Source: Alistipes finegoldii (GTDB lineage Bacteria; Bacillota; Clostridia; Christensenellales; UBA1242). From it: a DNA stretch of 64,000 nucleotides. This document shows, piece by piece, positions 1-64,000 of the stretch. The notes below the pieces were generated by a model that was not told the origin of the DNA, searched no databases, and saw nothing but the letters and a program-made list of their open reading frames with translations. The DNA is taken from positions 676 through 64,675 of the forward strand of contig CAVEBU010000002.1 in assembly GCA_963614045.1 (NCBI GenBank). Direction: 5' to 3'. Made by a program: the position numbers and the translations under genes. Positions within the stretch are counted from its first letter, which is position 1. Every line of letters begins with the position of its first letter.

Positions 1-1
1 T

Positions 2-136
2 GTAGTACCGCGTAATTTGTCCGCTGAAAAGTCACACGATGTGCAGGTGATTTTCGCCACGATGTTGTGTGGGGTCAGCGACCTTTACAGCGAGTACAGT
101 GATTATATTAATTTGGAGGTTAAAGATGTTTATTAA
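2..136 (+). CDS. 3' end of a Prp-like ribosomal-processing cysteine protease gene (truncated by window edge)
   Basis: Frame is open from the window edge to TAA 134-136 (...[32 protein letters not shown]) and overlaps the rpmA ATG by 11 nt. The call rests on the conserved rplU-prp-rpmA order and on the L27 N-extension; the catalytic motifs would lie outside the window. Confidence 0.4.
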
Positions 137-401
137 TATTCAGCTGTTTGCCCACAAGAAAGGACAGGGTAGTAGTAAAAACGGTCGTGATAGTGAAGCA
201 AAGCGTTTGGGAATCAAGCGTAGCGACGGCACGAGTGTTCTTGCTGGCGAAATTTTGGTTCGTCAACGTGGCACGCAATTTTACCCTGGCGTAAATGTTG
301 GTTGCGGTAGAGATTACACATTGTTTGCAAAAGTTGCAGGCAAGGTTAAGTTTGACCGCACGAAAGAGAACAAGAAACGTGTTTCTGTAATCGCAGAATA
401 G
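126..401 (+). CDS. rpmA: 50S ribosomal protein L27
   Basis: ATG 126 is preceded by GGAGG (115-119). [31 protein letters not shown]... is the L27 signature, with a short N-terminal extension of the kind removed by Prp in Firmicutes. Confidence 0.95.
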
Positions 402-596
402 TTAGTTGTTCAGTTTTAGATTAGTATTTACGGCAAGCAAATTAGTTTTATATCAACAAAAGTCGTTTTGTAGTGGCAAAATGGCTTTTTTATTTTTATA
501 AAATTTGTGGCGTGCGTTAAATTCGTTCTGTGCGGGTTTTGTGGAAATCGAAAGTTTGCGAAACGTTAATTTTGTTCAAAAATTGCATGTATTTAA

Positions 597-625
597 TTGA
601 CTAAATGTGTAATTTTTGGTAATAT
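597..625 (+). promoter_or_regulatory. sigma-A type promoter for the 664 gene
   Basis: TTGACT (597-602), 17-nt spacer, TAATAT (620-625) with an upstream TG. Confidence 0.5.
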
Positions 626-663
626 TTAACTACAAAAATTGGAGGAAAAAACAAATAGGATAA

Positions 664-1419
664 ATGAAATACGGAAAATATGCGGAACAAATTCAATTTA
701 TGATAAATTCGGCGCTTTTGGGGTATCGAATTGTTAAGAGCAACCGCCACTTGCGTGTTATGGACAAGGGGAAATTCGACGTCGTGACGAATCTTGACCT
801 TGAAATCGAGGCGATGATTCTCAAAAAACTGCAAAAGGAATTCCCTGACGTCCCGATTGTGAGCGAGGAATTCAACAGTAGCGAAGATTTTCCGCCAAAA
901 TGCTTTGTGATTGACCCAATCGACGGCACGAAAAATTTTTATCATAGTTTGCCGTTCTGGGGGATTCAAATGGCGTATGTGGAAAACGGAAGCCCAGTCG
1001 CAAGCGTTATGTACTGCCCCGAACTCAATATTGATGTCGTTGCGGGCGATGATATCGGGGTTTTTGTGAACGATAAGCGAGTTACTTACGAGCGAAAGAA
1101 CCTCGAGCACAGTCTAATTATGGTGGACGGGCCGAAAGCACACCGCTGGCACATTATCCCCGAACTTGACGAGTTTGTGCAAGGAATTCGCATAATCGGG
1201 TCGACTTGTGTGGGCTTTAGCCTTGCGGTGAGCGGTAAAACTGAGGGCTACATTTATATGTGCCGTCACCCTTGGGATTTGCTTCCTGGTCTTTGCGCTT
1301 GCAAAAATTCTGGGCTGTATGTTTACGACCATAATGAACAGATGTGCTTGGTTGCGAACTCCCCCGAATTGCTCGAACTGATGAAAAAAACCGTCTTGAA
1401 TCGGCTTGCAAAGGCCTAA
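664..1419 (+). CDS. inositol monophosphatase family protein
   Basis: Metal-binding motif VIDPIDGTKNF and a C-terminal PWDLLPG (variant of WDxxAG); GGAGG-type RBS upstream. Confidence 0.85.
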   Translation: MKYGKYAEQIQFMINSALLGYRIVKSNRHLRVMDKGKFDVVTNLDLEIEAMILKKLQKEFPDVPIVSEEFNSSEDFPPKCFVIDPIDGTKNFYHSLPFWGIQMAYVENGSPVASVMYCPELNIDVVAGDDIGVFVNDKRVTYERKNLEHSLIMVDGPKAHRWHIIPELDEFVQGIRIIGSTCVGFSLAVSGKTEGYIYMCRHPWDLLPGLCACKNSGLYVYDHNEQMCLVANSPELLELMKKTVLNRLAKA

Positions 1420-1509
1420 AAAGTCCACTCTCCTGACAGTAGAGTGCGAATTTTTGACTTTTTTGCATAAAATATTTGCTTTATTTGGGGATTTTGGTAT
1501 AATAGTAGT

Positions 1510-2358
1510 ATGAATTATGTAGTAGAGCAAGATTGTATTCGCATAGAAGACGCTGACACGTACGAGCCGAAGAGCATTCTCACAAGCGGGCAGTTGTTTC
1601 GTTTTGGCGAGAAGAATTCGGGTAATTGGTGGGTCGCTTCGGGCGAAAATTATGCGGAAATTGAGAAGACTGGCGATGCCTCATATGTAATTCACACGAC
1701 GAACCCTGCGTATTTTGTGGAATTTTTCGACCTGAATACCGATTACGGCGGAATTGTTGAGCGACTTGGGAATTTCGCCCAAATTAAACCCGCTGTCGAA
1801 TTCGGGCGAGGTGTTAGGCTTATGCGTCAGCCACTTTGCGAGGTGATTATCGGCTTTATAATTTCGGCGAACAACAATATCCCGCGAATTCGCAAGTCCA
1901 TCGAGGCGATTTGCGAGAATTTCGGGACAAAATGCGATTGGGGTTATGCGTTCCCTACGCTTGAGCAGTTGCAAAAGGTGGGGGAATGCGATTTTGCGAA
2001 ATTCGGTTGCGGGTATCGTTCGGCGTATTTGGTTGACACGATTCGCACGCTTGCAAATTCGCAAATTTTAGACGAACTTGCTTCGGCGGGCGACACAACT
2101 TCGGCTCGAAAATGCTTGCTGTCGCTGAAAGGCGTCGGGCAGAAAGTTGCCGATTGCATTTTGCTGTTCGGCTTGGGGCGGTACGATGTTTTTCCTGTTG
2201 ATACTTGGATTGATAAGGTTTATCGGGAAGATTTTGGCGGGAATTTAACGAACCGCAAGCAAATTTCGGACTGGTTTGTGCAGAAATTCGGCGCAGACAG
2301 TGGTTATTGCCAGCAGTACTTGTTTTATTACAAGCGTAAAAACATTGAGTTAAAATAA
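1510..2358 (+). CDS. 8-oxoguanine DNA glycosylase / HhH-GPD base-excision repair enzyme
   Basis: LKGVGQKVADCILLFGLG...FPVDTW is the HhH-GPD signature with catalytic Lys and Asp of OGG1-type enzymes. Confidence 0.8.
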   Translation: MNYVVEQDCIRIEDADTYEPKSILTSGQLFRFGEKNSGNWWVASGENYAEIEKTGDASYVIHTTNPAYFVEFFDLNTDYGGIVERLGNFAQIKPAVEFGRGVRLMRQPLCEVIIGFIISANNNIPRIRKSIEAICENFGTKCDWGYAFPTLEQLQKVGECDFAKFGCGYRSAYLVDTIRTLANSQILDELASAGDTTSARKCLLSLKGVGQKVADCILLFGLGRYDVFPVDTWIDKVYREDFGGNLTNRKQISDWFVQKFGADSGYCQQYLFYYKRKNIELK

Positions 2359-2374
2359 TTGGAGGAAAAAATAT

Positions 2375-3025
2375 ATGCAAATTGCTTTGTTTATCGATAT
2401 TGACAACGCAAAAGTGAGCTTGCCTGTTTTTAAGGACATTTTGGAGCAGGTGAAAAAATTTGGGAAACTGTCTTACTGCAAGGTTTACGGTTTTAACGAG
2501 CGTAAACACATTAAATTTGACGAAATTATTGAGAGGTACGGCTTCGATTCCGTACCGACAATGCGTTACAAAAAGCGTGCAAAATCGCAACTCGACACAC
2601 GAATTATTATCGATGCGGTGGATGTTTTCCACACCCGCCCATTTATTAACGGGTTCTGTTTTGTGACGGGCGAGGGCGACCTTGTGCCTTTGTTGTCGTT
2701 CTTGCGTGCGGGCGGAAAAACTTTGTTGACTGTTGAAACTGAGGGGGCGGACGGAAATGAGCATATGTTTGACCAAAAATTGCAGTTAGACATCCAGTAC
2801 AACCGCCCAAGCAAGATTTCTAAGGACGAGTTGAGCGAAAAATTGCGTAATATTAGCGCTCGTAGTTCGGCGATTAATAGCGACGACGAGGACGAGGCGG
2901 AGGCGCAACGGCAAGATTTGGTTGGCGAGATTGAGGAGTTGCTTGCGACCAAAGGCGAGGATCTCGACGAGGAGGAGGCTGACCTTTACTCTAGTCTTGA
3001 GGACCTTTTGATGATATTGAAATAG
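2375..3025 (+). CDS. NYN/LabA-like (DUF88) domain protein with acidic C-terminal tail
   Basis: IALFIDIDN... and VTGEGDLVPLLSFLRAGGK patterns are typical of NYN domains; the C-terminus is D/E-rich. Confidence 0.6.
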   Translation: MQIALFIDIDNAKVSLPVFKDILEQVKKFGKLSYCKVYGFNERKHIKFDEIIERYGFDSVPTMRYKKRAKSQLDTRIIIDAVDVFHTRPFINGFCFVTGEGDLVPLLSFLRAGGKTLLTVETEGADGNEHMFDQKLQLDIQYNRPSKISKDELSEKLRNISARSSAINSDDEDEAEAQRQDLVGEIEELLATKGEDLDEEEADLYSSLEDLLMILK

Positions 3026-3197
3026 GATTTGCCCTTTGGGGCTTTTTCTTTTTTCGGAAATTCCGTTTTGTTTTGCGGAGGTTTACCAAATTTCAACTTT
3101 ATCATATTATAATATTGGGCAAAAAATTGTCTTTTTTGCTGTTTTTTGAGTAAAAAAGTGCATTTTTTTGCGAATTTTACAAAGTTGAGGTAAAAAT

Positions 3198-4451
3198 TTG
3201 AGCAAATACATAATTACTGGCGGGTACAAATTGGACGGGAAAATCGCTGTTGATTGTGCGAAAAATTCGTATCTTCCTATTATGGCGGGCAGTTTGATGT
3301 GTTCGGGCGAGGTCGTTTTGCGGAACTGCCCGAAGTTCGTGGATGTTGAGAATATGGCAAAAATTCTGCAAATTCTTGGCGTAAAAGTGCGATTCGAGGG
3401 GGACGCAATGATTTTGGATAGTTCGGGAGCGACGGCGAAATTCGTGCCTGTCGAGGTTGCGAAAATGCTCCGCTCGTCGATTTTTATGCTTGGGCCACTG
3501 CTGGCGAGATTTCGGACGGCTCGAGTTGCCTACCCTGGCGGTTGCGATATTGGGTTGCGCCCGATAGATTTGCATTTGCGGGGGCTAAGAGATTTGGGGG
3601 CGAAAATTCAAGAACTGCACGGCGTCATCAATTGCGACGGCAGTAAAATGGCGGGCGGAAAAGTTGTGCTTGATTTTGCGAGCGTTGGAGCGACGGAAAA
3701 TTTGATTATGGCATCCGTTTTGGGACATGGGCGGACGGAAATTCTCAATAGCGCTAGAGAACCTGAAATTGTGGATTTGGCGAATTTTTTGAATAAATGC
3801 GGGGCGAAAATCTACGGCGCTGGCACAAATTGTATTGAAATTGAGGCGGTGCAACGCTTGAGTGGTTGCGAATATACTCCGATTGGCGACCGCATAATTG
3901 CGGGTACATATTTGGTTGCGACGGCGATTACGGGGGGTAAAATTGAGATTTCGGGGGTAAATCCTCAAATTTTTGCCAATTTAATTGACAAATTGCATAA
4001 TTCTGGTTGCGTTTTTGGTATAAAAAGTGGTAAAATTTATATGCGGAGTCCTAAGGTTTTGAAAAGCGTGGGTTTCGTTGAAACGGAAGTTTATCCTGGC
4101 TTCCCGACTGATTTGCAAGCGCAAATGCTTTCGCTTATGGCTGTCGCTCGTGGTTGCTCGATTATTCAAGAGAATCTGTTTGAGGCGAGGTTTAAATCTG
4201 TCCCCGAACTGATTAAAATGGGGGCGAGCATTCGTGTCAAAGAGAGGTCGGCAATTGTTGAGGGTGTGCCGTTTTTGAGCGGGGCGGAAGTTTTTGCGAA
4301 AGATTTGCGGGGCGGGGCGAGTTTGGTTCTTGCAGGGCTAAACGCTCATGGGTACACGACTGTGAACGATATTTTTCACATCGAGCGAGGGTATTGCGAT
4401 TTGGATAAGGCGCTCAATAGCTTGGGGGCGTGCATTAAAAGAGAGGATTAG
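3198..4451 (+). CDS. murA: UDP-N-acetylglucosamine 1-carboxyvinyltransferase
   Basis: 417 aa with a TTG start. The catalytic-Cys loop YPGGCDIGLRPIDLHL is present, and similarity to MurA runs the full length. Confidence 0.93.
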   Translation: MSKYIITGGYKLDGKIAVDCAKNSYLPIMAGSLMCSGEVVLRNCPKFVDVENMAKILQILGVKVRFEGDAMILDSSGATAKFVPVEVAKMLRSSIFMLGPLLARFRTARVAYPGGCDIGLRPIDLHLRGLRDLGAKIQELHGVINCDGSKMAGGKVVLDFASVGATENLIMASVLGHGRTEILNSAREPEIVDLANFLNKCGAKIYGAGTNCIEIEAVQRLSGCEYTPIGDRIIAGTYLVATAITGGKIEISGVNPQIFANLIDKLHNSGCVFGIKSGKIYMRSPKVLKSVGFVETEVYPGFPTDLQAQMLSLMAVARGCSIIQENLFEARFKSVPELIKMGASIRVKERSAIVEGVPFLSGAEVFAKDLRGGASLVLAGLNAHGYTTVNDIFHIERGYCDLDKALNSLGACIKRED

Positions 4452-4464
4452 GAGGTGAAACTGC

Positions 4465-5241
4465 TTGTCAAAAAATGGTAAAATAGCGATAATTGTGTCG
4501 GTTTTGGCGTTTGTTGCGGTCGTTGTGGTGCTTGCAAGTGCGGTTTTTTGTGTGAAAAAAGTCGAAATTGTGTGGTACAAAACACCGACTACCACCACCG
4601 CCTCGATTACGCAGGAGCAATTTCTGGAAAAAAGCGGGGTTGCGAACAGCAGTGTATTTCTTCTCGATAGGGAAAAGGCGGTCAAAAATATTGAAAGCAC
4701 TTATCCCGACGTTCGTGTGATTAGTCTTGAAGTGCTTTGGCCAAATGTGATGAAAATTCATGCCGTCGAGCGTGAAGAAGTCTATGCTTTGCCGATTAAA
4801 AACGGGAAATTTGCGCTAGTTGACGAATATTTTAAGGTTTTGGACGTCGTTGACACGTTTACAAGTACAAAAACTAACGCAATTTTGATAAACACCACCG
4901 CCACGAGCGAGCTTGAAGTGAAGCGTGCGGACGAAATTAGTATGTTCGGGCAATCGGTTTGGAGTAATATTTATAACGCTTTTCTTGAGTTAGAACGCAA
5001 TATTATCGATTTTCGCGCGATTATTTCCAACGCAACCTTAAGCGAATCGACTTTGACAATCAACACGCATATGGGGGTTACGATAAAACTCGATAAGCCG
5101 TTTGCGAATACCCGCCCAAAGATGAGGCTGGCGCTGAAAGTTTTTGACCTAATGACGACGGAAGATTACGCAAACAAAGTGATTGAAGTTTTTGTAAATG
5201 ACAATAACGAGTTGGAATCAAGAATTTATAATAATAATTAA
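4465..5241 (+). CDS. FtsQ/DivIB-like cell-division protein (single TM + POTRA)
   Basis: TTG start 9 nt after AGGAGG. It has an N-terminal TM helix followed by a POTRA-like segment (VKKVEIVW...VISLEVLWPNVMKIHAVEREEVYAL). It sits directly after murA. Confidence 0.6.
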   Translation: MSKNGKIAIIVSVLAFVAVVVVLASAVFCVKKVEIVWYKTPTTTTASITQEQFLEKSGVANSSVFLLDREKAVKNIESTYPDVRVISLEVLWPNVMKIHAVEREEVYALPIKNGKFALVDEYFKVLDVVDTFTSTKTNAILINTTATSELEVKRADEISMFGQSVWSNIYNAFLELERNIIDFRAIISNATLSESTLTINTHMGVTIKLDKPFANTRPKMRLALKVFDLMTTEDYANKVIEVFVNDNNELESRIYNNN

Positions 5242-5428
5242 AAAATGCAGTCCTTTACCTAATTGGCAAAACGACTGCACTTTTTATTTTACGGCACCGA
5301 GTAAAGAGGGAGAGAAAAGAGAGATTTTTGCGTGGAGGATTGCTCCTCCATTTTCATAATATGTTTTAAATTTAGATTGTGTTCGTTATTTTAGTATTTA
5401 TTTTATTTTTCAGTATTTTTTTGTGATT

Positions 5429-6484
5429 TTATTTAAGCGGAATATTTCTAAAATTTGTTAAAATTTCGTAAGGAATTGTGTGACATCCGCTTGCGAGGAT
5501 ATTTGCGTTTAATGTAGGTAAGTCGCTCAAAATTGTAGCATAGTCGCCAATTTTTGCGGGTATCCCCCCAATTTCTGCAAAAGTTGCTTCCATACATATA
5601 TTACCGACGATTTTTGCGGGGCGGTTATTTATCAGCACGAAACCGTCTTTTCCCCACAGCCGTGGCAAGCCTTTTGCGTACCCGATTGCGAGGGTTGCGA
5701 TATGTGTTTTTTCTGTTGCAATATGTTCTAAACCGTAGCCGATATAGTCGCCTTTTTGAACCTCTTGAATCGCTATTATTTTTGCATAAACTTGCATTAC
5801 AGGTTTTAAATATTCATTACCGTATCCATATAGCGCAAGCCCGCAACGAACCATATTCATATGTTCGGCGGGGTGGGTTAGGGTGTTTTGCGTGTTGCAA
5901 AAATGCCTAGTTATTACGCTTGGGAGGTGGTCGCTTAAGTTGTGAAAAACGGCAATTTGATTTTCCGCACGCAAGTCCATAAAGCCGTCCCCCGAACCAA
6001 AATGCGAGTAAATTCCTGTGAGGCGAGCGTGGGGGAGTTTGCGTTGCGTGATGGCAAGGATTTCGTCTTTTTGTGACACGCCGAAACGATTCATTCCGCT
6101 GTTGATTTGAAGATGGAAATAAGCGATTTTGTTGAGTTTGCGGGCGGTCGAATTTAGCGTAAGTAGTTCGTCCAAACTTTGCACGCTAAATGTTGCGTTT
6201 AGGCGAATTGCGTCCGCTAGTTCGTGCTTACTTACGGGGCTTAAAATTAGGCAAGGTTTCGAGGGGTGGCGTGTTTTTAGGGCGATTGCCTCAAGGTTAT
6301 TTGCAACTGCAAAACAGTCGATTTTTTCGCTAATTAAATCGCTAATTTTGTTCGCATTGTGGCCGTAAGCGTCACTTTTTACGACGGCACAAAGTTTGCT
6401 TTTGTGAAGTTTTTTGCGTAAAAAATTAATGTTAAACAATAAATTTGCACGATTTATGGTCTTAAAACAGTCTTTTTTGGGCAT
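5429..6484 (-). CDS. alr: alanine racemase
   Basis: PLP-lysine motif AVVKSDAYGHNA (consensus AVVKANAYGHG); 351 aa; GGAGGG RBS. Confidence 0.9.
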   Translation of the reverse strand: MPKKDCFKTINRANLLFNINFLRKKLHKSKLCAVVKSDAYGHNANKISDLISEKIDCFAVANNLEAIALKTRHPSKPCLILSPVSKHELADAIRLNATFSVQSLDELLTLNSTARKLNKIAYFHLQINSGMNRFGVSQKDEILAITQRKLPHARLTGIYSHFGSGDGFMDLRAENQIAVFHNLSDHLPSVITRHFCNTQNTLTHPAEHMNMVRCGLALYGYGNEYLKPVMQVYAKIIAIQEVQKGDYIGYGLEHIATEKTHIATLAIGYAKGLPRLWGKDGFVLINNRPAKIVGNICMEATFAEIGGIPAKIGDYATILSDLPTLNANILASGCHTIPYEILTNFRNIPLK

Positions 6485-6520
6485 TTTCCCTCCGATTTGA
6501 TTTAATTTAATTAAAAAGTG

Positions 6521-6549
6521 TTGACTTATTTTACTCTCAATTGTATAAT
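6521..6549 (+). promoter_or_regulatory. sigma-A type promoter for pgi
   Basis: TTGACT (6521-6526), 17 nt, TATAAT (6544-6549). This shows that the ORF-track start at 6518 is not the real start. Confidence 0.55.
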
Positions 6550-6565
6550 TACAGTAGGAGATTTT

Positions 6566-7942
6566 ATGGCAAAATTAGTTTATGATTTTAGCAACTTATT
6601 AGGTGATAATTTGGGCAATAAAAAAGCACTCTCACGACAAGAGATATGCGAAAATTCGTATATTGCGAGCGAAATTTTGGCAAATGTTTTTGTGAATTCG
6701 ACCCCTGAACACAAGGCTGTTTTTGACATTTTAGACGAAGTTAATTTGGCTAAAATCAAGCAACTAGCTGGTGATGTTCGTAACGAATGCGAGGATTTTG
6801 TTGTGCTTGGAATTGGCGGTTCTTCGCTTGGAAGCTGTGCGATTTTTAATGCGCTAAAAAATATAGGATATAATTATCAGCCACGTGAAATTCGTGGAGC
6901 GCCTCGCTTCTTTGTTGAGGATAGTGTTGACCCTGAATCTGTTGCGGGATTGCTTGCGATGATTGATTTGGAAAAGACGATTTTTTGCGTTGTTAGTAAG
7001 AGCGGAAAAACTACGGAAACACTGACGCAGTTTCTGTATATGCGTGATTTGTGCGAGACGAAATTCGGCGAAAATTGGGTTAAACACTTCGTTATTTTGA
7101 CTGACGATAATGAGAATTTTTTGCATAATTATGCGAAAGCAAACGGCTTAAGAACGTTGTTAATTCCTACAAAATTGGGCGGAAGATATTCGGTTTTGAG
7201 TGCGGTGGGTATGTTTCCGTCTGCGGTATTGGGGCTTGATGTTGAGGCGATTATTTCGGGAGCAAAATCTATGCTTGAAATCGGGAAACGGCAAAATATT
7301 TGGGAAAACGCACCGCTTTTGAGTGCTTTATGCAACTTTTTCAACTACAAAAAGGGCAGTAATATCACCGTGATGATTCCGTATAGCGAATCTTTGAGCG
7401 TTTTTGATGACTGGTTTTGTCAACTTTGGGGCGAGAGTATCGGGCGAAATGTTACGGCTGACGGTCGGGCGTTGACGGGCGACGAAAGAATTGGGCAAAC
7501 ACCGATTCAGGTGACGGGGCCGAGCGTCCAGCATAGCCAATTTCAGTTGTATTTAGAGGGGCCTGACGACAAGACGTTTACTTTTGTGGGTATCAAGAAT
7601 TTCAAACAAGATTTAGCTCTGCCGTCGCAATTGGGTGAAGTTTTTGGCAAAAATATTTCGCCTGGTAGAACTTTTGGCGACTTGCTAAATGTGGAACGTG
7701 TTTCCGCCGAACGCTCGCTGAAGCTTTTCAAAAAACCGAGCGAGAGCATTATCGTGGAGCGACTTGATGAAGATTCTATGGGCAAATTGTTTATGTTTTT
7801 TATCCTCAAAATGCTTTTTACTGGCGCATTGCTAAATATTAACCCGTTCGGACAGCCCGCTGTGGAGAGTATCAAGAGCGAGGTTGCTAGGCTGATTGAC
7901 GAAAATTTGCTATTTGAGGGTGAAAATTGCATAGAAATTTAA
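6566..7942 (+). CDS. pgi: glucose-6-phosphate isomerase
   Basis: GIGGSSLG and VSKSGKTTET motifs; ATG 6566 is preceded by AGGAG. Confidence 0.9.
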   Translation: MAKLVYDFSNLLGDNLGNKKALSRQEICENSYIASEILANVFVNSTPEHKAVFDILDEVNLAKIKQLAGDVRNECEDFVVLGIGGSSLGSCAIFNALKNIGYNYQPREIRGAPRFFVEDSVDPESVAGLLAMIDLEKTIFCVVSKSGKTTETLTQFLYMRDLCETKFGENWVKHFVILTDDNENFLHNYAKANGLRTLLIPTKLGGRYSVLSAVGMFPSAVLGLDVEAIISGAKSMLEIGKRQNIWENAPLLSALCNFFNYKKGSNITVMIPYSESLSVFDDWFCQLWGESIGRNVTADGRALTGDERIGQTPIQVTGPSVQHSQFQLYLEGPDDKTFTFVGIKNFKQDLALPSQLGEVFGKNISPGRTFGDLLNVERVSAERSLKLFKKPSESIIVERLDEDSMGKLFMFFILKMLFTGALLNINPFGQPAVESIKSEVARLIDENLLFEGENCIEI

Positions 7943-7980
7943 AAATTTTTTGAATTTTTAGAGAAATTTGCAAAAAACCC

Positions 7981-8009
7981 TTGAAATATTGTAAAAAATG
8001 TGATATACT
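7981..8009 (+). promoter_or_regulatory. promoter of tRNA-Lys(CUU)
   Basis: TTGAAA (7981-7986), 17 nt, TATACT (8004-8009) with TGTGA upstream; the tRNA starts at 8019. Confidence 0.6.
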
Positions 8010-8018
8010 AATAAGGTA

Positions 8019-8094
8019 TATCCAACATGGACAATTAGCTCAGTTGGTAGAGCAACTGACTCTTAATCAGTGGGTCCAGAGTTCGAGTCTCTGA
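8019..8094 (+). tRNA. tRNA-Lys (anticodon CTT), CCA encoded
   Basis: Cloverleaf read by eye: acceptor GGACAAT/ATTGTCC, anticodon arm ACTGA-CTCTTAA-TCAGT, T arm CAGAG-TTCGAGT-CTCTG, 3' ACCA. Confidence 0.9.
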
Positions 8095-8138
8095 TTGTCC
8101 ACCAAGATAGGAAAAGATGCTGTAGTGGTGTCTTTTTT
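8081..8138. repeat. 58-bp direct repeat, copy 1 (last 14 nt of tRNA-Lys + 44 nt downstream)
   Basis: Identical to 8406-8463 at every position compared by eye. Confidence 0.9.
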
Positions 8139-8151
8139 TGTTACCACTGAT
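8134..8151. repeat. 18-nt inverted copy of the tRNA-Lys anticodon arm
   Basis: CCACTGATTAAGAGTCAG is the exact reverse complement of tRNA positions 8046-8063 (CTGACTCTTAATCAGTGG). Confidence 0.9.
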
Positions 8152-8271
8152 TAAGAGTCAGGAGTGGGGTACCCCGCAAAATTGAAGATTTTGTGGGGAG
8201 AGGAGGTACCAAGCGAGAATGAGCGTGCTTACTGTCCAAAAGGACTAAGCAAGCGAATTAGCGAAGTTTGT

Positions 8272-8419
8272 GTGCCGACGAAATCAGTGGGTCCAGAGTT
8301 CGCACCGTAACCGACTATTCGTCGCTTACTCTCACGGCCCGAACGCAAAACACATTTTTGCGTCCCGTTCGGGCTAAAAATTAGCCACTGGCTAATTTTC
8401 TTAACGCTTCACGCCCTGA
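8272..8419 (+). pseudogene. partial second copy of tRNA-Lys 3' half, interrupted in the T-loop by 113 nt
   Basis: 8272-8292 equals tRNA 8055-8075. Unrelated structured sequence follows at 8293-8405, and CTGATTGTCCACCA resumes at 8406. There is no 5' half. Confidence 0.75.
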
Positions 8420-8463
8420 TTGTCCACCAAGATAGGAAAAGATGCTGTAGTGGTGTCTTTTTT
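8406..8463. repeat. 58-bp direct repeat, copy 2
   Basis: Identical to 8081-8138. Confidence 0.9.
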
Positions 8464-8684
8464 TGTTACCACTAAATTTAAAAATTAAATTAAGTATATA
8501 ATGACTCGATTTTTGATTAAATAATTGTATAAATCAGCGAGCTGTTTGGGTAATTTGTAAAGTCGGTGGGGTGATTAGAATTTTTGCGGTAATTCTAATC
8601 ACATCAAAATTGAGTTCGATGGCGGGCATATTTTTGTTAAAATTCATAAAAAACTACTTAATTTCGTGTGATTTTAGTATAAAA

Positions 8685-8716
8685 AAGTAAAAAACGCAAT
8701 AAAAACACTGCGTTTT
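8685..8716 (-). terminator. intrinsic terminator after degV (8724)
   Basis: AAAACGCA / TGCGTTTT stem (8691-8698 / 8709-8716), with a T-rich run following on the minus strand. Confidence 0.5.
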
Positions 8717-8723
8717 TGTGGAT

Positions 8724-9608
8724 TTATTCGGCGAACGGACAGCGCTTGTTTGCAAAAAACGCAATCAAAACGGAACCCGAACCGACGTGTGCGCCAACGA
8801 TTGGCGAGAGAAGACGGCGTTTGATTGTGCAATCGGGTGCGATTTTTTTGATAATTTCCGTCATTTCGTCCGCAGTTGCGCTTTCGTTGGCGTCGATTAT
8901 GTATACGTTTTTGGAAATCGTCGGGTCAAAATTCTCCTTAAAATACTCGCCCATAACTTGCAGACTTTTTTTGATACCTTTCTGCTTATTTATCATATGC
9001 AAGCCCCCGCCGTAAATCGTGATAATCGGCTTGATATTGAGAATTGAGCCGAAAAAAGCGGTTGCGGAACCGATTCGCCCTGTGCGTTTCAGCGAATTTA
9101 AATCGTCAACGACGAGGTAGCCTTGAATTAAATTTTTCATTTCGTTCAAGTCGTCGGCGTTCTCCGTAATCGACTTGCCTGCGAGTTTGTTTTCCGCCAT
9201 ACGCTCCGCCAAAAGCCCCATTGGAGCGGTGGCGAGTAGGGAGTCAACGGCGACCAAATCGACGTCAGGGAATCCCGTCTTGAGATTTCTGATAGCTGTT
9301 TGAACGGACTGAAAAGTTGATGACAAACCGCTAGACAAACAAACATAAAGGGCAGATTTTCCGCTCGCAAGATATGGCCTAAAGAAATCTTCATAAAGCG
9401 CAGGGTTGATTAAAGACGTAGAAAATGAGCATTTTTGCTTAATTTTATCATAAAAATCCACCAAATTCATACCATTTTCGTCTGCAGTGTATGTTTGTGG
9501 CTCGTTATCGAGCGTTACTTCCATCGGCAAAAATTTAATATCGTGCTGTTTTGCGAATTCGCCGTCAATGTCGCCCGCAACGTCCATAAACAATAAATAA
9601 TCTCTCAT
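8724..9608 (-). CDS. DegV family fatty-acid-binding protein
   Basis: 294 aa with a DegV-type LSSGLSSTFQS serine motif and family-length similarity. Confidence 0.85.
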   Translation of the reverse strand: MRDYLLFMDVAGDIDGEFAKQHDIKFLPMEVTLDNEPQTYTADENGMNLVDFYDKIKQKCSFSTSLINPALYEDFFRPYLASGKSALYVCLSSGLSSTFQSVQTAIRNLKTGFPDVDLVAVDSLLATAPMGLLAERMAENKLAGKSITENADDLNEMKNLIQGYLVVDDLNSLKRTGRIGSATAFFGSILNIKPIITIYGGGLHMINKQKGIKKSLQVMGEYFKENFDPTISKNVYIIDANESATADEMTEIIKKIAPDCTIKRRLLSPIVGAHVGSGSVLIAFFANKRCPFAE

Positions 9609-9675
9609 AATTTGTCCTTTTGTGTTTACTTTTTAACAAAATTTTGATATAATAACAGCAATTACAAATGTAATA

Positions 9676-9702
9676 CCTATAATTTCATTATATATTATAA
9701 GG
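9676..9702. promoter_or_regulatory. imperfect inverted repeat, possible TetR operator in the divergent degV/tetR intergenic region
   Basis: CCTATAAT (9676-9683) ... ATTATAAGG (9694-9702). Confidence 0.25.
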
Positions 9703-9754
9703 ACGCAAAAATCAAATTATAGCAAACGCAAATGACAAAAAGGGGGATATTGTA

Positions 9755-10309
9755 ATGACTGTTGACAAGACAAGCGGATTAAAGGCGCATAACGAAAATT
9801 TGAATAGAGTCGTGTGCGAAAGTTTGCAACAAGCGTTGTTGATGTTAATGGATAGCAAAGATTTTACTAAAATTAGCATTACCGAACTTTGCAAAAAGGC
9901 GGGGGTGTCCCGTATGGCGTTTTATGGAAATTACGACAGCATTGACGACTTGCTCGAGGAAATTGTGCGGGAATATAGCGCTGATTTGATATACAGAATC
10001 GGTAGCCCGTTTCGGCACGATGTGACGCTAAAATGGTATGAGAAAATGTTTGCTCGTGTTGAGGCTAATGCGGATATTTTGGGGTTACTTTTTCGTGCTG
10101 GGTTCAAGTACAAATACCTTTCAATCGTCAATAATTCGGTGTTGCACAACCCAGATATTTCTACGCATAAGAAATATTTACGGCTAGTTTGGGCGGGTAG
10201 TATCGTCAACATAATCATACATTGGATAGATAACAATCTCGCTGAAAGTGTTAGCGAAATTGCTAAATTTTGTTATCAAAATCTCAACACGATCGCCGAA
10301 AAATCATAG
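9755..10309 (+). CDS. TetR/AcrR family transcriptional regulator
   Basis: N-terminal HTH ISITELCKKAGVSRMAFYGNYDSIDDLL; GGGGG RBS. Confidence 0.85.
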   Translation: MTVDKTSGLKAHNENLNRVVCESLQQALLMLMDSKDFTKISITELCKKAGVSRMAFYGNYDSIDDLLEEIVREYSADLIYRIGSPFRHDVTLKWYEKMFARVEANADILGLLFRAGFKYKYLSIVNNSVLHNPDISTHKKYLRLVWAGSIVNIIIHWIDNNLAESVSEIAKFCYQNLNTIAEKS

Positions 10310-10416
10310 ATTATTTTGGCAAAAAATAAAAAAACGCATTTAAATTTACCATATTTTTTAGGAATTTTGGTGCGTTTTTTCTTTCAATTTTTATATCAAA
10401 AAATGCTCAAAAAAAG

Positions 10417-10438
10417 TGCGTAGTACCTGCATAATACC
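10417..10438. repeat. two degenerate units of the 11-bp TGCATAGTACC motif
   Basis: TGCGTAGTACC TGCATAATACC, in a convergent intergenic region. Confidence 0.6.
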
Positions 10439-10538
10439 TTAAAATTTGCGATTTTTTTGCGTTTTTTCTATGTTTTTTGGTAATTTTGCAGGTTTTTGAG
10501 TTGCTAAAGTTCTATCAAAAAATTTCGTAATTTGGGGG

Positions 10539-12374
10539 TTATTTTTCGGATTCGGTTGGAAGCGAGTCGAGTTTTTTCTTGCGTTTATGCAGGATGATTA
10601 AAACGATGATTGTTATCACGACACTGACCCCCATTAAAGCGAGTCCGATTATTTGCGCAGTGGTTAAGTTGCCGTTGTCCAAATTCTCCGATTTGCAATA
10701 GCCCGCTTTGATTGTTTCGGTTTCGCCCTCCGAAACAGAATATTCGATTTTGGACACTCCGTTTAGCGTGCTAATGATTTTTACCGAACTTCCTTTTGCC
10801 AAAACATCTACTTCGTTGAAGCAACTTTTTTCGCTATAGATAGTGGTTTCGGTATTGGTTTTTGCGTTCGGCACGTATTTCGAGTCGGCTACAACCAAAA
10901 TGCTTGAAACGAGCGTACGGCTGTCGATATAACCGATGTATTCGGTGCTATTTTTGGTGTATTTTACTGCAACAAAAGTTGCCCCGTTGCTATCGGCTGG
11001 CAGTATCGGACTTGCGATTATCCCGATTGTGTCGCCGTAATTCAACTGCCCCAAGCTTGCAACATACGTGTTAGTTGCGACCGCTTGGCTGATTGGCATA
11101 ACGAAAATTTTGGTCACGCCCGTAACAACTTTTCCCGCCTTGTTGTCGACGAATTCGCTAGCAATTTCGTTAGCGACCGTTTCGCAGTCGGTTTTTAGGA
11201 TATAACCCAAACTAAAGCCCTCCGAAGTTGCGCTATTATTGTCAAAAACGTAGTAAAATTGCGAATAACTATCATCCAAAAGTATTAATCGCTTGCCGAT
11301 TTCGTACTCAACGGCAGGGGATAGCAGGCTCGGAAATTGATACAGACGGGCGGTTTTAGTCGTTGAAACGGCGGAAATAACCGTCGTGCTTGCGGGAATA
11401 TTAGCAAGTCTGACTTTTGGGGCGATTTGTGAGTAATTTGTAACAAAATTCTCGTTATTTGCGTAAATCTCCGTCACAAACACCTCATTTTCGCTTGTTA
11501 TGTAGTAAATTTTTCCGTTCACGAAGTCGATATCGAAACTAATTGCATTATTAGGGAGCGATGCCGTCGTGGTGTTTGCGGGGTCATCGTTGTATTTAAA
11601 AATCGTGTTTTGATTGCCGTAGTAAATGTTGCCCAAATTGTCCGTATTTAGATATGTGATATTGCTTGAAGATGTCCCCGCTTCCGAAATTTCGTGAGTT
11701 TCTGTGTCAATTTTGTAGATTTTTGTGCCGATTGAGAAGTAAATCACCGAATTATCTTCCGTCACGCAAAATCCACCGCCCGCCTCGAAACTGAGTTTGG
11801 CTTCGTTGTATGTGAGTGTTTCAAAAAGTTCAAGTTGATTTTTGCTATCATTATAATATAGGATATTGTTGCCGAAAATCATATAAGTTATGCCGTCCGC
11901 ACTGCTTGTCAAAGTTTGTTGAGATAGAACGGCTTGGTCGTTCTCAGAATTTTCGATTTTGTACGAACTTAGACTCTGTTTGCTCGGCGCCGAAGTCGAA
12001 GCGTCAACCAAATCGACAAAAAGCGTCGTTGTGGAAACAAAATATTTTTCGCCAAGACTTACAATGTCGTACGGCTGAGTTTTCGTTTTGTCGTCAGTGC
12101 TGTCGGTGTTGTGAATAATCGTGTCGGCGGTGTCGGTATGCTTGATAACTTTTCTGCCGTCCGAATCGATTAGATAAACTGCGTTGTCAAAATAGCGCAC
12201 ACGAGTGAATTTCCCAACAGTGTAATTCTCAATAGCAATCTTAATTTGCGTGGTGTTCTTGAGTTCGTAGGCGGGGAGTTCTGCAAGCAAAATCGGTGCA
12301 ATCAAGCAACTTAGCAAAATCATAATTCCGCCACACAAACTGATTATAAAACCTAAATAAACTCTTTTCTTCAT
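10539..12374 (-). CDS. large surface protein, N-terminal signal/anchor and C-terminal TM anchor, function unknown
   Basis: 611 aa with a hydrophobic N-terminus and a C-terminal TM helix followed by HKRKKK. Repeated ..IYY/..IYK.. strands suggest a beta-propeller, and two C-terminal segments look SH3b-like (weak, by eye). Confidence 0.55.
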   Translation of the reverse strand: MKKRVYLGFIISLCGGIMILLSCLIAPILLAELPAYELKNTTQIKIAIENYTVGKFTRVRYFDNAVYLIDSDGRKVIKHTDTADTIIHNTDSTDDKTKTQPYDIVSLGEKYFVSTTTLFVDLVDASTSAPSKQSLSSYKIENSENDQAVLSQQTLTSSADGITYMIFGNNILYYNDSKNQLELFETLTYNEAKLSFEAGGGFCVTEDNSVIYFSIGTKIYKIDTETHEISEAGTSSSNITYLNTDNLGNIYYGNQNTIFKYNDDPANTTTASLPNNAISFDIDFVNGKIYYITSENEVFVTEIYANNENFVTNYSQIAPKVRLANIPASTTVISAVSTTKTARLYQFPSLLSPAVEYEIGKRLILLDDSYSQFYYVFDNNSATSEGFSLGYILKTDCETVANEIASEFVDNKAGKVVTGVTKIFVMPISQAVATNTYVASLGQLNYGDTIGIIASPILPADSNGATFVAVKYTKNSTEYIGYIDSRTLVSSILVVADSKYVPNAKTNTETTIYSEKSCFNEVDVLAKGSSVKIISTLNGVSKIEYSVSEGETETIKAGYCKSENLDNGNLTTAQIIGLALMGVSVVITIIVLIILHKRKKKLDSLPTESEK

Positions 12375-12595
12375 ACGTAACTCCTACCACTATAATTATA
12401 TCATATTGTAAGGCAATTTAAAAATATTTTTGCGAATTTCTTTAAAATTCTTTATTTCGACAGTTAATGTCGTAAATTTATAATTATACTATGCTCATAT
12501 GTTCGAAAATACGACAAAAAAGTCACAAAAAGGTGTTTTTGTAACATAAAATTCAAAAATATTACAAAAATTTGCAAAAAAGTTGTCTCAAAGTG

Positions 12596-12624
12596 TTGAC
12601 AATGCGAAAAAGTTGTAATATATT
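12596..12624 (+). promoter_or_regulatory. sigma-A type promoter of the 12680 regulator
   Basis: TTGACA (12596-12601), 17 nt, TATATT (12619-12624). Confidence 0.55.
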
Positions 12625-12679
12625 TGATTTCGGAAAAGGGCAAAGAACTTTTTCGGGCAAATAAAAATAGGGGGCGCAA

Positions 12680-13222
12680 ATGAAAAAATTAGTATGGGCT
12701 AAGACGCTATTAGAATCTTACAGGTATCTATCTAGGGTGATTAAAAGCTTGGATAGATTGGTGGTGGAGCGGAGTGCAAAAAGTCACTCGGCGGGCTGGT
12801 ACGGAATGACTACGATGGAACAGATGGAGCAAATTATTGACTTGATTTTGCGTAAAAAACGACTGCAGACTGTCAAGATGCTGATTGAAGAATCGCTCAA
12901 AAATATGGAGCGAAATTCGGCGAGAGTGCTAGTAAAATTTTTTATGGAAAACGTCGATTTGGAGGATTTGGCGGAGGAGTATGGTGTCACAAAACGAACG
13001 ATGAATCGCAGGCTAAATTCTATGGCGCTTGACGTAATTGACAAGATTCGTGACTTGGGTTACGGGCTAGATAAGATAGAAATTTTGCTAGAAAACGAGG
13101 GCTGGATAATTGGAATTTTCAATAAATATGCAAGTCGATTTTCGGGCGAAAATGAGGTTAAACCACTGCTGTTGCCTTCGCTTCCGAGGATGGAAAGATT
13201 GTTTTGGCAATATTGCAAATGA
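12680..13222 (+). CDS. sigma-70 region-4-like HTH protein, putative phage late-gene regulator
   Basis: C-terminal ...LEDLAEEYGVTKRTMNRRLNSMALDVIDKI is a region-4-type HTH. It sits upstream of the terminase, as RinA/ArpU-type activators do. Confidence 0.45.
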   Translation: MKKLVWAKTLLESYRYLSRVIKSLDRLVVERSAKSHSAGWYGMTTMEQMEQIIDLILRKKRLQTVKMLIEESLKNMERNSARVLVKFFMENVDLEDLAEEYGVTKRTMNRRLNSMALDVIDKIRDLGYGLDKIEILLENEGWIIGIFNKYASRFSGENEVKPLLLPSLPRMERLFWQYCK

Positions 13223-13238
13223 GTGCTTGAAACGGGGG

Positions 13239-13282
13239 TGCATAGTACCTGCATAGTATGTGCATAGTACCTGCATAGTACC
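13239..13282. repeat. four tandem 11-bp units TGCATAGTACC
   Basis: TGCATAGTACC TGCATAGTATG TGCATAGTACC TGCATAGTACC, read directly from the sequence. Confidence 0.9.
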
Positions 13283-13312
13283 GTAAAATCGGCGTTTTTT
13301 GGGGGCAAAATC

Positions 13313-14128
13313 TTAAAAATCGAAGTCATTTACATCGGTTTTGTCGGGTAGTGAAATTTGGTTAAGCGACTTGATTTGACGTTTCGCTTGGGTGGAGCGA
13401 TTGCGTTTTGGCTTGATAATTAGTAACAAAATTATGACCGCTGGAATAGTAAGCAGAAGTATGAGAAGCAAGTTGTTTGTGCTACTAAGTTCGGGGGCGA
13501 GAATGTTGGCGCTCGTTTGAATTGTCGGCTCGAGTTGGACGACTTCGGTGTTCATTTCAAATGGTGTAAGAGCGGTCGTTAGCGAAGCGTGAACGTAACC
13601 GATTTTTGTGCCTCCGCCGCTTTCGACGAACTTGCACAAGTACCAAATTCCGTCGTCGCTAACGTTGATTTTTTGACCCGTTGTTGAACCGATATAGACA
13701 ATGTCGGTTGTGCCGTACGGGATACTTGTTAGGTATTCCGATTCGGTGGTCGGCTCAGCCCAAACGGTTGCGTTGGCGGTCTTGAGTAAGGCAAAAGTTT
13801 GCAAGCTAAAAGGTGTGGTTGGGGTAGAGTAAACGGGGGTGAGCGAATCGCTTTTGACCGCTCCCGAAATTCCCAAATACGTCACTGAAATGAACCCGTC
13901 AGCGAGTGTTTTTACGGGCTTGACGAAGTAGGTTGCTGGCAAGTTGCAAATCGCTGTTTCGGTTACAGTTTCGTCCTCGGAAATTTGGTACAAAATCGTA
14001 TTTTCGGCAGTAATTCTGTAAAAAACAGGGTCGGTTGAGCTTGCAAACGCAGGGGTCGGGCTTGCGATAAAAATTGCCAACAAAATGAATAAATATGCAG
14101 TATAAATGTATAAATATTTACGCATCAA
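13313..14128 (-). CDS. secreted/C-terminally anchored protein with two SH3b-like segments, function unknown
   Basis: Signal peptide ...ASPTPAFASS, a C-terminal TM helix followed by KPKRNRS, and an opposite-strand insertion between the regulator and terL. Confidence 0.5.
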   Translation of the reverse strand: MMRKYLYIYTAYLFILLAIFIASPTPAFASSTDPVFYRITAENTILYQISEDETVTETAICNLPATYFVKPVKTLADGFISVTYLGISGAVKSDSLTPVYSTPTTPFSLQTFALLKTANATVWAEPTTESEYLTSIPYGTTDIVYIGSTTGQKINVSDDGIWYLCKFVESGGGTKIGYVHASLTTALTPFEMNTEVVQLEPTIQTSANILAPELSSTNNLLLILLLTIPAVIILLLIIKPKRNRSTQAKRQIKSLNQISLPDKTDVNDFDF

Positions 14129-14248
14129 AAAATCTCCTTATAAAATTATAGCAAAACAGTAATTGATTTCAATATGCAATTATTGTTTTTTTTACGAGTT
14201 TTATACAAAAGTTAAACGAATTTTAAGAAAAAAACGAAAAGGTGAAGT

Positions 14249-15706
14249 ATGGATTTGCGAAAAGCGATTTGTGAGTTGGAGCAAGTTGATTTGGAAATCA
14301 AACGGCGAAAGCGGTGCAATAAACTTGCTGAATATAATACGGGCAAAAAAGTCCACTTAAAGCAGTTGGCTTTTCACAAATGCACAAAACGAAATCGCTG
14401 GGTTTTTGGAGGAAATCGAAGTGGCAAGTCGCAGTGCGGTGCGGTGGAAGTTGTTTGGCTTGCGAGAGGGAATCATCCGTATAAGCAAAACAAGTCGAGT
14501 ACGGACGGCTGGGTGGTTAGTTTGAGCCAACAAGTTCAGCGAGATGTGGCGCAACAGAAAATTTTGTACTATCTCAACCCCGACTGGATTGTGGACATTG
14601 TGATGTTGAGCGGGCGCAAAGATTCCGCAAGCAACGGGGTAATTGACTACATTTTGGTGCGTAATGTTTCGGGCGAAATTAGTAAAATCGGGTTCAAAAC
14701 TTGCGACCAAGGGCGTGAAAAATTTCAGGGAACGAGTCTTGATTATGTGTGGTTTGATGAAGAACCGCCGTTTGATATCTATTTGGAGTGTCGAATGCGT
14801 GTTTTGGACAAAGTTGGCGAAATTTTCGGCACGATGACACCGTTGAAGGGTTTGACTTGGGTTTATAACCACATTTATTTGAACGAAAGTGGCGACCCTG
14901 AAATTTGGTACGAAGAAATTGAGTGGGCGGACAATCCGTTTTTGGACGAAAAAGAAATTGCTTCGATGTCGCAAATTCTGTCGCCTGATGATTTGGAAAG
15001 TCGTCGTTACGGAAAATTTGCGAGCTACGGCGGTATGGTTTACAGCGAATTTCAAGAAAATTTGCATGTAATTGAGCCTTTTAACGTCCCGCCCGAGTGG
15101 TTTGACAAAATTAGCATTGATCCAGGTCTGCATAATCCGTTAAGTTGTCACTGGTATGCTGTTGACTATGACGGGAATATTTACGTAATTGCGGAACATT
15201 ACGAAGCTGGCAAAACTTTGGAGTATCACGCCTCAAAAATCATAGAAAAATGCGAAAAATTGGGGTGGAAGAAGGGTTTTAACGGCAAATATGAGTGCTT
15301 AATCGACTCGGCGGCGAATCAAAAGACACTTTCAGGGACGAAAAGCGTGGCGGAATTGTTCCTTGATTACGGAATTAACGTCAATACTTCGGTTAACAAG
15401 GACTTGCTGTCTGGAATTTCTCGGGTTAAAAGCTATTTGTTGAACGTAAATCACGAAACGAAGCTGTATATTTTCAAAAATTGCGTGAATATGATACGAG
15501 AAATCAAGGGGTATTGGTGGGGAAATGAAGATGCGCCAGTGAAAAAAGACGATCACGCAATGGACGATTTGCGTTATTACATAATGTCCCGCCCTGAAAA
15601 TGCGGTGCAAAAATCTCCACCGCTAAATGCGGTTCAGTTGCATAAACAAAAATTGATGAACAGGGTGCGACAACAAAATTTACACAGGAGGTGGTACGGT
15701 GATTGA
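14249..15706 (+). CDS. phage terminase large subunit
   Basis: Walker A GGNRSGKS and Walker B-like LDYVWFDEEP, plus a C-terminal nuclease-type segment ...DDHAMDDLRY; 485 aa. Confidence 0.9.
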   Translation: MDLRKAICELEQVDLEIKRRKRCNKLAEYNTGKKVHLKQLAFHKCTKRNRWVFGGNRSGKSQCGAVEVVWLARGNHPYKQNKSSTDGWVVSLSQQVQRDVAQQKILYYLNPDWIVDIVMLSGRKDSASNGVIDYILVRNVSGEISKIGFKTCDQGREKFQGTSLDYVWFDEEPPFDIYLECRMRVLDKVGEIFGTMTPLKGLTWVYNHIYLNESGDPEIWYEEIEWADNPFLDEKEIASMSQILSPDDLESRRYGKFASYGGMVYSEFQENLHVIEPFNVPPEWFDKISIDPGLHNPLSCHWYAVDYDGNIYVIAEHYEAGKTLEYHASKIIEKCEKLGWKKGFNGKYECLIDSAANQKTLSGTKSVAELFLDYGINVNTSVNKDLLSGISRVKSYLLNVNHETKLYIFKNCVNMIREIKGYWWGNEDAPVKKDDHAMDDLRYYIMSRPENAVQKSPPLNAVQLHKQKLMNRVRQQNLHRRWYGD

Positions 15707-15992
15707 CGAAAAAGATGCTGAAAAACTGACTAAATCGCTATTAAAAAAGGCGATTGGCTATACGGTTGACGAAGTCGTTGAGGAGTATGTAAACAGCGAA
15801 AATGCGGAAAATTTGCACTTAATTAAGCGAAAAATCACAAAAAAACACATTCCGCCCGACATTTCTGCGGTAAAAACGCTCTTGGAAACGACGGAAGACA
15901 ATTTTGAAAAATATCGAAAAATGAGTGATGAAGAATTGCTGAAAAAACGAGACGAGTTGCTAAAACAAATCTCAAAAGGAGGGAGCGGATGA
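15699..15992 (+). CDS. small phage protein, possibly small-terminase-related
   Basis: GTG start overlaps the terL stop, with an AGGAGG RBS. KKHIPPDISAVKTLLE resembles a conserved segment of some TerS proteins (weak). Confidence 0.3.
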   Translation: MIDEKDAEKLTKSLLKKAIGYTVDEVVEEYVNSENAENLHLIKRKITKKHIPPDISAVKTLLETTEDNFEKYRKMSDEELLKKRDELLKQISKGGSG

Positions 15993-16183
15993 AGGTATTT
16001 TTAACAAATAAGCGAGTTAAATGTACTGGGAAGGTCGACTGCAAAAATGAAATTTACTGCAATATCAAATTCAGCAAAGCGAGTATAAATTTGTGCAGGT
16101 CGTGTGCGGTGGAGTTGTACGAAAAGTTAGCCCAGTCGCTTGTGCCGAAATCGGTAAAAAGTAAATTTTATATGCAAAAATAA
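15989..16183 (+). CDS. small Cys-rich (putative zinc-ribbon) phage protein
   Basis: 64 aa; C-x5-C ... C-x2-C pattern; ATGA overlap with the upstream gene. Confidence 0.4.
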   Translation: MKVFLTNKRVKCTGKVDCKNEIYCNIKFSKASINLCRSCAVELYEKLAQSLVPKSVKSKFYMQK

Positions 16184-16201
16184 CGAAAAAGTGAGGTTTT
16201 T

Positions 16202-18124
16202 ATGCAAAAAAATCAAAAAATTGAGCAAAAAAGTAAATCTTCCAAGCAAAAAGAGTTGGTTGCTGAAATTAAGAAAGATTTCGAAAGGCGTCAAGAAGAA
16301 CGCAAGCCGTTCGATGCGCAGTGGCAACTTAATATGAATTTTGTGATGGGAAATCAGTACTGCGGAATCGGGCTAAATGACACTTTGGACGATTTCGACA
16401 AGCAGTACTTTTGGCAAGAGCGTGAAGTTTATAATCATTTGGCGCCGTTGGTTGAGACGAGGCTATCGAAATTGGCAAAAGTTCGTCCGACGATGACGGT
16501 TTTGCCCGCAAGTGCGGACGCTGACGATATAAATAACGCTCATATTTGCAAAAATATACTAAAAGCGGTCGCTGACAAGCTGGAATTGAGCGAACTTGTG
16601 GCGCAAGCGACTCGCTGGAGTGAGATTTGCGGTACGTCTTTCTACAAAATTATTTGGAACGATTCCGCAGGCTCTGTCGTTGGGCTAACGACTTTAGGGC
16701 AGAAAATTTACGAGGGCGATGTGGACATTATGGTTTGTTCGCCGTTCGAAATTTACCCCGATAGTAACACCGCAGAATCTCTCAGTGACTGCCAAAGTGT
16801 CATTCACGCACGTGCTTATGACGTTCGAACTATCAAAAAACACTGGGGTGTGGACATAAAAGGCGAGGATATTGACACCTATAATTTGCAAAATTCGCAA
16901 GTTGCGGGCGGTTTGGGGTACACCTCTCGGTCGGCAAAAGTGTCAAAAACGGTCAAACACAATCACGCAATGGTGATTGAGCGGTACGAAATGCCGAATA
17001 ATGAGTTCCCAAATGGGCGCTTGGTGATAATTGCGGGCGATGAATTGGTTTATGACGGAGATTTGCCATATTTGAATTTGCAAAACGGCGAAAGAGGTTT
17101 CCCGTTTGTTCGCCAAATCAGTACTGGTCAGCCGTCGTTGTTTTGGGGAACGAGTATAGTTGAGCGCTGTATTCCTATTCAAAGAGCATATAATGCGGTA
17201 AAAAATCGCAAACACGAGTTTATGAACAGGCTTTCTATGGGTGTTATGAGTGTGGAGGACGGCTCTGTCGATGTGGATAATTTGGAGGAAGAGGGCTTGA
17301 GTCCTGGCAAAGTCCTGATTTATAGACAAGGTTCTCGAGCTCCTCAAATGCTCACGAGTTCGAGTTTGCCGGTCGATTTTCGTGAAGAAGAAGAGAATTT
17401 GATATCAGAATTCCTTAATATTAGTGGTGTAAACGACCTTTTTGGCACAAATGCCGCCGCTTTGACTCAAATGAGTGGTGTCGCCCTGCAACTTTTGATT
17501 GAACAAGAGGATATGCGTGTGTCGGCGAGTGGCGAGTATATCAAATTTGCTCTAAAGGAAATCGGTCGCCAGATTTTGAGAATTTATAAGCAGTTCATTA
17601 CGACGCAAAGAATCAACAAAATTATCGGTGAAAACGGCTCAAGTGAGCTTTTTTACTGGGACGGAAGCGAAATTACTAGCGATGACGTTACTTTTGAAAC
17701 GGAAAGCGAACTTGGTGAAACTGTGGCGCAAAAGCGCAGTATGGTGTTTGATTTGTACAACGCAGGGCTTCTGCACGACGAAAATGGGAAAATGTCTAAC
17801 GCTATGCGCATAAAAGTTATGGAAATGTTGGGGCTTGGAATTTGGGAAAACGCTATGGACAACAATTCTCTGCAAGTCGAAAAAGCAAAACGAGAAAATA
17901 TTGAATTTGCTGAGGGCAAAGAGCCTGAAGTTCTTGAAATTCACGACCACGATTTGCATATAAATTCGCATATTGCATTTATGCTTGGTGCCGATTTTGA
18001 GAAATTAACAGCAAAGAAAAAGGATATTCGTGAAAAACTTTTGCAACACATTAGAAAGCACAAACAATTTAAAAGACTTACCATTAAAGCGGATAGCCAA
18101 ATGCTCCAAGAGGTAAGCAAATAA
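16202..18124 (+). CDS. phage portal protein
   Basis: 640 aa. The N-terminal FDAQWQLNMNFVMGNQY motif is typical of portal proteins, and the gene sits between terminase and scaffold. Confidence 0.85.
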   Translation: MQKNQKIEQKSKSSKQKELVAEIKKDFERRQEERKPFDAQWQLNMNFVMGNQYCGIGLNDTLDDFDKQYFWQEREVYNHLAPLVETRLSKLAKVRPTMTVLPASADADDINNAHICKNILKAVADKLELSELVAQATRWSEICGTSFYKIIWNDSAGSVVGLTTLGQKIYEGDVDIMVCSPFEIYPDSNTAESLSDCQSVIHARAYDVRTIKKHWGVDIKGEDIDTYNLQNSQVAGGLGYTSRSAKVSKTVKHNHAMVIERYEMPNNEFPNGRLVIIAGDELVYDGDLPYLNLQNGERGFPFVRQISTGQPSLFWGTSIVERCIPIQRAYNAVKNRKHEFMNRLSMGVMSVEDGSVDVDNLEEEGLSPGKVLIYRQGSRAPQMLTSSSLPVDFREEEENLISEFLNISGVNDLFGTNAAALTQMSGVALQLLIEQEDMRVSASGEYIKFALKEIGRQILRIYKQFITTQRINKIIGENGSSELFYWDGSEITSDDVTFETESELGETVAQKRSMVFDLYNAGLLHDENGKMSNAMRIKVMEMLGLGIWENAMDNNSLQVEKAKRENIEFAEGKEPEVLEIHDHDLHINSHIAFMLGADFEKLTAKKKDIREKLLQHIRKHKQFKRLTIKADSQMLQEVSK

Positions 18125-18167
18125 TCAAATTTGCTCGTCAGCAAACAAAAATCTTTAAGGAGTTTTT

Positions 18168-18962
18168 ATGCAAAATAATGATTTTTATACAGAACCAGCA
18201 AGTGAAGAAAATGGACAACAGGAAGAGGTTGACTTGGGTACTTTTAAGTCAGTAAAAACCTTAAAAGAAGCTTACGATTGTTTAAGAAAAGCGTTTACTC
18301 AAAACGCAATGAAGCTAGCGGAATACAAGAAAAATGAAAGCAAAAGTGAAGAAAGTGAAATTTCTGACGCAACTGAAAACTCTTCAAGAATTGATGAAAA
18401 TAGTGAAAAAACTATAAAAAATGATGAAAAAACAGCAAATTTCACTCAAAACAGTGAAACTTTGGAAAATTTGGGAATTAAAGAAACTGCTATTGAGTCA
18501 GACAAGGTGGAAGCCACCCCTGACTTGAATATGGAAAAAGTGGACAAAGATTTCTCTCCCACTTTGACTCGCTTTGAGGGTGAGGATTGGCAAAAGAAAA
18601 TACAAGATTTCTTTGCCGAAAATGAAGATGCGAGGCAATACGCAAAGGAAATTGGTTGCATAATTATGCAAAATGAAAACGTTCGTAATAGTGCTGACCC
18701 TTTGGATAAAGCGTGGATTAAAGTGTTGAAAAATAATTCCACAACTGCTATAGATGATACCAAATTAGAGCAGTATGTTTTGCAAAATGACGCATTAAAA
18801 CAAAAAGTTATTGAGCAATATTTAAAGGAATTACAACACAAAAAGTCTGCTCCCAAAGTAATTTCGGAGCGTGGCGGAACGCAAATGAATGCTACAAAAA
18901 CTCCTCACGCACTCAGTATGGCGGAAGCCAAGGAATTGGCAAAAAAGATTATGATTAAATAG
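18168..18962 (+). CDS. putative capsid scaffolding protein
   Basis: Acidic, low-complexity 264-aa protein located between portal and capsid genes. Confidence 0.5.
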   Translation: MQNNDFYTEPASEENGQQEEVDLGTFKSVKTLKEAYDCLRKAFTQNAMKLAEYKKNESKSEESEISDATENSSRIDENSEKTIKNDEKTANFTQNSETLENLGIKETAIESDKVEATPDLNMEKVDKDFSPTLTRFEGEDWQKKIQDFFAENEDARQYAKEIGCIIMQNENVRNSADPLDKAWIKVLKNNSTTAIDDTKLEQYVLQNDALKQKVIEQYLKELQHKKSAPKVISERGGTQMNATKTPHALSMAEAKELAKKIMIK

Positions 18963-18971
18963 GAGAAAATT

Positions 18972-20147
18972 ATGATTAGTTTAACAACTGCTCAAAATGC
19001 ACTGAAAAATGTGTATTTGGACGTCGTAAGTGAACAGCTGAATTTTCATGTTGACCCGATTTTTGCAATGATTAAGCAAAGTTCGGCTGATGTTTACGGC
19101 AAAAACATTATCAAACTTGTGCCATATGGAATAAATGGCGGTGTTGGTTCGGGAACGGAAGATGGCGCTTTGCCACCTTGCAAAGAGACTCATTATGTGA
19201 ATTTTTCATCAACACTTAAGAATTTATTCGGTACGATTGAAATTACTGACAAGGCTATTCGTGCTTCGGAAAACGACGAGGGCGCTTTTGTGAATTTACT
19301 GTCTGCGGAGATGGAAAGTCTGCTTTCTGCAAGCAAATTCAACCTAGAGCGTATGTTTTACGGCGATTCTACGGGTTCTTTGGCAAATATTACCGAAATT
19401 AGCAACGCTTCTAAATATTTTGTGGCGGACAATGTTGCGCCTTTCGAGACGGGAATGTTGCTTGATTTTTACAATAACGGGGTACTTGACGCAAATATGA
19501 CGGGTGTTCGGGTGGTGACTGTGGATCGCACGAACAAAAAAGTTGTACTTGACAAGGTTTCCACGAATTTTACGACTGCAAATTTGAGCAAATACAAATG
19601 CTATGTTCAAGGTAGTAAAGACAACGAATTGACGGGTTTGGGCGAGATTTTCGGCTCAAGTACCACACTTTACGGGCTAAATCGTGCTGATTATAAGGCT
19701 TTAATGCCATATTCGGCCACTCAGGGCGCTAGTACGACTTTGAGCGAAAGCTTTATTCAAGAGTGTTTGGATGATGTCGAATTGTGTTCGGGCTATCAAC
19801 CTCAAATTATGGTTGCGTCGCCTGACGCTTATTACTCTTTAGTAAAATTGATTATGTCTTACACGAAAAATGTGGAGGCGGTGAACCTAAAATGCGGTGT
19901 TACAAGTGTCGCTTATAATGGAATTCCGCTCACACGCAATAAATATGTCAGCCCTAAAACCGTTTTAATGTTGAATCCTGACTTGTTTACGCTTCACCAA
20001 TTGTGCGATTGGGAGTGGCTAACAAGCAATAATGGTGCAATTCTGACGCAAAAAGAGGGTTATCCTACATATTCGGCAACTTTGGTAAAATATGCGGACC
20101 TAATTTGTAATCGCCCTAACGCACAGGGTAAGATTACTTTGGTCTAA
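18972..20147 (+). CDS. phage major capsid protein, paralog 1
   Basis: 391 aa in the position after the scaffold. The C-terminal ...LHQLCDWEWL...YSATLVKYADLICNRPNAQ pattern is typical of HK97-type MCPs. Confidence 0.8.
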   Translation: MISLTTAQNALKNVYLDVVSEQLNFHVDPIFAMIKQSSADVYGKNIIKLVPYGINGGVGSGTEDGALPPCKETHYVNFSSTLKNLFGTIEITDKAIRASENDEGAFVNLLSAEMESLLSASKFNLERMFYGDSTGSLANITEISNASKYFVADNVAPFETGMLLDFYNNGVLDANMTGVRVVTVDRTNKKVVLDKVSTNFTTANLSKYKCYVQGSKDNELTGLGEIFGSSTTLYGLNRADYKALMPYSATQGASTTLSESFIQECLDDVELCSGYQPQIMVASPDAYYSLVKLIMSYTKNVEAVNLKCGVTSVAYNGIPLTRNKYVSPKTVLMLNPDLFTLHQLCDWEWLTSNNGAILTQKEGYPTYSATLVKYADLICNRPNAQGKITLV

Positions 20148-20161
20148 GAGGGGGTAATTAT

Positions 20162-21340
20162 ATGATTTCATTAAAAACAGCGGACAGCGCTCTCAAAAAT
20201 GTGTATTTGGAAGTGCTAAAGAACCAGTTTGACTACAATGTTGACCCATTTTTTAGTCAAATTGAGAAAACAAGCAACGATATTTCGGGCGGAACGGTTT
20301 GCAAAATAGTTTCGCCAGGTGTAAATGGCGGAATTGGTGCTGGTGCTGAAACTGGCAGTTTGCCGTCTGCGGTTGGGGCAAGTTATGTGAAACTTACCGC
20401 TCCGCTTAAGAATTTGTATGCGCAAATCGAGATTTCAGACAAGGCTTTGCGTGCTTCAGCAAACGATTCGGGTGCTTTTGTGAACCTTTTGAATGCTGAA
20501 ATGGATAATTTGATAGAATCGAGCAAGTTCAATATGCGTCGAATGATTTACGGCGACGGCTCAACAAGTATGGGCGAAGTTTTGGATTATACTTTAAACA
20601 GTCCTACATATAAAGTGGAAAATATTGAAAGATATATCGTCGGAATGCGAGTAAACGGCACAATTGACGCTCTAACTGTGACAAATATGAACGATTTGGA
20701 TGTTTTGGACGTCGATTATGTGAACAGCAAAATAACTGTGGAAAGCAGGGGAGTTCTGACTTCTGATGTTGAAGACGACGAGGTTTTTGAAATTTGTTTA
20801 ACCAACAATTACCACCCAATTACTGGTATTGGCAAGCATTTTTCGGTGAAAAACGGCACAATTTTTGGTATTGCAAAGGAAGAAAATGAATTTATGATGC
20901 CAAATTGGGTCAGCGTTGCTAGTTCAAAATTTGATTACATTTCGCTTTTGCAAGCGATTGATATGACAAGAATGGACAAGGGTGCTAACACTGATTTTAT
21001 CGTAACCAGCTTCGATTTTCGCCGTACAGTGCAAAAATTGCTGAAAAATAACGCAATTAACTGCGATTTGCAGGTGTTGGAGGGTGGCTTCCGCACGTTG
21101 AGTATTGACGGCGTTCCTCTATATGCTAATAGATTTATACCAGAGAGGACGGCTTATTTGCTTGATTCAAGTTCGTTTGCGTTACATCAATTATGTGATT
21201 GGTCGTGGTTGACAAACGATAAAGGCGAAATTTTACGACAAAAAGAGGGTTATGCGGCACATAATGCGACTTTGGTTAAATATTGCGAGCTAATTCCTAA
21301 CAAAATGAGTTCTAACACAAAAATTTTGTTAACTCAATAA
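20162..21340 (+). CDS. phage major capsid protein, paralog 2
   Basis: 392 aa, colinear with 18972-20147. About half the positions are identical in the segments I aligned by eye (MISL.TA..ALKNVYL.V...; LHQLCDW.WLT...G.IL.QKEGY....ATLVKY). Confidence 0.8.
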   Translation: MISLKTADSALKNVYLEVLKNQFDYNVDPFFSQIEKTSNDISGGTVCKIVSPGVNGGIGAGAETGSLPSAVGASYVKLTAPLKNLYAQIEISDKALRASANDSGAFVNLLNAEMDNLIESSKFNMRRMIYGDGSTSMGEVLDYTLNSPTYKVENIERYIVGMRVNGTIDALTVTNMNDLDVLDVDYVNSKITVESRGVLTSDVEDDEVFEICLTNNYHPITGIGKHFSVKNGTIFGIAKEENEFMMPNWVSVASSKFDYISLLQAIDMTRMDKGANTDFIVTSFDFRRTVQKLLKNNAINCDLQVLEGGFRTLSIDGVPLYANRFIPERTAYLLDSSSFALHQLCDWSWLTNDKGEILRQKEGYAAHNATLVKYCELIPNKMSSNTKILLTQ

Positions 21341-21357
21341 CAAAAAGTGAGGTTTTT

Positions 21358-21738
21358 ATGGCGTTAATCAAGATTTTTAGCGATGTTTTTGATATCGCTC
21401 AGCGAGTAAAAGAGATAGATTCGGGCTATTTTATTGTTTATAATACAAAAAAACACAGGTATGAAGTGCATAATAGTCACCAATTCGGGTCAACTTTCTG
21501 TATAGTTTGCGATAGCGGGTTGAATAGCACTGTAATTACAAAGTTAAGAAAGTCAAAAATCGAGAACATAGACAAGATTTTGCGTGAAATTGATGAAAAT
21601 AACGCAAAAAATGAGCAAAATGTAGCAAAAAAGCTGAAAAATGAGGCTTCTTTTAAGCTAAAGGAAATGTTTGATTACGCAAAGAAACGGGAGTCCGATA
21701 GTGATTTTAGCGAAAGTTATAAGACTATTTGGGCGTAA
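21358..21738 (+). CDS. phage protein, unknown function
   Basis: 126 aa. Its translation-initiation region is identical to that of the portal gene (AAAAAGTGAGGTTTTTATG). Confidence 0.5.
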   Translation: MALIKIFSDVFDIAQRVKEIDSGYFIVYNTKKHRYEVHNSHQFGSTFCIVCDSGLNSTVITKLRKSKIENIDKILREIDENNAKNEQNVAKKLKNEASFKLKEMFDYAKKRESDSDFSESYKTIWA

Positions 21739-21753
21739 ATAGGAGGTTAATAA

Positions 21754-22326
21754 ATGACTGTTTTAGATGTTGTAAAATTGGTTGCGCAATATATTGGTGA
21801 TGCAGATTTGCTGTCAACGACGACACTTGGCGGGCAAACGTCACCGACTGAACAGCAAACAAGCAAAATAAACACGTTAGTTAGTTGTGTTAATGATACT
21901 GTGCAAAATTTGGCGATTATGTATTTCCCACTCAAAAAAGAGGAAGTTGTGACCAGTTCAAACGGTTCGTATTCGTTTACTCTATTTTCAAAGCCGTTGC
22001 TTGATATTCTCAAAATTGTGGACAATCGGCTTAAATTTTCGGTAGATTATGCTATGTTTCCTGATTATTTTGAGTCAAAAGCGGGCAGTTTGTTCGTTTC
22101 ATACACATATTTGCCGAGCGAAGTTAGTTCGATGTCCTCAAAATTAGAGGTTGTGGAGAATAAAGTTACTGCCAGGATGATTGCGTTGGGTGTTGCGAGT
22201 AGATATTTTTTGATTGTTGGAATGTATCAAGACGCAAACAACTGGAACGAAATGTTTGAGCGTGCGATTTTGGTGGCTCAAAGAAGAAAAGACAACATAG
22301 TTCTCAAAAAGAGAAGGTGGTTATAG
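21754..22326 (+). CDS. phage structural protein, possible head-tail connector
   Basis: 190 aa; the call rests only on position after the capsid genes. Confidence 0.3.
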   Translation: MTVLDVVKLVAQYIGDADLLSTTTLGGQTSPTEQQTSKINTLVSCVNDTVQNLAIMYFPLKKEEVVTSSNGSYSFTLFSKPLLDILKIVDNRLKFSVDYAMFPDYFESKAGSLFVSYTYLPSEVSSMSSKLEVVENKVTARMIALGVASRYFLIVGMYQDANNWNEMFERAILVAQRRKDNIVLKKRRWL

Positions 22327-23811
22327 GTGTTTTATAAGCAAAAAATACCTCAAAATACCAAATCTAACGTGAAAATTCAGCTAACTGACTTTTCGAAAGG
22401 AATTAACACACAAATTACACAAAATCTTTTGCCATTGAATTATGCTGTAAATAGTTACAATTTTGACTTCAATAAGCGCAGTTTGGCGACAGGACTTGGG
22501 ATTAAGGAGTTGTCGATTCCTTATAGTGAGACGCTTTCAAAGTCTTTCGTGCCGTCCGATTCGGTACATCAGCTTTACAGATTTTGGCAATATACGAAAT
22601 ACGACGAAACGTCAGACAGCTATATTCCGTTGCTAATGTTGTATGGCGATGACGAATTTTTGTATTATGCGAGGCTAAAAACTAGCCAAACGAACTTCAA
22701 TTTGCTAAATGTGACATTTCCGGATATTCCGAACGGTCTTAACTATAGAACGGACGACGGCGACTGCTTTTATGCGTGCGGTGATAGTAAAATTGTGAAA
22801 TTTTCGGCTTCGACGACGGAAACTTTCAGTGATAGCGTACCTAGAATTACCTCAATAGCGCTTCACGCAGGCAGACTTTTTGCTACAGTTAACGGCGACC
22901 AAAATGTTGTTTGGTTTAGTGATGACCTTGACCCAACTAACTGGAAAGTTAGCAGTTTTGAGGGCGGTTACATCGAATTAACGGGCGAAAGGGGAGTTTG
23001 CAAAAAGGTTATTGAAGCAAATAATTTGCTTTACGTGATTCGGGAGTACGGTATCAGTAAAATTTCTGGCTGGGGCTTGCAGGACGATTTTGTTGTCAAA
23101 AATATGTATTTAACGACGGGAAAATTGTATCACGAAACTGCAAGATTATGCGGTCGAATTGTGATAATGCTTTGTACCGACGGACTGTATTATTTCGACG
23201 GAAGCAGTATGAATAAGATAAATTTGGGCATTGAAGAAATGTTTGCTGGAGTCGACAATAGCAGTGCTTTTGGGGCTTTTTTGGACGGAAAATACTATTT
23301 AGCGTGCAAAATGAACTATAATGACGGGGTTTTTGTGGGGTGTGAGAGCAATTCTTATGTAAATAACACCTTGCTAGAACTCGACCTCAACACCTTCGAT
23401 ATCAACATTTTGCGGGGCGTTGATGTGGTTTATATGGACGGTATAAGATTTAATAATTATACAAAATTAGGTATAATATTAAACGGCACAAACGGGAATA
23501 AATTATATGAATTGACGCACACTGGCGAAGTGAACGGAGTGGCAACGTCGAAATATTGGTGTTCACCGCTGACGGATATGGGGTATCCAAATTATCGCAA
23601 GGCGATTAAGAGTTTGACGATAAATACAAAGACGGATATAACTGTGATTTTTGATGCTGACGGCAAGAAGTATAGTTTCGCTGTCAAGGGAAGTGATGTT
23701 CCGTCGAAAATTCCGATTAATATTTTTTGCTCAAAATTCAGCGTGGCATTTTCTTGTGCGACAAAAGCGTGTGAAATTTCCGACCCGCTAATTCAAGTTG
23801 CGTTGGTGTAG
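22327..23811 (+). CDS. phage structural protein, unknown (possible short-tail/neck component)
   Basis: 494 aa with a GTG start abutting the upstream stop. Repeated beta-strand-like motifs; no family recognised. Confidence 0.3.
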   Translation: MFYKQKIPQNTKSNVKIQLTDFSKGINTQITQNLLPLNYAVNSYNFDFNKRSLATGLGIKELSIPYSETLSKSFVPSDSVHQLYRFWQYTKYDETSDSYIPLLMLYGDDEFLYYARLKTSQTNFNLLNVTFPDIPNGLNYRTDDGDCFYACGDSKIVKFSASTTETFSDSVPRITSIALHAGRLFATVNGDQNVVWFSDDLDPTNWKVSSFEGGYIELTGERGVCKKVIEANNLLYVIREYGISKISGWGLQDDFVVKNMYLTTGKLYHETARLCGRIVIMLCTDGLYYFDGSSMNKINLGIEEMFAGVDNSSAFGAFLDGKYYLACKMNYNDGVFVGCESNSYVNNTLLELDLNTFDINILRGVDVVYMDGIRFNNYTKLGIILNGTNGNKLYELTHTGEVNGVATSKYWCSPLTDMGYPNYRKAIKSLTINTKTDITVIFDADGKKYSFAVKGSDVPSKIPINIFCSKFSVAFSCATKACEISDPLIQVALV

Positions 23812-23818
23812 GTAGTAT

Positions 23819-24253
23819 ATGGATTATATATTAAATGATTTGATTGATAGGGTTGATATGCTTGAGAATCTGGTGTATCAATTGAAAAAAGATTGTCTAA
23901 ATATGCCGTTTAGTCAGTTTGTAAAGCAAGATTTAACTCAAACTTTTACAATTTCGGGAGCGAATTCTTTTGAAATTGGGAGCTTGAGCGGTGTAGGTAG
24001 TGCTGAAATTTATATTTTATGTAAAATTAGTTGTTCGGTTGAAACTGAGGTGTTCGTCGATATTGGGAATTCTGTGGAGTGTAGCAAGAAAGTTGCTTCG
24101 AACAGCCAAAATTCGATATGCACATTTGCAATTAAAACTAGCGATATAGGGAGCGTTAAATTGAGAATTGAAAATAGTTCGATTACGGGGTCTATAAGCG
24201 AAATTAGTGTAATTGTGAGCAAAAATGCGACATTTAGTAGTGTTTTTGCATAA
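23819..24253 (+). CDS. phage protein, unknown function
   Basis: 144-aa ORF with tight spacing to the upstream gene. Confidence 0.4.
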   Translation: MDYILNDLIDRVDMLENLVYQLKKDCLNMPFSQFVKQDLTQTFTISGANSFEIGSLSGVGSAEIYILCKISCSVETEVFVDIGNSVECSKKVASNSQNSICTFAIKTSDIGSVKLRIENSSITGSISEISVIVSKNATFSSVFA

Positions 24254-24261
24254 AATTGGGT

Positions 24262-24295
24262 AGTACTATGCACTGCATAGTACCTGCATAGTACT
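24262..24295. repeat. TGCATAGTACC motif: one inverted unit followed by two direct units (palindromic core)
   Basis: AGTACTATGCA-C-TGCATAGTACC-TGCATAGTACT, about 100 bp upstream of the 24399 ATG. Confidence 0.85.
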
Positions 24296-24398
24296 GTTTA
24301 AAGGTCGTGAAATATGGTAAAATATAGTAAATTATATGGCAAAATTTTATTAAAACAGAAAAGGTTTGAAATATATTTAAAGAGTAAAGGAGGAAATT

Positions 24399-25289
24399 AT
24401 GTCAACGGAAAATATCTTAGATGAAACTATGAAAAATGAACAAAAAATGTCAAAATCCACTGAAAATTTTGATATTGAAGGGATTAAAGTTGCTTTGGAA
24501 GGGATTGAAAAGAAGTATGAGGCGGAATATCCGAGCTTGAATCCTGATGAAAGCACTATGCCTCAGTATAAGGATAATTCTTCAAAGAGTTATGAGGAGA
24601 TTTCACAAGAAGCAAAAGAGGCTTTGAGTGAGTATCAAATGTCAAATATTGGGCAAATTCAGGACGAATATGCTGAAAAAATGCAAGAATTGAACCTAAA
24701 AGAGCAAAAAATCAATATGGAATCCGATTATGACACCGAAGATTTGAAAGCTGAAGCGCAGTTGGAGTTGGAGAAAAAGAAAGCCGACCTAATTTCGCAA
24801 GGAATTGAACGCAGTAGTATTGCGCAAAATTCCAAGCAGGCAGTAGTTTCGCAATATGACAGCGAGTTAATAAGGGCGATTGAGGAAAAGCAAATAGCGA
24901 TTTCGGAAATTGAACTCAAACGCTCAATGCTTCAAAACGATATGAACGCCGCTTTGGAGAAATTCGACATCGCTTACGCTTCAAAATTGGAGAGTAAAAT
25001 TGAGGAACTGTCCAAAAAATACGACGAGGAAATGATTGCGCTTGAAAAGTACAATGCGAAAATTTCTGAACTTCGTAACGCAAGAAATCAAGAGTGGGCG
25101 AAGTGGGTGAAGGAAAAAACTTCCGAGATTGATGCCACAAAATCTCGCAAAAAAGTGGAATATTTGGTAGATGTAATCAAAAATTTGTCAAAAGAAGAGG
25201 CGCAAGCATTAATGCGTGACCAAGAAATCATCGATTCTTTGGGTGATTATTATCAAATCGTCCTCGATTTTGCAAACCGCAGAAGGTAG
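24399..25289 (+). CDS. coiled-coil phage protein, unknown function
   Basis: 296 aa, E/K/Q-rich heptad-like sequence, AGGAGG RBS. Confidence 0.45.
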   Translation: MSTENILDETMKNEQKMSKSTENFDIEGIKVALEGIEKKYEAEYPSLNPDESTMPQYKDNSSKSYEEISQEAKEALSEYQMSNIGQIQDEYAEKMQELNLKEQKINMESDYDTEDLKAEAQLELEKKKADLISQGIERSSIAQNSKQAVVSQYDSELIRAIEEKQIAISEIELKRSMLQNDMNAALEKFDIAYASKLESKIEELSKKYDEEMIALEKYNAKISELRNARNQEWAKWVKEKTSEIDATKSRKKVEYLVDVIKNLSKEEAQALMRDQEIIDSLGDYYQIVLDFANRRR

Positions 25290-25292
25290 TTT

Positions 25293-25793
25293 ATGAACGA
25301 TTTATTAAAAGACAAACTAAAATCTTATAGCTTTTGGGTGTCGTTAGCAAGTGCGATTTTACTTTTGGTGCAAACCATCGGCAGACCGTTGGGTTTGGTA
25401 ATTGACGAATCGACTTATATGTCAATTGTAAATAGCGTTTTGGGTGTGTTTGTCGTGCTGGGAATTATTAGTCATCCCGCACAAAATTTGTTAAAAACTA
25501 GCACAACACAACATGAAGAAATTACTGAAGATGAGAAAACAAATTCAAAAGATGAAAATGCTAAAAATGATGACTATGTTGCAAAAAATAGCGGGAATAC
25601 TGCAGAAAATTGCGGGATAGTCGCAAAAAATTGCACTTCATCATCCGAAAATGAGGGGCTAGTGATAGATTCTAAAAGCGGTTGCGATGGCGGTGAAATT
25701 GATACTTCTAATAATGAGAATAGCGACTTAAAAGACTTGTCGAGCGAACGAATTCAGCAAGCAAAACAAGATTTTATCAACTTATATAAGTAG
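25293..25793 (+). CDS. phage holin-like protein with long C-terminal tail
   Basis: Two TM helices lie in the first ~65 aa (FWVSLASAILLLVQTIG, VLGVFVVLGIISHP), arranged as in phi-LC3/SPP1-type holins. It is the last gene of the cluster. Confidence 0.6.
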   Translation: MNDLLKDKLKSYSFWVSLASAILLLVQTIGRPLGLVIDESTYMSIVNSVLGVFVVLGIISHPAQNLLKTSTTQHEEITEDEKTNSKDENAKNDDYVAKNSGNTAENCGIVAKNCTSSSENEGLVIDSKSGCDGGEIDTSNNENSDLKDLSSERIQQAKQDFINLYK

Positions 25794-25800
25794 TTGAATT

Positions 25801-25824
25801 GAGGGGGCACGCCCCCTCTTTTTT
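25801..25824. terminator. bidirectional intrinsic terminator
   Basis: GAGGGGGC-AC-GCCCCCTC followed by TTTTTT, between convergent genes. Confidence 0.8.
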
Positions 25825-26815
25825 ATGCAAAAATTATACATAAAAACCAGCACACAAAAGCACTAATTATTGCTTGTGAAAATTTTTGCAACATATAAAA
25901 TCGGGGGTTAATATTGCAGTTTTGTAGAAAGGTTAAAGCTTGCAGTTGAATACTGATTCCGCCCCAAGAAATTAGCCCGCAAATTAGCGGTGCGACGGTT
26001 TGAATTGGTAACGAAATTGTTGATAAATCCTTGCAACCACGAGTAATTTCGACGATTCCGTTAGTAATTCCTGTGCCGACATTTGCACTACAACCGAACA
26101 CCCCAGCAAGACTGTTTATACAGTTTGCAACTACGGTAAGAACCCCGATACTATTGAGCATATCAATCAAAATATTTGCAATGACGATATATCCGCCGAC
26201 TATCAAAATTGAAATAATTGAATCGTACAAAGTGGATGAAATTGAGGTATTTAAGCTTGGAGAATTTTGTATATTTATGCAATTTTTCTGCTTGTGGTGA
26301 TAGTTGCGATAAAGCAATCCGTTTAGCAATGCACCAACTAGATGGGCGACGAGTAGGATTATCCCGATTGTGTGATTGTAGAGCATTCCAACCCCGACCG
26401 CACCGATAATAAAAAGCGGGCCTGATGTGGAGGCGAAAGCGTTAATTCGCACGACTTCATCCTTATCAAAAATGCCTTTTTGATATAAATCGCTCGTAAT
26501 TTTTGCCCCGACAGGATAACCCGAAATTATGCTAATTAAGTAGATTACACCGCTTGAACCTGATGTATGGAACGTTTTTTGCATAATTTTTGATAGTTTT
26601 TTGCCTAAAATGTCTAGCACTTGCAATTTTGTAAGCAACCCGCTAAAAAAGAAAAAAGGGAATAAAGCGGGCAGAACGGACAGTCCCCAAATACTAATGC
26701 CGTTTAAACAAGATTGCATATATTTGTCGGGATTTATGGCAAGCATACACATTACAAAAATTGCGATAATGCTTAAAAATACACCGCTTTTGTCGTGAAT
26801 TTTTGCAAATTTCAT
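25823..26815 (-). CDS. YlbJ-like integral membrane protein (nucleoside-recognition/Gate domains)
   Basis: LNGISIWGLSVLPALFPFFFFSGLL..., ISGYPVGAKIT and FASTSGPLFIIGAVG match the YlbJ pattern. Confidence 0.75.
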   Translation of the reverse strand: MKFAKIHDKSGVFLSIIAIFVMCMLAINPDKYMQSCLNGISIWGLSVLPALFPFFFFSGLLTKLQVLDILGKKLSKIMQKTFHTSGSSGVIYLISIISGYPVGAKITSDLYQKGIFDKDEVVRINAFASTSGPLFIIGAVGVGMLYNHTIGIILLVAHLVGALLNGLLYRNYHHKQKNCINIQNSPSLNTSISSTLYDSIISILIVGGYIVIANILIDMLNSIGVLTVVANCINSLAGVFGCSANVGTGITNGIVEITRGCKDLSTISLPIQTVAPLICGLISWGGISIQLQALTFLQNCNINPRFYMLQKFSQAIISAFVCWFLCIIFA

Positions 26816-27015
26816 AGTTTAATATATGTTTGATTATGGTTTTTTATGAAAAAAATATGATTGTTTGATTATTTATTTTTACGAATTTTATACAGTCAAA
26901 ATATTTTACTTAATGCTTTTAATCAAAAAAGATAGTCAAAAAACGGGTTTTTGGCTTAAAAATGTAATTTTATGCAAAAAAATGATAAAAATATGCACTT
27001 TTTTATAAAAATATA

Positions 27016-27043
27016 TTGACAAATTTTAATTTTGTGGTATAAT
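27016..27043 (+). promoter_or_regulatory. sigma-A type promoter
   Basis: TTGACA (27016-27021), 16 nt, TATAAT (27038-27043), with a TGG extended -10. Confidence 0.6.
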
Positions 27044-27073
27044 ATAACTATAAGAAAGTGATGGGGGTATTTT

Positions 27074-28816
27074 ATGGCAAATCGTATGGATTATAAGGAA
27101 ATGTTGAATAACGCAAGAAATTCGGGGCTTGACAAAACTTCAGGAAAGGGGGCAGGCTCTAAAACAAAAAGTTTCAAGCAATATGATAACGGCTTGGCAA
27201 TTTTGAGTAGATTGGGGCGCTCTTTTATCAATGCTGGTGGTTTTGTTTATGGCGGTGCAAAAAAAGTTTACAAAAAAGCAAGTCAAAATCGTACTGAGGC
27301 AAAAAGTTACAAGCAGTCTAAAAAGCAAATAGGTGGGCGTACTGTTAGTTTTGTGTCAAAGCAGGCGGGCAAGCTTTTGAAGAAAGAAACATACGCAAAT
27401 ATGGTTAATTATGCGAAAAACATCAATTTTACTAAGATTATTCCGTCAAGAAACGTTGTTAAAGGGTGGAACAACACTCAATTTCAAAAACTTGACAAAC
27501 GTGCTTTAGCTAAAATTGATTATGGAACCAAAACTAAAACTAAAAAAGAAAAAGAGAAAGAAAAAAGGCAAAATGGCTTGAGCGAGAAAATTTATCACGC
27601 TCTTGGTTCGGCTTACAGACCTAGAAAGCCAATTGTGATTTTGGATAAAAGCCAAACTGCTTATCCTATAGGCAGATTTAGTTATAATTCTTTGGGTGAT
27701 GGTTATTCTTGGGGAGGGATGACTTTCCCTCGTGATGAGTTTAAAATATATATTGAAGACAGTTTGACAAGTGCTGAAACTTTAAAAAAGATTGAACGAA
27801 TTCGCAAATTTGGGGTTGATACCGATCCTTATACTGCGTATGCTGACCTTGTTGCTAGGCGTGAAGCGGAAAGAGAGGCAAAAGCTAAGAAAGACGCCAA
27901 AAAAGCTGAAAAAAATGACAAAAAAGCCTCAAAAACCGGTAAAAAGGTCGCAAAAGTCAAGAAAACTAACAGCGCTCGCAAATACAATCCTTGGATTAGT
28001 GCGGTAAAAAGAGTCGCTCCATTTGGTTTGGCAGCGTTACCAAGCGGTTTAGCTCTTGGGTTCACTCTTAGCAATGCTCAAGGGCTAACCAACAAGTTTA
28101 ATTACATTCAAGCTCGGATTGCTGATGAGGAGGCGACTAATATTGCTAGAGAAAATTTCTTGCAGGAAATGGGTAATATTAATGCAAGTCAGTGGATTGA
28201 TGCTCAAGAAGTTGCGAGTCCTCTCGCTGAAAAGGTAAAGGAGCAGTACTTAATAAATTATCCGAACGACTTGGACGGTGCGCAAGCAGTTTATGACCAA
28301 GCGTATGCTAATAGTATGGCGAGTAGTTTGGGGCTTTCTCCTGAAAATTATGAGTTGTTCACCGAATTGCATGCACCACTTGCTGAAAAATGTTCTGAGA
28401 ATATTGGCGAATTGATTAACGAGGGCTGGCGTTCTTTGGGTTATGAGAGTATGTCTGATGCTATAGAAAAGAATCAGGATTTGCTAGAAAGAGCATTAAA
28501 TGGTGATACTGAGGCTAACGAAACTTGGAATAATATGGTAAAAGAAGCGTCTGCCTATTATCTTGATCAGGAAATATTCGATAAAATTAAAGATCAAGCA
28601 AGTGAATTTGCTATAGAAAACATATTTGAGACAGGGAATTATACTGATATTTCTGTTGGCGAATATCTTTCGGCACACCCAGAAGCTGGAGTTTTGGGCG
28701 TCGTTGGAGCTCTTGGTGTAGGTGTAGCTACTTACGGCGTAAGTCGTTATCTCATCAATCACTCAAGCAAAAAAGACGGTGCGGAAACTACGGCGGAAGA
28801 AACGCATTCGTTATAA
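27074..28816 (+). CDS. Lys-rich protein with C-terminal TM anchor, function unknown
   Basis: 580 aa. It has a basic low-complexity N-terminal half (KKEKEKEKR, KAKKDAKKAEKNDKKASKTGKK), two hydrophobic segments and a C-terminal GVLGVVGALGVGVATYGV helix. Confidence 0.5.
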   Translation: MANRMDYKEMLNNARNSGLDKTSGKGAGSKTKSFKQYDNGLAILSRLGRSFINAGGFVYGGAKKVYKKASQNRTEAKSYKQSKKQIGGRTVSFVSKQAGKLLKKETYANMVNYAKNINFTKIIPSRNVVKGWNNTQFQKLDKRALAKIDYGTKTKTKKEKEKEKRQNGLSEKIYHALGSAYRPRKPIVILDKSQTAYPIGRFSYNSLGDGYSWGGMTFPRDEFKIYIEDSLTSAETLKKIERIRKFGVDTDPYTAYADLVARREAEREAKAKKDAKKAEKNDKKASKTGKKVAKVKKTNSARKYNPWISAVKRVAPFGLAALPSGLALGFTLSNAQGLTNKFNYIQARIADEEATNIARENFLQEMGNINASQWIDAQEVASPLAEKVKEQYLINYPNDLDGAQAVYDQAYANSMASSLGLSPENYELFTELHAPLAEKCSENIGELINEGWRSLGYESMSDAIEKNQDLLERALNGDTEANETWNNMVKEASAYYLDQEIFDKIKDQASEFAIENIFETGNYTDISVGEYLSAHPEAGVLGVVGALGVGVATYGVSRYLINHSSKKDGAETTAEETHSL

Positions 28817-28854
28817 TTTGAGTGTAATTTTACTAAAAAATAGTATAAAAATCG

Positions 28855-28887
28855 CAAAAAACCAGTTTTTTAGCTGGTTTTTTTGTA
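28855..28887 (+). terminator. intrinsic terminator
   Basis: AAACCAG...CTGGTTT stem followed by a T run. Confidence 0.6.
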
Positions 28888-28961
28888 TTTTTACGGGTTT
28901 TGTTGTGGCTTTGCTTGTAAAAATTACTAAAATTTGATAGAATTATGCTTGTGAGGAGCAA

Positions 28962-29900
28962 GTGATGAGGGAAAATATCAAAAATATCGTAAATTATTGT
29001 GTTTTTAGTGCGATTTTGACTATTTTTGCGGTCGCTTTTGTTGTATGTTATAATTTTTATGACTCATTTAAGGGGTGCTATATTGTGCCAGGCAGTTCAA
29101 TCGAGTTGAATGAAGTGACTGACAATACGATTTCTGTTATGACTTACAATATCCGATATGATTTTTGGGCGCAAACCGAAGAAGAAAAGCTAAATTCGTG
29201 GAAAAATCGTGCGCCGATTATGTCAAAACTGTTAAACGAGTGCAAGCCGGCTATTATTTGTATGCAAGAAGTCACGCATTCGCAAGAATTTTATATGAAG
29301 CGGTTCTTGAAAGGCTACAATGTTGTTGTAAATTATAGAGAAAATGGAATTTCCGCTGAGGGTACGATGATTTTTTATAGGACTGATTTATTTGATTTGG
29401 TTAAGAGCGAAACTTTTTGGCTGAGCGAAACCCCCGATGTTGTTAGCAAAAGTTGGGGTTCTACGAATTACAGAACGTGTACTATAAATGTCTTAAAAGA
29501 TAAACGAACGCAAGCGACTTTTTTGGTGGCGGACACTCATCTTGACACAAAAAGCGATTCTGTAAGACTAAAACAAGTCTGTGTAATTTTGAACAAAATA
29601 AAAAGCTATAATTTGCCCACCTTGTTAATGGGGGACTTTAATAGTAGCTATTATTCTGAAACGATTCAAGAAGTAAAAACCTCTTTGTCTGATATTGGTG
29701 TGGGGTGGGCGGATGAAAAGGCTGGAACCTATAACGGCTTCCGTTCGGGCGCTATTTCTTATGGCGCAAAAATCGACTGGATATTTAAAACTAATGATAG
29801 TTTTGTTGTGAATAAATATGCAGTAATTACTAACAGCTACGACGGAAGATACCCCAGCGACCATTTCCCTATTTATGCAGAACTTATGCAAAATCTGTAA
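28962..29900 (+). CDS. endonuclease/exonuclease/phosphatase (EEP) family protein with N-terminal TM
   Basis: MTYNIRYD near the N-terminus of the domain and a C-terminal SDHFPIYAEL motif. Confidence 0.8.
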   Translation: MMRENIKNIVNYCVFSAILTIFAVAFVVCYNFYDSFKGCYIVPGSSIELNEVTDNTISVMTYNIRYDFWAQTEEEKLNSWKNRAPIMSKLLNECKPAIICMQEVTHSQEFYMKRFLKGYNVVVNYRENGISAEGTMIFYRTDLFDLVKSETFWLSETPDVVSKSWGSTNYRTCTINVLKDKRTQATFLVADTHLDTKSDSVRLKQVCVILNKIKSYNLPTLLMGDFNSSYYSETIQEVKTSLSDIGVGWADEKAGTYNGFRSGAISYGAKIDWIFKTNDSFVVNKYAVITNSYDGRYPSDHFPIYAELMQNL

Positions 29901-30239
29901 TTTAGGTGTAGGTGGTTAGTGAAAATTAATTTTGCGAAAAAATCTAAAAAAATCTAAAAAAATGAATTTGTTTGTGATTTTTTATAATTTTGCGAGCGTT
30001 TTTTTAAGTTGATTTTTCTGGTATTTTTTTGCGAATTATTTTAGATATTAATAAATATTAAAAATGTAGAATAAAATCAAGGTTTCGTAGTGATGAATAG
30101 ATTTGCAAGCGATATTTTAATTATTATAAAAATTAAATAATATGCACTGCGAAAATTTTTGAAATACAGCCTTGTTTTACGCAAAATAACTATCTTTTAA
30201 AATTCGTCAAAATACTGCGATAAAATTAGTCAAAAACAT

Positions 30240-30268
30240 TTGCCGAAATCAAATTTTTGCTATATAAT
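30240..30268 (+). promoter_or_regulatory. sigma-A type promoter
   Basis: TTGCCG (30240-30245), 17 nt, TATAAT (30263-30268). Confidence 0.5.
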
Positions 30269-30297
30269 ATAATATACTTTAATTATGGAGAATTATA

Positions 30298-30969
30298 TTG
30301 GGAATTTTTAGCTTTTTTGATTCGGGGTTGAGTGCTGTTGAAATTTTGATTACTTTGGGTGCGTGGGTTATTGCTATTTTGATAGCACTTGTCTTGCGTG
30401 AGGTTGTGCGTGGGTGTGTTGCTGTAAAAATGGGGGACAACACCCCGAAAGTGTCGGGACGACTTAGTTTGAACCCAGCGAAACACTTTGACTTGATTGG
30501 TTTCTTGTGTATCTTAATTGTCGGTTTCGGTTGGTCTAAAGGTATGCCGATTAACGCAAACAATTTTAGAGATATAAAAAAGGGGCAAATTCTTTGCTCC
30601 GTTTCGGGAATCATCACTAACTTTGTGATTTTTATCGTGTTCACATTTTTGTATGTTGTTTGCGCTTTATTCTTTAGTCAGTCGGTATTGATTTTAAAAT
30701 TTTTGACGCTCATTTGCTATTATACTGCAATGATTAACTTGTTTATCGGCATATTTAACTTGCTACCGATTTATCCTTTGGATATGTTTGGGTTGGTGGA
30801 AACGTTCTGCCGTTACGACAATCGCTATGTGAATTTTATGTACCGTTACGGAAGTTTAATCTTGCTAGCAGTCGTAATGGCTTTGGCGTGCTTCCCTGTG
30901 CTTACAAACTGGATTTACTACGATGTATTTAAGGGGCTTGCAGGGTTGTTTGGAATGATTTTTAGCTAA
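30298..30969 (+). CDS. site-2 protease (peptidase M50) family homolog lacking the HExxH zinc ligands
   Basis: Family pattern ...GD.T....GRLSLNP..H.D.IG... and NLLPIYPLD is present, but the expected HExxH reads REVVR (CGT GAG GTT GTG CGT). Confidence 0.7.
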   Translation: MGIFSFFDSGLSAVEILITLGAWVIAILIALVLREVVRGCVAVKMGDNTPKVSGRLSLNPAKHFDLIGFLCILIVGFGWSKGMPINANNFRDIKKGQILCSVSGIITNFVIFIVFTFLYVVCALFFSQSVLILKFLTLICYYTAMINLFIGIFNLLPIYPLDMFGLVETFCRYDNRYVNFMYRYGSLILLAVVMALACFPVLTNWIYYDVFKGLAGLFGMIFS

Positions 30970-30987
30970 ATGCAAGGTGGATAAAAA

Positions 30988-31848
30988 ATGGAGAACGAAT
31001 TTGAAAACAAACAAAACAAGCTTGATTTGGGCGAATTTGAAAGTGTTGCCGACGAGCTTGATTTGAACGGAATTACGCAAGATGATGTGAGCGAAGTCAG
31101 TGAAATGGTCTTTTATTTTGAAAATCACGAAGGCCCGCTCGACGTACTTTGGAGGCTAGTCAAGTCCACAAAACTTGACATTAAGGCTGTGAAAATTGCT
31201 GACATCACTAGCCAATACCTCGATTACATTCACAATCTTAAGGACATTGATATGGAAAGTATGAGCTGGTTTATTAGGGAAGCGTCGAAGCTTTTGGAAG
31301 TTAAATCGAATTCGCTTTTGCCGAAGCCTGAAGCTCAAGACGAGGCGGACGAAGTGGATTTGGAAGAACTTTACAAGCGCCGTATGGAAATGTACCGACT
31401 TTTCAAGGAAACGAGCGAAACTTTGGGGGAGCGAGAAAATACTGACCGCTTTTATAAAGAGCCTGAAAAGTCCGCAAACGACTACCGAATTGTGCTGAAA
31501 AATATGAATATGCAAAATTTGGTGGACGCTTTCAGCAAGCTTTTGGTGAAAGTTGAACAAAAAAATGCGCCGATTGTGGAACGAAAAGTTCAAAAGGATC
31601 GCTTCACTGTGCGGGAGTGCTTCGACAATATTCAGACGAAATTAGACACGAACAAAAAAGTGCGTTTCGACGAACTTTTTGGGGCGGATTTCACTAAAAG
31701 CGAGATTATTAACACGTTTTTGGCGCTGTTGGAGTTGCTGAAAATTCAATATGCGAGAGTTTTGCAGGCGGATTTGTTCGGCGAAATTGATATTGAGAAA
31801 AAAGAGGGGGAAACAGTAAATGCTGAAGAACTTACCGAGTATAATTGA
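30988..31848 (+). CDS. scpA: segregation and condensation protein A
   Basis: HEGPLDVLWRLVKSTKLDIKAVKIADITSQYLDYI matches the ScpA N-terminal signature; scpB follows. Confidence 0.85.
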   Translation: MENEFENKQNKLDLGEFESVADELDLNGITQDDVSEVSEMVFYFENHEGPLDVLWRLVKSTKLDIKAVKIADITSQYLDYIHNLKDIDMESMSWFIREASKLLEVKSNSLLPKPEAQDEADEVDLEELYKRRMEMYRLFKETSETLGERENTDRFYKEPEKSANDYRIVLKNMNMQNLVDAFSKLLVKVEQKNAPIVERKVQKDRFTVRECFDNIQTKLDTNKKVRFDELFGADFTKSEIINTFLALLELLKIQYARVLQADLFGEIDIEKKEGETVNAEELTEYN

Positions 31849-32479
31849 GGGAATTATGTTTGTCGCTGGCGCAGGCGTTAGCGTGACGGATATTGCGGAA
31901 AAATTGGGCGTGACTGAGGACGAAGTTAAAGCGGGCGTGTATGTTTTGCAAAAGAAATACGACGAAACTAGCGGAATTCAAATCATTACTTATAAGGGGA
32001 AAATTCAGTTCTGCACCAATCCCGAATTCGCCGACCCAATTAGTCTGGTGCTGAATCCGATTAAAGAGCGGGCGCTGACAAAAACCGCTCTTGAAACTGT
32101 GGCAATTATCGCTTATCAGCAACCGATTACTCGGCTTGAAGTTGAAAATATTCGTGGGGTTGGGTGCGATTATGCGATTCAGCTATTGCTTGCGCACAAC
32201 CTTATTGAAGTCGTTGGGCGGAAAGACGTTATCGGAAAACCGCTACTTTTCGGTACGACGGACGAATTTTTGAAGAGGTTCGAACTGCAGAGCTTGGACG
32301 ATTTGCCGAAATACGAGGAACTTATGGCGCAAATTAAAGTTCTCAACTCTGGCGCTGACAACGACTCAATCTATAACGAATTCGATATTGACGAGAATGC
32401 GGACAGCGAGGGCGAAACTGTTATTGCGGACGGAGAAACGGAAGCCGAAGCGTCGGAAAAATGTGTTGCTTGCGGTTAA
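31820..32479 (+). CDS. scpB: segregation and condensation protein B
   Basis: IIEGIMFVAGAGVSV..., ETVAIIAYQQPITRLEVENIRGV and GKPLLFGTTDEFLKRF motifs; overlaps the scpA end. Confidence 0.85.
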   Translation: MLKNLPSIIEGIMFVAGAGVSVTDIAEKLGVTEDEVKAGVYVLQKKYDETSGIQIITYKGKIQFCTNPEFADPISLVLNPIKERALTKTALETVAIIAYQQPITRLEVENIRGVGCDYAIQLLLAHNLIEVVGRKDVIGKPLLFGTTDEFLKRFELQSLDDLPKYEELMAQIKVLNSGADNDSIYNEFDIDENADSEGETVIADGETEAEASEKCVACG

Positions 32480-32487
32480 GTAGGGGC

Positions 32488-32574
32488 GGGGGCTTGGTGC
32501 ATACGCTGAAAGCGTATGCCGTCCTGCTTCGCAGGACGGGGTGCGTTCGGCACGAACGCACGCACCAAGCCCCC
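32488..32574 (+). other. GC-rich four-way-junction element (13-bp closing stem + three perfect hairpins)
   Basis: GGGGGCTTGGTGC (32488-32500) pairs with GCACCAAGCCCCC (32562-32574). Inside are ATACGC-TGAAA-GCGTAT, CGTCCTGC-TTC-GCAGGACG and GTGCGTTCG-GCA-CGAACGCAC. Confidence 0.7.
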
Positions 32575-32610
32575 CGTGTCCTTCGAAGTGACATTGTTGT
32601 TGTTTTGGTA

Positions 32611-32656
32611 AAATTCTAGACAGTTGCGTATTTTTGCCTGCCTAGAATTTTTTATT
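32611..32656 (+). terminator. probable intrinsic terminator of scpAB
   Basis: AAATTCTAG.CAG / CTG.CTAGAATTT stem followed by TTTTATTT. Confidence 0.5.
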
Positions 32657-32770
32657 TACGCTTCTTTTGTTTGTAAATTCCTCAAAATATTTGTCGTAAA
32701 AATACTTAAAATTACTAAATAAAAAAATTTAAAAAAATTAAAAATTTTTTAAAAAACTTGTCGAAATCGC

Positions 32771-32795
32771 TTGACAATATATATATATATATATA
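32771..32795 (+). promoter_or_regulatory. promoter-like element with (TA) repeat in the spacer
   Basis: TTGACA (32771-32776) is followed by ATATATATATATATATA (32777-32793), and TATAAT (32790-32795) overlaps the end of that tract. The spacer is only 13 nt as sequenced. Confidence 0.4.
32777..32793. repeat. dinucleotide (AT)8A microsatellite
   Basis: Read directly from the sequence. Confidence 0.95.
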
Positions 32796-32831
32796 ATTGA
32801 TATGAGGCTTTTAAAAAAGGAGATAAAAAAA

Positions 32832-33671
32832 ATGACAAAAGCTATTAAACAAACAATTTTGGCGTTATTTGCGGTTTTGTTGTTTGTGTCGTGTGCGTTT
32901 ATGTTTTCGGCTTGTGGTAAGGACGACAACAAATCTTCAAAGGACAACACTTCAACAACTGATGTTCAGTTGACAAATGAGCAGTGTGCGACTGCTTGTA
33001 CTGCGGTATCGACAATGTTAAAGGAGCAGTACAACAAAGGTGCTTCAAGCGAGAGTTCTTCAGAGACAAAAACTGCTGACACACTTTCGCTAGTTCCAGA
33101 TAGTAAGTTGGGTAATATTGATACTGTTGATTATAGTGGTGTGGGGAGATTCCTCGCTTTTGGTATTTCAAGTGCTGCGTTTGATTCTTCGGTTTTGGTG
33201 TGTAGGGGTGAATACGCAAGAAACACTGTTGTTGAGGGAGACATAAAAGTTATCAACGACACGAGTGCTAAGGCGAAGCTTACAATTGTAGGTCTCAATA
33301 GCATTATCAAGGGTGAATGTGTTGTTACTGTGATGGGTAAGGAGAGCTACGCTTACTATGTAAACTACTCAGTTAGGTATGACTTCACAAAGGGAAGTCT
33401 TGAAGAATATGAATTGTATGTGTTTGACAACAATGCTGAAAGTCGTGGCGAATTGTTGTATGTTGTAAATTACGACAAGACAAAAGGTATGCGTGGGTAC
33501 ATAGAATCTTCAGCAACAAATGACAATAATCCTCAAACTTCGATTACAACAACAGCAAAAACATCTGCTTCTACTTTCTACGCAAAGACGGCTGTAAAAT
33601 CTGACTACGACTTTACGGAATGCTTTGAGAGATATTTGTCTTCAACTTCCTCATCTCAAGCGGTTGCTTAG
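32832..33671 (+). CDS. lipoprotein, function unknown
   Basis: ATG 32832 lies after AGGAG. The signal peptide has a lipobox ...FMFSAC-GKDD. Confidence 0.7.
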   Translation: MTKAIKQTILALFAVLLFVSCAFMFSACGKDDNKSSKDNTSTTDVQLTNEQCATACTAVSTMLKEQYNKGASSESSSETKTADTLSLVPDSKLGNIDTVDYSGVGRFLAFGISSAAFDSSVLVCRGEYARNTVVEGDIKVINDTSAKAKLTIVGLNSIIKGECVVTVMGKESYAYYVNYSVRYDFTKGSLEEYELYVFDNNAESRGELLYVVNYDKTKGMRGYIESSATNDNNPQTSITTTAKTSASTFYAKTAVKSDYDFTECFERYLSSTSSSQAVA

Positions 33672-33684
33672 ATTATTAAATTGC

Positions 33685-33713
33685 AAAAAGGCGGTGCATT
33701 GCCGTCTTTTTTT
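33685..33713 (+). terminator. intrinsic terminator
   Basis: AAAAAGGCGG-TGCATTG-CCGTCTTTTT. Confidence 0.65.
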
Positions 33714-33836
33714 GTTTTTATGGCGGTTTTGAGCGGTGATAGATGTTTGTTAATTTTTAATTAATCAAAAAATTGGGAAAAGTGTGAATTCTTAGGTTTT
33801 TTAATAATAATTTGGTAAAAAATCTGAATTTGGGTA

Positions 33837-33865
33837 TTGAAAAAGTGGGGAAACTGTGTTATAAT
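33837..33865 (+). promoter_or_regulatory. sigma-A type promoter
   Basis: TTGAAA (33837-33842), 17 nt, TATAAT (33860-33865). This rules out the ORF-track start at 33869. Confidence 0.55.
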
Positions 33866-33898
33866 TGAGTGTATGAATTCATTAGAGGGGAGCAAAAA

Positions 33899-35308
33899 AT
33901 GTTTTACAAAAAAGATAACGTGGGTTTGTTCGAGGCGATTTGCGACGAGTTGGGGCTAGATGCGGATAAACAAGTTATGTTGGCGAAATCAAAATTGGAT
34001 GAAGTAACTAAGCTTGAAATTAATCACGACACTTGCGACAAACTTGGTGTAGATTCAAGTAAATTGACCGTATTGCCAAAGGTTAGTTCGAAAAAGAAAA
34101 TCAACGTGCAAAGTTTGAAAGGTATCGAGCAGTTAGCTAATTTGCAATATTTTGCGATTTTTGGCGATAATTTGCAAAAATATGCTTATTTGCCGAAAGA
34201 AGAGGTCACGAGTGAGCTTGTTGAGAAGTGCGAAAAGTATAGAGATTATAATCAAGTTACAGATTATTCGCCTTTGCGGAATTGCCCGAAATTACAGCAA
34301 GTAGTTTTGTTTGAGCAACACAAAGCGGAATTTGTCGACCTTGGGAATTGTGCGGGACTTGTTGACGTGCGATTTTTAAATTGTGGTAATTTAAAGACGG
34401 TTTCGGGGCTAAACGATTCGGCTAAAACGGGTACGCTAAAGCGGGTATATTTTGACGGCTGTGACAATTTGCAGTGTATGTTGGACGAAAAAGAATTTTT
34501 TGTAAGTTTGAGGTCGCAACCTGAGTTGTTTTGTTCTTTGCCACCGTCTTATGCGATTAGTTTGTTAAAAAGAGATTCAAAATTTGCGGGAATCTTGATA
34601 AAATCTTCACAGCAAATTGAATTCTTGGATTCGTTTGCTTTGCGGGGGCTTTCGGCAGAGCAGATGGTGTTGGCTTATGACAAGCTTAAAAAGATTGAAA
34701 ATGAAATGTGTGCTTTTGATGAATCTCCAAAGCAACAGTTTGTGAGTTTTTATAGATTTTTTTGCGATACAAAAGAGCGGTATCCTATAAAATCTTGCGA
34801 TGATGAGACGGCGGAGCAGAGAGAAATTCGAGAGAGTGTCGAAGCAAGAGTGTCGAAGCAAAAGATTTACGAATCGTGTATTGCGCTATTATTGGGGAAT
34901 TACGGCAACGAATTAGGTTGCGCTGGGACGCTGAATTTGTGCGGACAATATTTGGGTGTTGCGCTTGAAACGTATTTGGGGAAAAGTTGCGACGACGAAA
35001 AAAACGTTGCGGTTTCTCGATTGAAATATGAGCCTTGGAGCAACGAGAAGCCTAACGCTACGTATTTTGATTTGTTTAGAGATTTGGGTAGTGAGCAGTC
35101 GGAATATTTTGATTTAACCCACGAGCAATTAGTCGCAAAGGGGAATTTTGAGCCTTTATCAGTAAATGATTCGGGCGACTATGCAAGCGAAGATATTCAA
35201 GGTATAATAAAGGATATGGGCTATTTGGTCACATCAGCATATAATAAAACGCTTATAAATAAGCAAAATGCTAGCGAATCCAATGAGAAACAAATGGCGT
35301 TGCAATAA
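33899..35308 (+). CDS. leucine-rich-repeat protein with unassigned Cys-rich C-terminal domain
   Basis: ATG 33899 lies after GAGGGGA. LRR-like units are present (LKGIEQLANLQYFAIFG, LRNCPKLQQVVLF, LGNCAGLVDVRFLNCGNLKTVSGL). No signal peptide. Confidence 0.55.
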   Translation: MFYKKDNVGLFEAICDELGLDADKQVMLAKSKLDEVTKLEINHDTCDKLGVDSSKLTVLPKVSSKKKINVQSLKGIEQLANLQYFAIFGDNLQKYAYLPKEEVTSELVEKCEKYRDYNQVTDYSPLRNCPKLQQVVLFEQHKAEFVDLGNCAGLVDVRFLNCGNLKTVSGLNDSAKTGTLKRVYFDGCDNLQCMLDEKEFFVSLRSQPELFCSLPPSYAISLLKRDSKFAGILIKSSQQIEFLDSFALRGLSAEQMVLAYDKLKKIENEMCAFDESPKQQFVSFYRFFCDTKERYPIKSCDDETAEQREIRESVEARVSKQKIYESCIALLLGNYGNELGCAGTLNLCGQYLGVALETYLGKSCDDEKNVAVSRLKYEPWSNEKPNATYFDLFRDLGSEQSEYFDLTHEQLVAKGNFEPLSVNDSGDYASEDIQGIIKDMGYLVTSAYNKTLINKQNASESNEKQMALQ

Positions 35309-35428
35309 TTCAAAGATTTTTATGCGGGCGGGGTGGTACTCAGCCCGTTTTTGATGCTTGAAATTTGTGTGTTGGTTCAAAATATTAAAAAATTTGCAAA
35401 AAAAATCAAAAAAATTGCGAATAATATC

Positions 35429-35457
35429 TTGATTGTTGTGCGATTTTGTGATATAAT
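35429..35457 (+). promoter_or_regulatory. sigma-A type promoter of typA
   Basis: TTGATT (35429-35434), 17 nt, TATAAT (35452-35457), with a TGTGA extended -10. Confidence 0.6.
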
Positions 35458-35476
35458 TAATGCACAATTTGCAGTT

Positions 35477-35508
35477 TAGAGCGTGAAACTACGCTCTATA
35501 TTGTTTTT
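35477..35508 (+). promoter_or_regulatory. leader hairpin with terminator-like tail in the typA 5' UTR
   Basis: TAGAGCGT-GAAACT-ACGCTCTA followed by TATTGTTTTT. Confidence 0.35.
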
Positions 35509-35548
35509 AAAAACGAAAAAAGAGAGAGATTTTTAGGGAGAAAATACA

Positions 35549-37384
35549 ATGGAACAAAGCAAAATTAGAAATATTGCCATAATTGCGCACGTTGACCATG
35601 GTAAAACAAGCCTTGTCAACGAGTTGTTGAAGCAGGGTGGTGTGTTTAGGAGCAATCAAGAGGTCGGCGACAGGGTTATGGATTCAAACGACCTTGAGCG
35701 TGAACGTGGAATTACTATCCTAGCCAAAAATGCGGCAATTCACTACAAGGACTACAAAATTAACGTGATTGATACGCCAGGCCACGCAGATTTCGGTGGC
35801 GAAGTTGAGCGTGTTCTCAAAATGGTGGATGGTGTTTTGTTGGTCGTTGATGCCTTTGAGGGTACTATGCCACAGACCCGTTTTGTGCTAGAAAAGGCGC
35901 TTGCGCTTAATCTAAAAGTGATTGTGGTTATCAACAAAATTGACCGCCCTGACGCACGAATTCCTGAAGTTGAGGACGAAGTTTTGGAGTTGCTGTTTGA
36001 CTTAAATGCGAACGAAGACCAGCTTAACAGCCCTGTAATTTACGCAAGTGCAAGGCAAGGAATTGCGAGCAACAAGCGTGACGAAAAGGGCGTAAATATG
36101 GTTCCGCTTTTTGAGGAAATTATCAACCATATTCCTAGCCCAAGCGGTGACAGTAGCGCACCTTTCCAAATGCTTGTCAGCAATACAGAGCATAACGACT
36201 TTTTGGGTAAACTTGCTGTCGGCAAAATCGAGAACGGCAAAATAAAAGTCGGGCAAATGGTGGCGATTACTAACTATTTCCACCCCGAGCAAGTGACAAA
36301 AATTCGTGTTCAGCAGTTGTTCGTTTACGACGGGATGAAAAAGGCGGAAACTCAAGAGTGTGGTGCGGGCGATATCGTTTGTATTGCGGGGCTTGGCGAC
36401 ATTAAAATCGGTGATACGGTGTGTGACGTCGACAACCCTAATGCGCTTGAGTTTGTGAAAATCAGTGAGCCAAGTGTTGAGATGACTTTTATGGTAAACG
36501 ACAGTCCCTTTGCTGGTAAAGAAGGGAAATTCGTGACGAGTCGCCACTTGCGTGACCGCTTGCAAAAAGAAATGGTCAAGGACTTGTCTTTACGTGTAGA
36601 ACCTACTGATTCAACGGACGCTTTTCGTGTTCGTGGTCGTGGCGAAATGCACTTGTCTATCCTTATTGAGAATATGCGTAGGGAAGGGTACGAGTTCCAA
36701 GTTTCTATGCCGAAAGTTTTGTTCAAAGAGGACGAAAACGGCAAGAAAATGGAGCCTATTGACCGCCTTGTCGTTGACGTTCCCGAAGATTGCGTCGGCG
36801 CAGTTATGAGCAAAATGGGTGTGCGCAAAGGTGACCTTTTGGAAATGAAACCGCAAGGAAGCAGGACAAGACTTGAGTTTTTGATTCCGAGTCGTGGGCT
36901 TTTCGGGTACAAGTCCGAATTGCTGACCGATACACGTGGTGAAGGTATTATGAGTAGCGTTCACTATGGTTACGACTACTACAAGGGCGACATTGAACGC
37001 AGAATTTGTGGCGCTTTGGTCGCACACGAGGCGGGCGAGTGTATCGGCTACGGCTTGGCAAACGCTCAGGAACGTGGTGCGCTGTTCGTTAAGCCTGGCG
37101 ATAAAGTTTACGGCGGTATGATTGTCGGCGAGAACCCTAAGGGCGAAGACTTGGTTGTAAACGTTTGTAAGCGCAAGCAGTTGAGCAATATGCGTAGCTG
37201 TTCGTCCGATGATGCGTTGCGTTTGATTCCGCCGAAAATTATGAGCCTTGAAAAAGCGATTGAGTTCCTAAACGACGACGAATTGCTGGAAGTTACGCCC
37301 GAGTCGATTCGTTTACGCAAGACGATTCTTGATCACGACAAGCGAGCTGTGGCAAGATTCAAGGCAAAAAACAGCGGGAAATAA
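35549..37384 (+). CDS. typA: translational GTPase TypA/BipA
   Basis: [28 protein letters not shown] and NKIDR G-motifs; 611 aa. Confidence 0.93.
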
Positions 37385-37406
37385 TTGAAAAATTTGTGTT
37401 AATAGA

Positions 37407-37440
37407 AACGGCGAGATGAATTTTCTCTCCGTTTTTGTTT
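37407..37440 (+). terminator. intrinsic terminator after typA
   Basis: ACGGCGAGA / TCTCTCCGT stem (one mismatch) followed by TTTTT. Confidence 0.55.
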
Positions 37441-37538
37441 TATAAACTTTTTGAGAGATTTAGTCAAAAATTAATTAAAAATTGTTGTGTTTTTGCGTTT
37501 AATGTGGTATTATAATACTATCTTTTAAGGAGGAATTT

Positions 37539-38153
37539 ATGAACAAAACTAAAAGAAAATTACAATTAACCGCCGCCATAATTAACATTGTGTTGGGCGT
37601 AGTTAGTATTATTGCCTGCATTATTTTGTTAACAAGCATTGGCACATTTATTGATAGACTTTGTGCTAACGACCCGCAACTTGCCGATTTTATTAAGGAA
37701 ATCGGTGAGGGTGTGATTTATGGTGCAGTTATCATAGCGATGTTGTTTAGCATTGTTATAATTATTTGCGCTGGTTTTATGTGCCCTAATCCTGACAAGA
37801 AAAATACGCAATACAAGGGCTTGACAATCACGCTTTTGGTGTTCGACATCTTGCTGTTGCTGTCTAGTTTCGCAAATTGCTCCGACGCAGCGGGAATTAT
37901 TGACGTGATTCTTTGCTTGATTAACGTCGGCTTGCTGATTGCTTCTTTGTGCATTAAAGACACAACAAAGGGTGAAACTATTTGCGTTAACCAAAATGGC
38001 GAAACTACGAAATATTCTACTTCGCAATCGAACGAACAACAAGCGCACGCAACGGGTAATGACAACATTGACTCAATTCGTAAACTGCACGAAGACGGCG
38101 TAATTTCTGAAGAAGAAATGAAGACGCTGATTAAGAAAGAATTGGACAAATAA
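37539..38153 (+). CDS. multi-pass membrane protein with C-terminal SHOCT-like motif
   Basis: Four hydrophobic helices; the C-terminus IDSIRKLHEDGVISEEEMKTLIKKEL resembles a SHOCT domain. Confidence 0.55.
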   Translation: MNKTKRKLQLTAAIINIVLGVVSIIACIILLTSIGTFIDRLCANDPQLADFIKEIGEGVIYGAVIIAMLFSIVIIICAGFMCPNPDKKNTQYKGLTITLLVFDILLLLSSFANCSDAAGIIDVILCLINVGLLIASLCIKDTTKGETICVNQNGETTKYSTSQSNEQQAHATGNDNIDSIRKLHEDGVISEEEMKTLIKKELDK

Positions 38154-38203
38154 GCGCCAATTTAAGACGAATAAGTCATAATTTGTGGTTTTGAACCAAA
38201 GAG

Positions 38204-38229
38204 AAAAGGGTAACTGCCCTTTTCTTTTA
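38204..38229 (+). terminator. intrinsic terminator
   Basis: AAAAGGG-TAACTG-CCCTTTT followed by CTTTT. Confidence 0.6.
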
Positions 38230-38295
38230 CTATATTTGCGCATTGGAAAACGAAAACTCCCTAGCGATTTGCTAGAGAGCTTTCCACCAAAAATT

Positions 38296-38371
38296 TGGTG
38301 ACCCGTCCGCGACTCGAACGCGGGACAACTTGATTAAAAGTCAAGTGCTCTACCTACTGAGCTAACGGGCC
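38296..38371 (-). tRNA. tRNA-Lys (anticodon TTT)
   Basis: The reverse complement GGCCCGTTAGCTCAGTAGGTAGAGCACTTGACTTTTAATCAAGT...GACGGGTCACCA folds as a cloverleaf. Confidence 0.9.
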
Positions 38372-38374
38372 ATA

Positions 38375-38449
38375 TGGCAGGGGTGGCAGGATTTGAACCT
38401 ACGGGTGCTAGAGTCAAAGTCTAGTGCCTTACCGCTTGGCTACACCCCT
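38375..38449 (-). tRNA. tRNA-Gln (anticodon TTG)
   Basis: Reverse complement AGGGGTGTAGCCAAGCGGTAAGGCACTAGACTTTGACTCTAG...CACCCCTGCCA. Confidence 0.85.
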
Positions 38450-38494
38450 ATAATACGGGTCTTATACAAGCTGGTGCTTGATGCCCAAAAGATG

Positions 38495-38569
38495 TGGCAG
38501 GGGCAGAAGGATTTGAACCCACGAATGCTTGAGTCAGAGTCAAGTGCCTTACCGCTTGGCGATGCCCCT
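38495..38569 (-). tRNA. tRNA-Gln (anticodon CTG)
   Basis: Reverse complement AGGGGCATCGCCAAGCGGTAAGGCACTTGACTCTGACTCAAG...GCCCCTGCCA. Confidence 0.85.
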
Positions 38570-38643
38570 ACGATGTAGTTTACTTTTGGTAAACTAGATA
38601 CTCAAGGAACTTGTTCTCATAAAAGACAGCTTAAATCTGTCAC

Positions 38644-38720
38644 TGGGGTGAATAGTGGGGTTCGAACCCACGACCTCCAGAGCCACAATCTGGCGCTCTC
38701 CCAGCTGCGCTATATCCACC
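38644..38720 (-). tRNA. tRNA-His (anticodon GTG) with encoded G-1
   Basis: Reverse complement GGTGGATATAGCGCAGCTGGGAGAGCGCCAGATTGTGGCTCTGG...TATTCACCCCA, with an extra 5' G opposite the discriminator C. Confidence 0.85.
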
Positions 38721-38797
38721 ATAATTGAGTGATACAAGTTAAGAAGTCCCCAAAAAGCGAACTGCATTTAGAAAACCAGAGAGTTATTCGTCTGGAA

Positions 38798-38874
38798 TGG
38801 TGCGCCCAGAGAGACTCGAACCCCCAACCTTCACCTTAGAAGGGTGTTGCTCTATCCTGTTGAGCTATGGGCGC
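38798..38874 (-). tRNA. tRNA-Arg (anticodon TCT)
   Basis: Reverse complement GCGCCCATAGCTCAACAGGATAGAGCAACACCCTTCTAAGGTGA...TGGGCGCACCA. Confidence 0.85.
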
Positions 38875-38927
38875 AAGTGTAAGCAACTCATAAATGCAAT
38901 TGCATCCTACGATTAGGATACTAGACT

Positions 38928-38956
38928 ATTCTATCACAAATCGGACAATATGTCAA
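38928..38956 (-). promoter_or_regulatory. promoter of the five-tRNA operon
   Basis: On the minus strand: TTGACA (38951-38956), 17 nt, TAGAAT (38928-38933), with TGTGA upstream of the -10. Confidence 0.6.
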
Positions 38957-39159
38957 CATTTATTTTACAAAAAGTCAAAAAATTTTTAGAAAATGTCAAC
39001 TTTTGCGTTGTTCGTTTAAGTTACAAGGTAAATATGCCGAGTTAACGCCATTTTGCCGTCGATTTTTAATGCAAATTCGCTTCGATTTGGCGGTTATATT
39101 TTAAAAATTTTGGACCTAAATTTGCGAATTTTGGGCAGTGTGGAGTTGTGCTTGTCTTT

Positions 39160-39939
39160 TTAATTTCCTAGGACGCAAAGCATATAATTCGTTTGCCGAA
39201 TCACGCTAATCAGAGTTTTGAGGCTATCTTGATAGGTGTTTTCGTTTGCGAGGTATTTCAATTGGCTTGCGACATAAAGTGACAATCTATAAATCGGGTG
39301 GAGCGGGTGATTGCTCTTTTTATTTTCGCCGTCGCTAGCGGAATTTATTTTGTGAGCTAAAATTTCCGCTCGCTGTTCCCACAAAAGAGCGAGTTCGTTA
39401 ATTCGCATTAGGGTATAGCTTTGCGAAATCTCGTTTGTGTCCAAATTGTACGATAATTCATATAAATTTTGTAGCGTTTCGTGATATTTTTGGTTAATGG
39501 TAGTTGTAATTTGAACCTCGTCGTCCGTCATATTATTAAGAGAAAAAATCGGCAGACGAAGTGCTTTTACTTGTGTTGAAATACCTTGTTCATCAAGTTG
39601 TTTTGCGACAACCAGAGCGCTTTTTTCGGTCGGGTAAACAGCCAAAACCACGCCAAAATTCGTGTCGTTTTTAATTACAACCCCCGCACCGCCCCGAGCC
39701 TTAAATTCCACCGCTTTTGCTTCCGCCGTTTCGTAAGTTTTTGCGTCAATATTTGTGTAAATTAAGTAGTAATTTTGAGTATCCGTTTTCGGCACAAAAA
39801 ACAGTGATTTTAGGGTAAAAAATATCGCAAAAAAAATTCCGCAAAAAATCGTAAAAAATAGCAAAAAAATCTTGAGTTTGCTTTTTCGCCGTTTTTTGCC
39901 GATTAAAATTACTTCGTGATATTCTTTTTTGACCCGCAT
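39160..39939 (-). CDS. membrane-anchored SPOR-like domain protein
   Basis: Basic N-terminus plus a TM helix, then YYLIYTNI...AEAKAVEFKARGGAGVVIK...FGVVLAVYPTEKSALVVAKQLDEQGI, which resembles a SPOR repeat. Confidence 0.5.
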   Translation of the reverse strand: MRVKKEYHEVILIGKKRRKSKLKIFLLFFTIFCGIFFAIFFTLKSLFFVPKTDTQNYYLIYTNIDAKTYETAEAKAVEFKARGGAGVVIKNDTNFGVVLAVYPTEKSALVVAKQLDEQGISTQVKALRLPIFSLNNMTDDEVQITTTINQKYHETLQNLYELSYNLDTNEISQSYTLMRINELALLWEQRAEILAHKINSASDGENKKSNHPLHPIYRLSLYVASQLKYLANENTYQDSLKTLISVIRQTNYMLCVLGN

Positions 39940-39995
39940 AAGATAAAATATGTAACTTTTTTATAAAATATTGCAAAAAAAGTGTCTCAAACTGA

Positions 39996-40023
39996 TTACA
40001 AATCGCAAAATGTGTGGTAAAAT
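39996..40023 (+). promoter_or_regulatory. groESL promoter
   Basis: TTACAA (39996-40001), 16 nt, TAAAAT (40018-40023), with TGTGG upstream. Confidence 0.5.
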
Positions 40024-40074
40024 ATATGCAGTTTGTATGACGAGCAAACTTTATACTTAGAATGAGGTGAGTTT

Positions 40075-40359
40075 ATGAAAATTGAACCATTATTTGACAG
40101 AATTGTCATAAAACAAATCGATAAGGAGACGACGACCGCAAGCGGAATTTTGCTACCAGAAAATTCGCAAGAGAAACCGCAAATCGCTACGGTTGTGGCT
40201 GTCGGTCCAGGTGGAATTATTGACGGAAAGGAAATTAAAATGGTAATTTCGGTTGGCGATAAAATTTTGTATCCGAAGTACGCAGGAAGTGAGTTCAAGT
40301 TTGAAAACGAAGACTACATTATTTTGCGTCAGTCGGACGTTTTGGCAAAAATCAATTAA
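40075..40359 (+). CDS. groES: co-chaperonin GroES
   Basis: MKIEPLFDRIVIKQ...TASGILLPE...GDKILYPKYAG. Confidence 0.95.
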   Translation: MKIEPLFDRIVIKQIDKETTTASGILLPENSQEKPQIATVVAVGPGGIIDGKEIKMVISVGDKILYPKYAGSEFKFENEDYIILRQSDVLAKIN

Positions 40360-40362
40360 TAA

Positions 40363-41997
<1,635 letters not shown>

Positions 41998-42042
41998 AGC
42001 GGTTGCCGTTAATCTCAAAAATGCGCTTATTTGAGTACGACA

Positions 42043-42070
42043 AAAAGCACCTTTAACAAGGTGCTTTTTT
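42043..42070 (+). terminator. intrinsic terminator after groEL
   Basis: AAAAGCACC-TTTAACAA-GGTGCTTTTTT. Confidence 0.8.
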
Positions 42071-42528
42071 AATTGAGATAAGGGGGATAGTTGCTAAAAT
42101 TTGCGGGTTTCCTGCAAATTTTAGCGGGTAAGTGGCTGTTTTGTGTGTTTTTTGTTAAAATTTAATTGGTTAATAGATTGCTTTAACTTTCTAAAAAAAT
42201 GTTTTCGTGTTTTTCATTTGCTATATTTTGTTTATTTTTAAGTTTCATTTTTGTTGTAATTAATTGTATTTATTTTTGTGTAAATATAGTACCTCCTAAA
42301 TATATATTTGTACATAAGTTAAATAAAAAAAGAGTTTTATTGTTCTAGTGTTTTGTGCGTTGTGTCACTAGATGTTAAAGCTCTTTTTTATTAATTTATA
42401 TTGGATTTTTATTAATTTAATCATATTTATTTAGTATTTTTATTTTTCTTTATTCTTAAATAGAAAAAAGCAAAAAAATATCAAAAAAAATCATATTTTT
42501 CATATTTTTTCTTAATTTTTTGTGATTT

Positions 42529-42795
42529 TTACAGTTTTTTAATGATATTTTTTGCACGTTTGATAGGAATAGGGGCAAGTTGACTTGAAAGGTTTCGCTC
42601 GATTTTTTCGACAGTGCCGACGAGTTCTGAAGCAGGGTAGCCGTACGGCACAACTACTTTGTCGCCAATTTTTAATTCTAAAATATCGGTTGTGTACCAG
42701 CCGATTTTGTTTTCGCCCAAATAGTCAAAACGGACTTTTACAAAGTCCGCAAATTCCAAATCTTTAATTTTGCCACCCGCAAGTGAATGTATCAT
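42529..42795 (-). CDS. small protein, function unknown (downstream partner of rhuM)
   Basis: ATG 42795 is preceded by GGAG (the ORF-track GTG at 42825 lacks an RBS); 88 aa; no family recognised. Confidence 0.4.
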   Translation of the reverse strand: MIHSLAGGKIKDLEFADFVKVRFDYLGENKIGWYTTDILELKIGDKVVVPYGYPASELVGTVEKIERNLSSQLAPIPIKRAKNIIKKL

Positions 42796-42879
42796 ATTTA
42801 CTCCATTTTTGGTTATTTTTGCCACAAAAAAGTGATTTTTATGTATTTTTTACGTATTTTTATATATTTTTTGTGATTT

Positions 42880-43902
42880 TTACTTATTTGTAAGTAGTTT
42901 TTCAGCTTGTTTAATACTCGCCAAAAAGTCCTTTTCAACCTGAGTCAATTCGTCTATACTCTTTTGTTTATATTTCTCATATTCCTTAAGAGCTTTTGCT
43001 CGTGCTTCAATTTGACTGATTTTTCCTGGATTTTCGAGGGTATTTCGGTGATTTATCGAGATAAATTCGTCCAATTCCTTAATCCAGTCCCGCATATACA
43101 TAGGGCGTTCTTCTATCGCTTGGATTTCGGCGATGTCAAAATAAGCGGACACAAGACGATTCAAGACGGCAAGTTCTTTCTCATTTAGGTAATTTTTTGC
43201 GACTAAAACCTCGCTTTTGGTAGGCCTTGCACCTTTGAAACAGGTCAGCCCCATAAAAGGAAGTTCCGCATTTGCTCGTGCTTCAATCAATTCGCTAGCA
43301 GTTTTGCCATGCGTTGCGTAGTGGAACTTGTTTTGCATAGCCTTGAAAAAATTTTGAGCGGTCTCGCTTTTGCCGTCGTAGTCAATGCTTGTGGCGAAAA
43401 GATCCAAAACTTGACGATACATAACTTTTTCGGATGAGCGAATGTCACGAATTCTTTCTAGCAATTCTTTGAAATAATTGCCACCGCCCGCTTGTTTGAG
43501 AAGTTCATCGTTCATTGCAAACCCCTTAACGAGATACTCTTTCAGCACCGTATTCGCCCAAATTCTAAACTGCGTACCACGAAGCGATTTAACACGATAA
43601 CCGACCGAAATAATCACATCAAGGTTGTAGAATTTCTTATTGCGGGAAACTCTCCTATTGCCTTCTTGTTGAACTTGTAAGAAATCCTTACAAGTTGAAC
43701 TTTCCTCTAGTTCGCCCTCTGCATATACGTTACCAATGTGCATGGTGATATTTTGCGGAGAAGTTTCAAAAAGCTCGGACATTTGTGCCTGCGTGAGCCA
43801 AACTGTATCGTTGTCGAATTTGACATCGATTTTAGTTTTGCCGTCCACTGTTGTGTACATAATAAATGAAGTGTTTTTTTCTACGATTTCGTCTTTTGCC
43901 AT
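42880..43902 (-). CDS. RhuM family protein
   Basis: ...IDVKFDNDTVWLTQAQMSELF..., FYNLDVIISVGYRVKS.RGTQFRIWA..VLKEY matches the conserved RhuM core as I recall it. Confidence 0.75.
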   Translation of the reverse strand: MAKDEIVEKNTSFIMYTTVDGKTKIDVKFDNDTVWLTQAQMSELFETSPQNITMHIGNVYAEGELEESSTCKDFLQVQQEGNRRVSRNKKFYNLDVIISVGYRVKSLRGTQFRIWANTVLKEYLVKGFAMNDELLKQAGGGNYFKELLERIRDIRSSEKVMYRQVLDLFATSIDYDGKSETAQNFFKAMQNKFHYATHGKTASELIEARANAELPFMGLTCFKGARPTKSEVLVAKNYLNEKELAVLNRLVSAYFDIAEIQAIEERPMYMRDWIKELDEFISINHRNTLENPGKISQIEARAKALKEYEKYKQKSIDELTQVEKDFLASIKQAEKLLTNK

Positions 43903-44111
43903 ATGTTACCTCACTAAACTTATTATTAAATAATAGCATAAATCAAGAAAAATTTCAAGCATTTACGAATTACTCTTTATATTAAAAAGTTTCTAGTGAT
44001 ACAAAAAAATCTAAAAAAATATAAAAAAATCGCAAAAAATACATAAAAAATGCAAAAAAATCAGCATTTTTGCGGTGTTTATGACGTAAAAACAAAAGAA
44101 GTAGCAAATCG

Positions 44112-44834
44112 CTACTTCTTGCTTACGTAGGTTTCAAGCACTTTTTTTGCCAAATACTTGTGACCTTCTTCAGACAAGTGAATACCGTCGTCGCAGTAGA
44201 GTTGTTTCCAATTCTTATTTTTTTGAATCAAACTTCGCAAGTCGAGGAGTTTTACATTTTCGCTTTTTGCGATTTCAATTATGCGTTCGTTAAACATAAT
44301 TTGTGCGCTCAGCAGGTTATTTACATCGTTGTCAAGATAAAACATAATGTTGTGTGCGCTCCCGAGTTTCGACACAACAGTGTCAAAGTATAATTTCGGC
44401 ACGAACGGGAGCAGGGTACACATATAAACCTCAAAGCCGTTTTCACGCAAAAAGTGTATAGCTTCACGATAGTATTTCTCAAAATTGTCAAGGTTCGTCT
44501 TTGAAGAGTGCGGAGTAGTCGGCTCTTTGCTGACTTTTGACCAATCATAGTCCGAATCGTTTCCGCCCAGATTGATTACTACAAGATTGCGCAAAGTGTC
44601 GCTCTTGTATTGCAAAACTTTCTGCACGAAACCCTTCTTGTACGCCTTTTCCAAAGTTTGACCAAAAAAGGAAATGTTGTGCGTCTGACAACCAACACTT
44701 TCGCTTATAATGTTGACAGTGCTATTGGGTGCGACTACATACTTGTCTTGAATGTCACGAACGACCCCTTTGGCGTTTGAGTCGCCCAAAATTACCAAAT
44801 TGGTTTGCTTATTCAAGGTTATTTTTTCCTCCAT
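44112..44834 (-). CDS. SGNH/GDSL hydrolase
   Basis: Start MEEKITL... at 44834. Block I LVILGDSNAKG and block V DDGIHLSEEGH are present. Confidence 0.8.
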   Translation of the reverse strand: MEEKITLNKQTNLVILGDSNAKGVVRDIQDKYVVAPNSTVNIISESVGCQTHNISFFGQTLEKAYKKGFVQKVLQYKSDTLRNLVVINLGGNDSDYDWSKVSKEPTTPHSSKTNLDNFEKYYREAIHFLRENGFEVYMCTLLPFVPKLYFDTVVSKLGSAHNIMFYLDNDVNNLLSAQIMFNERIIEIAKSENVKLLDLRSLIQKNKNWKQLYCDDGIHLSEEGHKYLAKKVLETYVSKK

Positions 44835-45660
44835 CAAACAAAATACCAATGCAATTTGGCCCGCAGTGGCAACAAATTGTGCCGTTTGCAAAGGTGTCGT
44901 AAACGTGCTTGAACCCACGTTTTGCTAAACCGCTCTTAAACATCTCCACAATTTCAGGCATATCGGACGAGTGAGTAATAAAAACATAATCAAGATTCGG
45001 GTTAGGGTAGTCCTGCAAAAGTGCGCTGATGTACTTGTCCGCAGCGGACTTCATATTGCCCATAAATTTGCGTTTCACTGTCAATTTTCCGTCTTTCATC
45101 TGAATTTGTGGCTTAATTTTGAGAATATTCGCACCCAAAAGCGCCAAAGCACTGCATCTGCCACCTTTATATAAATAGTTAAGATTTTCAAGGATGAACC
45201 CCGTCTGAATCTGCGGAACTTTCTTGTTAAGCAGTTCCACAATTTCGTTTAATTCCTTGCCCTCATCAACAAGTTGCCGTGCGTAAATCGCCAAAAGCGC
45301 AATCCCTGTTGAAAGCTGTAGGGAGTCGATTATATAAACGTTTTCAAATTCTTCCGCCGCCAATCTTGCGTTAGAGCAGGCACTACTGATTCCGCTACTT
45401 AATGAAATGTGAATTATTGCATCATAATTTTCTTTAACTTTGCCAAAAAATTCCGTATAGTCTGTCATATTAATTGCCGCAGTTTTTGGCAACTGTTTTT
45501 TCTCTGCAACGTAGTCATAAATCTTTTGCGAAACGCCCTCATAGTCCGCAATATAATCGTCGCCCAAAACTACATAAAAAGGTATAGTTTGAATGCCGTA
45601 CTCATCTAGCAAATTCTGTGGCAAATCAACAGTACTTTCCGCCGTAATTGCTATTTTCAT
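44809..45660 (-). CDS. DegV family fatty-acid-binding protein
   Basis: MKIAITAESTVDLP..., ISLSSGISSACSNA; ATG 45660 lies after GAGGT. Confidence 0.9.
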   Translation of the reverse strand: MKIAITAESTVDLPQNLLDEYGIQTIPFYVVLGDDYIADYEGVSQKIYDYVAEKKQLPKTAAINMTDYTEFFGKVKENYDAIIHISLSSGISSACSNARLAAEEFENVYIIDSLQLSTGIALLAIYARQLVDEGKELNEIVELLNKKVPQIQTGFILENLNYLYKGGRCSALALLGANILKIKPQIQMKDGKLTVKRKFMGNMKSAADKYISALLQDYPNPNLDYVFITHSSDMPEIVEMFKSGLAKRGFKHVYDTFANGTICCHCGPNCIGILFDGGKNNLE

Positions 45661-45923
45661 AATTAAATTTACCTCGCTTTTTTGTATATATACAATTTTA
45701 TTTATTTTTAATAGATTTTGCACCCTAATAAAGAAAAAATAACTCTCTTGCGCTTAGATACAACTCTCTTGAAACAAACAACAACTCTCCTGGCAAGAGA
45801 ATTGCCCATTTTTTACTAAAAAATTGTTGATTTTTTGATGATTTTATGCTATATTTAGTGTGAAGTTTGGCCAAAAAGAATTTTTTAACATTTTTTATTA
45901 ATTAAATTAAGGAGAGAATTTTT

Positions 45924-46514
45924 GTGACTGAGGACGAAATTAAACAGAATTTTTCACATAATTTATTGCGATTGCGCAAGGCGAAAAATCTCACTCAAAA
46001 CAAACTTGCTGAAGCGCTTAATTACTCGGATAAAGCGGTGTCAAAATGGGAGGTTGGAGCGGTACTTCCTGACGTGGAAACTATGGTGAATATTGCTGAT
46101 TTTTTTGATGTAAAAGTTAACGATTTAATTTATACAAAAAAGCGGAATATTGACCGTAAATTTAAACTAAAATATTTTATTATAAGTATGCTAAGCATTG
46201 TCGGTGTTTGGCTTGCTGCGGTTGTTGCTTATTTTGTGTGCTATTCTAGTGGGGTGACGGACAGAATTTGGCTAATTTTTATTGGGGCAGTGCCTGTAAG
46301 TTTTGTGCTAGCGATAATTTTTAGTGCGTTGTGGTTTAATCGTTTTGTGCTTTTTGTGGCAATTACGGGCTTCGTTTGGTCGGCTATTGGAACGATTTAC
46401 GTGCTATTAAATTCCACGCATTATTGGTTCATTTTTATAGTTGGTGTGGTTGCGGAATTGCTGGTAATTTTGGGTTGTTTTTTAAACAAACTGACTTCCA
46501 AAAAGACGCTGTAA
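45924..46514 (+). CDS. XRE-family HTH protein fused to four TM helices
   Basis: GTG start after AGGAGAG. The HTH is LRLRKAKNLTQNKLAEALNYSDKAVSKWE, and the C-terminal half is hydrophobic. Confidence 0.75.
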   Translation: MTEDEIKQNFSHNLLRLRKAKNLTQNKLAEALNYSDKAVSKWEVGAVLPDVETMVNIADFFDVKVNDLIYTKKRNIDRKFKLKYFIISMLSIVGVWLAAVVAYFVCYSSGVTDRIWLIFIGAVPVSFVLAIIFSALWFNRFVLFVAITGFVWSAIGTIYVLLNSTHYWFIFIVGVVAELLVILGCFLNKLTSKKTL

Positions 46515-46523
46515 TTAGTAAAC

Positions 46524-46570
46524 AAAAAAGGCTCTTTGGTGACATAAAAGTCACAAAAAGAGTCTTTTTT
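46524..46570. terminator. bidirectional hairpin between convergent genes
   Basis: AGGCTCTTTGGTGAC-ATAAAA-GTCACAAAAAGAGTCT (imperfect), flanked by A and T runs. Confidence 0.5.
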
Positions 46571-46626
46571 CATTAAAAAACGCATAAAAAATTGATTTTT
46601 TATGATTTTTTGCGTATTTTTTATAA

Positions 46627-48159
46627 TTAATGCTGTTGCGCTTGTTGATTTTGTTGCGGTGCAGGTGAGGTGCTGTAGTCGATGTTGCCTCGTATGTAAT
46701 CACGATGATATTCATCGTACTTTGACGCCGTTTCGGTGTTCATAAAAATGTAATCGGGCGATAGGTGATGTTCCTCTAAGTCAGCACCAAAAATTTGTGA
46801 GAAATTCTCAGCGTTGAGTTTTTCTTGTAGCAACTTTTCGCCACCCAAAGTGTTAAAAATCTCTCTGTGGAAATTGAAATTAAGGTCAAGCTGGTCGCAA
46901 TATTTTGCACCCTCGATGGTGCTAATTTTCTTTATGTTTTTCAAATCGTCATGCGAGTTCTCTCGTTTTGTATATGTTGGAAGAACGATATTTTGCCTTA
47001 AGGGTTCGCCCGATTGAATTGACTTGTAAAGCGCATTACCCAAAGCGTCTATGTCTTTTGCCATTTGACTTTCAGGGTTCGTTTTTGCTTTCAAAAACTG
47101 CTCCCAAAGTTCGTCATAATATGCTTTAGATTGCAAATCAGCGTTGGTTTTGGCATTTGCATATTTTGTCTTCATTTCATGAATTTTATCACACGTTTTT
47201 TGCCAAGCGGTGTATTTTGAGAAATTTTCCGCATTGTAACCCTTTTTGCCGACCGAGTAGATTGCGTTTTTGTAGTCTAGTTCGGACATAATATCAGAGT
47301 ACAATTTGTGAAAACGAGGTGTTATCGCTTTGCAAAATTCGGAGTTAAATGATGAGCGTACATATTTAGGCTCGTCGGCAATTCCGCAATACGACGTAAA
47401 CGGAGCGTAAAACGGCATTTTGCAGTCGGCAGGCTCAAGATATTCAGGGTGATGCTCTTGTAGTTGATTCAAGAAATGCACGACTTCAGGCAACTGCTCT
47501 TCGTTTGTGTACAACACTAAAGTGTCACTGCGCACTTTATCGGTGTGAAATTTGCAAAAAAATCTCGTTTCTGGCGACATTTGCATATATTCCGCCATTT
47601 CTCGAATTATATTCAAGCTGTTGGCAGGCGAAACATTAAAGTAAAGCCGTTTAGTAATTTCTCTACTATCGACTTCGCTATTCGTTTTGTTTGGCCAGCC
47701 GTTCGGACAAAAATGGATAAAATCGTGTGATGCATCTTTTTTTAAATCGCCTTCTTCATAAGGATAAATCGAGCAATTTTGCGTGTGAGTGCCAAGAAGA
47801 AATGGAAGATTTTGGTAACGAACAAAAGCCAACTTAAAACATAATTCTGGTGTTACGGTTTCGGGTGTCTCGAATTCGATTTCTGGGCTGTATTTGGCGA
47901 CTAGTTGGGGGTACATTGTGGTGTACAAGTCCTTTGCGAACAGTGACAAGTCTTCGTTCGTTAGTGATTTGCAATTTGTGGAATCCTTTCGCAGTAGTTT
48001 GTAAATAGACGGTTTCAGCTTAAAAGATCGAGTATCAACTATATCGAGCATTTTCCCGTTTCGCACAATGTCTTGCAAAAAATTTACGGCGTTGGCTTTT
48101 GCCTCTCGTGAAACTTGCGGATTTTTGATTAAATATTCAAAAAAATAGTTAGATTTCAT
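46627..48159 (-). CDS. large cytoplasmic protein of unknown family, paralog A
   Basis: 510 aa, colinear with 48214-49974; no signal peptide. Confidence 0.6.
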   Translation of the reverse strand: MKSNYFFEYLIKNPQVSREAKANAVNFLQDIVRNGKMLDIVDTRSFKLKPSIYKLLRKDSTNCKSLTNEDLSLFAKDLYTTMYPQLVAKYSPEIEFETPETVTPELCFKLAFVRYQNLPFLLGTHTQNCSIYPYEEGDLKKDASHDFIHFCPNGWPNKTNSEVDSREITKRLYFNVSPANSLNIIREMAEYMQMSPETRFFCKFHTDKVRSDTLVLYTNEEQLPEVVHFLNQLQEHHPEYLEPADCKMPFYAPFTSYCGIADEPKYVRSSFNSEFCKAITPRFHKLYSDIMSELDYKNAIYSVGKKGYNAENFSKYTAWQKTCDKIHEMKTKYANAKTNADLQSKAYYDELWEQFLKAKTNPESQMAKDIDALGNALYKSIQSGEPLRQNIVLPTYTKRENSHDDLKNIKKISTIEGAKYCDQLDLNFNFHREIFNTLGGEKLLQEKLNAENFSQIFGADLEEHHLSPDYIFMNTETASKYDEYHRDYIRGNIDYSTSPAPQQNQQAQQH

Positions 48160-48213
48160 TTTTTTACCCTTTGCTTATATTTTTATCATTTAGTGCTTGA
48201 CGGCTCAGGGAGT

Positions 48214-49974
48214 TTACTGACGCTCTTGTGGTTCGCCGGTTTGAGACTCTGCTTTAAACATATCTCTGTAATTGTATTTTTGGTTAGAATTAGTTGAGTT
48301 AGAATTTGCTGGGTTGGGATTTCTTGGGTTGGGATTTCTTGGGTTGGGATTTGTCGGATTAGAATTTGCTGGGTCGGAATTTATTGGAAGTGGTCTTATG
48401 GTATCGCTATCAGGCAAACCATCAAAAGGAGATGATTGGTTTATAACAAAGTTATCAGTTGTTTGAGGTTTTCTAATACGGTCGGCTTGACGCTCGCGTT
48501 GATATGCGTCAAAATCCTCAGCTGTTTCAGTAGTAATAAAAATATGGTCAGGGGAAATGTGGTGTTCCTTTAATTTAGCACCAAAATTTTGTGAGAAATT
48601 CGCAGTGTTGAGTTTCTCTTGTAGCAATTTTTCGCCACCCAAAGTGTTAAAAATCTCTCTGTGGAAATTGAAACCAAGGTCAAGTTGGTCGCAATACTTT
48701 ACGCCATCTTTGGTGTTAATTTTCTTTGCATTTTTCAAATCGTAAAACGGGTGCTTTTGTTTTGTATATATTGGAAGAGTGATATCTTGTCTCAAAGGTT
48801 CGCCTGTTTGAATTGACTTGTAAAGCGCATTACCCAAAGCGTCTATGTCTTTTGCCATTTGACTTTCAGGGTTCGTTTTTGCTTTCAAAAACTGCTCCCA
48901 AAGTTCGTCATAATATGCTTTAGATTGCAAATCAGCGTTGGTTTTGGCATTTGCATATTTTGTCTTCATTTCATGAATTTTATCACACGTTTTTTGCCAA
49001 GCGGTGTATTTTGAGAAATTTTCCGCATTGTAACCCTTGTTGCCGACTGAGTAGATTGCGCTTTTGCAATTAAGCTTTTGCATAATTTGAGAATACAAAT
49101 CGTTAATCGGTGCGGATAACGTTTCAGAAACTTCGTCCTCAAAGCTTATTCCTCTTAAGCGGTTTTGGTCAGAAATTCCGCAAGCTTGTCCGAACTGAGC
49201 GCAAAAAGGCAGGTTACAATCGGCTGGCTCAAGATATTCGGGGTGGGTAGTTTGCAATTCGTTCAAAAATTCCTCAACTTCGCTTAATTGTCTGTCGTCC
49301 GTCCGGAATACAAACGAATTACTACTTTCAGGGTCGGTATTAAAATAGCACACAAAACGTTTATGAGCGGTTGCTACTTCTCGAGCAACGTTAAGACAAT
49401 TTTGGGGTGAAATATTGAGATAAACATATTTCGAAGTTGCTTGAGGTTGTACTGAGCCAGAAAGGTTGAAATCTTTATCATAAGGGTTAAAACGAATTAA
49501 TGCGTGTTCTGCTGGCGCTAAAGGATTAAGTTCCTTAAAAGGCTTGAAGTACTTGTCTAAAAGGAATTCACCCATCCAACTATCGTAGTTATAACAGAAT
49601 TCGGGCTGTGCTGAAGGGTCTTCCAAAACTAATGGCTCTAGCTTCCAACCGTCCGCATTAAACGATAAATTAAAGCATTCCTCTGGCGTAATTGTATCAG
49701 GCGACTTTGTGTGTCTGCCACTTCTTTCTTCTAACATTTTAGGATACAAAATTGTATAAATATCCTTTGAAAACAACGCCAAATCCCTATTGGTTATAGG
49801 GGCGTTTTTGGTGGCGTCCTTATTAAATAGATTACGTGCGCCCTGTCCTTTGCTCGAATCGAGAAGTTTGCCGTTTCGTACAGCGTCTTGCAAATAGCGG
49901 ACTGTCTGCTCCTTTACTTGCCTGGATAGTCCTGGGTTCTTGATTAAGTATTCAAAAAAATAATTGTATTCCAT
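48214..49974 (-). CDS. large cytoplasmic protein of unknown family, paralog B, with N/P-rich repeat tail
   Basis: 586 aa. The N-terminus MEYNYFFEYLIKNPGLSRQVK... parallels MKSNYFFEYLIKNPQVSREAK... in paralog A. Confidence 0.6.
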   Translation of the reverse strand: MEYNYFFEYLIKNPGLSRQVKEQTVRYLQDAVRNGKLLDSSKGQGARNLFNKDATKNAPITNRDLALFSKDIYTILYPKMLEERSGRHTKSPDTITPEECFNLSFNADGWKLEPLVLEDPSAQPEFCYNYDSWMGEFLLDKYFKPFKELNPLAPAEHALIRFNPYDKDFNLSGSVQPQATSKYVYLNISPQNCLNVAREVATAHKRFVCYFNTDPESSNSFVFRTDDRQLSEVEEFLNELQTTHPEYLEPADCNLPFCAQFGQACGISDQNRLRGISFEDEVSETLSAPINDLYSQIMQKLNCKSAIYSVGNKGYNAENFSKYTAWQKTCDKIHEMKTKYANAKTNADLQSKAYYDELWEQFLKAKTNPESQMAKDIDALGNALYKSIQTGEPLRQDITLPIYTKQKHPFYDLKNAKKINTKDGVKYCDQLDLGFNFHREIFNTLGGEKLLQEKLNTANFSQNFGAKLKEHHISPDHIFITTETAEDFDAYQRERQADRIRKPQTTDNFVINQSSPFDGLPDSDTIRPLPINSDPANSNPTNPNPRNPNPRNPNPANSNSTNSNQKYNYRDMFKAESQTGEPQERQ

Positions 49975-50003
49975 AAATTATACCTCGTTTTATAGTTTAA
50001 CTA

Positions 50004-50032
50004 ATTATACCAAAATTAATTACAATAGTCAA
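50004..50032 (-). promoter_or_regulatory. promoter of the paralog pair
   Basis: On the minus strand: TTGACT (50027-50032), 17 nt, TATAAT (50004-50009), with a TGG extended -10. Confidence 0.6.
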
Positions 50033-50197
50033 CACTTCTTTGCAACTCTTTTTAATTTAGTGCATAATTGTGGGGGTAAAAAAAGGAGGGGGGTAAAATT
50101 TTATGCAAAAAAGTCTTGGGCGAACCGACTTAAAGCCGAGCGAAATTTTGACAAAATAACTAAATTGTTCAATTTGAAAAAAATTGACAAAAAAGTA

Positions 50198-50225
50198 TTG
50201 CATTGTTCAATTTTTGTGATATAAT
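50198..50225 (+). promoter_or_regulatory. promoter of the MMPL gene (about 180-nt leader)
   Basis: TTGCAT (50198-50203), 16 nt, TATAAT (50220-50225), with a TGTGA extended -10. Confidence 0.5.
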
Positions 50226-50408
50226 TAATCCCGTTAGTTTGAGGCGAATTTCACTTTTTGGTGAATAAAGATATATTATTGTTTTTATATGGACTTAAAC
50301 TCCCCTGAAAAATATTTTTCAGTATTTTAAGACACTTTTGTATCAAAAACATTCGCAAAAACTTTTTTATTTTAATATAATACTTATTATTAAAAGGAGA
50401 TTAGGAAA

Positions 50409-53360
50409 ATGAATTTTCCAAACAAGATTGCAGATTTTGTAGTCAAAGCGAGATGGTACTTTTTCGGGTTCTTTATGCTACTAATTATTGGTAGTTTGAT
50501 TCTTATTCCAATGGTTGGTACGAACTACGATATGACAAAGTACTTGCCGAGCGATTCTGACACAAAAATTGCGCTAGAAGTAATGACGGACGAGTTCGGT
50601 AGTAGTGGAACGGCGAGTATTGTAATTACTAACGCAACACCCGAGCAAGTTGCGGAAGTTGCTGGATTAGCGTCACAAATTAAAGGCGTAAAAAATGCGA
50701 TTTTTTCCAATACGAAAGACTACTATAATTCCGAAACCAAAGCGGGATTGATTCAAATTTTCTTTGAACACGGTAACTACGAGGTTGAAACTGAGCAAGC
50801 GCTTGCTGATTTGCGGGAACTGTGTGAAAGCAAAAATGCGGACGCTTCGTTCTGTGGTGATTCGGTAGACGCAGTGGCTTCCAAGAACGCAATTACCAAC
50901 GAAATGTGGATAATTTTGCTTGTTGCAGTTGCGATAATGTTGGGCATTTTGTTCTTGACCTCACGCAGTTGGATTGAACCGCTGATTTACTTGATTGTAA
51001 TTGGTACGTCTATCATTATTAATATGGGAACGAACTTAATTATGGGCGAAATTTCCTATATTACGAAGTCCATTAGCACGATTATGCTTATGGCAATTAT
51101 TATGGACTACTGTATTGTTTTGTGCAGTAGATATAGGGAAGAAAGTGAAAAAGGTGGCACGCCGACCGACATTATGACGAGGGCGCTTGCGGGGTCGTTT
51201 AATGCGATTTTGGCTTGTTCGCTAACCGTTCTTGTGGGACTTGTGGCGCTGTGCTTTATGAACTTTAAAATCGGGCTTGATTTGGGTGTTGTATTGGCAA
51301 AAGGTGTAGCAATCAGTATTTTTGCGGTGCTGTTCTTTATGCCAAGCGTAATTCTTATGTTCCAACACGCAATGCACTCGTGGCAACACAAGAGCTTCTT
51401 GCCTCGTCTCAACAAACTCGGCACATTTGCCCACAAAACAAGATGGGTTATGCCTGTAATTATGCTGGGCTTAATCGTTAGCGCAATCGTTTTGCAGTCC
51501 AACATAACCTTTACTTACGTGGTTGACAACCACCTTGACGGCAGTCAGTTGGAAAAAGAGGAACAAGTTATTGAAGCAAACTTCGGCAAGCAAAACACAC
51601 TTGTAATTATGGTGCCAAAAGGCGATATTGCGAGCGAAAGTAGGCTTTTGACCGAACTTATGGAAATGAAAGTTGGCGATGACGGAACTGTTACCATTAA
51701 CAAGGCGAGCGGTTTTGCGAATACCGAACTTGCAACTGTTATGAACGCCAGCGCTATTAAAAACAAATTCTATTTGTCCGACGACGCAGTGAATAGTATT
51801 TTTAAGAAATTCGACAAAAACCCTGAAAGCGACACTTTGTACTTGTATCAAGTTATTGAAACTTTGCAAGCGGACAATGATTTGATTAAAAATTCATTTG
51901 CAGAAAAACAAACTACTTTTGACACAAGTTATAAATTCTTGGCGGGCTTCAAGATTTCGCCAAGCAAAGAAGCAAGCGAATTTAACATCTACTCGCAAGA
52001 AAATTATACAACTATGTATGCTAACCTAAAGGGCGATTCAGCACCAGCAACTGATGAACAAGTTTTCGCTGTAATTTATGCTCAAATTTTGGGTAAAGAA
52101 GTAACAGCAGTAACGGACAAAGATGTTTTGCCTGCTTATGCTGTGATTGCGGGAATGCAAACTGCAGCGACTAGCAGTTTGATTGACTTAAACAATTATC
52201 CAAATCTATCTGAGACAGTTTTGAGCCCAACTTATTCTTCGTTTGTTTATACGCAAATGACAAAAGCGCAAGTTGTTCAACAAGGCTTGACGCAGGAAAC
52301 CGTTGACGCAATTTTTAAAGTATATAATATCAAAGACGACGGCACGATTCTATCTTGTCAGCTTATTCAGGCACTTTGCAATCGTGACGCAGAGACTGGC
52401 AAGACAATTATGGATCAATATTGCGATGCGGAAATTGCGACCGTTGCCAGTGCTTATGCAAGCGATATGACCGCACAAGAAATGTACTACAGCGACGATT
52501 ACGCAAGATTGCTATTTAACATTAATGCAAGCGTTGACGAGCAAATTGCGATTGACACAGTCAACAAATTGCGTGAAATTCTTAACAAAGAATATGTAGA
52601 GGCAGGGGTTTACGAGAAATATTACATTGTAAACTCAACACAAAACCTTATTGACACAATGAACGTCTTTAGTGGCGACCGCACACAAACCGACTTAATT
52701 ACGATTATTGGCGTGTTCTTGCTCGTGCTACTTTTGATGCGTAGCTTGAGTATTCCTGTGCTTCTTGTGTTCCTTATTCAAGGTGCAATTTGGATAAACT
52801 TGGCAGTCGGCACGTTCTTCGGCGAATCAATCTTCTTCGTGTGCTACTTGCTCGCTATGGTTATCCAAATGGGTGCGACAATCGACTATGCGATTTTGAT
52901 GACGGACAGATATGTGTTCTTCCGTAAAACTCAAGGCAGACAACAAGCGATTAAAACTGCACTGAATTCCGCTTTCCCAACGGTGATTACTTCAGGCTCG
53001 ATTTTGATTGTTGCTGCGTACTCAATTCACTTCATTTCAACGTTGCCACTCTTGAAATCAATCGGTGGACTGATTGGTCGTGGTGCGTTAATCAGTGTAA
53101 TTGCGGTAATGTTTGTATTGCCGTCCGTATTGCTATTGTTTGATAAAATCATATGCAAAACGACACTCAAGGCGGACTTCCTCGATGAGAAGAAAAATCT
53201 CATTATCGTCGAACCTGAAACCGTAAACGGCGCTCCTGTGAACGCAAACACGACCGCTTGCGAAACGACTGCCGAATCAGTTGCAGGGGAGAAAAAGGCA
53301 ACAAATACACAACCAAAAACTGCCAAAAAATCTCACAAAAAATCTAAGACTAGCAAGTAA
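50409..53360 (+). CDS. MMPL/RND-superfamily membrane transporter
   Basis: 983 aa with two 5-6 helix bundles separated by large extracytoplasmic domains, the typical MMPL layout; Lys-rich C-terminal tail. Confidence 0.8.
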   Translation: MNFPNKIADFVVKARWYFFGFFMLLIIGSLILIPMVGTNYDMTKYLPSDSDTKIALEVMTDEFGSSGTASIVITNATPEQVAEVAGLASQIKGVKNAIFSNTKDYYNSETKAGLIQIFFEHGNYEVETEQALADLRELCESKNADASFCGDSVDAVASKNAITNEMWIILLVAVAIMLGILFLTSRSWIEPLIYLIVIGTSIIINMGTNLIMGEISYITKSISTIMLMAIIMDYCIVLCSRYREESEKGGTPTDIMTRALAGSFNAILACSLTVLVGLVALCFMNFKIGLDLGVVLAKGVAISIFAVLFFMPSVILMFQHAMHSWQHKSFLPRLNKLGTFAHKTRWVMPVIMLGLIVSAIVLQSNITFTYVVDNHLDGSQLEKEEQVIEANFGKQNTLVIMVPKGDIASESRLLTELMEMKVGDDGTVTINKASGFANTELATVMNASAIKNKFYLSDDAVNSIFKKFDKNPESDTLYLYQVIETLQADNDLIKNSFAEKQTTFDTSYKFLAGFKISPSKEASEFNIYSQENYTTMYANLKGDSAPATDEQVFAVIYAQILGKEVTAVTDKDVLPAYAVIAGMQTAATSSLIDLNNYPNLSETVLSPTYSSFVYTQMTKAQVVQQGLTQETVDAIFKVYNIKDDGTILSCQLIQALCNRDAETGKTIMDQYCDAEIATVASAYASDMTAQEMYYSDDYARLLFNINASVDEQIAIDTVNKLREILNKEYVEAGVYEKYYIVNSTQNLIDTMNVFSGDRTQTDLITIIGVFLLVLLLMRSLSIPVLLVFLIQGAIWINLAVGTFFGESIFFVCYLLAMVIQMGATIDYAILMTDRYVFFRKTQGRQQAIKTALNSAFPTVITSGSILIVAAYSIHFISTLPLLKSIGGLIGRGALISVIAVMFVLPSVLLLFDKIICKTTLKADFLDEKKNLIIVEPETVNGAPVNANTTACETTAESVAGEKKATNTQPKTAKKSHKKSKTSK

Positions 53361-53391
53361 AAAGTGATTTTTGGTTAGAAATAAATTTAGC

Positions 53392-53416
53392 AAAAAGCCT
53401 CTTTGTCGGGCTTTTT
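53392..53416 (+). terminator. intrinsic terminator
   Basis: AAAAGCCT-CTTTGTC-GGGCTTTTT. Confidence 0.7.
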
Positions 53417-53472
53417 GTTGTTTGTAAAAGTCGTTTGCGAAAACGAATTTAAAGGAAAGCAAGGCAAAGTAC

Positions 53473-53501
53473 TTGCAAAATGGCAAAAAATAGTATATAA
53501 T
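53473..53501 (+). promoter_or_regulatory. glyQS promoter (about 190-nt leader)
   Basis: TTGCAA (53473-53478), 17 nt, TATAAT (53496-53501). Confidence 0.55.
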
Positions 53502-53697
53502 ATCATTATATTTTATATTTTGCGAGTTCGCAAGCACACGAAAACACGAAAAACAAACGAATTTTATACTAAATTTTGTAAGATTGCGTGTGAATTTGTG
53601 GGGTGTTTTTGCCCTCAAAATTCGCCGAACTATGCGTAAAATTAAAAAATTACAATAAAAATGCGAGAATTTTGAATTAATTTAGGAGAATAAATAA

Positions 53698-55104
53698 ATG
53701 AAAGACGATTTGACGATGACTGATTTGGTCGCACTTTGCAAAAATAGGGGTTTTGTGTTCGCAAGCAGTGAAATTTACGGCGGACTGAGTAATTCGTGGG
53801 ATTATGGTCCGCTCGGTGTGGAGTTGAAAAACAACCTCAAATCTGCGTGGTGGAAACGCTTTGTGCAAGAAGAACCGCACAACGTCGGGCTTGATAGTGC
53901 GATTATTATGAACCCGAAAGTTTGGAAGGCGAGCGGACACCTAGACGGCTTTAGCGACCCGCTTATCGACTGCAAAAATTGTAAGACACGTCATCGTGCG
54001 GACAAGTTGATTGAGGAGTGGGTTTTTGCCAAAGAGCAGAAGGGCGAAAAGGTTAATATTGGCAGTGTGGAGGCGATGAGCGATGAGCAGTTGCAAACGT
54101 TTATTGCGGAAAACCACATCACTTGCCCGAACTGTAACAAGTGCGATTTTACGCCGATTCGCAAGTTCAATTTGATGTTCAAGACCTTTATTGGCGTGAC
54201 GGAAGATAGCGTCAATACTGTGTATTTGCGTCCCGAAACCGCTGGCGGAATTTTCGTAAATTTCAAAAATGTTCAGCGTGCGACCCGCAGTAAAATGCCG
54301 ATGGGCGTGTGCCAAATTGGTAAGGCTTTTCGTAACGAAATCACTCCAGGGAATTTCATCTTCCGCACTCGTGAGTTTGAGCAAATGGAAATGGAATTTT
54401 TCTGCCATCCCGACACCGCAAAATCGTGGCACGAGTACTACCGCAAAGAGTGTTATAATTTCCTTTTGAGCTTGGGAATTCAAGCGGATTTGTTGCGCTT
54501 GCGTGACCACAGCCCAGAGGAATTATGCTTTTATTCGGAAGCGACCACCGATATCGAGTTTAAATTCCCGTTCGGTTGGGGCGAATTGTGGGGTATTGCG
54601 AATAGGACGAATTACGACCTAACTCAGCACCAAAATGCGAGCGGGGAGGATATGAGTTACACTGACCCATTTACTAATGAGAAGTATATTCCGTACGTAG
54701 TTGAGCCAAGCGTCGGTGTTGATAGAATGTTTTTGGCGGTCTTGTGTAGCGCTTATCGTGAGGAAAAACTAGCCGACGACGATACCCGTATTGTTCTAGG
54801 GTTTGACCCGAAAATCGCACCTATCAAAGTTGCCGTTTTGCCATTAAGCAAGAAACTAGAGGAATCTGCTTACGACTTATTCAAGAAACTGAACAGCAAA
54901 TTCCGTTGCGAATTTGACGTAACAGGCTCAATTGGTAAACGTTACCGCCGTCAAGACGAAATCGGCACGCCGTACTGCGTCACAGTTGATTTTGATACCG
55001 AAAACGACCACTGCGTCACCGTCCGCAACCGTGACACAATGGAGCAAGAACGAGTAAATTTGTCCGACCTCGACGCCTACCTATTCACCAAGATTTACGG
55101 GTAA
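53698..55104 (+). CDS. glyQS: glycine--tRNA ligase (single-chain GlyQS type)
   Basis: [35 protein letters not shown] and [28 protein letters not shown] class II motifs. Confidence 0.93.
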
Positions 55105-55262
55105 AAAAGGGGATTTTATTGCAAAAAATCGGTCATAATAAATTGAGATTTTAAAATCAAAATAATTAATCAAAAGAAAAACCACTTGCAAAAAGCGAGG
55201 AACGGGAAGGAGTTTCTGGCATAAAGGGCTAGCAATTTTGAAACTAGCAAAAATTTTATTTA

Positions 55263-55293
55263 GGACTCTAATTTTTATTAGAGTTCTTTTTTT
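55263..55293 (+). terminator. intrinsic terminator at the left edge of the AT-rich island
   Basis: GGACTCTAAT-TTTT-ATTAGAGTTC followed by TTTTTTT. Confidence 0.65.
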
Positions 55294-55324
55294 AATAAAA
55301 TATTCAGCCTTATGAATAATATAT

Positions 55325-55353
55325 TTGCATATTTGAAATTAATGTGATATAAT
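55325..55353 (+). promoter_or_regulatory. promoter of the island operon
   Basis: TTGCAT (55325-55330), 17 nt, TATAAT (55348-55353), with a TGTGA extended -10. Confidence 0.55.
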
Positions 55354-55384
55354 ACAACATATAAATAACAAATTGGAGAAGGCA

Positions 55385-55600
55385 ATGGCTATTTCTTATA
55401 ATAAACTTTGGAAACAATTGATAGATAAAAATATGACAAAAACAGATTTGAGGTTAAAGGCAGATATTGGGACAGCAACACTTGCTAAGCTTGGGAAAAA
55501 TGAACAAGTGAGTATGGATGTTCTTTTGCGCATTTGCAATGTTCTTAACTGTGATATATCTGAAATAATGGAATTAGCAAAGGAGTCTAAAAATGTGTAA
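55385..55600 (+). CDS. small XRE-family HTH protein (possible R-M controller)
   Basis: ATG 55385 lies after GGAGAAGG. MTKTDLRLKADIGTATLAKLGKNEQVSMDVLLRICNVLNCDISEIM is an HTH_26-like pattern, and the stop overlaps the methylase start. Confidence 0.75.
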   Translation: MAISYNKLWKQLIDKNMTKTDLRLKADIGTATLAKLGKNEQVSMDVLLRICNVLNCDISEIMELAKESKNV

Positions 55601-56498
55601 AGGAGTTGCAAAGCCTTTTTTGAAATGGGCTGGCGGTAAAGGACAACTTATGAATACATTTGATGAAATGTTCTCAAATGAACTTATAGAAGACAAAATA
55701 AAAACATACATCGAACCTTTCGTTGGTGGTGGTGCAGTCCTTTTCCATGTTTTACAAAATTACCACATTGAAAAAGCCTACATAAACGACATAAATAAAG
55801 AACTTATAAATTGTTATCGTTGCATAAAAGCGGATGTAAATGAAGTTATAAAGCAACTTGAAGTTCTTGAAAAAGAATATTTATCTTGTGATGATAGGAC
55901 AAATTATTTTTATAACGTTCGGGACAGATATAACTCAATTCATTTAAATGGACATTACGATTTTGAAAAGTGCGCTGATTTTATATTTTTAAACCACACT
56001 TGTTTTAATGGACTTTATAGAGTTAACAAAAGTGGTAAATTTAATGTGCCACATGGCAAATATAAAAATCCTTTGATTTGTGATAAAGAAAATTTGTTAC
56101 TTTGTTCAAAATTGTTGCAAAAAGTTGAGATTAGTTTTGGTAGTTATGAACAAGTTTTAAGCAATGCAGATAAAAACACTTTCGTTTATTTTGACCCACC
56201 TTATCGCCCACTTATTGAGAATAATTCATTTGTAAGTTATGATAAGTCAGGGTTTGATGATAAAGACCAAATTGAACTTGCTGAAAATTTTAAAGATTTA
56301 GATAAAAAAGATTGTTTACTTATGCTTTCAAATTCCGACCCTAAAAACACAAATGAAAATGATAACTTTTTTGATGACTTATATAATGGCTTTGAAATTG
56401 AAAGAGTTTATGCAAAACGAATGATTAACTGTCAGGCAAGTAAGCGTGGAGATATAACAGAAATTGTTGTAATGAATTACAAAAGGAGAAAAAAATGA
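55593..56498 (+). CDS. Dam/DpnM-like (D12 class) N6-adenine DNA methyltransferase
   Basis: KPFLKWAGGKGQL, EPFVGGGAV and FVYFDPPY motifs. Confidence 0.85.
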   Translation: MCKGVAKPFLKWAGGKGQLMNTFDEMFSNELIEDKIKTYIEPFVGGGAVLFHVLQNYHIEKAYINDINKELINCYRCIKADVNEVIKQLEVLEKEYLSCDDRTNYFYNVRDRYNSIHLNGHYDFEKCADFIFLNHTCFNGLYRVNKSGKFNVPHGKYKNPLICDKENLLLCSKLLQKVEISFGSYEQVLSNADKNTFVYFDPPYRPLIENNSFVSYDKSGFDDKDQIELAENFKDLDKKDCLLMLSNSDPKNTNENDNFFDDLYNGFEIERVYAKRMINCQASKRGDITEIVVMNYKRRKK

Positions 56499-57149
56499 AT
56501 ATTTTTACAAACATAACAGATTCTTTGATTTATGAAAAAGAATTTAATAAAAACAAAAATGCTATAGAACTGGTTAGATTTAATTCTAATTATGATAAAG
56601 TAATTGCCCATCACGATAAAGAAAATCTATGTTTTAGATTTTTCAAGGAATTGAATTTAAAAAGAAATGACAAGTTGATTGATAACCACGATAATATTTA
56701 TTTTGTTGATGAGGTGATTGTTAATCAACCATACTTAATAAAAAAAAGACGGATTAATATCTGGAGAGAAAGAATTTCAAACAACAATTGTAAAGTATAC
56801 AAAACAGTTAATAGAATTACCAGACAGCATAAAACAATGTGTTAAAATTGAAACAAATATTAACATTGATGCAAAAAATTCCCAATTCTCAGGTGGATTA
56901 GCTAATTATAACATAAATCAAACAGCTTCATATAATCAAATTTTTGACTTTATGAAAGTGTTATGTAACAATACTTTCAACGTAAAAGAATTGCAACCAT
57001 TTTTACATGGGATTGAAGGCAGTATGAAAGATAAAAAGCCTATTGAAGAAAAATGGTACAAAAAGTTTTTTAAATTTATGGGCACTCAATTGTTAGAAAT
57101 TGCAAAGCAATTTATTGTAGCATATGCTACATCGCTAGCAACCAAATAG
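56495..57149 (+). pseudogene. unknown gene split by a +1/-2 frame change at an A8 run (ORFs 56495-56845 and 56742-57149)
   Basis: ATGA overlap with the upstream methylase. The second frame is open from 56742, directly after the A8 run at 56740-56747, and runs to 57149. Removing one A fuses the two into about 218 aa. Confidence 0.6.
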
Positions 57150-57158
57150 GAGAAAAAT

Positions 57159-58016
57159 ATGAAAAGAAATTTTAAAGAATGGTTTAATACTTTCACTGAT
57201 AGCATTGCGACTTACGAATATTATACAGATTTCAATACAGTCTATAAAAACATTAACAAAATTAAAGTTGAATTAAATATAATGAATTCACTTGTTGGTT
57301 CTAAAAATATTGAAAAAGATTTTGACAACCTCTTCAACAGTTATCCAGAAATTAGAAAATGTTTACCACTTTTAATTGCTGTGAGAGAAAAAGAAATTAA
57401 AGTTGTTGATGATGGTGAAAAGTTAAAATACAACTTTACAAATATTGACGATATTGAACTTTTGAAAAGATTTATGAGAAAAACTGGTTTGTTTGACTTA
57501 ATTTCAAGTCATTTAGTAAACAATCTTGTAGATTATGCTACTGGTGTTGAAGTTGGTCTTGGCTCTAATGGAAGAAAAAATCGTGGAGGGCATCTTATGG
57601 AAGATGTTTTGCAAGGTTTTATTGAGAAAGAAGGTTTTGTTTTAAATCAAACTTATTTTAAAGAAATGTACTTGAAAGATATTGAGAACAAATGGAACAT
57701 TGATTTATCTTCTTTATCCAATCTTGGCAAAGTTGCAAAAAGATTTGATTATGTTGTAAAAACTGATAATTGTATTTATGCTTTTGAAACAAACTTTTAC
57801 TCTAGCTCAGGTTCAAAACTTAATGAAACTGCGAGAAGTTACAAAATGATTGCAGAAGAAAGCAAACATATTAAAGGATTTGCTTTTGTTTGGGTTACTG
57901 ATGGTTTAGGTTGGGTTGATGCTAGAAACAACCTTGAAGAAACTTTTGATGTAATGGACAACCTTTATAACATTAAAGATTTGTCTAATGGCAAGTTGAA
58001 GGAAATTTTAAAATAG
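57159..58016 (+). CDS. DpnII/MboI-family type II restriction endonuclease (GATC expected)
   Basis: YYTDFNTVYKNINKIKVELNIMNSLVGSKNIEKDF, TGVEVGLGSNGRKNRGG and NFYSSSGSKLNETARSYKMIAEE closely track the DpnII sequence as I recall it. Confidence 0.85.
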   Translation: MKRNFKEWFNTFTDSIATYEYYTDFNTVYKNINKIKVELNIMNSLVGSKNIEKDFDNLFNSYPEIRKCLPLLIAVREKEIKVVDDGEKLKYNFTNIDDIELLKRFMRKTGLFDLISSHLVNNLVDYATGVEVGLGSNGRKNRGGHLMEDVLQGFIEKEGFVLNQTYFKEMYLKDIENKWNIDLSSLSNLGKVAKRFDYVVKTDNCIYAFETNFYSSSGSKLNETARSYKMIAEESKHIKGFAFVWVTDGLGWVDARNNLEETFDVMDNLYNIKDLSNGKLKEILK

Positions 58017-58736
58017 ATGGAAGAAAAATTTGAATTAGAAACTAACACTGTTTGGTCGTTTCCAAATCGTGGCAAATGGGCAACCCATGATGCAAAATAT
58101 CGCGGAAACTTTTCCCCTTATGTTGCTAAAAATATCATTTTGAGATATTCGAAGCCAAATGATTTGGTGCTTGACCAATTTGTTGGTGGTGGTACTACTC
58201 TTATTGAATGTAAATTAAATAATCGTAATGCAATTGGTATTGACATAAACCCAAAGGCTGTTGAGATTACAAAGAGCAAACTTGATTTCGATTGTGAATT
58301 TAACAATGAAATAAAAGTTGAACTTGGTAATGCTTGTGATTTGAAAAATATTCAAAATGAAAGTGTCGATTTAATTTGTACCCATCCACCTTATGCAGAT
58401 ATTATTAAATATAGCGAAGATATTGATGAGGATTTATCTCATCTAAAATATAAAGATTTTCTTGTGGCAATTGAAAAAGTTGCTAGCGAGTGTTATAGGA
58501 TTTTAAAGAAAGATAAATTTTGTGCTATTGTTATGGGTGATACTCGCAAAAACGGAATGGTTCAACCACTCGGTTTTGAAGTTATGCAAAGATTTATAAA
58601 CGCAGGCTTTAAACAAAAAGAAATTATCATAAAAGAACAACACAATTGTAAAGCAACAGGTTTTTGGAAAACAAATAGTGAAAAATACAACTTTTTGCTA
58701 TTGGCACATGAGTATGTGTTTGTGTTTAAGAAATAG
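58017..58736 (+). CDS. SAM-dependent DNA methyltransferase, FxGxG before (H)PPY
   Basis: LVLDQFVGGGTTLIEC (motif I) lies about 75 aa before LICTHPPYADI (motif IV). The start abuts the REase stop. Confidence 0.7.
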   Translation: MEEKFELETNTVWSFPNRGKWATHDAKYRGNFSPYVAKNIILRYSKPNDLVLDQFVGGGTTLIECKLNNRNAIGIDINPKAVEITKSKLDFDCEFNNEIKVELGNACDLKNIQNESVDLICTHPPYADIIKYSEDIDEDLSHLKYKDFLVAIEKVASECYRILKKDKFCAIVMGDTRKNGMVQPLGFEVMQRFINAGFKQKEIIIKEQHNCKATGFWKTNSEKYNFLLLAHEYVFVFKK

Positions 58737-58770
58737 TATTTATTTTAATATGTTAAATGAAGGATTGAAG

Positions 58771-59883
58771 ATGAAAAAAGAAAAATTAAAACCTTTACTA
58801 AAGTATCCTGGAGGAAAAACTTCAGAATTGGGTGTTATTAATGAAAATTTGCCCTCTAATATTAATAATTATATTGAGCCTTTTGTTGGCGGTGGTGCAG
58901 TCTATTTCGATTTAAATAATAAGAATAATTTTATCAATGATAAATCTGAAGAACTAATTTTATTATATAAATATATAAAAGAGAATAATCCTACTTTTTA
59001 TAATGAACTTGACATTATAATATCTAATTGGAATAAACTCAAAGAATTAGCAAATAATGATCGAATAACAAATTTATACATTAAATATAGAAATGATGAG
59101 AAATTTGATATGCATCAAGAATTGCAAGATATCATAAACATTGGTATAGAGAAAGTACCTATGTTTACATTGAGAAAAAGTATTAAATTCGAAAGTTTCC
59201 TAGTAGATTGTCTATATCAAAAATTCAGTTTAATAAAAAGAAACGAAATTAAGAAAAAAGAATTATTAGAGCATAGTCCATTGATAGATAATATAGAGGC
59301 TGGAATAAAAGCGGCATACTATACATATTTAAGGGATGTATATAATAAACCAAGTGAATATAATAAATTAACAAGACCTAGAAAAGTCGCTATATATTTA
59401 TTTATAAGGGAGTATTGCTACTCTTCAATGTTTAGATTTAATAAAAATGGTGGATTTAATGTGCCATACGGAGGAGTTTCGTATAATAAAAAAACTTTAG
59501 AAACAAAAATCACATATTATAAGACAAAAGAAGTTAAAAACATTTTAAACCATACTCAATTATATAATGAAGATTTTTATAGTTTTTTAAATAAAATTAA
59601 GATAGATAAGAATGACTTTATGTTTTTAGATCCTCCTTACGATACAACCTTTAGTGAATATGATAGAAATTCATTTGGGATGGAAGATCAAAAAAGATTG
59701 GCAAATTATTTAATCAATGAATGTCCATGTAGATTTATGTTAATTATAAAGAAAACTGATTTTATAGAGAGCTTATATATTAATCAGGGGCTAAAAATAT
59801 TAGAACAAGATAAAACTTATTTTGTTAGTTTTAAAAATAGAAACAAAAAAGATGTAAAACATTTAATTATAATGAATTATTAG
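58771..59883 (+). CDS. second D12-class N6-adenine DNA methyltransferase with enlarged middle region
   Basis: ATG 58771. Motifs LLKYPGGKTSE, EPFVGGGAV, FNVPYGG and FMFLDPPYD are present; about 370 aa against about 300 for the first Dam-like gene. Confidence 0.8.
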   Translation: MKKEKLKPLLKYPGGKTSELGVINENLPSNINNYIEPFVGGGAVYFDLNNKNNFINDKSEELILLYKYIKENNPTFYNELDIIISNWNKLKELANNDRITNLYIKYRNDEKFDMHQELQDIINIGIEKVPMFTLRKSIKFESFLVDCLYQKFSLIKRNEIKKKELLEHSPLIDNIEAGIKAAYYTYLRDVYNKPSEYNKLTRPRKVAIYLFIREYCYSSMFRFNKNGGFNVPYGGVSYNKKTLETKITYYKTKEVKNILNHTQLYNEDFYSFLNKIKIDKNDFMFLDPPYDTTFSEYDRNSFGMEDQKRLANYLINECPCRFMLIIKKTDFIESLYINQGLKILEQDKTYFVSFKNRNKKDVKHLIIMNY

Positions 59884-59892
59884 GAGATTAAT

Positions 59893-61383
59893 ATGGAAGA
59901 TAAAAGATACACTGAAGAAGATTTAATAGATCCAGCATTGTTTCAGATGTATAAACGTGGTGGGAAAATAACCACCGGTGAACTTATAATAGAATTAATC
60001 AATGTCCTAAAACCAACAGGACAAGATGCAGAGTTGTTATTTGGGAGAAAAGATAACAGATTTAGTCAAAAGGTTCGAAATTTAATATCGCATAAAAAAA
60101 TTTATCCTAAATATGTCGAATATGATGGTGATACCTCGTTAATGAGTATTAATAGCGAAGGAGAACAAAGACTTTTTGCATCTAATTATTTTTTATATAA
60201 CTCAAATAAATTAACAGAAAATAGTTATGATGAGCAAAATGATGAGGATCTTTCACCAATTGATGAAAGTGATGATTTTGAAAACATAGACAAAAAATAT
60301 GTAGAATGTGAACCTGTTAACTATTCGGTATATGAGTTAAAAAGGCGCTATGATAGAGCCAAACTAAATAATAGTAATGGGGTTATTAAATTAGATGATT
60401 CCTTTCAGCGCAATACGGTTTGGACGAGGAAACAAAAAAGTCAATTAATAGAAAGTTTACTTTTGGGAATTCCTATTCCATATATATATGTATATGAAGG
60501 CAAAAATAGCAATCTTATAGTTATTGATGGTAGACAAAGATTATCTGCTATATTTGATTTTTTAGATAATAAATATTCACTTACTGGGCTAGAATTTTTA
60601 ACAAAATTAGATGGAAAAAAATGCAAAGATTTAGTAGACAATTTGCTTGAAGATTTAGAAAAGTTTAAAGCAAAATTGGAAGATGCCCATCTTCATGTGA
60701 TAAAAGTAGGATTTGAAACTTCCGAAATTTTTAAGTTAAAAATATTTCAAAGAGTAAATCAGGGTGGAACAAAATTAAATAACCAAGAATTGAGACATGC
60801 TCTACACCAAGGAGCTATTACCAATATGCTAAAGGAGTTATCGGATTCGTTAGATATATTGTCATCTGTGAGTGCAAAAAGCAGAATGAAAGATAGATAT
60901 TTGATTCTAAGATATATATCAATGAGGTTATATATTCTAAATCAATTAAAATTTTATGGCAACAAAGGAAACTTAAATATACCATATAATGAAATTAATA
61001 CATTTTTAGCAAATTCTATGGATGCAATAAATACTTTTGATGATAAACAAATGCTCGAAATAAAAATTGATTTTGTTGAATCTTATAAGTTAGCTTTAGA
61101 GTTGTTGGGAGACAAAGCTTTTAGATTAGAAGAGAATTCTCCTATTAATATGATATTATTTGAAATCACATTATTATTTATTAGTCTGTCAAAAGCAAAA
61201 CATGTTTCTCTTGACAATTTATCATGTATGATAGATGATTTTAAAAATTACGATAAAGAAAATATAGATTCTGATGGAAATACTCCTTTTTTTCAAAATA
61301 TAAAATATCACAGAGATTCTAAGAAAAACTTTGAAGAAAGGATAGAATGGCTCAATAATATTATTTTAAAATATAAAGGATAA
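59893..61383 (+). CDS. DUF262 (ParB/GmrS-like NTPase) protein with N-terminal winged-helix-like domain; no DUF1524/HNH half seen
   Basis: DDSFQRNTVWTRKQKSQLIESLLLGIPIPYIYV...IDGRQRLSAIFDFL is the DUF262 core. The N-terminal ~150 aa resembles Mrr_N-type wHTH (GELIIELINVL...RFSQKVRNLISH). Confidence 0.75.
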   Translation: MEDKRYTEEDLIDPALFQMYKRGGKITTGELIIELINVLKPTGQDAELLFGRKDNRFSQKVRNLISHKKIYPKYVEYDGDTSLMSINSEGEQRLFASNYFLYNSNKLTENSYDEQNDEDLSPIDESDDFENIDKKYVECEPVNYSVYELKRRYDRAKLNNSNGVIKLDDSFQRNTVWTRKQKSQLIESLLLGIPIPYIYVYEGKNSNLIVIDGRQRLSAIFDFLDNKYSLTGLEFLTKLDGKKCKDLVDNLLEDLEKFKAKLEDAHLHVIKVGFETSEIFKLKIFQRVNQGGTKLNNQELRHALHQGAITNMLKELSDSLDILSSVSAKSRMKDRYLILRYISMRLYILNQLKFYGNKGNLNIPYNEINTFLANSMDAINTFDDKQMLEIKIDFVESYKLALELLGDKAFRLEENSPINMILFEITLLFISLSKAKHVSLDNLSCMIDDFKNYDKENIDSDGNTPFFQNIKYHRDSKKNFEERIEWLNNIILKYKG

Positions 61384-61388
61384 CTATT

Positions 61389-62749
61389 ATGTTACGACAG
61401 ATAAAACTGCAAAATTTTAAGTGTTTCAAAAAAGTAAATATTAATTTAAAAAACTTCAATGTCATTTGCGGACCAAATTCATCGGGAAAAACAACTATAA
61501 ATCAAAGTATATTGCTACATTTACAAAATAATAGGATAGATAAAGAGCATTTTATAACAAATGGTAAAATGTACATTTTGATGATTATGCTGAGATAAAA
61601 AATTCAACTACTTCATCTGATAAAAGTGTTGTTATAGAATTGTTAGATAACAAAAATAGAAAACGAAAAATTATTATCACTTCAGAAGATGATGGAAAAA
61701 AAATAAAGTGTAAAGAATATGTTTCTGAATTTGAAATGTTAGATGAAAAAAATATTTTTTATTTATCAGCGAACAGAATAGGGCCAGAAGATGTTTACAA
61801 CAAATTTACTAATGAACTTATTGAACAATATGGGCAAAATGCCATAGGATTTTTAGCAAAGTATCAAAATCAACCGATAGATGAAAAATATGCATTTATT
61901 AAATCTCCAACAAAAGATTATCAATTTATTAAAGAAATAAATTATTGGCTTAATGAAATAGTTGAGGAACAAGTCCATGTGACAGAACTTTCTAGAACAG
62001 ATAAAAGTACGGCAACGTACAGCCATAAAATAAATCCGTTAGAAGTTAGGAATAAGAATACTGGTAGCGGTGTAAGTTACGTAATTGCTATTATTGTAAT
62101 GACTTTTAGTCTTGCAATTAAAGAAAACACCGAAAAACCTCTTATTATAATTGAAAATCCTGAAATACATCTTCATCCACTAGGGCAAATAAAGTTAATG
62201 ACATTCTTAAAGTTCATGTCTCAATTTTGTCAAATTATTCTAGAAACACATAGTGACCATATTATAAAAAATTTTTTGCAGTATACAAATGGTCAAGTTA
62301 TAAAACTAAATAAAGATTTTGTGCCGATTTACTATAATAAAAGAAGTAAATACACATTAAAAACATTGACTTTAGGAGAAGTCCAATGGGAAGCTTTTGA
62401 TTTGCCAACCATAGATTTCCATATTGCTTTGCTCTCATATTTACAAGCAAAATTTAATCAATTTTCTTTAAATCACTTAGATGATTTAATTAGAGACACA
62501 GGAACATTTAAGTCAAACTGCGAGAAATATGATACTAAATGTATGAGATACAAAAATCATATAGATTCAAAGTCCAAATTTGAAACATTGCCTATTTATA
62601 TTCGAAATGTCATAGATCATCCTGTCAGAAAGAAAGGAAGTGGCGAACCTCCAAGGAAAAAATATAGAAAAACTGAAAGCGAATTTTATGAGGCTTTAAA
62701 AAATTCAATTCAATTTATGCTAGATATAATAAAAGAAAAAGGTTGGTAA
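61389..62749 (+). pseudogene. ABC/AAA_21-type ATPase (DUF3696-like) interrupted by a 1-nt frame change; C-terminal domain with RNxxxH motif
   Basis: Walker A ICGPNSSGKTT lies in ORF 61389-61598. Walker B/D-loop LIIIENPEIHLHP and H-loop ETHSDH lie in ORF 61640-62749. The second frame is open from 61568, so an extra A in the A4 run at 61566-61569 would restore ...NGKNVHFDDYAEIKN.... Confidence 0.75.
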
Positions 62750-62769
62750 TTATTAGTATGGCATTTAAA

Positions 62770-62827
62770 CGTGTGCTTGTTTTGATACAAGTCGGTGTCG
62801 CTTCGCTCCACCGAAGACAAGCACACG
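62770..62827 (+). other. long nested hairpin just after the island operon
   Basis: CGTGTGCTTGT (62770-62780) pairs with ACAAGCACACG (62817-62827); the inner pair is TCGGTG / CACCGA. Confidence 0.6.
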
Positions 62828-62865
62828 AACATAAAAACAATTAAGTAAAAAGGCATATACAAACA

Positions 62866-62931
62866 TTGCCGAGTGAAAAAGAGGTTTGCGCGCAGGCTTT
62901 TCGCAAAACCTCTTTTTTTACCACTCGGCAA
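62866..62931 (+). terminator. 66-nt double-stem hairpin with internal T7 run (terminator-like)
   Basis: Outer stem TTGCCGAGTG / CACTCGGCAA; inner stem GAGGTTTGCG / CGCAAAACCTC followed by TTTTTTT. Confidence 0.55.
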
Positions 62932-63329
62932 ATTGTATCGTAATTTGTTTTCAAATTTCAATATTGTTGTTTTTGAAAAGATATTAATTTTTTTCAAAAG
63001 ACATTTTTCAAATGCATAACCATAAGCATTGTTAATGTTCTTAGTTATTCCAAAATTATTAAAGTATGTTTTCTTTACTTAACCTCCTTTACTCGCTTTT
63101 GGTGTCTCTTGTAGCACAGTTTTCCCCTAAGTCAAGGGAAACAAATATTGTTTATGTAATCTACTAGATTGAATATTCAGTCTAGTATTTTTTTATTGCA
63201 ATAATATTTCAACCCAATATTTCTTTCTTCTTCCTTGACTTCTTGTATTAGAAGTTCAAGGGGTTAGTGTGTAATCCAAACTCTGCTCCAACGACTTTGC
63301 CAAAAGGCGGATAAAGGAGAAAAATATAT

Positions 63330-63959
63330 ATGGAAAAAAGAAAAAATTTAGTATTAAATGATGATGTAAAAATTAGTTTGGATAACATCGAAGATTTATC
63401 TAAAATTATTGCACTATCAAGTTTAAGAAACTTTGAAAAGTTTGCTTATAGCAACTCAAAGTTAGTTGAAAAATTGCACAAGCAATTACAAAAAGACATT
63501 TGTCATCATAGTGAGTTAGACAACTATTTTGATGCTTACGATTTAGTCCAAGAAGCGAGTTTGTTTTTGTTAAACTTTATAGGTCGTAAACTTGGAGATA
63601 CTTGCACTTTTATAAAATCTACTTCAAAAGCACCACAAATTATACCAATTAGAATGGCTTGTTTTAAGACATTGTTTGCATATCTAAGAAAAGAAATGAA
63701 AAACGGAACTACCGAAGATGAAGAATACCTCGAATTCGTTCCGGCAGAAAATACACTTGACAAAGAAGAACCTGACTACACAAAAGTAAAAGAAATTATT
63801 AGAAAAATTGTAACAAACGAACTTGAAAAGAAAATTTTGGAATACACATACAACGGAGTTGAAGTTAAAGATATTGCCGAATTCCTAAACATTAGTATTT
63901 GGAAGATTTACAAACGACGAAGAAAATTCAAAGACAGATATTTAGCATATTGTGTTTAA
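63330..63959 (+). CDS. sigma-70-like protein (region 2 and region 4 remnants), mobile-element type
   Basis: DLVQEASLFLLNF (region-2-like) and LEKKILEYTYNGVEVKDIAEFLNISIWKIYKRRRKF (region-4 HTH). Confidence 0.5.
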   Translation: MEKRKNLVLNDDVKISLDNIEDLSKIIALSSLRNFEKFAYSNSKLVEKLHKQLQKDICHHSELDNYFDAYDLVQEASLFLLNFIGRKLGDTCTFIKSTSKAPQIIPIRMACFKTLFAYLRKEMKNGTTEDEEYLEFVPAENTLDKEEPDYTKVKEIIRKIVTNELEKKILEYTYNGVEVKDIAEFLNISIWKIYKRRRKFKDRYLAYCV

Positions 63960-64000
63960 TATTGTGTTTAATAACTTAATACCAAAAAACAAATTCCCAT

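Follow-up and report, generated by a model that had tools for sequence, protein, structure and literature searches.

A probable mosaic scar of mobile-element DNA on the 3' side of a tRNA-Lys(CUU) gene, with a complete copy of the structured repeat unit E1

What accounts for a tRNA-Lys(CUU) gene whose 3' end is repeated, base for base, on the far side of a 267-nt insert that is rich in stable hairpins? An earlier note on this DNA had left two options, a nested, decayed integration scar or a structured RNA tied to the tRNA gene. We analyzed the locus within the window, i.e., the whole stretch of 64,000 nucleotides of the source contig, and compared it with related genomes, with phage, plasmid and metagenome collections, and with known RNA families. 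The parts of the locus are the following.

7981..8009, + strand: promoter-like site of the tRNA gene (TTGAAA, 17-nt spacer, TATACT, extended -10 TG), a good sigma-70-like site
8029..8104, + strand: intact tRNA-Lys(CUU), CCA encoded (ARAGORN; Rfam tRNA, 73.5 bits)
8091..8148, + strand: direct repeat copy 1, the last 14 nt of the tRNA and a 44-nt trailer with terminator
8144..8161, + strand: inverted copy of the anticodon arm, the reverse complement of 8056-8073 (18/18; E = 3e-4 within the window)
8165..8282, + strand: E1, a complete structured repeat unit of 118 nt (covariance model R1, HMM)
8282..8302, + strand: sense copy of tRNA positions 37-57, equal to 8065-8085 (21/21; E = 5e-6)
8303..8415, + strand: E2, 113 nt that stand in place of 3-5 nt of the T-loop, with two stable hairpins
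8416..8473, + strand: direct repeat copy 2, the tRNA 3' end and trailer, with hairpin T2 (8431-8467)

Every feature that the earlier note had placed within 8019-8463 exists, but all of its positions were 10 nt too low; the tRNA-Lys(CUU) gene, for example, is present but starts at 8029, not at 8019. The 58-bp repeat described there as perfect is identical at 58/58 positions (8091-8148 vs 8416-8473; BLAST E = 4e-28 in the 64-kb window), so that the last 14 nt of the tRNA recur at 8416-8429, and no third copy of this repeat was found within the 64-kb window. The insert between the two copies (8149-8415) has the reported length of 267 nt and consists, in order, of the inverted tRNA piece, E1, the sense tRNA piece and E2. 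It had been called ORF-less, which holds for any real ORF; however, it does contain a single 48-codon GTG frame (8164-8310) that is not conserved in the relatives of E1. The higher GC content noted earlier was confirmed, with 49.4% in the insert vs 38.2% in the window, a difference of 11 points, as were the stable hairpins, which lie at 8172-8198, 8337-8374 and 8377-8399. Compared to shuffled sequences, the insert has a far more stable fold, with z = -5.4 on the tRNA strand and z = -5.7 on the opposite strand. The internal 21-nt copy of the tRNA, followed by 113 unrelated nt, was also found as described; this copy runs from just 3' of the anticodon into the 5' part of the T-loop and carries the lineage-specific A52. 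Judged by BLAST E values in the 64-kb window, the 58-bp, 21-nt and 18-nt matches are far beyond chance.

The inverted copy of the anticodon arm had been overlooked in the earlier note. The inverted copy starts with CCACT, the 5 nt with which repeat copy 1 ends, and the two are thus joined at a 5-nt microhomology; CCACT is the native end of the trailer, and recurs before AAATTT in copy 2. E1 is bordered on the left by GAG and the inverted arm, and on the right, without any spacer, by the tRNA from position 37 on. A short inverted copy of sequence that lies 72-90 nt away, joined at a microhomology, is indicative of a template switch. As RNA, the inverted arm and the tRNA arm are predicted to form a duplex of -29.7 kcal/mol, compared to -25.2 kcal/mol for the tRNA fold. 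A T-box riboswitch was also considered, given the AAG in the loop of the inverted arm and the T-box-like UGGGGUACCCCG, and was rejected: there is no Rfam T-box match at E up to 10, and the 18/18 match to the tRNA arm points to copying, not to convergence on a T-box.

The surroundings of the locus are those of a housekeeping region, with a murA/aroA-type EPSP_synthase-family gene, an ftsQ-like gene, and the genes for alanine racemase, PGI, tRNA-Lys, DegV and TetR, and no recombinase or integrase gene was found among the genes of the 64-kb window. The closest genomes are uncultured Christensenella-like MAGs with a PGI identity of 67-70%. The exact PGI protein is also encoded on short Logan contigs, and the samples SRR13434609, SRR19415659 and SRR19415678 harbour close relatives; in look-ups by exact protein sequence, neither DegV nor the 48-codon frame was on record. 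Three Christensenellales relatives (L003, L006 and L009) keep the order alr-pgi-tRNA-Lys, L006 additionally keeps murA, ftsQ, degV and tetR, and the promoter block upstream of tRNA-Lys is kept in L002, L003, L006 and L009. The comparison with related genomes that had been proposed as a check for empty sites found exactly these: no part of the insert is present at tRNA-Lys in L003, L006 or L009, which are distant (61-67% PGI identity), and none of the relatives that can be compared past the tRNA is closer than 70% PGI identity. The sequence 3' of tRNA-Lys differs in each of the three, which makes this a variable region.

The trailer itself belongs to the host. It contains the hairpin T1 (8106-8142), which has a predicted energy of -14.1 kcal/mol and is followed by a run of seven U; T1 is G.U-rich and weak, with a core of -7.1 kcal/mol according to fold prediction. 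Part of the trailer, GTGTCTTTTTTTGTT, is also found 3' of tRNA-Lys in L003, with 76% identity over 63 nt, and this orthology indicates that the 58-bp repeat holds native host terminator sequence. At the T-stem pair 52:62, the tRNA of the window has A:U, whereas all relatives compared have G:C. The CC at 8414-8415, immediately before copy 2, fits the G:C-type T-stem of the relatives and not the present tRNA, although this concerns two bases only; the alignment of copy 2 to L003 likewise starts at 8414.

The first lead to the source of the insert came from a BLAST search of phage records, in which 8165-8207 matched, with 95% identity, a 4.6-kb record from human faeces that is titled 'Bacteriophage sp.' and has no annotation. 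This record is a Tn1549-like conjugation module that encodes CD1107-like, DUF4315 and Cys-rich VLP proteins, and the local alignment to it spans 8165-8281, with a score of 101 vs 38 ± 5 for shuffles. A pattern scan of metagenomes found the same module on 22 human-gut contigs, and further copies were found on IMG/VR viral contigs, on a Subdoligranulum variabile plasmid and in another faecal record. The unit, E1, is ~110 nt long and comprises HP1, a hairpin of 12 bp that includes a conserved G.U pair, followed by AGAGGAGG, which is invariant, then by a long-range helix around a variable hairpin (HP2), and by a tail CGACGA(G). The covariance model R1, built from 13 aligned variants, matches the copy in the window over its full length (model positions 1-111) with 83.5 bits and E ~1e-20, and an HMM built without the window copy matches 8166-8281 (E = 1.4e-12, positions 2-110 of 111). 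The window copy forms 24/27 consensus pairs, within the family range of 23-27, and its minimum-energy fold gives the architecture of the family (HP1 at 8172-8198, AGAGGAGG, long-range helix, HP2 and tail). It is a unique variant of lower GC content with its own HP2.

Among the copies of E1, the sequence of HP2 varies while its pairing is kept, and L023 has an extra intergenic E1 where L010, L016 and L032 have an empty site; taken together, these observations indicate that E1 is a discrete unit of ~110 nt rather than a gene fragment. In an alignment of 22 distinct sequences, 95.1% of cells were paired and 20/27 pairs showed compensatory changes, none of 500 shuffles was as good, and sliding the partners reduced pairing to 43-51%. 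In a second set of 78 distinct sequences, for which the alignment was fitted to R1 and so favours structure, the margins were large: 96.1% of cells were paired, 23/25 pairs were compensatory, 0/500 shuffles were as good, and slid partners gave 41-49%. This set was derived from 95 full-length matches in 74 IMG/VR loci, none of them in the seed alignment; a looser scan of IMG/VR had returned 87 stretches, in which R1 found the 95 copies.

In total, ~120 full-length copies of E1 were found in the ~110 contigs examined, with up to nine copies per contig, nearly always on the same strand. The distance from the stop codon of the upstream ORF to the start of E1 is often no more than a few nt, and the next ORF begins at about +52, after AGAGGAGG, or just beyond the end of E1; sometimes E1 is in frame inside an ORF, e.g., a CD1107-like gene. 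The hosts are Tn1549-like ICE modules, IMG/VR viral contigs, one of which encodes portal and major-head proteins, and the one Subdoligranulum plasmid. No copies were found in the cultured phages of INPHARED, only that one plasmid was found in PLSDB, and no tRNA genes were found near the ~120 other copies. Rfam 15, searched with 7900-8800 at E up to 10 and with the whole window, gave tRNA only and no match for E1; Rfam searches of four E1-bearing contigs gave no match, and a literature search for the core string of E1 returned unrelated papers only. We consider it likely that E1 is a real, previously undescribed RNA family. On the opposite strand, its conserved G.U pairs would turn into C.A mismatches, and thus the fold belongs to the transcribed strand. 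Its distribution, gene-junction context, strand and fold suggest that, in its home elements, E1 probably serves as an RNA signal between cistrons, in mRNA processing, stability or translation start. The window copy is not placed as is usual in phage or ICE operons, with a stop codon on one side and the next gene's start on the other: there is no RBS or ORF 3' of it, and its flanks are tRNA fragments. Of the small structured RNA proposed in the earlier note, a covarying structured element is thus present, but the tie to the tRNA gene did not hold, given that the other copies are not beside tRNA genes and the tRNA-Lys loci of the relatives lack it.

Several other identities for E1 were considered and rejected. 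A group II intron, suggested by GTGCG 3' of E1 in L017, has no Rfam intron match. Template and variable repeats of a diversity-generating retroelement are not supported by the two copies in L042, which differ by transitions and not by adenine-specific changes. The copies share no consistent target, spacing of end hairpins or duplication, which speaks against a miniature element of the IS200/IS605 or TA-duplicating type. Finally, E1 is not a protein-coding piece of the CD1107-like gene, as the frames are not conserved among copies and the stems covary.

The other part of the insert, E2, folds with -36.6 kcal/mol into two hairpins (8337-8374 and 8377-8399), the second of which matches only generic two-way terminators. 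No relatives of E2 were found in phage, plasmid, IMG/VR or JGI metagenome collections, so that its origin from a mobile element is putative. A search with the whole insert against phages and plasmids gave only the match to E1 and one chance match; the E1-tRNA junction had one chance match in IMG/VR, in a coding region (L050), and the tRNA-E2 junction had none. The search for other copies and Rfam families that the earlier note had recommended for the insert was thus productive for E1, but gave neither relatives of E2 nor any Rfam family besides tRNA.

For a window taken from a metagenome-assembled genome, an assembly or amplification chimera has to be considered. Template switching by phi29 (MDA) yields short inverted copies with microhomology, and de Bruijn assemblers have difficulty with repeats that surround a conserved tRNA core. 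Independent Logan contigs from this organism all break in or beside the locus: L001 stops at position 35 of the tRNA and L012 at position 29, and L136 begins 16 nt inside repeat copy 2. No independent contig spans 8064-8457, and the repeated pieces, 21 and 58 nt, are near common k-mer sizes. However, it is branching at k = 31, on the conserved core of the tRNA and on the poly-T run, that accounts for the Logan breaks, not the insert, and an 18-nt inverted repeat with a 5-nt microhomology cannot make joins at k >= 21. As a unique variant of lower GC content, the E1 of the window was not copied from a co-assembled GC-rich element, and the 65.3-kb source contig runs on at both sides, where alr-pgi-tRNA-Lys to the left and degV-tetR to the right agree with the gene order of the relatives. 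We consider a chimera very improbable. Two irregularities in other assemblies were also set aside as clues. The 101-N run in the tRNA-Lys of Christensenella sp. UBA4651 (L002) ends at tRNA positions 29 and 54, which fits an assembler word of ~25 breaking on the conserved tRNA core, i.e., a scaffold gap; the Logan contigs that end at 'GCAACTGACTCT' (L001 and L007) are explained by tRNAs with another base at position 5, which branch in at k = 31.

Taken together, the locus is probably an inert mosaic scar of mobile-element DNA on the 3' side of tRNA-Lys(CUU), in which promoter, intact tRNA and T1 alone would make up the working gene. The E1 family is otherwise found only in phage, ICE and plasmid DNA, which favours the decayed-scar option of the earlier note, although as a mosaic and not as a nested integrase product. 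In the proposed course of events, a phage or conjugative element bearing E1 would have recombined at the tRNA, so that the 3' portion of the tRNA and the native trailer were duplicated; no integrase, excisionase or other element gene is present, and we infer the integration from the repeat alone. Of this putative element, almost everything is gone; one complete E1 is left and directly abuts the leftover tRNA half that starts just past the anticodon, and this half is broken in the T-loop by the 113 unrelated nt of E2. Where T1 ends, the 5-nt microhomology links it to 13 nt of inverted anticodon arm, a junction that may be read as the signature of a replication/repair template switch; E2 and the inverted arm would have been added by further illegitimate events. 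The repeats would be identical owing to recency or to gene conversion from the live tRNA, and the E1 of the window would have no gene to serve. The inertness is suggested by E1 lying out of its usual context, by relatives without the insert, and by a read-through antisense that is predicted to out-pair the tRNA fold.

Some observations fit this scar less well. The duplication had been called an integrase footprint, and the duplicated tRNA 3' end and the foreign composition agree with this claim; however, the repeat starts past the T-loop and holds the host terminator, which is atypical for attL/attR cores, and the integrase is missing. The leftover half mixes the derived A52 with the ancestral-type C62 and is thus no simple split of one functional tRNA half, a weak objection that concerns two bases only. 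In addition, the 100% identity of the repeats and the intact fold of E1 would also fit selection for function.

A repeat start outside the loop, native terminator sequence within the repeat and the lack of a recombinase make a single multi-step template switch a serious alternative origin, even if, on balance, we regard it as rather unlikely. According to this alternative, the insert would be a patchwork made in one step of repair or replication by serial template switches, without an integrase. From a stalled fork or a break past the terminator, synthesis would have moved to the anticodon arm on the opposite strand, to an E1 elsewhere in the cell, to tRNA positions 37-57, to the source of E2, and back to the tRNA; the last switch, landing 58 nt upstream of the point of departure, would have produced the 58-bp duplication. 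The CCACT microhomology at the first junction is consistent with such a route, as are the short tRNA-derived pieces in both orientations, sourced within 100 bp; these pieces carry A52, which indicates that they were copied from the resident gene. The native terminator within the repeat, the 100% identity of all repeated pieces, as a single recent event predicts, and the absence of an integrase also agree with it. Conversely, the remaining junctions have a microhomology of 0-1 nt, segments of 118 and 113 nt would have had to come from distant templates, with the former coinciding exactly with an entire E1 unit, and the CC before copy 2 hints that this copy predates the A52:U62 change. To our knowledge, moreover, multi-switch template events are poorly documented in bacteria.

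It is also conceivable, if extremely improbable, that the 58-bp repeats are working attL and attR sites, i.e., that the locus is a CIME-like mobilisable miniature whose 325-bp unit an integrase encoded elsewhere could excise. Cis-mobilisable elements without recombination genes are known in streptococci, and the perfect direct repeats with the tRNA 3' end on both sides of an ORF-less cargo would fit such an element. However, a circle of 325 bp is very small for the synapsis of a tyrosine recombinase, the crossover region of the T-loop or anticodon loop is missing from the repeat, the 64 kb contain neither a third copy of the repeat nor an integrase, and the insert has no other copy in any collection searched.

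The order of the parts, i.e., tRNA, T1, RNA, copy of the tRNA 3' end and T2, mirrors that of rrA, rrB, rrF and the tRNA-linked repeats of E. coli (PMC8144298). By analogy, the locus might encode a functional read-through RNA, in which transcription would pass the weak T1, putative processing would occur at the repeated tRNA 3' end, and an E1 RNA of ~280 nt would result. The predicted weakness of T1 (-14.1 kcal/mol overall, -7.1 kcal/mol for the core), the intact consensus fold of E1 and the strong fold of the insert on the tRNA strand compared to shuffles are consistent with this possibility. However, the opposite strand folds equally well, the locus is not kept in any relative examined, and the other copies of E1 have no tRNA linkage; in addition, the antisense piece, predicted to pair with the anticodon arm at a lower energy than that of the tRNA fold, would damage the tRNA. 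A functional RNA of this kind is therefore quite improbable. Very doubtful, too, is a broader reading by the same analogy, according to which E1 would be an undescribed portable RNA module of gut-Clostridia phages and conjugative elements, placed between genes and combining a hairpin with a Shine-Dalgarno sequence and a structured start region, and the copy at tRNA-Lys would have been domesticated as a host small RNA; read-through of the weak T1 might produce this RNA, and the second copy of the tRNA 3' end might be its trimming site, as for the tRNA-linked repeat RNAs of E. coli.

As a scar of mobile-element DNA, the locus is ordinary; the part worth following is the E1 family. The locus is a small example of how tRNA genes gather mobile-element debris, and in the inverted fragment joined at the microhomology, this uncultured gut Clostridium has what looks like a clean trace of template switching. 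E1, for which Rfam 15 has no match, is placed exactly at the junctions of genes in phage structural operons and in a Tn1549-like transfer operon. If E1 is a signal for mRNA processing or translation, it would give access to the way in which uncultured gut phages express their genes, and would also be a useful marker for remnants of mobile elements.

Compared to known systems, the locus is closest in outline to the attL/attR scars of phages and genomic islands in tRNA genes, which were reportedly described by Williams in 2002. Like these scars, it has a direct repeat of a tRNA 3' end, an intact tRNA on one side, DNA of foreign composition between the repeats, and relatives without the insert. 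Unlike them, it has no integrase or other gene and a cargo of only 267 bp, and it contains extra sense and inverted fragments of the tRNA inside the insert. In tRNA genes, the symmetric crossover sites are the anticodon loop or the T-loop. The repeat of the locus starts past the T-loop, in the 3' strand of the T-stem, and runs 44 nt into the native terminator; the copy that starts past the anticodon (8282-8302) is broken by E2, so that no repeat starts in either loop.

The tRNA-linked repeats of E. coli include the small RNAs rrA, rrB and rrF, which lie between the terminators T1 and T2 and are made by terminator read-through (PMC8144298). Like the locus, these repeats are located 3' of a tRNA or rRNA gene in the same orientation, end with a copy of the 3' end of that gene, and lie between two terminators (PMC8144298). 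The shared sequence in E. coli is 18-19 bp long, and the repeats are conserved across Enterobacterales (PMC8144298), whereas the shared sequence of the locus comprises 14 nt of tRNA and 44 nt of trailer. In contrast to the E. coli repeats, the unit of the locus is missing in L003, L006 and L009, and contains mobile-element sequence.

For E1 itself, two groups of repeats offer a comparison. Phage T7 has RNase III processing hairpins between its genes, and T4-type phages have repeated intergenic stem-loops. E1 resembles both in its many co-oriented copies, in its placement exactly at gene junctions, and in the conservation of structure over sequence. However, E1 is longer (~110 nt), has two domains and an invariant, Shine-Dalgarno-like AGAGGAGG, and occurs also in conjugative elements and inside ORFs. 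The MITE, REP and Rickettsia palindromic types are small non-autonomous repeats that tolerate insertion into genes. Like these, E1 is short, hairpin-rich and ORF-less, is present or absent at defined sites, and is sometimes in frame in ORFs. Unlike these, E1 shows no visible terminal inverted repeats or target-site duplication, and its copies are strongly co-oriented with transcription; its conserved G.U pairs point to a strand-specific role, probably as RNA.

In Tn1549-like modules, E1, the structured repeat family of about 110 nt found in gut phage, ICE and plasmid DNA, forms an in-frame unit within the CD1107-like gene (L010, 3257-3365, minus strand), where the signal peptide lies to one side of it and the conserved domain of that gene to the other. 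In 20 more contigs from metagenomes (L013, L015, L016, L018-L034), E1 occupies the same in-gene site. In L014, a stop within the E1 unit closes the CD1107-like frame, and both L014 and L017 carry an additional hairpin, TGACAGGTGCC(A/T)CCTGTCA, 3' of the unit. A further E1 unit was found in L023 (6320-6427, minus strand), within ICE modules otherwise nearly identical to those of L010, L016 and L032, which have instead the small hairpin GGGAC ATTTT GTCCC (at about 1947-1990, 8400-8440 and 6410-6450, respectively); the L023 unit stands in place of ACATTTT. The comparison of these modules shows gain or loss of E1 as a single block.

Several viral contigs contain multiple E1 copies: nine in L103 (1394-9872), six in L112, four in L055, and three each in L124 and L045. 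The copies within one viral contig are nearly always on the same strand, and E1 is placed exactly between one gene's stop codon and the start of the following gene, as seen 3' of the portal gene and 3' of an 890-codon ORF. E1 behaves like a repeated inter-cistron signal. The E1 core string ATTTTGTGGGGAGAGGAGG was also observed without HP1, the first, 12-bp hairpin of E1, at L035 1092-1110 and at the same site in L036, L039, L040, L041 and L047. These sites lie directly 3' of a TTGACA-like motif, and the viral contigs that carry them form a separate, lower-GC group. The model score of these sites is only 12 bits, and they may be either unrelated to E1 or a distant reduced variant.

Two further features of the window are as follows:

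38296-38874, minus strand, five clustered tRNA genes: Lys(UUU), Gln(UUG), Gln(CUG), His(GUG), Arg(UCU)
8571-8602, perfect 12-bp hairpin (GTGATTAGAATT ... AATTCTAATCAC)

The hairpin lies within the 250-nt spacer from the second copy of the 58-bp direct repeat to the end of degV. In the last 8 kb (56001-64000), the GC content drops to 26-30%, compared to about 38-45% elsewhere, and this end could represent a foreign island or a specialised one.

In the tRNA-Lys(CUU) of the window (8029-8104), the T-stem pair 52:62 is A:U, compared to G:C in all relatives (L003, 7464-7539; L006, 5462-5536; L009, 5459-5534); the double change to A:U is compensated and is specific to the window lineage. In Christensenella sp. 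UBA4651 (L002), which among the named relatives is the closest, tRNA-Lys contains a run of 101 Ns (3899-3999) that begins at position 30 and reaches the T-loop; the likeliest explanation is a scaffold gap across the conserved tRNA core. Just 3' of the tRNA-Lys terminator, the otherwise unrelated spacers of L003 and L009 share a 20-nt block, GGACTCGAACCC(C)AAGGGGG (7595-7613 and 5582-5601, respectively). The reverse complement of this block is a tRNA T-arm-like sequence (GGGTTCGAGTCC). The block could be a further inverted piece of tRNA or what is left of an opposite-strand gene; it parallels the inverted anticodon arm of the window.

Follow-up and report, generated by a model that had tools for sequence, protein, structure and literature searches.

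The window analyzed here, a stretch of DNA 64,000 nucleotides in length whose coordinates are used throughout, carries a cluster of phage-related genes and associated features between 10.5 and 25.8 kb. A sequence-only reading of the same DNA had described a plus-strand set of genes from a sigma-like regulator to a holin, without any tail gene. The set itself stood. The regulator, the large terminase TerL, a Cys4 mini-protein, the portal, two major capsid proteins (MCPs), a coiled-coil protein, and the holin were identified in their places by family or profile matches or, for the mini-protein, by a conserved cysteine pattern. The statement about the tail did not stand.

The first gene of the set (12,680–13,222, plus strand) encodes a 180-aa protein with a sigma-factor region-4-like domain. 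A profile of 30 orthologues matched region 4 of ECF sigma factors in the PDB (3hug, 6e-5; 6dv9, 3e-4), and its PHROG matches were transcriptional regulator/activator families. The match to the NCBIfam sigma70-ECF model (1.3e-3) fell short of the model cut-off. Its analogues are the late activators of phages and Xpf, the sigma-like factor that drives the late operon of PBSX. Upstream of the gene, a sigma-70-like promoter match (TTGACA-17-TATATT, 12,596–12,624, plus strand) agreed with the consensus, the sole basis for naming it, at 11 of 12 positions.

TerL (14,249–15,706, plus strand) matched Pfam Terminase_6N/6C and phrog_2. Its ATPase and nuclease motifs (Walker A GGNRSGK, WFDEEPP, TMTP, SIDPG, IDSAAN, and DDHxxDxLRYY) were at least 90% conserved among 56 orthologues, and identity among loci was 57–89%. 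The gene was missing from the locus in one subclade (L021, L028, L035, L036, L049, and L062), in which the locus could be split or packaging lost. A hairpin with a 12–13-bp stem followed by a run of eight T (14,153–14,193, plus strand) lies 56 nt upstream of the TerL start and was kept in nine distinct loci, where 108 of 108 cells paired and each of the five one-sided changes yielded a G-U pair on the plus strand; its folding energy was −10.9 kcal/mol (z = −2.9). The hairpin, which overlaps a promoter match of the minus-strand gene for a 271-aa protein, looks like a terminator or attenuator. TerL is followed by a gene for a 97-aa truncated TerS-like protein (15,699–15,992, plus strand; phrog_309, TerS, 1.3e-6), in line with the earlier assignment of a small TerS-like ORF at this place. 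Residues 9–67 aligned with positions 197–247 of the 319-position phrog_309 profile, and 19 of 32 orthologues matched that profile, all with its C-terminal part only. An N-terminal DNA-binding domain was not recognizable in the protein, and a PDB sequence search gave no match. The adjoining gene (15,989–16,183, plus strand) encodes a 64-aa zinc-ribbon-like mini-protein whose C12/C18/C36/C39 pattern was kept in 15 orthologues and which matched no Pfam or PHROG family.

The portal (16,202–18,124, plus strand) is of the P22/SU10 type (Pfam P22_portal, 1.6e-22; SU10_portal, 5.9e-8; phrog_156, 6.6e-35). A 264-aa protein (18,168–18,962, plus strand) is presumed to be the scaffold from its position between the portal and capsid genes; the earlier assignment held as far as this placement, and no Pfam or PHROG family match was obtained. 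In relatives, the slot is occupied by a gene for 190–300 aa that is the fastest diverging. MCP1 (18,972–20,147, plus strand) matched NCBIfam NF033394 capsid_maj_Podo (1.7e-63) and phrog_14242 (3.5e-40), and its homologues formed more than 5700 clusters at 90% identity. Its paralogue MCP2 (20,162–21,340, plus strand), 38% identical to MCP1, also matched NF033394; among other capsid models, only a sub-threshold TIGR01554 HK97 match was seen, for MCP2. Two MCPs were present in 20 of 86 loci, and MCP2 was confined to one subclade. Because the MCP2 clade was monophyletic and its topology mirrored that of the MCP1 subtree, we deduced one old duplication.

Four ORFs following the capsid genes had been left unassigned. 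Structure modeling followed by Foldseek searches assigned two of them. The AlphaFold2 model of the 190-aa ORF (21,754–22,326, plus strand; pLDDT 91.8) was matched by Foldseek to the head-to-tail adaptors of KHP30, Pa223 (9nwi_A, TM 0.66), SU10 (7z47_B), N4, DEV, crAss001, PhiM1, and T7 (gp11) in the PDB; the ORF also matched Pfam SU10_adaptor weakly. The 494-aa ORF (22,327–23,811, plus strand; pLDDT 86, pTM 0.86) was modeled as a β-propeller with a C-terminal β domain and corresponded to a podovirus tail nozzle (hub). Foldseek matched it in the PDB to the Pa223 tail (9nwi_Y, 1e-19, TM 0.70), the PhiM1 nozzle, and the P22 tail complex as well as to VP1, GP4, SU10, and T7. The nozzle family comprised 2342 representatives at 50% identity. 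On the basis of these models, the cluster encodes the core of a short tail, made up of the P22-type portal, the adaptor, and the nozzle. The other two ORFs stayed without assignment. The 126-aa protein (21,358–21,738, plus strand), conserved in ~73–78 loci including the phage-like relative L131, matched nothing in PDB, Pfam, or PHROG and possibly serves in head completion or decoration. The 144-aa protein (23,819–24,253, plus strand) had a single detectable homologue, in L007 (26% identity), and no match in a PDB search; a role as needle, plug, or receptor-binding protein is guesswork. This slot after the nozzle is variable: in L001 it codes for a 346-aa coiled-coil protein, and in L004 it contains tiny ORFs. 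Fiber or spike and ejection proteins were not recognizable within the 64-kb window.

The distal end of the cluster encodes a 296-aa coiled-coil-rich DUF7934 protein (24,399–25,289, plus strand; Pfam PF25588, 2e-15), whose profile matched only coiled coils in the PDB and which was kept ahead of the holin in ~29 loci. The holin (25,293–25,793, plus strand; Pfam Phage_holin_1, 27 bits with a cut-off of 22; phrog_297 holin, 8.3e-13) closed the cluster in ~51–61 loci. As had been claimed, the whole 64-kb window yielded neither an integrase nor a replication gene, a repressor, or an endolysin. The first three were also absent from the examined flanks of related loci.

Two conserved minus-strand genes for surface proteins had been overlooked in the first reading. 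One (13,313–14,128; alignment A5, 28 orthologues) lies within the range that the first reading gave, is divergent from TerL, and encodes the 271-aa protein, which starts with a signal peptide, contains two SH3b-like repeats, and is anchored to the membrane at its C terminus. Its profile gave weak but consistent matches to autolysin SH3b domains in the PDB (4krt, 6bim, 2kt8, and 2kyb), and the gene was found in ~50 loci. The other (10,539–12,374; alignment A11) encodes a 611-aa protein with an N-terminal signal/TM segment, an NHL/PknD-like β-propeller (PDB profile match to Pizza/PknD propellers, 7e-5), SH3b-like repeats, and a membrane anchor at the C terminus. A gene for 583–704 aa occupied the same place and orientation in L001, L004, L007, L009–L013, L041, L054, and L067.

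Phased arrays of the 10-mer TGCATAGTAC occurred three times, each inside or adjoining the cluster; single motifs are also found outside it. Two copies with 11-bp spacing (10,417–10,437) lie between a TetR-like gene and the 3' end of the 611-aa gene, four (13,239–13,281) where the regulator and 271-aa genes converge, between their stop codons, and three, one of them inverted (24,263–24,294), ~100 nt upstream of the DUF7934 gene. The second position was matched by arrays in L010, L014, L016, and L143, and the third by arrays in L007, L009, L010, L011, L014, L015, and L083.

Within the window, housekeeping genes flank the cluster on both sides, as the first reading had it: OGG, MurA-like, FtsQ-like, Alr, PGI, tRNA-Lys, and DegV on one, and ScpA/B, BipA, and GroEL on the other. 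The related locus L049 was bracketed by L21/OGG/NfeD/FloA and SDR/peptidase M1 genes; its flanks share OGG and the Gate protein with those of the cluster in the window. Flanking families were common to 9–25 loci, and the same neighborhood persisted in genomes with MCPs just 47% identical. At least 590 species-representative genomes contained relatives. The 80 loci kept were almost all from Clostridia MAGs, and those with informative names belonged to Christensenella sp., Candidatus Onthoplasma, and CAG:917 (all Christensenellales). Contigs bearing MCP homologues reached 700 kb, and IMG/VR listed 52 related contigs as viral. The 3' end of tRNA-Lys is partly duplicated 2.3 kb upstream of the 611-aa gene; the tRNA-derived repeats, separated by only 217–325 nt, do not bracket the cluster.

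All copies uncut by a contig end were intact for TerL (56 of 56), portal (73 of 73), and MCP (86 of 86), which strengthened the earlier argument from intact reading frames. Against the closest relative, L016, pS was 0.46–0.78 and pN 0.04–0.23; that is, synonymous sites were saturated and pN was low. In the same comparison, omega was 0.02–0.22 for genes with computable dS (portal, 0.02; 271-aa gene, ~0.11). Pairwise divergence of MCP, portal, and TerL correlated with that of neighboring host genes (Spearman 0.8–0.9), and TerL equaled the adjacent SigE-like sigma factor in conservation. The best identity to any GenBank phage was at most 25% for MCP and 30% for TerL; the nozzle had no match among GenBank phages. 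The phage-like relative L131 showed the same head-adaptor-nozzle order and, in addition, an HNH gene and a gene for a 1394-aa tail fiber, both missing from the cluster. The portal type and the adaptor and nozzle folds are those of P22-like and SU10/Pa223-type podophages, and the P22-like order of terminase, portal, scaffold, coat, adaptor, and hub is kept, likewise without a prohead protease. Unlike these phages, the cluster has no tailspike or fiber, recognizable needle or ejection proteins, integrase, immunity, or replication genes, its TerS is truncated and follows TerL, and its identity to any deposited phage does not exceed 30%.

A gene transfer agent (GTA) is defined by a particle that packages less DNA than encodes the particle. 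Being intact in, and chromosomally inherited across, hundreds of species of Christensenellales gut bacteria, the cluster is most likely GTA-like rather than a prophage, satellite, or decaying remnant. Among the options raised by the first reading, the comparative data (housekeeping setting in hundreds of species, divergence tracking host neighbors, conserved intactness and low pN) favored this one. We consider it probable that the region of 10.5–25.8 kb is a vertically inherited, podovirus-derived, domesticated GTA-like particle ("viriform") of Christensenellales. Against this reading stand the endolysin, fiber or spike, and ejection proteins that were not recognized in the window, five conserved proteins to which no role was assigned (those of 64, 126, 144, and 296 aa and the presumed scaffold), the subclade with no TerL at the locus, and the 52 contigs that IMG/VR counts as viral.

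A domesticated particle might also have a role other than gene transfer, as a PBSX-like killer or a lysis or DNA-release device. Host DNA would then be packaged without productive delivery, and the benefit would lie in lysis, extracellular DNA, or killing. We regard this as unlikely, although it would account for the holin, which is always present, the unrecognized fiber, receptor-binding, and ejection proteins, and the missing counterpart of the L131 fiber; for FpGTA of Faecalibacterium prausnitzii, too, delivery versus PBSX-like behavior was left open (PMC12946183). The conserved TerL motifs, portal, adaptor, and nozzle show that selection maintains a particle filled with DNA whose exit channel is closed, and the slot after the nozzle varies in the way of a receptor-binding module. 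PBSX, a defective prophage of Bacillus subtilis, is likewise a phage-like element of a Firmicute chromosome that packages host DNA and is released by lysis. It is, however, a killer particle whose killing uses a contractile myovirus tail, of which none is encoded here, and its cluster includes repressor and endolysin genes.

It is quite improbable that the cluster belongs to an autonomous element, a cryptic temperate podophage or capsid-forming satellite with integrase, replication, lysis, and fiber genes elsewhere or diverged beyond recognition. The contigs classed as viral by IMG/VR, several conserved ORFs without assignment, the partial tRNA-Lys duplication, and the resemblance of L131 to a real phage speak for such an element. 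Integrase, replication gene, and repressor were nevertheless absent from the window and the examined flanks of relatives, the tRNA-derived repeats do not surround the cluster, its neighborhood is unchanged at 47% MCP identity, and its divergence follows host genes. The satellite option of the first reading fared no better. The capsid-forming PICIs (cf-PICIs) are also small chromosomal islands with their own terminase, portal, and capsid and no complete tail. They carry an integrase, regulatory genes, a primase-replication module, and att sites and depend on helper-phage tails. In the cluster, by contrast, the integrase, att pair, and replication module were not found, and its own adaptor and nozzle make a helper tail needless. 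A functionless decaying prophage remnant, which the first reading had also considered and which the missing lysogeny, replication, fiber, and lysin modules might suggest, is effectively refuted by intact core ORFs in dozens of species, saturated synonymous sites with low pN, conserved catalytic motifs, and the retention of an old capsid-gene duplication with mirrored phylogenies of both copies.

For the GTA-like particle, the following working is proposed. The sigma-region-4-like regulator would turn on the operon from TerL to the holin, with the conserved terminator-like hairpin directly before TerL. A procapsid would be built from portal and capsid proteins (two capsid paralogues in this subclade) with the presumed scaffold and filled by TerL in a headful manner with the truncated TerS-like protein; because the latter has no DNA-binding domain, the packaged DNA would be mostly non-specific chromosomal DNA. 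The adaptor and nozzle, forming a stubby tail, would seal the portal vertex. For release, the holin would act with either a host autolysin or a lysin whose gene lies elsewhere, and the particles might then deliver DNA to other cells.

Known GTAs offer parallels. RcGTA-type GTAs (Rhodobacterales; Caulobacter CcGTA) are also domesticated head and packaging clusters under vertical inheritance and purifying selection, with a TerS devoid of sequence-specific DNA binding, accessory genes elsewhere, and release by holin and lysin. RcGTA is, however, siphovirus-like, with a tail tube, tape measure, and prohead protease, none of which the cluster has, and the sequence relationship is limited to common HK97-type machinery. 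The cluster is probably analogous, not orthologous, to FpGTA, a podovirus-like GTA (PMC12946183, Nat Commun 2026). Both are chromosomal operons of Gram-positive gut anaerobes that encode TerL, portal, scaffold, MCP, and proteins of short-tail type. In both, the TerS shows no obvious DNA-binding domain, lysogeny and replication genes are missing, and the operon is near-ubiquitous in its own host clade; podovirus-like or apparently tailless capsids would be expected in either case. The FpGTA MCP is named N4-gp56 family by NCBI, whereas the MCPs of the cluster match NF033394 capsid_maj_Podo, which makes orthology unlikely. In addition, a second operon, 125 kb from the first, houses the fiber, RBP, holin, and endolysin genes of FpGTA, whereas the cluster carries the holin itself, with fiber and lysin not found in the window. 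Two MCP paralogues, and the linkage of the cluster to a sigma-like regulator and to the two surface proteins with SH3b-like repeats, further set its clade apart. GTA-like packaging of ~4–7-kb chromosomal fragments was reported for the Christensenellaceae MAGs HGM11616 and QANA01, with no locus assigned (PMC12946183). The cluster is a candidate source of this GTA-like DNA packaging in Christensenellaceae.

Open reading frame listing and HMM scans bore out the co-oriented plus-strand cluster described in the sequence-only reading, with the exception of its statement that no tail was present. A regulator of 180 aa is encoded at 12680-13222; since its profile aligns with ECF sigma factor region 4 (3hug, 6e-5), "sigma-like" is a fair wording. 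TerL (14249-15706) matched Terminase_6N/6C, and its Walker A, Walker B, and nuclease motifs were conserved at 90% or more. The 97-aa ORF that follows (15699-15992) matched the TerS family phrog_309. It corresponds to the C-terminal part of TerS only, and 19 of 32 orthologues match just that part; as judged from sequence, the protein lacks the DNA-binding domain. A 64-aa Cys4 protein (15989-16183), a P22-type portal (16202-18124; 1.6e-22), and a 264-aa protein in the scaffold position without family matches (18168-18962) precede two capsid proteins, MCP1 and MCP2 (18972-20147 and 20162-21340), which share 38% identity and matched NCBIfam NF033394 capsid_maj_Podo with 215 and 170 bits, respectively. 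ORFs of 126, 190, 494, and 144 aa lie between MCP2 and the gene for a DUF7934 protein (24399-25289), and a Phage_holin_1 holin (25293-25793) completes the set.

PDB sequence-profile searches with the 494-, 190-, 126-, 97-, and 144-aa proteins and the DUF7934 protein yielded nothing useful. The 494- and 190-aa proteins were resolved by predicted structures only, and the claim that the cluster has no tail gene proved wrong when their AlphaFold2 models were matched to known structures. The model of the 494-aa protein (pLDDT 86, pTM 0.86) matched the nozzle or hub of Pa223 (9nwi_Y; E 1e-19, TM 0.70), VP1, GP4, PhiM1, the P22 tail complex, SU10, and T7; the protein is thus predicted to be a nozzle/hub of the short-tailed phage type. 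The model of the 190-aa protein (pLDDT 91.8) matched the head-to-tail adaptors of KHP30, Pa223, SU10, N4, DEV, crAss001, PhiM1, and T7, which identifies it at the level of the predicted fold as a head-to-tail adaptor. Portal, adaptor, and nozzle together are the core of a podovirus tail, and the genes for terminase, portal, scaffold, coat, adaptor, and hub follow one another in a P22-like arrangement. No fibre or spike, needle, ejection protein, or lysin was recognised in the cluster, nor was a receptor-binding protein identified. The slot behind the nozzle varies, being occupied by the 144-aa protein in the window, by a 346-aa coiled-coil protein in the related locus L001, and by tiny ORFs in L004; no sequence or structure match was obtained for the proteins of this slot.

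Two minus-strand genes had been overlooked in the sequence-only reading. The gene at 13313-14128 is real and lies inside the range first assigned to the cluster; its product carries two SH3b-like repeats between a signal peptide and a C-terminal membrane anchor. Its 611-aa neighbour (10539-12374), conserved together with the cluster, combines a signal/TM segment, an NHL/PknD-like beta-propeller, SH3b-like repeats, and a C-terminal anchor. It may be speculated that these two linked surface proteins could serve in wall binding, reception, or immunity.

Homologues of MCP1 formed more than 5700 clusters at 90% identity, on contigs of up to 700 kb, and the nozzle family comprised 2342 representatives at 50% identity. 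When each GTDB species was represented by one genome, a scan found a relative in at least 590 genomes. The 80 loci kept from these were almost all from Clostridia MAGs, and those informatively named (Christensenella sp., Candidatus Onthoplasma, CAG:917) belonged to Christensenellales; the best match among those listed was Christensenella sp. UBA4651 with an MCP identity of 87%. The conserved order runs from the regulator through the minus-strand SH3b gene, TerL, the TerS-like gene, portal, scaffold, and MCP to the 126-aa protein, adaptor, nozzle, variable slot, DUF7934 protein, and holin. Of 86 loci, 20 carry two MCPs. The MCP2 sequences form a single clade whose branching is mirrored in the MCP1 subtree, and this argues for a single ancient duplication with retention of both copies.

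In one subclade (loci L021, L028, L035, L036, L046, L049, and L062) TerL is missing from the locus, and the cluster begins at the TerS-like gene with housekeeping genes immediately upstream; in L049 it directly follows L21, OGG, NfeD, and FloA. This arrangement suggests either a split locus, with TerL presumably encoded elsewhere, or a loss of packaging. Split loci are known for other GTAs. Certain flanking families recurred in 9-25 loci, namely SpoIIGA, a SigE-like sigma factor, a polysaccharide deacetylase, and an SSB-like protein upstream, and two unknown proteins and RNase J downstream. In an Onthoplasma-like clade (L017, L030, and ~13-25 other loci) the cluster lies directly downstream of the genes for SpoIIGA, the SigE-like sigma factor, the deacetylase, and the 205-aa SSB-like protein, the last at a median distance of 189 bp, and the SSB-like gene could be part of the element. 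A link to sporulation, hinted at by this setting, is speculation. Two conserved proteins of ~314 and ~316 aa without Pfam match, encoded between holin and RNase J in L001 (17523-19429) and in 9-15 other loci, may be further parts of the element, e.g. a lysin or fibre. This window contains neither these two proteins nor SpoIIGA, the SigE-like sigma factor, the deacetylase, the SSB-like protein, or RNase J.

An AU-rich hairpin (14153-14193) with a stem of 12-13 bp followed by 6-8 U is situated ~56 nt upstream of TerL. It is kept in nine distinct loci, in which every cell of the comparison pairs and all five substitutions lead to G-U on the plus strand. Because pairing is preserved, with G-U on that strand only, the hairpin fits a transcribed terminator or attenuator and hence control of the antitermination type. 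It also overlaps a match to a divergent, minus-strand promoter, and a role as operator is possible. A second element, the 10-mer TGCATAGTAC, forms arrays with 11-bp phasing at 10417-10437, 13239-13281, and 24263-24294; nine of its ten matches in the window lie in these arrays (mean of shuffles, 2.5), which occupy the same intergenic positions in orthologous clusters. The arrays were considered as sites of a cluster-specific regulator or as pac sites. This idea was downgraded after a metagenome scan showed that they also occur on further contigs, probably of one related genome, where they lie between housekeeping genes, near clpX/uppP/era, ftsA-ftsZ, plsY/der, and a SpoIIR-like gene (L139, L140, L147, L149). 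The arrays are thus enriched in the cluster rather than specific to it, and they may be sites of a host regulator or a REP-like repeat.

Most window ORFs of at least 110 aa (64 kb) and the flanks of related loci were scanned against Pfam, PHROG, and NCBIfam. Upstream, the window encodes inositol monophosphatase, OGG, an NYN-domain protein, a MurA-like enzyme, an FtsQ-like protein, alanine racemase, PGI, tRNA-Lys, DegV, and a TetR-like regulator; downstream, it encodes a Gate-domain membrane protein, a 580-aa protein without matches, an EEP nuclease, an M50 peptidase, ScpA/B, BipA, a tRNA cluster, and GroEL. As had been proposed, no integrase, repressor, replication gene, or endolysin was found across the 64 kb (Pfam, most ORFs of at least 110 aa). 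Chromosomal head and packaging genes unaccompanied by modules for replication, integration, or immunity, a property of GTAs, were therefore seen in the window and in the related flanks scanned. Within 8029-8473, tRNA-Lys(CTT) is duplicated in its 3' part, together with the sequence behind it (8065-8085 equals 8282-8302, and 8091-8148 equals 8416-8473), which resembles what an old integration event at this tRNA would leave behind. These repeats were rejected as an att site of the cluster because both copies are upstream of it, 217-325 nt apart, and do not bracket it. Elsewhere in the window, a low-GC stretch (55500-63000; 27-29% vs ~40%) encodes a D12-class adenine methyltransferase, a DpnII restriction endonuclease, a second D12 methyltransferase, a GmrSD-type endonuclease, and an AAA_15/AbiEii-like ATPase and looks like a defence island. 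The region 42880-49974 contains genes for a RhuM-family protein (42880-43902, minus strand) and an HTH_3 regulator (45924-46514) and, at 46627-49974, two large ORFs on the minus strand (510 and 586 aa) that have no Pfam match.

The closest described system is FpGTA from Faecalibacterium. This podovirus-like GTA has an operon of 10.5 kb, its TerS lacks a DNA-binding domain, and its capsids of ~40 nm contain 8.4-8.9 kb of DNA (PMC12946183). The short-tailed podovirus-type architecture and the TerS without DNA-binding domain are found here as well. The capsid proteins differ: the FpGTA MCP (RCH50849.1; portal RCH50851.1, operon I) is named N4-gp56 family by NCBI, whereas the MCPs of the cluster are capsid_maj_Podo and gave no match to N4-gp56 at E <= 0.1 (NCBIfam), the comparison being one by family name. 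On account of this difference, domestication independent of FpGTA appears likely. FpGTA also has a second locus with genes for baseplate/fibre, RBP, holin, and endolysin, and no such locus is present in the 64-kb window. A published description of the Christensenellales cluster was not found in the literature searched.

The cluster probably specifies a vertically inherited, podovirus-derived GTA-like particle. The parts list, the intactness of the genes, and their chromosomal setting are observed, and from these we infer how the particle would work. The sigma-like regulator would drive the operon past the leader hairpin, and a procapsid would be built from portal, scaffold, and one or two MCPs. 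TerL would then package DNA by headful together with the TerS-like protein; as the latter retains the C-terminal part of TerS only, packaging would be non-specific. Adaptor and nozzle would seal the head, and release would be brought about by the holin and an unlinked lysin or host autolysin. GTAs package essentially random host DNA, less than encodes the particle, and deliver it to recipient cells. The main rival is a domesticated particle that serves some purpose other than transfer; we consider this explanation rather unlikely.

That the cluster belongs to an autonomous phage or a satellite is improbable. A functional P22- or SU10-like prophage would have a complete virion module with tailspike or fibre, needle, and ejection proteins, along with modules for lysogeny, replication, and lysis; portal, adaptor, and nozzle are present here, and fibre, lysin, and lysogeny genes are absent. 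In satellites of the cf-PICI kind, an integrase and att sites are combined with a module for replication, and the tail comes from a helper phage; here, no integrase or replication gene and no bracketing repeats were seen, and adaptor and nozzle are the cluster's own. The RcGTA type (Rhodogtaviriformidae) has a siphovirus tail with tube and tape measure and a prohead protease, none of which was matched here, the tail folds being of podovirus type. PBSX-like elements possess a contractile tail (sheath, tube, baseplate), an Xre repressor, and an endolysin; none was detected, and TerL scored 41.5 bits against the PBSX-family model, below the cut-off of 105. Membership in the RcGTA, PBSX, and cf-PICI types thus fails in each case on the defining features tested. 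Among GenBank phages, the best matches reached 25% identity for MCP (actinophages) and ~30% for TerL, and there was no match for the nozzle. IMG/VR contained 52 related contigs, most of them with the same cluster. L131, a 60-kb IMG/VR contig whose MCP has 40% identity, has the appearance of a genuine phage. Its genes are arranged in the order HNH endonuclease, TerL, portal, scaffold, MCP, homologue of the 126-aa protein, SU10_adaptor protein (2.5e-12), nozzle-like protein, and a tail fibre of 1394 aa with Phage_fiber_2 and CBM_4_9 domains. The nozzle-like protein (463 aa) aligned with the nozzle profile at an hhalign E value of 7e-5 and only 63% probability, and alignment of the adaptor profile with the SU10_adaptor-positive protein by hhalign was not successful. 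L131 may be a free-living cousin of the cluster's ancestor, and it shows what the domesticated cluster has lost.

Conservation, synteny, and dN/dS were compared across relatives, as the sequence-only reading had advised. Synteny was kept, and its argument that intact frames speak against decay held: among copies not cut by a contig end, all ORFs were full-length (TerL 56/56, portal 73/73, MCP 86/86). Relative to the closest relative, pS was 0.46-0.78 and thus near saturation, pN was 0.04-0.23, and omega was 0.02-0.22 wherever computable. OGG upstream and the Gate protein downstream are common to the window and L049, although the MCPs of the two are only 47% identical, and the DegV-TetR flank of the window recurs in L143. 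The pairwise divergences of MCP, portal, and TerL correlated with those of neighbouring host genes (Spearman 0.8-0.9), and TerL was as conserved as the adjacent sigma factor. Flanks, divergence correlation, pN far below pS, and intact ORFs together indicate vertical inheritance in the host clade under purifying selection, as expected for a GTA. Judged by these sequence comparisons, the cluster follows the pattern of a host gene set and not that of a mobile or decaying prophage; against such intactness, selection, and flank-tracking divergence, a decaying remnant is extremely improbable. The sequence-only reading had left open a satellite, a GTA-like particle, and a decayed prophage; the comparative data favour the second, and the tail-less premise fell with the finding of nozzle and adaptor.

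GTA-like packaging has been observed in the Christensenellaceae MAGs HGM11616 (~4.1 and 7.1 kb) and QANA01 (~6.3 kb), for which the locus was not found (PMC12946183). These fragments of ~4-7 kb are shorter than the cluster, which measures ~11.5-15 kb. We tentatively put forward a wider reading, namely that a podovirus was independently domesticated across the order Christensenellales, still acts as a DNA-packaging/exchange organelle, and is the source of the 4-7 kb packaging of Christensenellaceae in human faecal virus-like particles. In one subclade, its capsid would consist of two specialised MCP paralogues, e.g. with a division into hexamers and pentons; T4 gp23 and gp24 are divided in this way. 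The particle would have no fibre, the SH3b-like-repeat surface proteins, one with a beta-propeller, would be its partner on the cell-wall side, and the dispersed 11-bp-phased arrays would wire it into a host regulon.

Very few GTA-like elements have been characterised, most of them in Alphaproteobacteria, and FpGTA, described in 2026, is to our knowledge the only podovirus-like GTA and also the only one from human gut commensals. The cluster is a concrete candidate locus for observed GTA-like packaging that still lacks an assignment. Its retained capsid duplication and minimal, fibre-less tail are useful for the study of capsid building and virus domestication. In Christensenellales, a prominent group of gut bacteria that is difficult to cultivate, a particle-forming locus conserved across hundreds of species would provide a major candidate route by which genes could flow within the order.

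Follow-up and report, generated by a model that had tools for sequence, protein, structure and literature searches.

Organization of the gene cluster

The window (the whole stretch of DNA that was analysed, 64,000 nucleotides in length) carries a phage-like gene cluster that extends over 12–15 kb from a terminase gene to a holin gene and contains two adjacent genes for major capsid proteins, MCP1 (copy A) and MCP2 (copy B). The genes and features are listed in Table 1. The pair lies where it is expected in a head module, 3' of the portal and scaffold genes and 5' of the head-tail adaptor genes.

Table 1. Genes and features of the phage-like cluster, with positions in the window.
Feature	Position	Strand	Description
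Three accessory genes 5' of the operon	10539..14128	mixed	611 aa (-); 180 aa (+), weak sigma-70 region-4-like HTH; 271 aa (-); same place in two-copy relatives
Large terminase	14249..15706	+	485 aa; Pfam Terminase_6N and Terminase_6C; phrog_2; opens the plus-strand operon
Two small ORFs in the terminase-portal gap	15699..16183	+	97 aa and 64 aa; conserved in relatives, without family matches
Portal protein	16202..18124	+	640 aa; Pfam P22_portal 1.6e-22, SU10_portal 5.9e-08; phrog_156
Putative scaffolding protein	18168..18962	+	264 aa; assigned by position in the portal-MCP interval
MCP1 (copy A)	18972..20147	+	391 aa, ATG start; predicted HK97-fold major capsid protein
MCP2 (copy B)	20162..21340	+	392 aa, ATG start; predicted HK97-fold paralog
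Five downstream virion genes	21358..25289	+	126 aa; 190 aa (weak SU10 adaptor match); 494 aa (phrog_3287, virion structural); 144 aa; 296 aa (DUF7934); order conserved in relatives
Holin	25293..25818	+	166 aa; phrog_297 8.3e-13; range includes the hairpin of the next row
Terminator-like hairpin	25801..25818		strong; closes the operon (terminator scan)

The putative scaffold had no family matches, with a homolog present at the same position in relatives, and a prohead protease was not found in the cluster. Among the accessory genes, the 611-aa protein matched nothing in PDB, Pfam, PHROG or NCBIfam, and relative L100 gave a weak Sigma70_r4 match. The head module is best explained as podovirus-type, of the SU10/'capsid_maj_Podo' family.

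The two capsid genes

MCP1 and MCP2 are separated by a spacer of 14 nt. The earlier note had described this region as a tandem pair of full-length, diverged and intact MCP paralogs; its coordinates proved exact and both reading frames were confirmed. BLASTP aligned the proteins over residues 1–390 of each (149/397 identical, 61% positives, E 1e-91), and both contain the N-terminal motif MISLxTAxxALKNVYL and the C-terminal motif LHQLCDWxWLT...ATLVKY, in agreement with the colinearity that had been noticed by eye. The identity in this formal pairwise alignment is 38%, so the former estimate of about half the residues was too high. The similarity is far beyond chance, and the two proteins are therefore paralogs.

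Both copies retain all 36 invariant columns of the family. They are most alike in residues 81–140 and 341–391 (61–67% identity), which were assigned, on the basis of the structural models, to the spine helix/P-domain core and the C-terminal strands, respectively, and most different in the insertion region (141–220, 22% identity) and the A-domain region (221–340, 30%). Given the 36 common invariant residues and the greater likeness of the spine/P-domain core, the best reading is that MCP1 and MCP2 fit the same lattice.

Each gene has its own ribosome-binding site, as previously proposed, with separate Shine-Dalgarno sequences 5' of MCP1 (TAGGAGaaaattATG) and 5' of MCP2 (GAGGGGGtaattatATG). The calculated energy was -8.5 kcal/mol for MCP1 (TAGGAGA), -8.6 for single-copy genes and -12.4 for MCP2, and the site of MCP2 was the stronger one in 16/16 complete pairs. 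The Shine-Dalgarno sequence of MCP1 thus resembles those of single-copy genes; that of MCP2 is new and stronger. A scan between the two genes showed neither a terminator nor a promoter.

Capsid family and predicted fold

Both proteins matched the NCBIfam model NF033394, capsid_maj_Podo (214.7 bits for MCP1 and 170.1 bits for MCP2, cut-off 80), which was the sole match at an E-value of 0.01 or better in the NCBIfam scan, as well as the 'major head protein' family phrog_14242 (3.5e-40 and 8.6e-30). The related Pfam family SU10_MCP was reached above cut-off by the relatives P0152 and P0169, with the window proteins lying below it. The Pfam Gp23 family gave no match to the window proteins even at E-values of up to 1, and a search of solved structures with the family profile returned nothing at an E-value of 0.1 or better.

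AlphaFold2 models were obtained with mean pLDDT values of 82.8 (MCP1) and 85.0 (MCP2) and contain their secondary-structure elements in the same order. The top Foldseek matches of both were the capsid proteins of Pa223, SU10, D3, Mic1 and HK97 (probability 1.00). TM-scores to known capsid proteins were modest (0.4–0.66), partly because the window proteins possess a region of some 80 aa that the 311-position NCBIfam model lacks. Judged by these models, MCP1 and MCP2 are HK97-fold capsid proteins, with a predicted N-arm, E-loop, spine helix, and P and A domains.

A tblastn search of 50,697 phage records yielded only distant MCPs (21–25% identity) from Arthrobacter, Microbacterium and Cellulosimicrobium phages, all of them single-copy. 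Cultured phages were consequently rejected as a precedent for the pair and used as outgroups.

Age and descent of the duplication

The phylogeny and the survey of related elements suggested in the earlier note point to a single old origin of the pair. A second gene was present in 21/21 loci with a first copy in the MCP1 clade, complete in 20 of them and interrupted by a contig end in the other; copy B lay immediately 3' of copy A, at a distance of 1–21 nt where measured. The more distant relatives (about 75) had one MCP each. In a tree rooted with the MCPs of phages Shocker and Brad as outgroups, bootstrap support was 88% for the A clade, 98% for the B clade and 86% for A+B. The subdivision of B follows that of A (100/100 for A1 and A2, 94/100 for B1 and B2). 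Another tree, of about 340 sequences, joined A (79) and B (68) in one clade of exactly 147 members with the single-copy proteins all outside. Since A, B and A+B each form clades, one old duplication was followed by co-divergence: the pair stems from a single tandem duplication, and both copies have long been retained.

Independent duplications within the subclades, or a transfer that brought in B, were rejected, as the groupings A1+B1 and A2+B2 obtained 0% bootstrap support against 86% for A+B. Gene conversion between the copies was ruled out because A-B identity was nearly equal within the same genome (42.5%) and between genomes (41.0%). Divergence within each copy since the duplication amounts to about 0.8–1.0 substitutions per site, and the pairwise distances of copy A and copy B across genomes are correlated (r 0.84).

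Strong purifying selection acts on both copies, with dN/dS values of close pairs of about 0.04–0.09 (MCP1 0.046–0.08, MCP2 0.039–0.07) at a dS at or near saturation. MCP2 evolves about 15% faster than MCP1. Columns that discriminate between A and B numbered nine, and at 8/9 of these the single-copy proteins (n=76) have the A state; the diagnostic substitutions include E160V, R186Y, Y367H, D354K and T336S. MCP2 is hence the derived copy, and MCP1 keeps the ancestral-type sequence. Strict class-specific columns, in which A and B would each have their own residue at a conservation of 85% or more, numbered zero; the nine diagnostic columns passed a looser test only, and a sharp 'penton signature' is therefore lacking.

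Proposed roles of MCP1 and MCP2

We consider it somewhat more probable than its contrary that both copies are functional and co-assembled in one shell, with MCP1 forming the hexamers and MCP2 the pentameric vertices. An old tandem duplication of the shell gene in a podovirus-type head module would have left two HK97-fold shell proteins to be made from one late operon. These would co-assemble, with the 264-aa scaffold, into a single capsid around the portal, in which MCP1, ancestral in character, would most likely build the hexamers and the derived MCP2 most likely the eleven pentameric vertices. Such a division of labour would spare a single protein from adopting both five-fold and six-fold conformations. 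The analogy to T4 gp23/gp24 (hexamer versus vertex) drawn in the earlier note is the best available model, with Nocturne116 and Jabs as further precedents, by which the penton role of MCP2, the co-assembly and the division between hexamers and pentamers are all probable. In T4, A-domain mutations in gp23 permit the replacement of gp24 (PMC11071501). Counting against a penton role, MCP2 is not reduced or simplified, but equals MCP1 in length and predicted elements. The small number of diagnostic substitutions (nine) and an in-frame stop in copy B of relative L009 also count against the proposed model.

The relative amounts that the hexamer/pentamer division would demand depend on the triangulation number: MCP2:MCP1 would be 55:(60T-60), that is 55:120 at T=3, 55:180 at T=4 and 55:360 at T=7. 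The ratio of about 1:11 expected earlier is thus baseless, and MCP2 also has the stronger Shine-Dalgarno sequence. For the same reason, the idea that weak expression marks MCP2 as a minor protein was dropped; its stronger ribosome-binding site would argue against a minor role, does not suggest a low-copy protein, and fits 55:120 at T=3 and mixed capsomers equally well.

In mixed capsomers, a less likely arrangement that still deserves attention, MCP1 and MCP2 would occur together within one hexamer, and perhaps also within one pentamer. They could alternate regularly, producing a pseudo-T lattice, or vary in proportion like the subunits of two-component encapsulins. The strong conserved Shine-Dalgarno sequences on both genes, with that of MCP2 the stronger, suggest comparable amounts of the two proteins, which are of equal size and have the same predicted architecture; the two-component HK97-shell encapsulin of Streptomyces lydicus sets a precedent (PMC11071501). 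The tight correlation of copy distances across genomes would also fit, but is expected from shared descent alone. The intra-capsomer A-domain region, moreover, belongs to the parts in which the copies differ most, as would be more readily expected of separate homo-oligomers, and a literature search found no tailed-phage hetero-hexamers of two HK97 paralogs.

That each paralog builds its own capsid, so that particles come in two types or sizes or the copies are used under different conditions, seems improbable, and the earlier idea of two capsid sizes found no support. One protein of the family suffices for a complete shell, as the single-copy relatives show, and all family-invariant residues are kept in both copies; yet if either copy alone were enough, the strict co-retention in 21/21 loci could hardly be explained. 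The two genes also belong to a single operon with only 1–21 nt between them, and no promoter or terminator separates them for independent use; portal, scaffold and terminase genes are each present once. We regard it as just as improbable that MCP2 is a shell-related protein outside the lattice, such as a portal-vertex ring, an assembly nucleator or an anti-phage assembly decoy. Its derived state, with changes in the N-arm and surface regions, could accommodate this, but MCP2 has the full predicted HK97 fold with every family-invariant residue, its gene adjoins that of MCP1 inside the structural operon, and a precedent was not found.

A redundant or decaying duplicate beside one functional copy is strongly disfavoured and very improbable, as the duplication predates the extensive divergence within each copy, dN/dS is low in both, and premature stops or loss in relatives, to which the earlier note had looked as signs of a non-functional copy, were largely absent: besides the gene that meets the contig end, only in metagenomic contig L009 is copy B interrupted, by an in-frame stop where KEGYPTH has its conserved Tyr, and copy B is intact in its nearest relative L005 (88% identical).

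Chromosomal site and possible gene transfer agent

Integrase, replication and lysogeny genes were searched for in the window and in loci L093, L094 and L099–L102, and neither the cluster nor roughly 10 kb around it contained a recognisable example; three conserved proteins carry no annotation. The cluster is flanked upstream by genes for a polysaccharide deacetylase and SSB and downstream by two conserved ORFs and the gene for RNase J. The ssb-rnj flanks recur in many loci, two-copy and single-copy, across diverged genomes. Between the window and L093, the module genes have dN/dS values of 0.03–0.43, and dS is saturated or nearly so in most of them. The cluster thus behaves as a vertically inherited element at a fixed chromosomal site, with its genes under purifying selection.

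Since it lacks integrase and replication genes and occupies a conserved site in diverged genomes, the cluster looks like a gene transfer agent (GTA) rather than the ordinary inducible small prophage assumed before. GTA-type packaging of 4.1-kb and 6.3-kb fragments has been reported for Christensenellaceae MAGs, with the locus unnamed (PMC12946183, Table S1). Tentatively, and with more doubt than confidence, the cluster may be a podovirus-derived, vertically inherited GTA of Christensenellales type fixed at ssb-rnj that could explain the 4–6 kb packaging in Christensenellaceae, and in which one lineage would have duplicated the shell gene into a hexamer/pentamer pair. If the cluster is a GTA of abundant gut Clostridia, it bears on the tuning of capsids after domestication (head size, stability, assembly fidelity) and would offer a candidate for the locus behind the GTA-type DNA packaging that has been observed in gut samples.

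Comparison with known systems

To our knowledge, nearly all HK97-fold capsids rely on a single protein for hexamers and pentamers, and dedicated penton paralogs were long known from T4 alone. The window pair appears to be another, independent origin in an unstudied capsid family, for which the profile search finds no solved structure. Close single-copy relatives share the chromosomal site, and the benefit of the second shell protein is therefore testable by comparison and gene swapping.

Literature searches did not find a two-MCP element of gut Clostridia. JBD30 and Patience/Adjutor were discarded as precedents, as the phrase 'two major capsid proteins' is used there in an irrelevant sense. 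The GTA of Faecalibacterium prausnitzii (FpGTA) is likewise a compact podovirus-type chromosomal operon of gut Clostridia without integrase or replication genes (PMC12946183, 2026), and both operons contain terminase, portal, scaffold, MCP, a few conserved virion genes and a holin. The only MCP of FpGTA is annotated as N4-gp56 family, and the genes follow the order TerL, portal, Prp-like, MCP (PMC12946183), whereas the window MCPs match capsid_maj_Podo only and are preceded by the 264-aa scaffold-like gene, which is not Prp-like. Orthology with FpGTA was rejected, as its MCP is annotated to a different family and is single. Packaging of host DNA by the window element is putative.

The Streptomyces lydicus encapsulin, like the window pair, comprises co-encoded HK97-fold paralogs (PMC11071501), with co-assembly proposed for the window. 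Unlike the window element, this T=1 metabolic nanocompartment has pentamers of randomly mixed subunits and lacks a portal, a terminase and DNA packaging (PMC11071501).

Among tailed phages, T4 resembles the window in having adjacent genes for homologous HK97-fold shell proteins with the specialised paralog downstream, and its division into hexamers and eleven pentameric vertices is the one proposed, by analogy, for the window pair. T4 is a 169-kb myovirus, whereas the window element spans 12–15 kb with no prohead protease found. The duplication is independent of that in T4, given that no Pfam Gp23-family match was obtained; identity is 38% between the window paralogs versus a quoted 17% for gp23/gp24 (PMC11071501). 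A second HK97 paralog was considered exceptional in the earlier note, but two further cases of dedicated penton paralogs were solved in 2026 (PMC13595954; doi 10.64898/2026.07.24.740622), so that the solved tailed-phage capsids with two HK97 paralogs are those of T4, Nocturne116 and Jabs.

Nocturne116, considered here together with the c2-like phages, is, like the window element, small and structurally simple, with a Gram-positive host and an HK97 paralog right 3' of the MCP (PMC13595954); its authors called the arrangement of MCP and vertex protein (VP) rare and its benefit unclear (PMC13595954, 2026). It is a Lactococcus siphovirus with a prolate head, isopeptide chainmail and weak MCP/VP similarity (PMC13595954), whereas the window has a podovirus-like module (P22/SU10-type portal), much more similar paralogs and an apparently domesticated element. 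The shell of Jabs, a Mycobacterium abscessus phage, consists of two paralogs only, MCPh (594 aa) in hexons and MCPp (257 aa) in pentons (doi 10.64898/2026.07.24.740622). Its very unequal paralogs, in contrast to the 391/392 aa of the window pair, make up a siphovirus capsid of T=9 that is cross-linked by disulfides; the genes are nevertheless adjacent as in the window, hexon first and penton second (doi 10.64898/2026.07.24.740622). In all three solved systems (gp23/gp24, Nocturne116 MCP/VP and Jabs MCPh/MCPp), the penton gene lies directly 3' of the hexamer MCP gene (PMC13595954; doi 10.64898/2026.07.24.740622).

Capsid genes and their neighbourhood

The two tandem genes for the major capsid proteins MCP1 (copy A) and MCP2 (copy B) are separated by a spacer of 14 nt, are each preceded by a separate Shine-Dalgarno (SD) sequence and lie exactly where the earlier note, which had described them as diverged full-length paralogs with their own ribosome-binding sites, had placed them. 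Paralogy and colinearity were borne out by BLASTP over residues 1-390 of each protein (E 1e-91, 61% positives), with an identity of 38% (149/397) rather than the "about half" estimated earlier, and the N-terminal MISLxTAxxALKNVYL and C-terminal LHQLCDWxWLT...ATLVKY motifs were found in both proteins. NCBIfam model NF033394 (capsid_maj_Podo; curated cut-off 80) was matched with 214.7 bits by MCP1 and 170.1 bits by MCP2, and both matched phrog_14242 (major head protein). Neither reached any Pfam model; Pfam SU10_MCP was matched by some relatives.

AlphaFold2 models, generated from input alignments of 92 (MCP1) and 84 (MCP2) rows, had mean pLDDT values of 82.8 and 85.0, respectively, and a nearly identical order of helices and strands. 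Foldseek searches against the PDB returned HK97-type capsid proteins, including Pa223, SU10, D3, Mic1, A-1(L) and HK97, at a probability of 1.00; a sequence search of solved structures with the family profile found none. Both proteins exceed the 311 positions of the NCBIfam model by ~80 residues, with a beta-rich extra stretch at about residues 135-215. Residues 53-68 of both (window 19128-19175 and 20318-20365) form the predicted, glycine-rich E-loop tip, whose motif (G-x-N-G-G-x-G-x-G-x-E-x-G-x-L-P) is invariant or nearly so in first, second and single copies and was modelled with low confidence despite this conservation; the tip may serve as a conserved point of contact or cross-linking.

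Features of the phage-like cluster (window 10539-25818)
Feature	Coordinates or location	Strand	Remarks
Unannotated conserved gene	upstream of operon	-	611 aa
Conserved gene	12680-13222, upstream of operon		180 aa; weak sigma-70 region-4-like HTH match
Unannotated conserved gene	upstream of operon	-	271 aa
Large terminase	14249-15706	+	start of operon
Two small ORFs	between terminase and portal	+	
Portal	16202-18124	+	P22/SU10-type
Scaffold-like gene	between portal and MCP1	+	264 aa
MCP1	18972-20147	+	391 aa
MCP2	20162-21340	+	392 aa
Gene	after MCP2	+	126 aa
Gene	downstream of MCP2	+	190 aa; weak SU10 adaptor match
Gene	downstream of MCP2	+	494 aa; virion structural PHROG
Gene	downstream of MCP2	+	144 aa
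Gene	downstream of MCP2	+	296 aa; DUF7934
Holin	25293-25793	+	
Terminator-like hairpin	25801-25818		strong; after holin

Among the operon genes, none for a prohead protease was identified. Two near-consensus sigma-70 promoter-like sites (12457-12624) precede the 180-aa gene, whose product could be a late activator of the element or a small terminase; the terminase operon itself has a weak promoter match only. Ordinary host genes flank the cluster, with DegV and TetR at one end and a gene for a Gate-domain membrane protein at the other, and the remaining window is bacterial chromosome (GroEL, TypA/BipA, tRNAs, MMPL transporter). Since no tRNA adjoins the cluster, there is no tRNA attachment site; a five-tRNA cluster (Lys-ttt, Gln-ttg, Gln-ctg, His, Arg-tct) lies at 38296-38874 on the minus strand and a separate tRNA-Lys-ctt at 8029-8104. 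A 580-aa ORF without family match (27074-28816), located between the Gate-domain gene and an Exo_endo_phos gene, is missing from L093, the otherwise syntenic locus of a relative, and is thus a lineage-specific insertion. At 56000-64000, the G+C content drops sharply to ~0.27 (~0.40 elsewhere), and genes for a DpnII restriction enzyme, a D12 adenine methyltransferase, a GmrSD-type endonuclease and an AAA_15/AbiEii-like ATPase mark a likely horizontally acquired defence island.

Inheritance of the cluster

Integrase, replication or lysogeny genes were not recognisable in or beside the cluster, either in the window or at six other two-copy loci. L093 and the window have host flanks in common, even though synonymous sites have reached or approached saturation in most genes. 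In many other loci, two-copy and single-copy alike, the cluster is bordered at one end by polysaccharide deacetylase and ssb genes and at the other by RNase J and a pair of conserved ORFs. This picture draws on the window (10539-25818) and on loci L093, L094, L097-L102, L016 and L020-L047, from many diverged Clostridia genomes. Another single-copy relative (L097/L098, see below), with no terminase close by, directly follows the ribosomal-protein, rpoA and L17 operon. Purifying selection acts on every gene of the module. Together, these findings argue against an ordinary inducible or mobile prophage, and because of them the cluster looks like a vertically inherited, domesticated phage-like element resembling a gene transfer agent (GTA) or PBSX. 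FpGTA, a podovirus-like GTA, has been reported from Faecalibacterium, and the same paper names no locus for the GTA-type packaging of fragments of 4.1 kb and 6.3 kb that it records for Christensenellaceae MAGs (PMC12946183, 2026). Whereas the single MCP of FpGTA is annotated as N4-gp56 family, the present cluster has a capsid_maj_Podo pair and is therefore not orthologous to FpGTA; it may be a candidate for its Christensenellales counterpart.

Phylogeny and divergence of the two copies

At E 1e-5 or better, >5,700 sequence clusters matched MCP1 and >4,300 matched MCP2, nearly all proteins stemming from gut or rumen Clostridia MAGs; the top matches listed, clustered at 90% identity, already make up at least 62 clusters of A and 52 of B. 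The copy count covered 92 loci taken from IMG/VR and GTDB genomes plus further contigs, yielding a tandem pair in 21 loci (window included) and a single MCP in ~75; cultured phages have distant, single-copy homologs only. In the MCP phylogeny proposed in the earlier note, a bootstrapped neighbor-joining tree rooted on two of the cultured-phage MCPs, first (A, 88%) and second (B, 98%) copies form separate sister clades (A+B, 86%), with two A subclades (100/100) mirrored by two B subclades (94/100). The groupings predicted by independent duplications obtained 0% bootstrap. With 236 database proteins added, A (79) and B (68) remained sisters in a clade of exactly 147 that contains no single-copy protein, which indicates a single duplication, after which the copies diverged together, A to about 0.8 and B to about 1.0 substitutions per site. 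One single-MCP relative (L097/L098, 1-16000) lies immediately downstream of the ribosomal-protein, rpoA and L17 operon, in the order RNase H, 99 aa, portal, scaffold, MCP, further genes, then holins; no terminase was found within 10 kb, so its packaging gene is elsewhere or absent.

No A-clade locus without B was found among the 21 two-copy loci and the other loci counted. As to premature stops, which the earlier note had regarded as a mark of a non-functional copy, one was seen: copy B of L009 (IMG/VR contig, 7189-8355) is interrupted near 8272, where one in-frame stop takes the place of the conserved Tyr in KEGYPTH. A sequencing error and a rare null allele are the two explanations; the 88% identical copy B of another relative, L005, is intact. 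In close orthologous pairs, dN/dS ranged from 0.046 to 0.080 in A and from 0.039 to 0.072 in B, and synonymous sites had reached saturation or come close to it; given such low ratios, both copies are functional, and a decaying duplicate is very unlikely.

B evolves ~15% faster (slope of B on A distances 1.15, r = 0.84), and single-copy proteins carry the A state at 8 of the 9 columns separating A from B, identifying B as the derived copy. The SD in front of A genes is the one found in single-copy genes (TAGGAGA; mean -8.5 vs -8.6 kcal/mol), whereas a stronger one (GGAGG or GGGGG; mean -12.4 kcal/mol) precedes B in 16/16 complete pairs. There was no sign of gene conversion (A-B identity 42.5% within and 41.0% between genomes). 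The mixed family alignment has 36 invariant columns, and neither A nor B departs from any of them. The identity between A and B peaks (61-67%) in residues 81-140 and 341-391, assigned from the models to the putative spine helix/P-domain core and C-terminal strands, and reaches its minima of 22% over residues 141-220, the extra region, and 30% over residues 221-340, the A-domain region.

Proposed roles of MCP1 and MCP2

The data show MCP1 and MCP2 to be co-retained, co-transcribed and selected HK97 shell proteins. We infer that they enter the same shell, because they share invariant residues and lattice-forming segments, are strictly co-retained and have just one portal, one scaffold and one terminase gene between them. 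In this shell, MCP1 would form the hexamers and MCP2 the pentons, as suggested by sequence asymmetry and precedent: MCP1 is the conservative and MCP2 the derived copy; their divergence is concentrated in the A-domain region, which in T4 is the site of the mutations letting gp23 substitute for gp24 (PMC11071501); and the penton paralog gene lies just 3' of the hexamer MCP gene in T4, in Nocturne116 and other c2-like phages (PMC13595954) and in Jabs (doi 10.64898/2026.07.24.740622). The stronger SD and lack of shortening speak against MCP2 as a minor protein. They fit mixed capsomers of MCP1 and MCP2, the main rival, which we nonetheless consider unlikely, and are compatible with the hexamer/penton arrangement in a small capsid (55:120 at T=3). 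Alternative shells, giving two particle types, and a non-lattice role for MCP2 are much less likely. Hence, of the options raised in the earlier note, hexamer/vertex specialisation is retained as the probable one and two capsid sizes are disfavoured.

Comparison with known systems

No description of this MCP pair was found in the literature searched; its age, spread, GTA-like context and the matched single-copy relatives that occupy the same chromosomal site give it added interest. The closest functional parallels are the paired hexamer and penton paralogs found in T4, c2-like phages and Jabs. However, MCP1 and MCP2 fall outside the gp23/gp24 family of T4 and belong to the capsid_maj_Podo/SU10-like MCP family, and their duplication is therefore independent.

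Follow-up and report, generated by a model that had tools for sequence, protein, structure and literature searches.

A GC-rich nested palindrome downstream of scpB, probably a member of a lineage-restricted intergenic DNA repeat family in uncultured gut Clostridia

Results

The scpAB locus carries a palindrome that folds as a four-way junction

We analyzed a 64-kb stretch of DNA (hereafter the window) in which the scpA and scpB genes overlap and scpB ends with a TAA stop codon at 32477-32479 (Table 1). Eight bases downstream of this codon (GTAGGGGC) begins an 87-nt nested palindrome, referred to here as the element, which was found by sequence reading and RNA folding to form a four-way junction on either strand. 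All of its 38 pairs are Watson-Crick pairs (26 GC and 12 AT, with no G-U pair and no mismatch), and the only unpaired bases at the junction are G32518 and G32540. These results confirmed several features described in a first-pass annotation of this DNA, i.e., a perfect 13-bp closing stem around three perfect hairpins, almost no unpaired bases at the junction, and a start directly after scpB, the identity of which rests on the Pfam match. The hairpin dimensions given there (stems of 6-9 bp and loops of 3-5 nt) required correction, to stems of 7-9 bp with loops that are all 3 nt long.

The minimum free energy of the element was -66.8 kcal/mol on the plus strand, whereas dinucleotide shuffles gave a mean of -33.4 +/- 3.4 (z -9.9) and none of 200 equaled the observed value; the minus strand gave -65.6 kcal/mol (z -9.9). 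The GC content is 66.7%, as against 38.2% for the window, so that the element is indeed strikingly GC-rich for this genome, as had been remarked. A scan for GC content and folding showed it to be the sole GC-rich, strongly folding segment within the 64 kb.

Table 1. Features of the scpAB locus and of the downstream element (window coordinates)
Feature	Position	Strand	Basis or remark
scpA, overlaps scpB	30988-31848		Upstream gene; Pfam PF02616, E 1.1e-20
scpB, gene upstream of the element	31820-32479	+	Pfam PF04079, E 1.3e-48
Element, whole nested palindrome	32488-32574	.	Folding; covariance model R1 matches the element alone in the window
Left terminal inverted repeat, 5' closing-stem arm, GGGGGCTTGGTGC	32488-32500	.	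Perfect complement of 32562-32574 (13 bp); family-conserved part
Hairpin module 1, ATACGCT-GAA-AGCGTAT, 7 bp	32501-32517 (32501-32507/32511-32517)	.	Unrelated perfect hairpin instead in sister species
Hairpin module 2, CCGTCCTGC-TTC-GCAGGACGG, 9 bp	32519-32539 (32519-32527/32531-32539)	.	A32536 to G (T.G mismatch) in two same-species contigs
Hairpin module 3, GTGCGTTCG-GCA-CGAACGCAC, 9 bp	32541-32561 (32541-32549/32553-32561)	.	Loop TGC in contig L001 of the same species; same sequence in sister species L003
Right terminal inverted repeat, 3' closing-stem arm, GCACCAAGCCCCC	32562-32574	.	Complement of the left arm
Terminator-like AT-rich hairpin, then T-run	32610-32658	+	Inverted-repeat scan and fold

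The 3' flank of the element is CGTGTCCTTCG, which contains no T-run, and a scan with a terminator consensus called no terminator between 31800 and 33000. An intrinsic terminator was rejected on these grounds, and the earlier description of the element as too elaborate for a terminator holds. In the hairpin downstream of the element, an AT-rich stem of 14 bp carries a 14-nt loop (-13.9 kcal/mol), and TTTTTTATTT follows. This hairpin had been annotated as a conventional terminator at 32611-32656; because the consensus scan gave no call, we refer to it as terminator-like rather than as a proven terminator. It likely represents the end of the scpAB transcript. Farther downstream, a (TA)n tract (32770-32807) lies between a TTGACA box and a -10-like region, upstream of a lipoprotein-like ORF (32802-33671). 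In contig L001, from the same species, this tract is shorter by one TA unit (17 nt, vs 19 nt in the window), a difference that may reflect phase-variable promoter spacing.

The element matches no known RNA family and is the only copy in the window

A search of the window with Rfam at gathering thresholds yielded six tRNAs only, all away from the element. A permissive Rfam search on the element itself produced noise (best 12.9-17.5 bits, E 4-10), and five related loci or other members (see below) gave nothing at E<=1; hence, no Rfam family was matched by the element or its relatives. ARAGORN found no tRNA at the element, and with both programs negative the observation that its dimensions are unlike those of a tRNA holds.

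No second copy was detected in the window by a closing-stem search that permitted mismatches, by an inverted-repeat scan, by the GC/fold scan, by a descriptor of a closing stem plus three hairpins, or by the covariance model R1, which was built from window-type copies and run with filters off. Blastn of the window element, of the copy in a relative (L086, below) and of high-GC elements (below) against phage and plasmid collections gave zero matches, and three pattern scans of viral contigs gave one chance match inside a GC-rich phage ORF and no other. A metagenome scan with the shared closing-stem pattern revealed no new window-type copy among the matches listed; this pattern is too permissive for GC-rich genomes, and the matches listed were mostly unrelated-looking high-GC palindromes and other long hairpins. 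Finally, a blastn-short search of all elements against all collected DNA found no isolated modules except for one solitary hairpin in L213.

Several other identities were considered and rejected, namely, a tRNA-like element, a dif/Xer site, a DGR hairpin and a group II intron fragment. A retron noncoding RNA was rejected on account of its missing RT and the short length of the element, a ribozyme for the absence of internal loops, and an IS200/IS605 end for the absence of a conserved target tetranucleotide.

Copies in close relatives occupy several intergenic sites

The ScpB homologues of the window are from uncultured Clostridia, and several of the MAG titles carry a Christensenella-like label. 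We compared the DNA downstream of scpB in 80 species representatives and in the contigs that encode the closest ScpB proteins. Among the 80 representatives, an element downstream of scpB was present only in the closest ones, and within this closest group (ScpB core identity of about 87-99%) the architecture recurs while the sequence differs. In contigs of the window's own species (L001 and L002) and in two sister species (L003/L004 and L210), the element is located directly 3' of the scpB stop codon. In L005 (copy A), L085 and L213, it lies downstream of scpB but beyond an intrinsic terminator. A second copy in L005 (copy B) is found ~700 bp past copy A, across a 155-aa gene; it lies between divergent genes, upstream of the one on the minus strand. 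In L086, the element has an 18-bp middle hairpin and begins 19 nt 3' of the spoIVA stop codon, and there is none after scpB; spoIVA, sought in the 64-kb window as an empty-site comparison for this copy, is absent there. An element after scpB is absent in seven close relatives (L007, L086, L087, L088, L211, L212 and L215). The comparison proposed in the first-pass annotation showed the element downstream of scpB in some relatives and not in other close ones, and further copies were found in relatives, at several sites, but not elsewhere in the 64-kb window.

There are four types of site, i.e., the scpB stop, the scpB terminator, spoIVA, and the region upstream of the 155-aa gene. In the ScpB tree, the copies located right after the stop codon form one clade, and those located after a terminator fall in another. 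All copies are intergenic, with 67-73% GC in contigs of 36-48% GC, and their density is low: one in the 64-kb window, two in 19 kb of L005 and one in 20 kb of L086. The term repeat family, as used here, is based on about eight loci in about six species, drawn from genome fragments. The element was recovered from independent assemblies or samples (GCA_963661315.1 and SRR19415678), and homologues were found in five other species (NCBI, JGI, ENA and Logan). The short-read contigs L002 and L085 end inside the element, and a T run (TTTTT) directly follows it in L003 only.

The two L005 copies are about 90% identical over the element, and the 100-nt flanks on each side are unrelated. Because the similarity stops at the terminal inverted repeats, we place the ends of the repeated unit there. 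By inspection, no flanking direct repeats or target-site duplications were present around any of the eight copies, and no common target motif was visible in their flanks. No transposase, RAYT or recombinase was found by Pfam in 51 of the 53 window ORFs of at least 100 aa, nor among the genes adjoining the other copies.

The arms are conserved, and the hairpins are exchanged as modules

The conserved part of the family is the terminal inverted repeat, which is 10-14 bp long and has a consensus of about GGGSGGNTTGSYGY. Besides the window arm (Table 1), the arm sequences are GGGCGTGGTGC in L003, GGGCGGGTTGGCGC in L210, GGCGGCTTGCCGC in L005, GGGCGGATTGCCGT in L213 and GGGGGCGTGG in L086. An alignment of five arm types showed standard pairs in 65 of 65 cells; both partners had changed in six of the 14 pairs, and in no pair had a single partner changed by itself. 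The covariation score was reached by 0 of 500 shuffles, and registers that had been slid were only 35-44% paired. Since a MAFFT alignment of all eight elements was structurally inconsistent, covariation was counted on the arms only, and the pair statistics given below were taken from individual folds.

Comparison of the window with L003, in which scpB is 85% identical at the DNA level, showed that hairpin 3 and the 3' arm are identical at 34 of 35 positions and are thus more conserved between these two species than the coding sequence. In contrast, hairpins 1 and 2 could not be aligned, and L003 has unrelated hairpins in their place that are still perfect. The stem of hairpin 1 is common to L003 and L210, with different loops, and another hairpin 1 stem is common to L005 and L213, in which hairpins 2 and 3 differ. 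The inner hairpins change by modular replacement and not by stepwise compensatory substitution. Nearly all copies have GCA/TGC as the loop of hairpin 3, a hint of some constraint.

The minimum free energy folds of the eight elements contained 218 GC, 72 AT and 4 GU pairs on the plus strand and 218, 70 and 2, respectively, on the minus strand. Single-base stem imperfections appear on the plus strand as T.G in hairpin 2 of L001/L002 and in hairpin 3 of L210, and as A.C in hairpin 3 of L005 copy B; they favor neither strand. Within the species of the window, the hairpin 3 loop occurs in both orientations, GCA in the window and L002 vs TGC in L001, and the center of the palindromic 3' arm of L005 is TT in copy A vs AA in copy B. 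Such flips leave the duplex palindrome unchanged and alter the RNA. The L005 copies scored higher with the window-type covariance model in the opposite orientation (42.1 vs 22.6 bits for copy B), and orientation relative to scpB may therefore not be conserved. Differences that fell inside the approximately 90 nt of the element numbered two of seven between the window and L001 and three of 55 between the window and L002, a mild enrichment for between-strain differences.

Discussion

A palindromic intergenic repeat is the favored reading

The element belongs to a family with members at several unrelated intergenic sites and with presence or absence among close relatives. We lean toward the interpretation, drawn from comparison of the sequences, that it is one copy of a lineage-restricted, GC-rich, noncoding, nested-palindrome intergenic repeat of the REP/BIME/REPIN or MITE kind. 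In this reading the family is restricted to a few closely related uncultured Clostridia of the gut, and the element is not a new functional RNA. A REP/BIME- or MITE-like repeat acting at the DNA level is favored because the pairing is strand-symmetric and the position relative to terminators is inconsistent, and a repeat is preferred over a dedicated structured RNA because the unit is GC-rich and bounded by terminal inverted repeats, lies at dispersed sites, varies in presence, and undergoes loop flips and module swapping. The suggestion of a mobile GC cluster or REP-like element, one of the candidates in the first-pass annotation, is thereby borne out in part: the copies are non-orthologous and vary in presence or absence, a duplicated pair ends at the terminal inverted repeats, the palindromes are strand-symmetric, and loops are flipped.

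Under this interpretation, the palindromes would be kept at the DNA level, both by gene conversion among the copies and by extrusion of hairpins or cruciforms accompanied by intrastrand template switching. The element would spread, or would have spread, as a non-autonomous unit, via a putative trans-acting enzyme or by recombination, and as DNA it could act as a local rearrangement hot spot. The main effect of the window copy on the host would be incidental: this copy would be transcribed at the end of the scpAB mRNA, before the terminator-like hairpin, and the predicted -67 kcal/mol four-way junction, likely a very stable 3' structure on this mRNA, could, in the manner of REP elements, block 3'-to-5' exonucleases and pause transcription or insulate it.

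Alternative explanations

The main rival, which we consider possible though unlikely, is that the element is a cis-acting structured RNA of the scpAB 3' UTR, inherited vertically under compensatory evolution, in which the junction protects the mRNA from 3' exonucleases or joins a compound terminator or insulator. The proposal of a small structured RNA or 3'UTR stabilizer had been made in the first-pass annotation, and it stands insofar as the window copy does sit between the scpB stop and the terminator-like hairpin. Position and orientation are the same in the sister species L003 and L210, and the same post-scpB position in three sister species is equally expected of a conserved cis-acting 3'UTR element; the architecture is kept despite changed sequence, with compensatory pairs; hairpin 3 and the arm are strongly conserved; two of the three single-base stem imperfections are T.G on the plus strand; GAA/GAAA-type triloops are common; and REP-type elements are reported to stabilize upstream transcripts (PMC3184786). 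However, this reading is weakened because the L005A, L085 and L213 copies lie beyond intrinsic terminators and the L005B copy lies between divergent genes, i.e., not in a 3' UTR, and because pairing has no strand bias (4 vs 2 G-U pairs in about 290), the closing stem being without one-sided changes. Furthermore, close relatives manage without the element, the hairpin 3 mismatch of L005B is tolerated on the other strand only, the hairpin 3 loop flip within one species alters the RNA and not the duplex, and Rfam gave no match. The replacement of whole hairpins at 85% coding identity is also far faster than stepwise compensatory evolution.

A quite unlikely, more far-reaching alternative is that the family represents a new class of mobile or self-maintaining prokaryotic DNA that works as a folded four-way junction, in which the conserved terminal inverted repeat would be recognized by a putative structure-specific enzyme, perfect hairpin "cassettes" would be made, or exchanged among copies, by hairpin-templated synthesis, and relatives with arms of the GGCGGCTTGCCGCC type would exist across distant phyla. 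In a weaker variant, the scpB-linked copy would have acquired a role in scpAB expression or in the handling of the chromosome, either as a site or as an RNA with the shape of a junction. More doubtful again is a DNA site that a protein uses in folded form, be it a recombination or attachment site for mobile elements that insert downstream of scpB, a target of junction-binding or junction-resolving enzymes, or a site of SMC-ScpAB chromosome organization. The near-perfect junction, which can branch-migrate by 1-2 bp, the conserved terminal inverted repeat, and the status of the scpB-downstream region as a hot spot of rearrangement and integration, with a different next gene in nearly every species, are consistent with such a role. 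But no recombinase or integrase adjoins any copy, the spoIVA copy is unconnected with scpB and in this clade the element does not always lie close to that gene, neither direct repeats nor att-like duplications were found, integron core sites (RYYYAAC/GTTRRRY) and extrahelical bases are absent, and phage, plasmid and viral collections gave no match. The protein-binding cruciform or Holliday-junction mimic of the first-pass annotation accordingly gained no specific support. Lastly, a chance palindrome or an assembly artefact can be given almost no credence: short-read assemblers tend to mis-join at palindromes and contigs do break in the element, but none of the 200 shuffles folded as well, five other species carry homologous elements, and the recovery of the element from independent assemblies and samples refutes this explanation.

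Comparison with known repeat systems

The favored assignment to the intergenic repeats is one of kind, as at least one defining feature (tag, target duplication or cognate transposase) of each of the REP/REPIN, MITE and bcr1 repeats was not found. Most REPs, which are GC-rich stem-loops, lie downstream of genes; they affect mRNA stability and serve as sites of recombination and IS insertion (PMC3184786). REP/BIME sequences are palindromic, fold on both strands, and persist at orthologous sites yet are dispersed (PMC3184786, PMC3733652). The individual REP is a single imperfect hairpin of 20-40 bp with an unpaired GTAG or CGTC tag, is linked to RAYT, and is present in hundreds of copies; the hosts given are mainly Proteobacteria and include no low-GC Clostridia lineage (PMC3733652). 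Like REP/BIME/REPIN sequences, the element is extragenic, GC-rich, short, palindromic, near genes and associated with rearrangement, and the L005-type arm GGCGGC-TT-GCCGCC is itself palindromic, so that such a copy resembles the two inverted REPs around a spacer that make up a REPIN. Unlike REPs, the element has no consistent tag: GTAG is located just upstream of the window copy, but not of the L003, L210, L005A/B, L086 and L213 copies, and CGTC at the foot of hairpin 2 is likewise not conserved in other copies, so that both were rejected as REP tags. Its stems are perfect, three different hairpins lie inside one closing stem, its density is low (one in 64 kb, as counted in genome fragments), and RAYT (Y1_Tnp) was unseen in 51 of 53 window ORFs or beside copies.

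The closest architectural analogue, as compared by description, is the bcr1 repeat of the Bacillus cereus group, whose transcript is described as "cruciform-like", with a closing stem, independent stem-loops and compensatory changes (PMC3184786). It is about 155 bp long and has two stem-loops, 5-bp flanking direct repeats and a distribution that is not conserved between strains (PMC3184786). Both are Firmicute intergenic repeats, and the closing stem, the independent stem-loops and the compensatory changes are shared. The element differs from bcr1 in its length of 87-100 bp, its three stem-loops, the absence of direct repeats and the swapping of whole modules, and bcr1 does not exceed its host in GC content as the element does. 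MITEs (Neisseria Correia/NEMIS, RUP and enterobacterial RU) are small, noncoding and bounded by terminal inverted repeats, their conserved part, and lie at multiple intergenic sites, with stable folds, target duplications and presence/absence polymorphism (PMC3184786). The element is similar to these in its terminal inverted repeats, conserved across copies, its non-orthologous sites, and its presence or absence between relatives, and it differs in lacking a target-site duplication and in its interior of perfect palindromes. MITEs derive from an identifiable IS with the same terminal inverted repeats; no such IS was found here, and phage, plasmid and viral collections gave no match to the element.

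Mitochondrial GC clusters, double-hairpin elements and repetitive hairpin-forming elements are likewise GC-rich, fast-evolving short elements that invade AT-rich intergenic DNA (PMC4478555, PMC2800124). They are organellar, have other sequences and only one or two hairpins, and have no known phylogenetic link with the element. Integron attC sites resemble the element in that structure is conserved over sequence, in their location after ORF stops and in their use as a folded single strand, and the L005 gene bracketed by two copies recalls a cassette. However, the R/L core boxes (GTTRRRY), unpaired spacer, extrahelical bases, IntI and arrays of attC are all absent here, and attC was rejected for the perfect stems, the lack of GTTRRRY/RYYYAAC at the ends, and the lack of an integrase in the window (Pfam, 51 of 53 ORFs).

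If the repeat interpretation is true, the element would be a structurally unusual addition to the short list of REP/MITE-type repeats of Firmicutes, in that its junction encloses three hairpins and its perfect modules can be swapped; its host is an uncultured relative of Christensenella from the gut. Should a dedicated enzyme recognize the junction, this would be a new mobilization mechanism. For annotation, it matters that short-read assemblies break at the element and that synteny breaks there as well. The element also offers a clean natural case in which palindromes stay perfect while their sequence turns over, which bears on hairpin-templated repair and gene conversion in bacterial intergenic DNA, and a warning that "covariation" in perfectly symmetric palindromes is no evidence for a functional RNA.

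Other observations in the window and in related contigs

In L005, the first 10 nt of element A, GGGGCGGCTT (10787-10796), also occur directly after the scpB stop codon (10638-10647), 140 nt upstream of element A, and a terminator and a solitary hairpin lie between the two occurrences. The upstream GGGGCGGCTT may be a remnant arm or reflect insertion into an older copy. In L213 (4010-4030), and also in L214, the solitary hairpin CACTTTCG-GCA-CGAAAGTG is located between the scpB terminator and the element; that of L213 has an 11-mer, TTCGGCACGAA, in common with hairpin 3 of the window element, a sequence match which hints that single hairpin modules may also exist alone.

The region 3' of scpB is a hot spot for integration. 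A tRNA and a rolling-circle Rep gene (PF23343) follow scpB in L211 (4400-5800), and in L088 (3700-13200) scpB is followed by a tRNA and an island that encodes a UvrD-like helicase, HTH regulators and a large serine recombinase. A conserved gene of 147-158 aa lies next to scpB (L005 10942-11409, L213 4399-4875 and L086 11021-11464). Its orientation in L005 and L213 is opposite to that in L086, and palindromic elements mark one edge of the inverted segment in L213 and both edges in L005.

Elsewhere in the window, downstream of tRNA-Lys(CTT) (8029-8104) and of a terminator-like hairpin that follows it, a stretch of 18 nt (8144-8161) repeats the anticodon arm of this tRNA (8056-8073) perfectly in inverted orientation. 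Upstream of scpAB, a phage-like cluster (~14200-25800) encodes a large terminase (14249-15706), a P22-like portal (16202-18124), DUF7934 and a holin (25293-25793). Its distal part is syntenic in several species (also L002, L085 and L086), which suggests, from gene order, a conserved prophage remnant or a GTA-like cluster and not a recent prophage. Genes for a D12-class adenine methyltransferase and a DpnII-type endonuclease (55593-58016) lie at the edge of an island of 27% GC (56000-64000), as against about 38-45% in the rest of the window, and this island was likely acquired horizontally.

Abundant among the matches listed from the metagenome scan was a REPIN-like family in contigs of 55-72% GC (L090, L113, L118, L120, L137, L139, L143, L152, L160, L191, L202 and L208). 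It has palindromic GGCGGCTTGCCGCC arms (extended form TGGAGTGCGGCGGCTTGCCGCCGCTTT) that enclose one to three hairpins, with GC(TT/AA)GC centers, and is often found at contig ends; its arms match the L005-type arms at 13 of 14 bases, which may reflect common descent, recognition by one shared enzyme, or chance. In low-GC contigs (about 38%; L156, L178, L109, L133, L183, L163 and L201), an inverted repeat of 22 bp, GCGGCTTGGCGCAAGTGGGGGG, has a single mismatch that recurs and surrounds a variable, unstructured center of 25-30 nt. In L201, two inverted copies of this repeat (176-249 and 960-1032) are located beside three tandem tyrosine recombinases and a gene with a colicin-E5 domain, and the GCGGCTTGGCGCAAGTGGGGGG repeats may constitute a recombination-site family.
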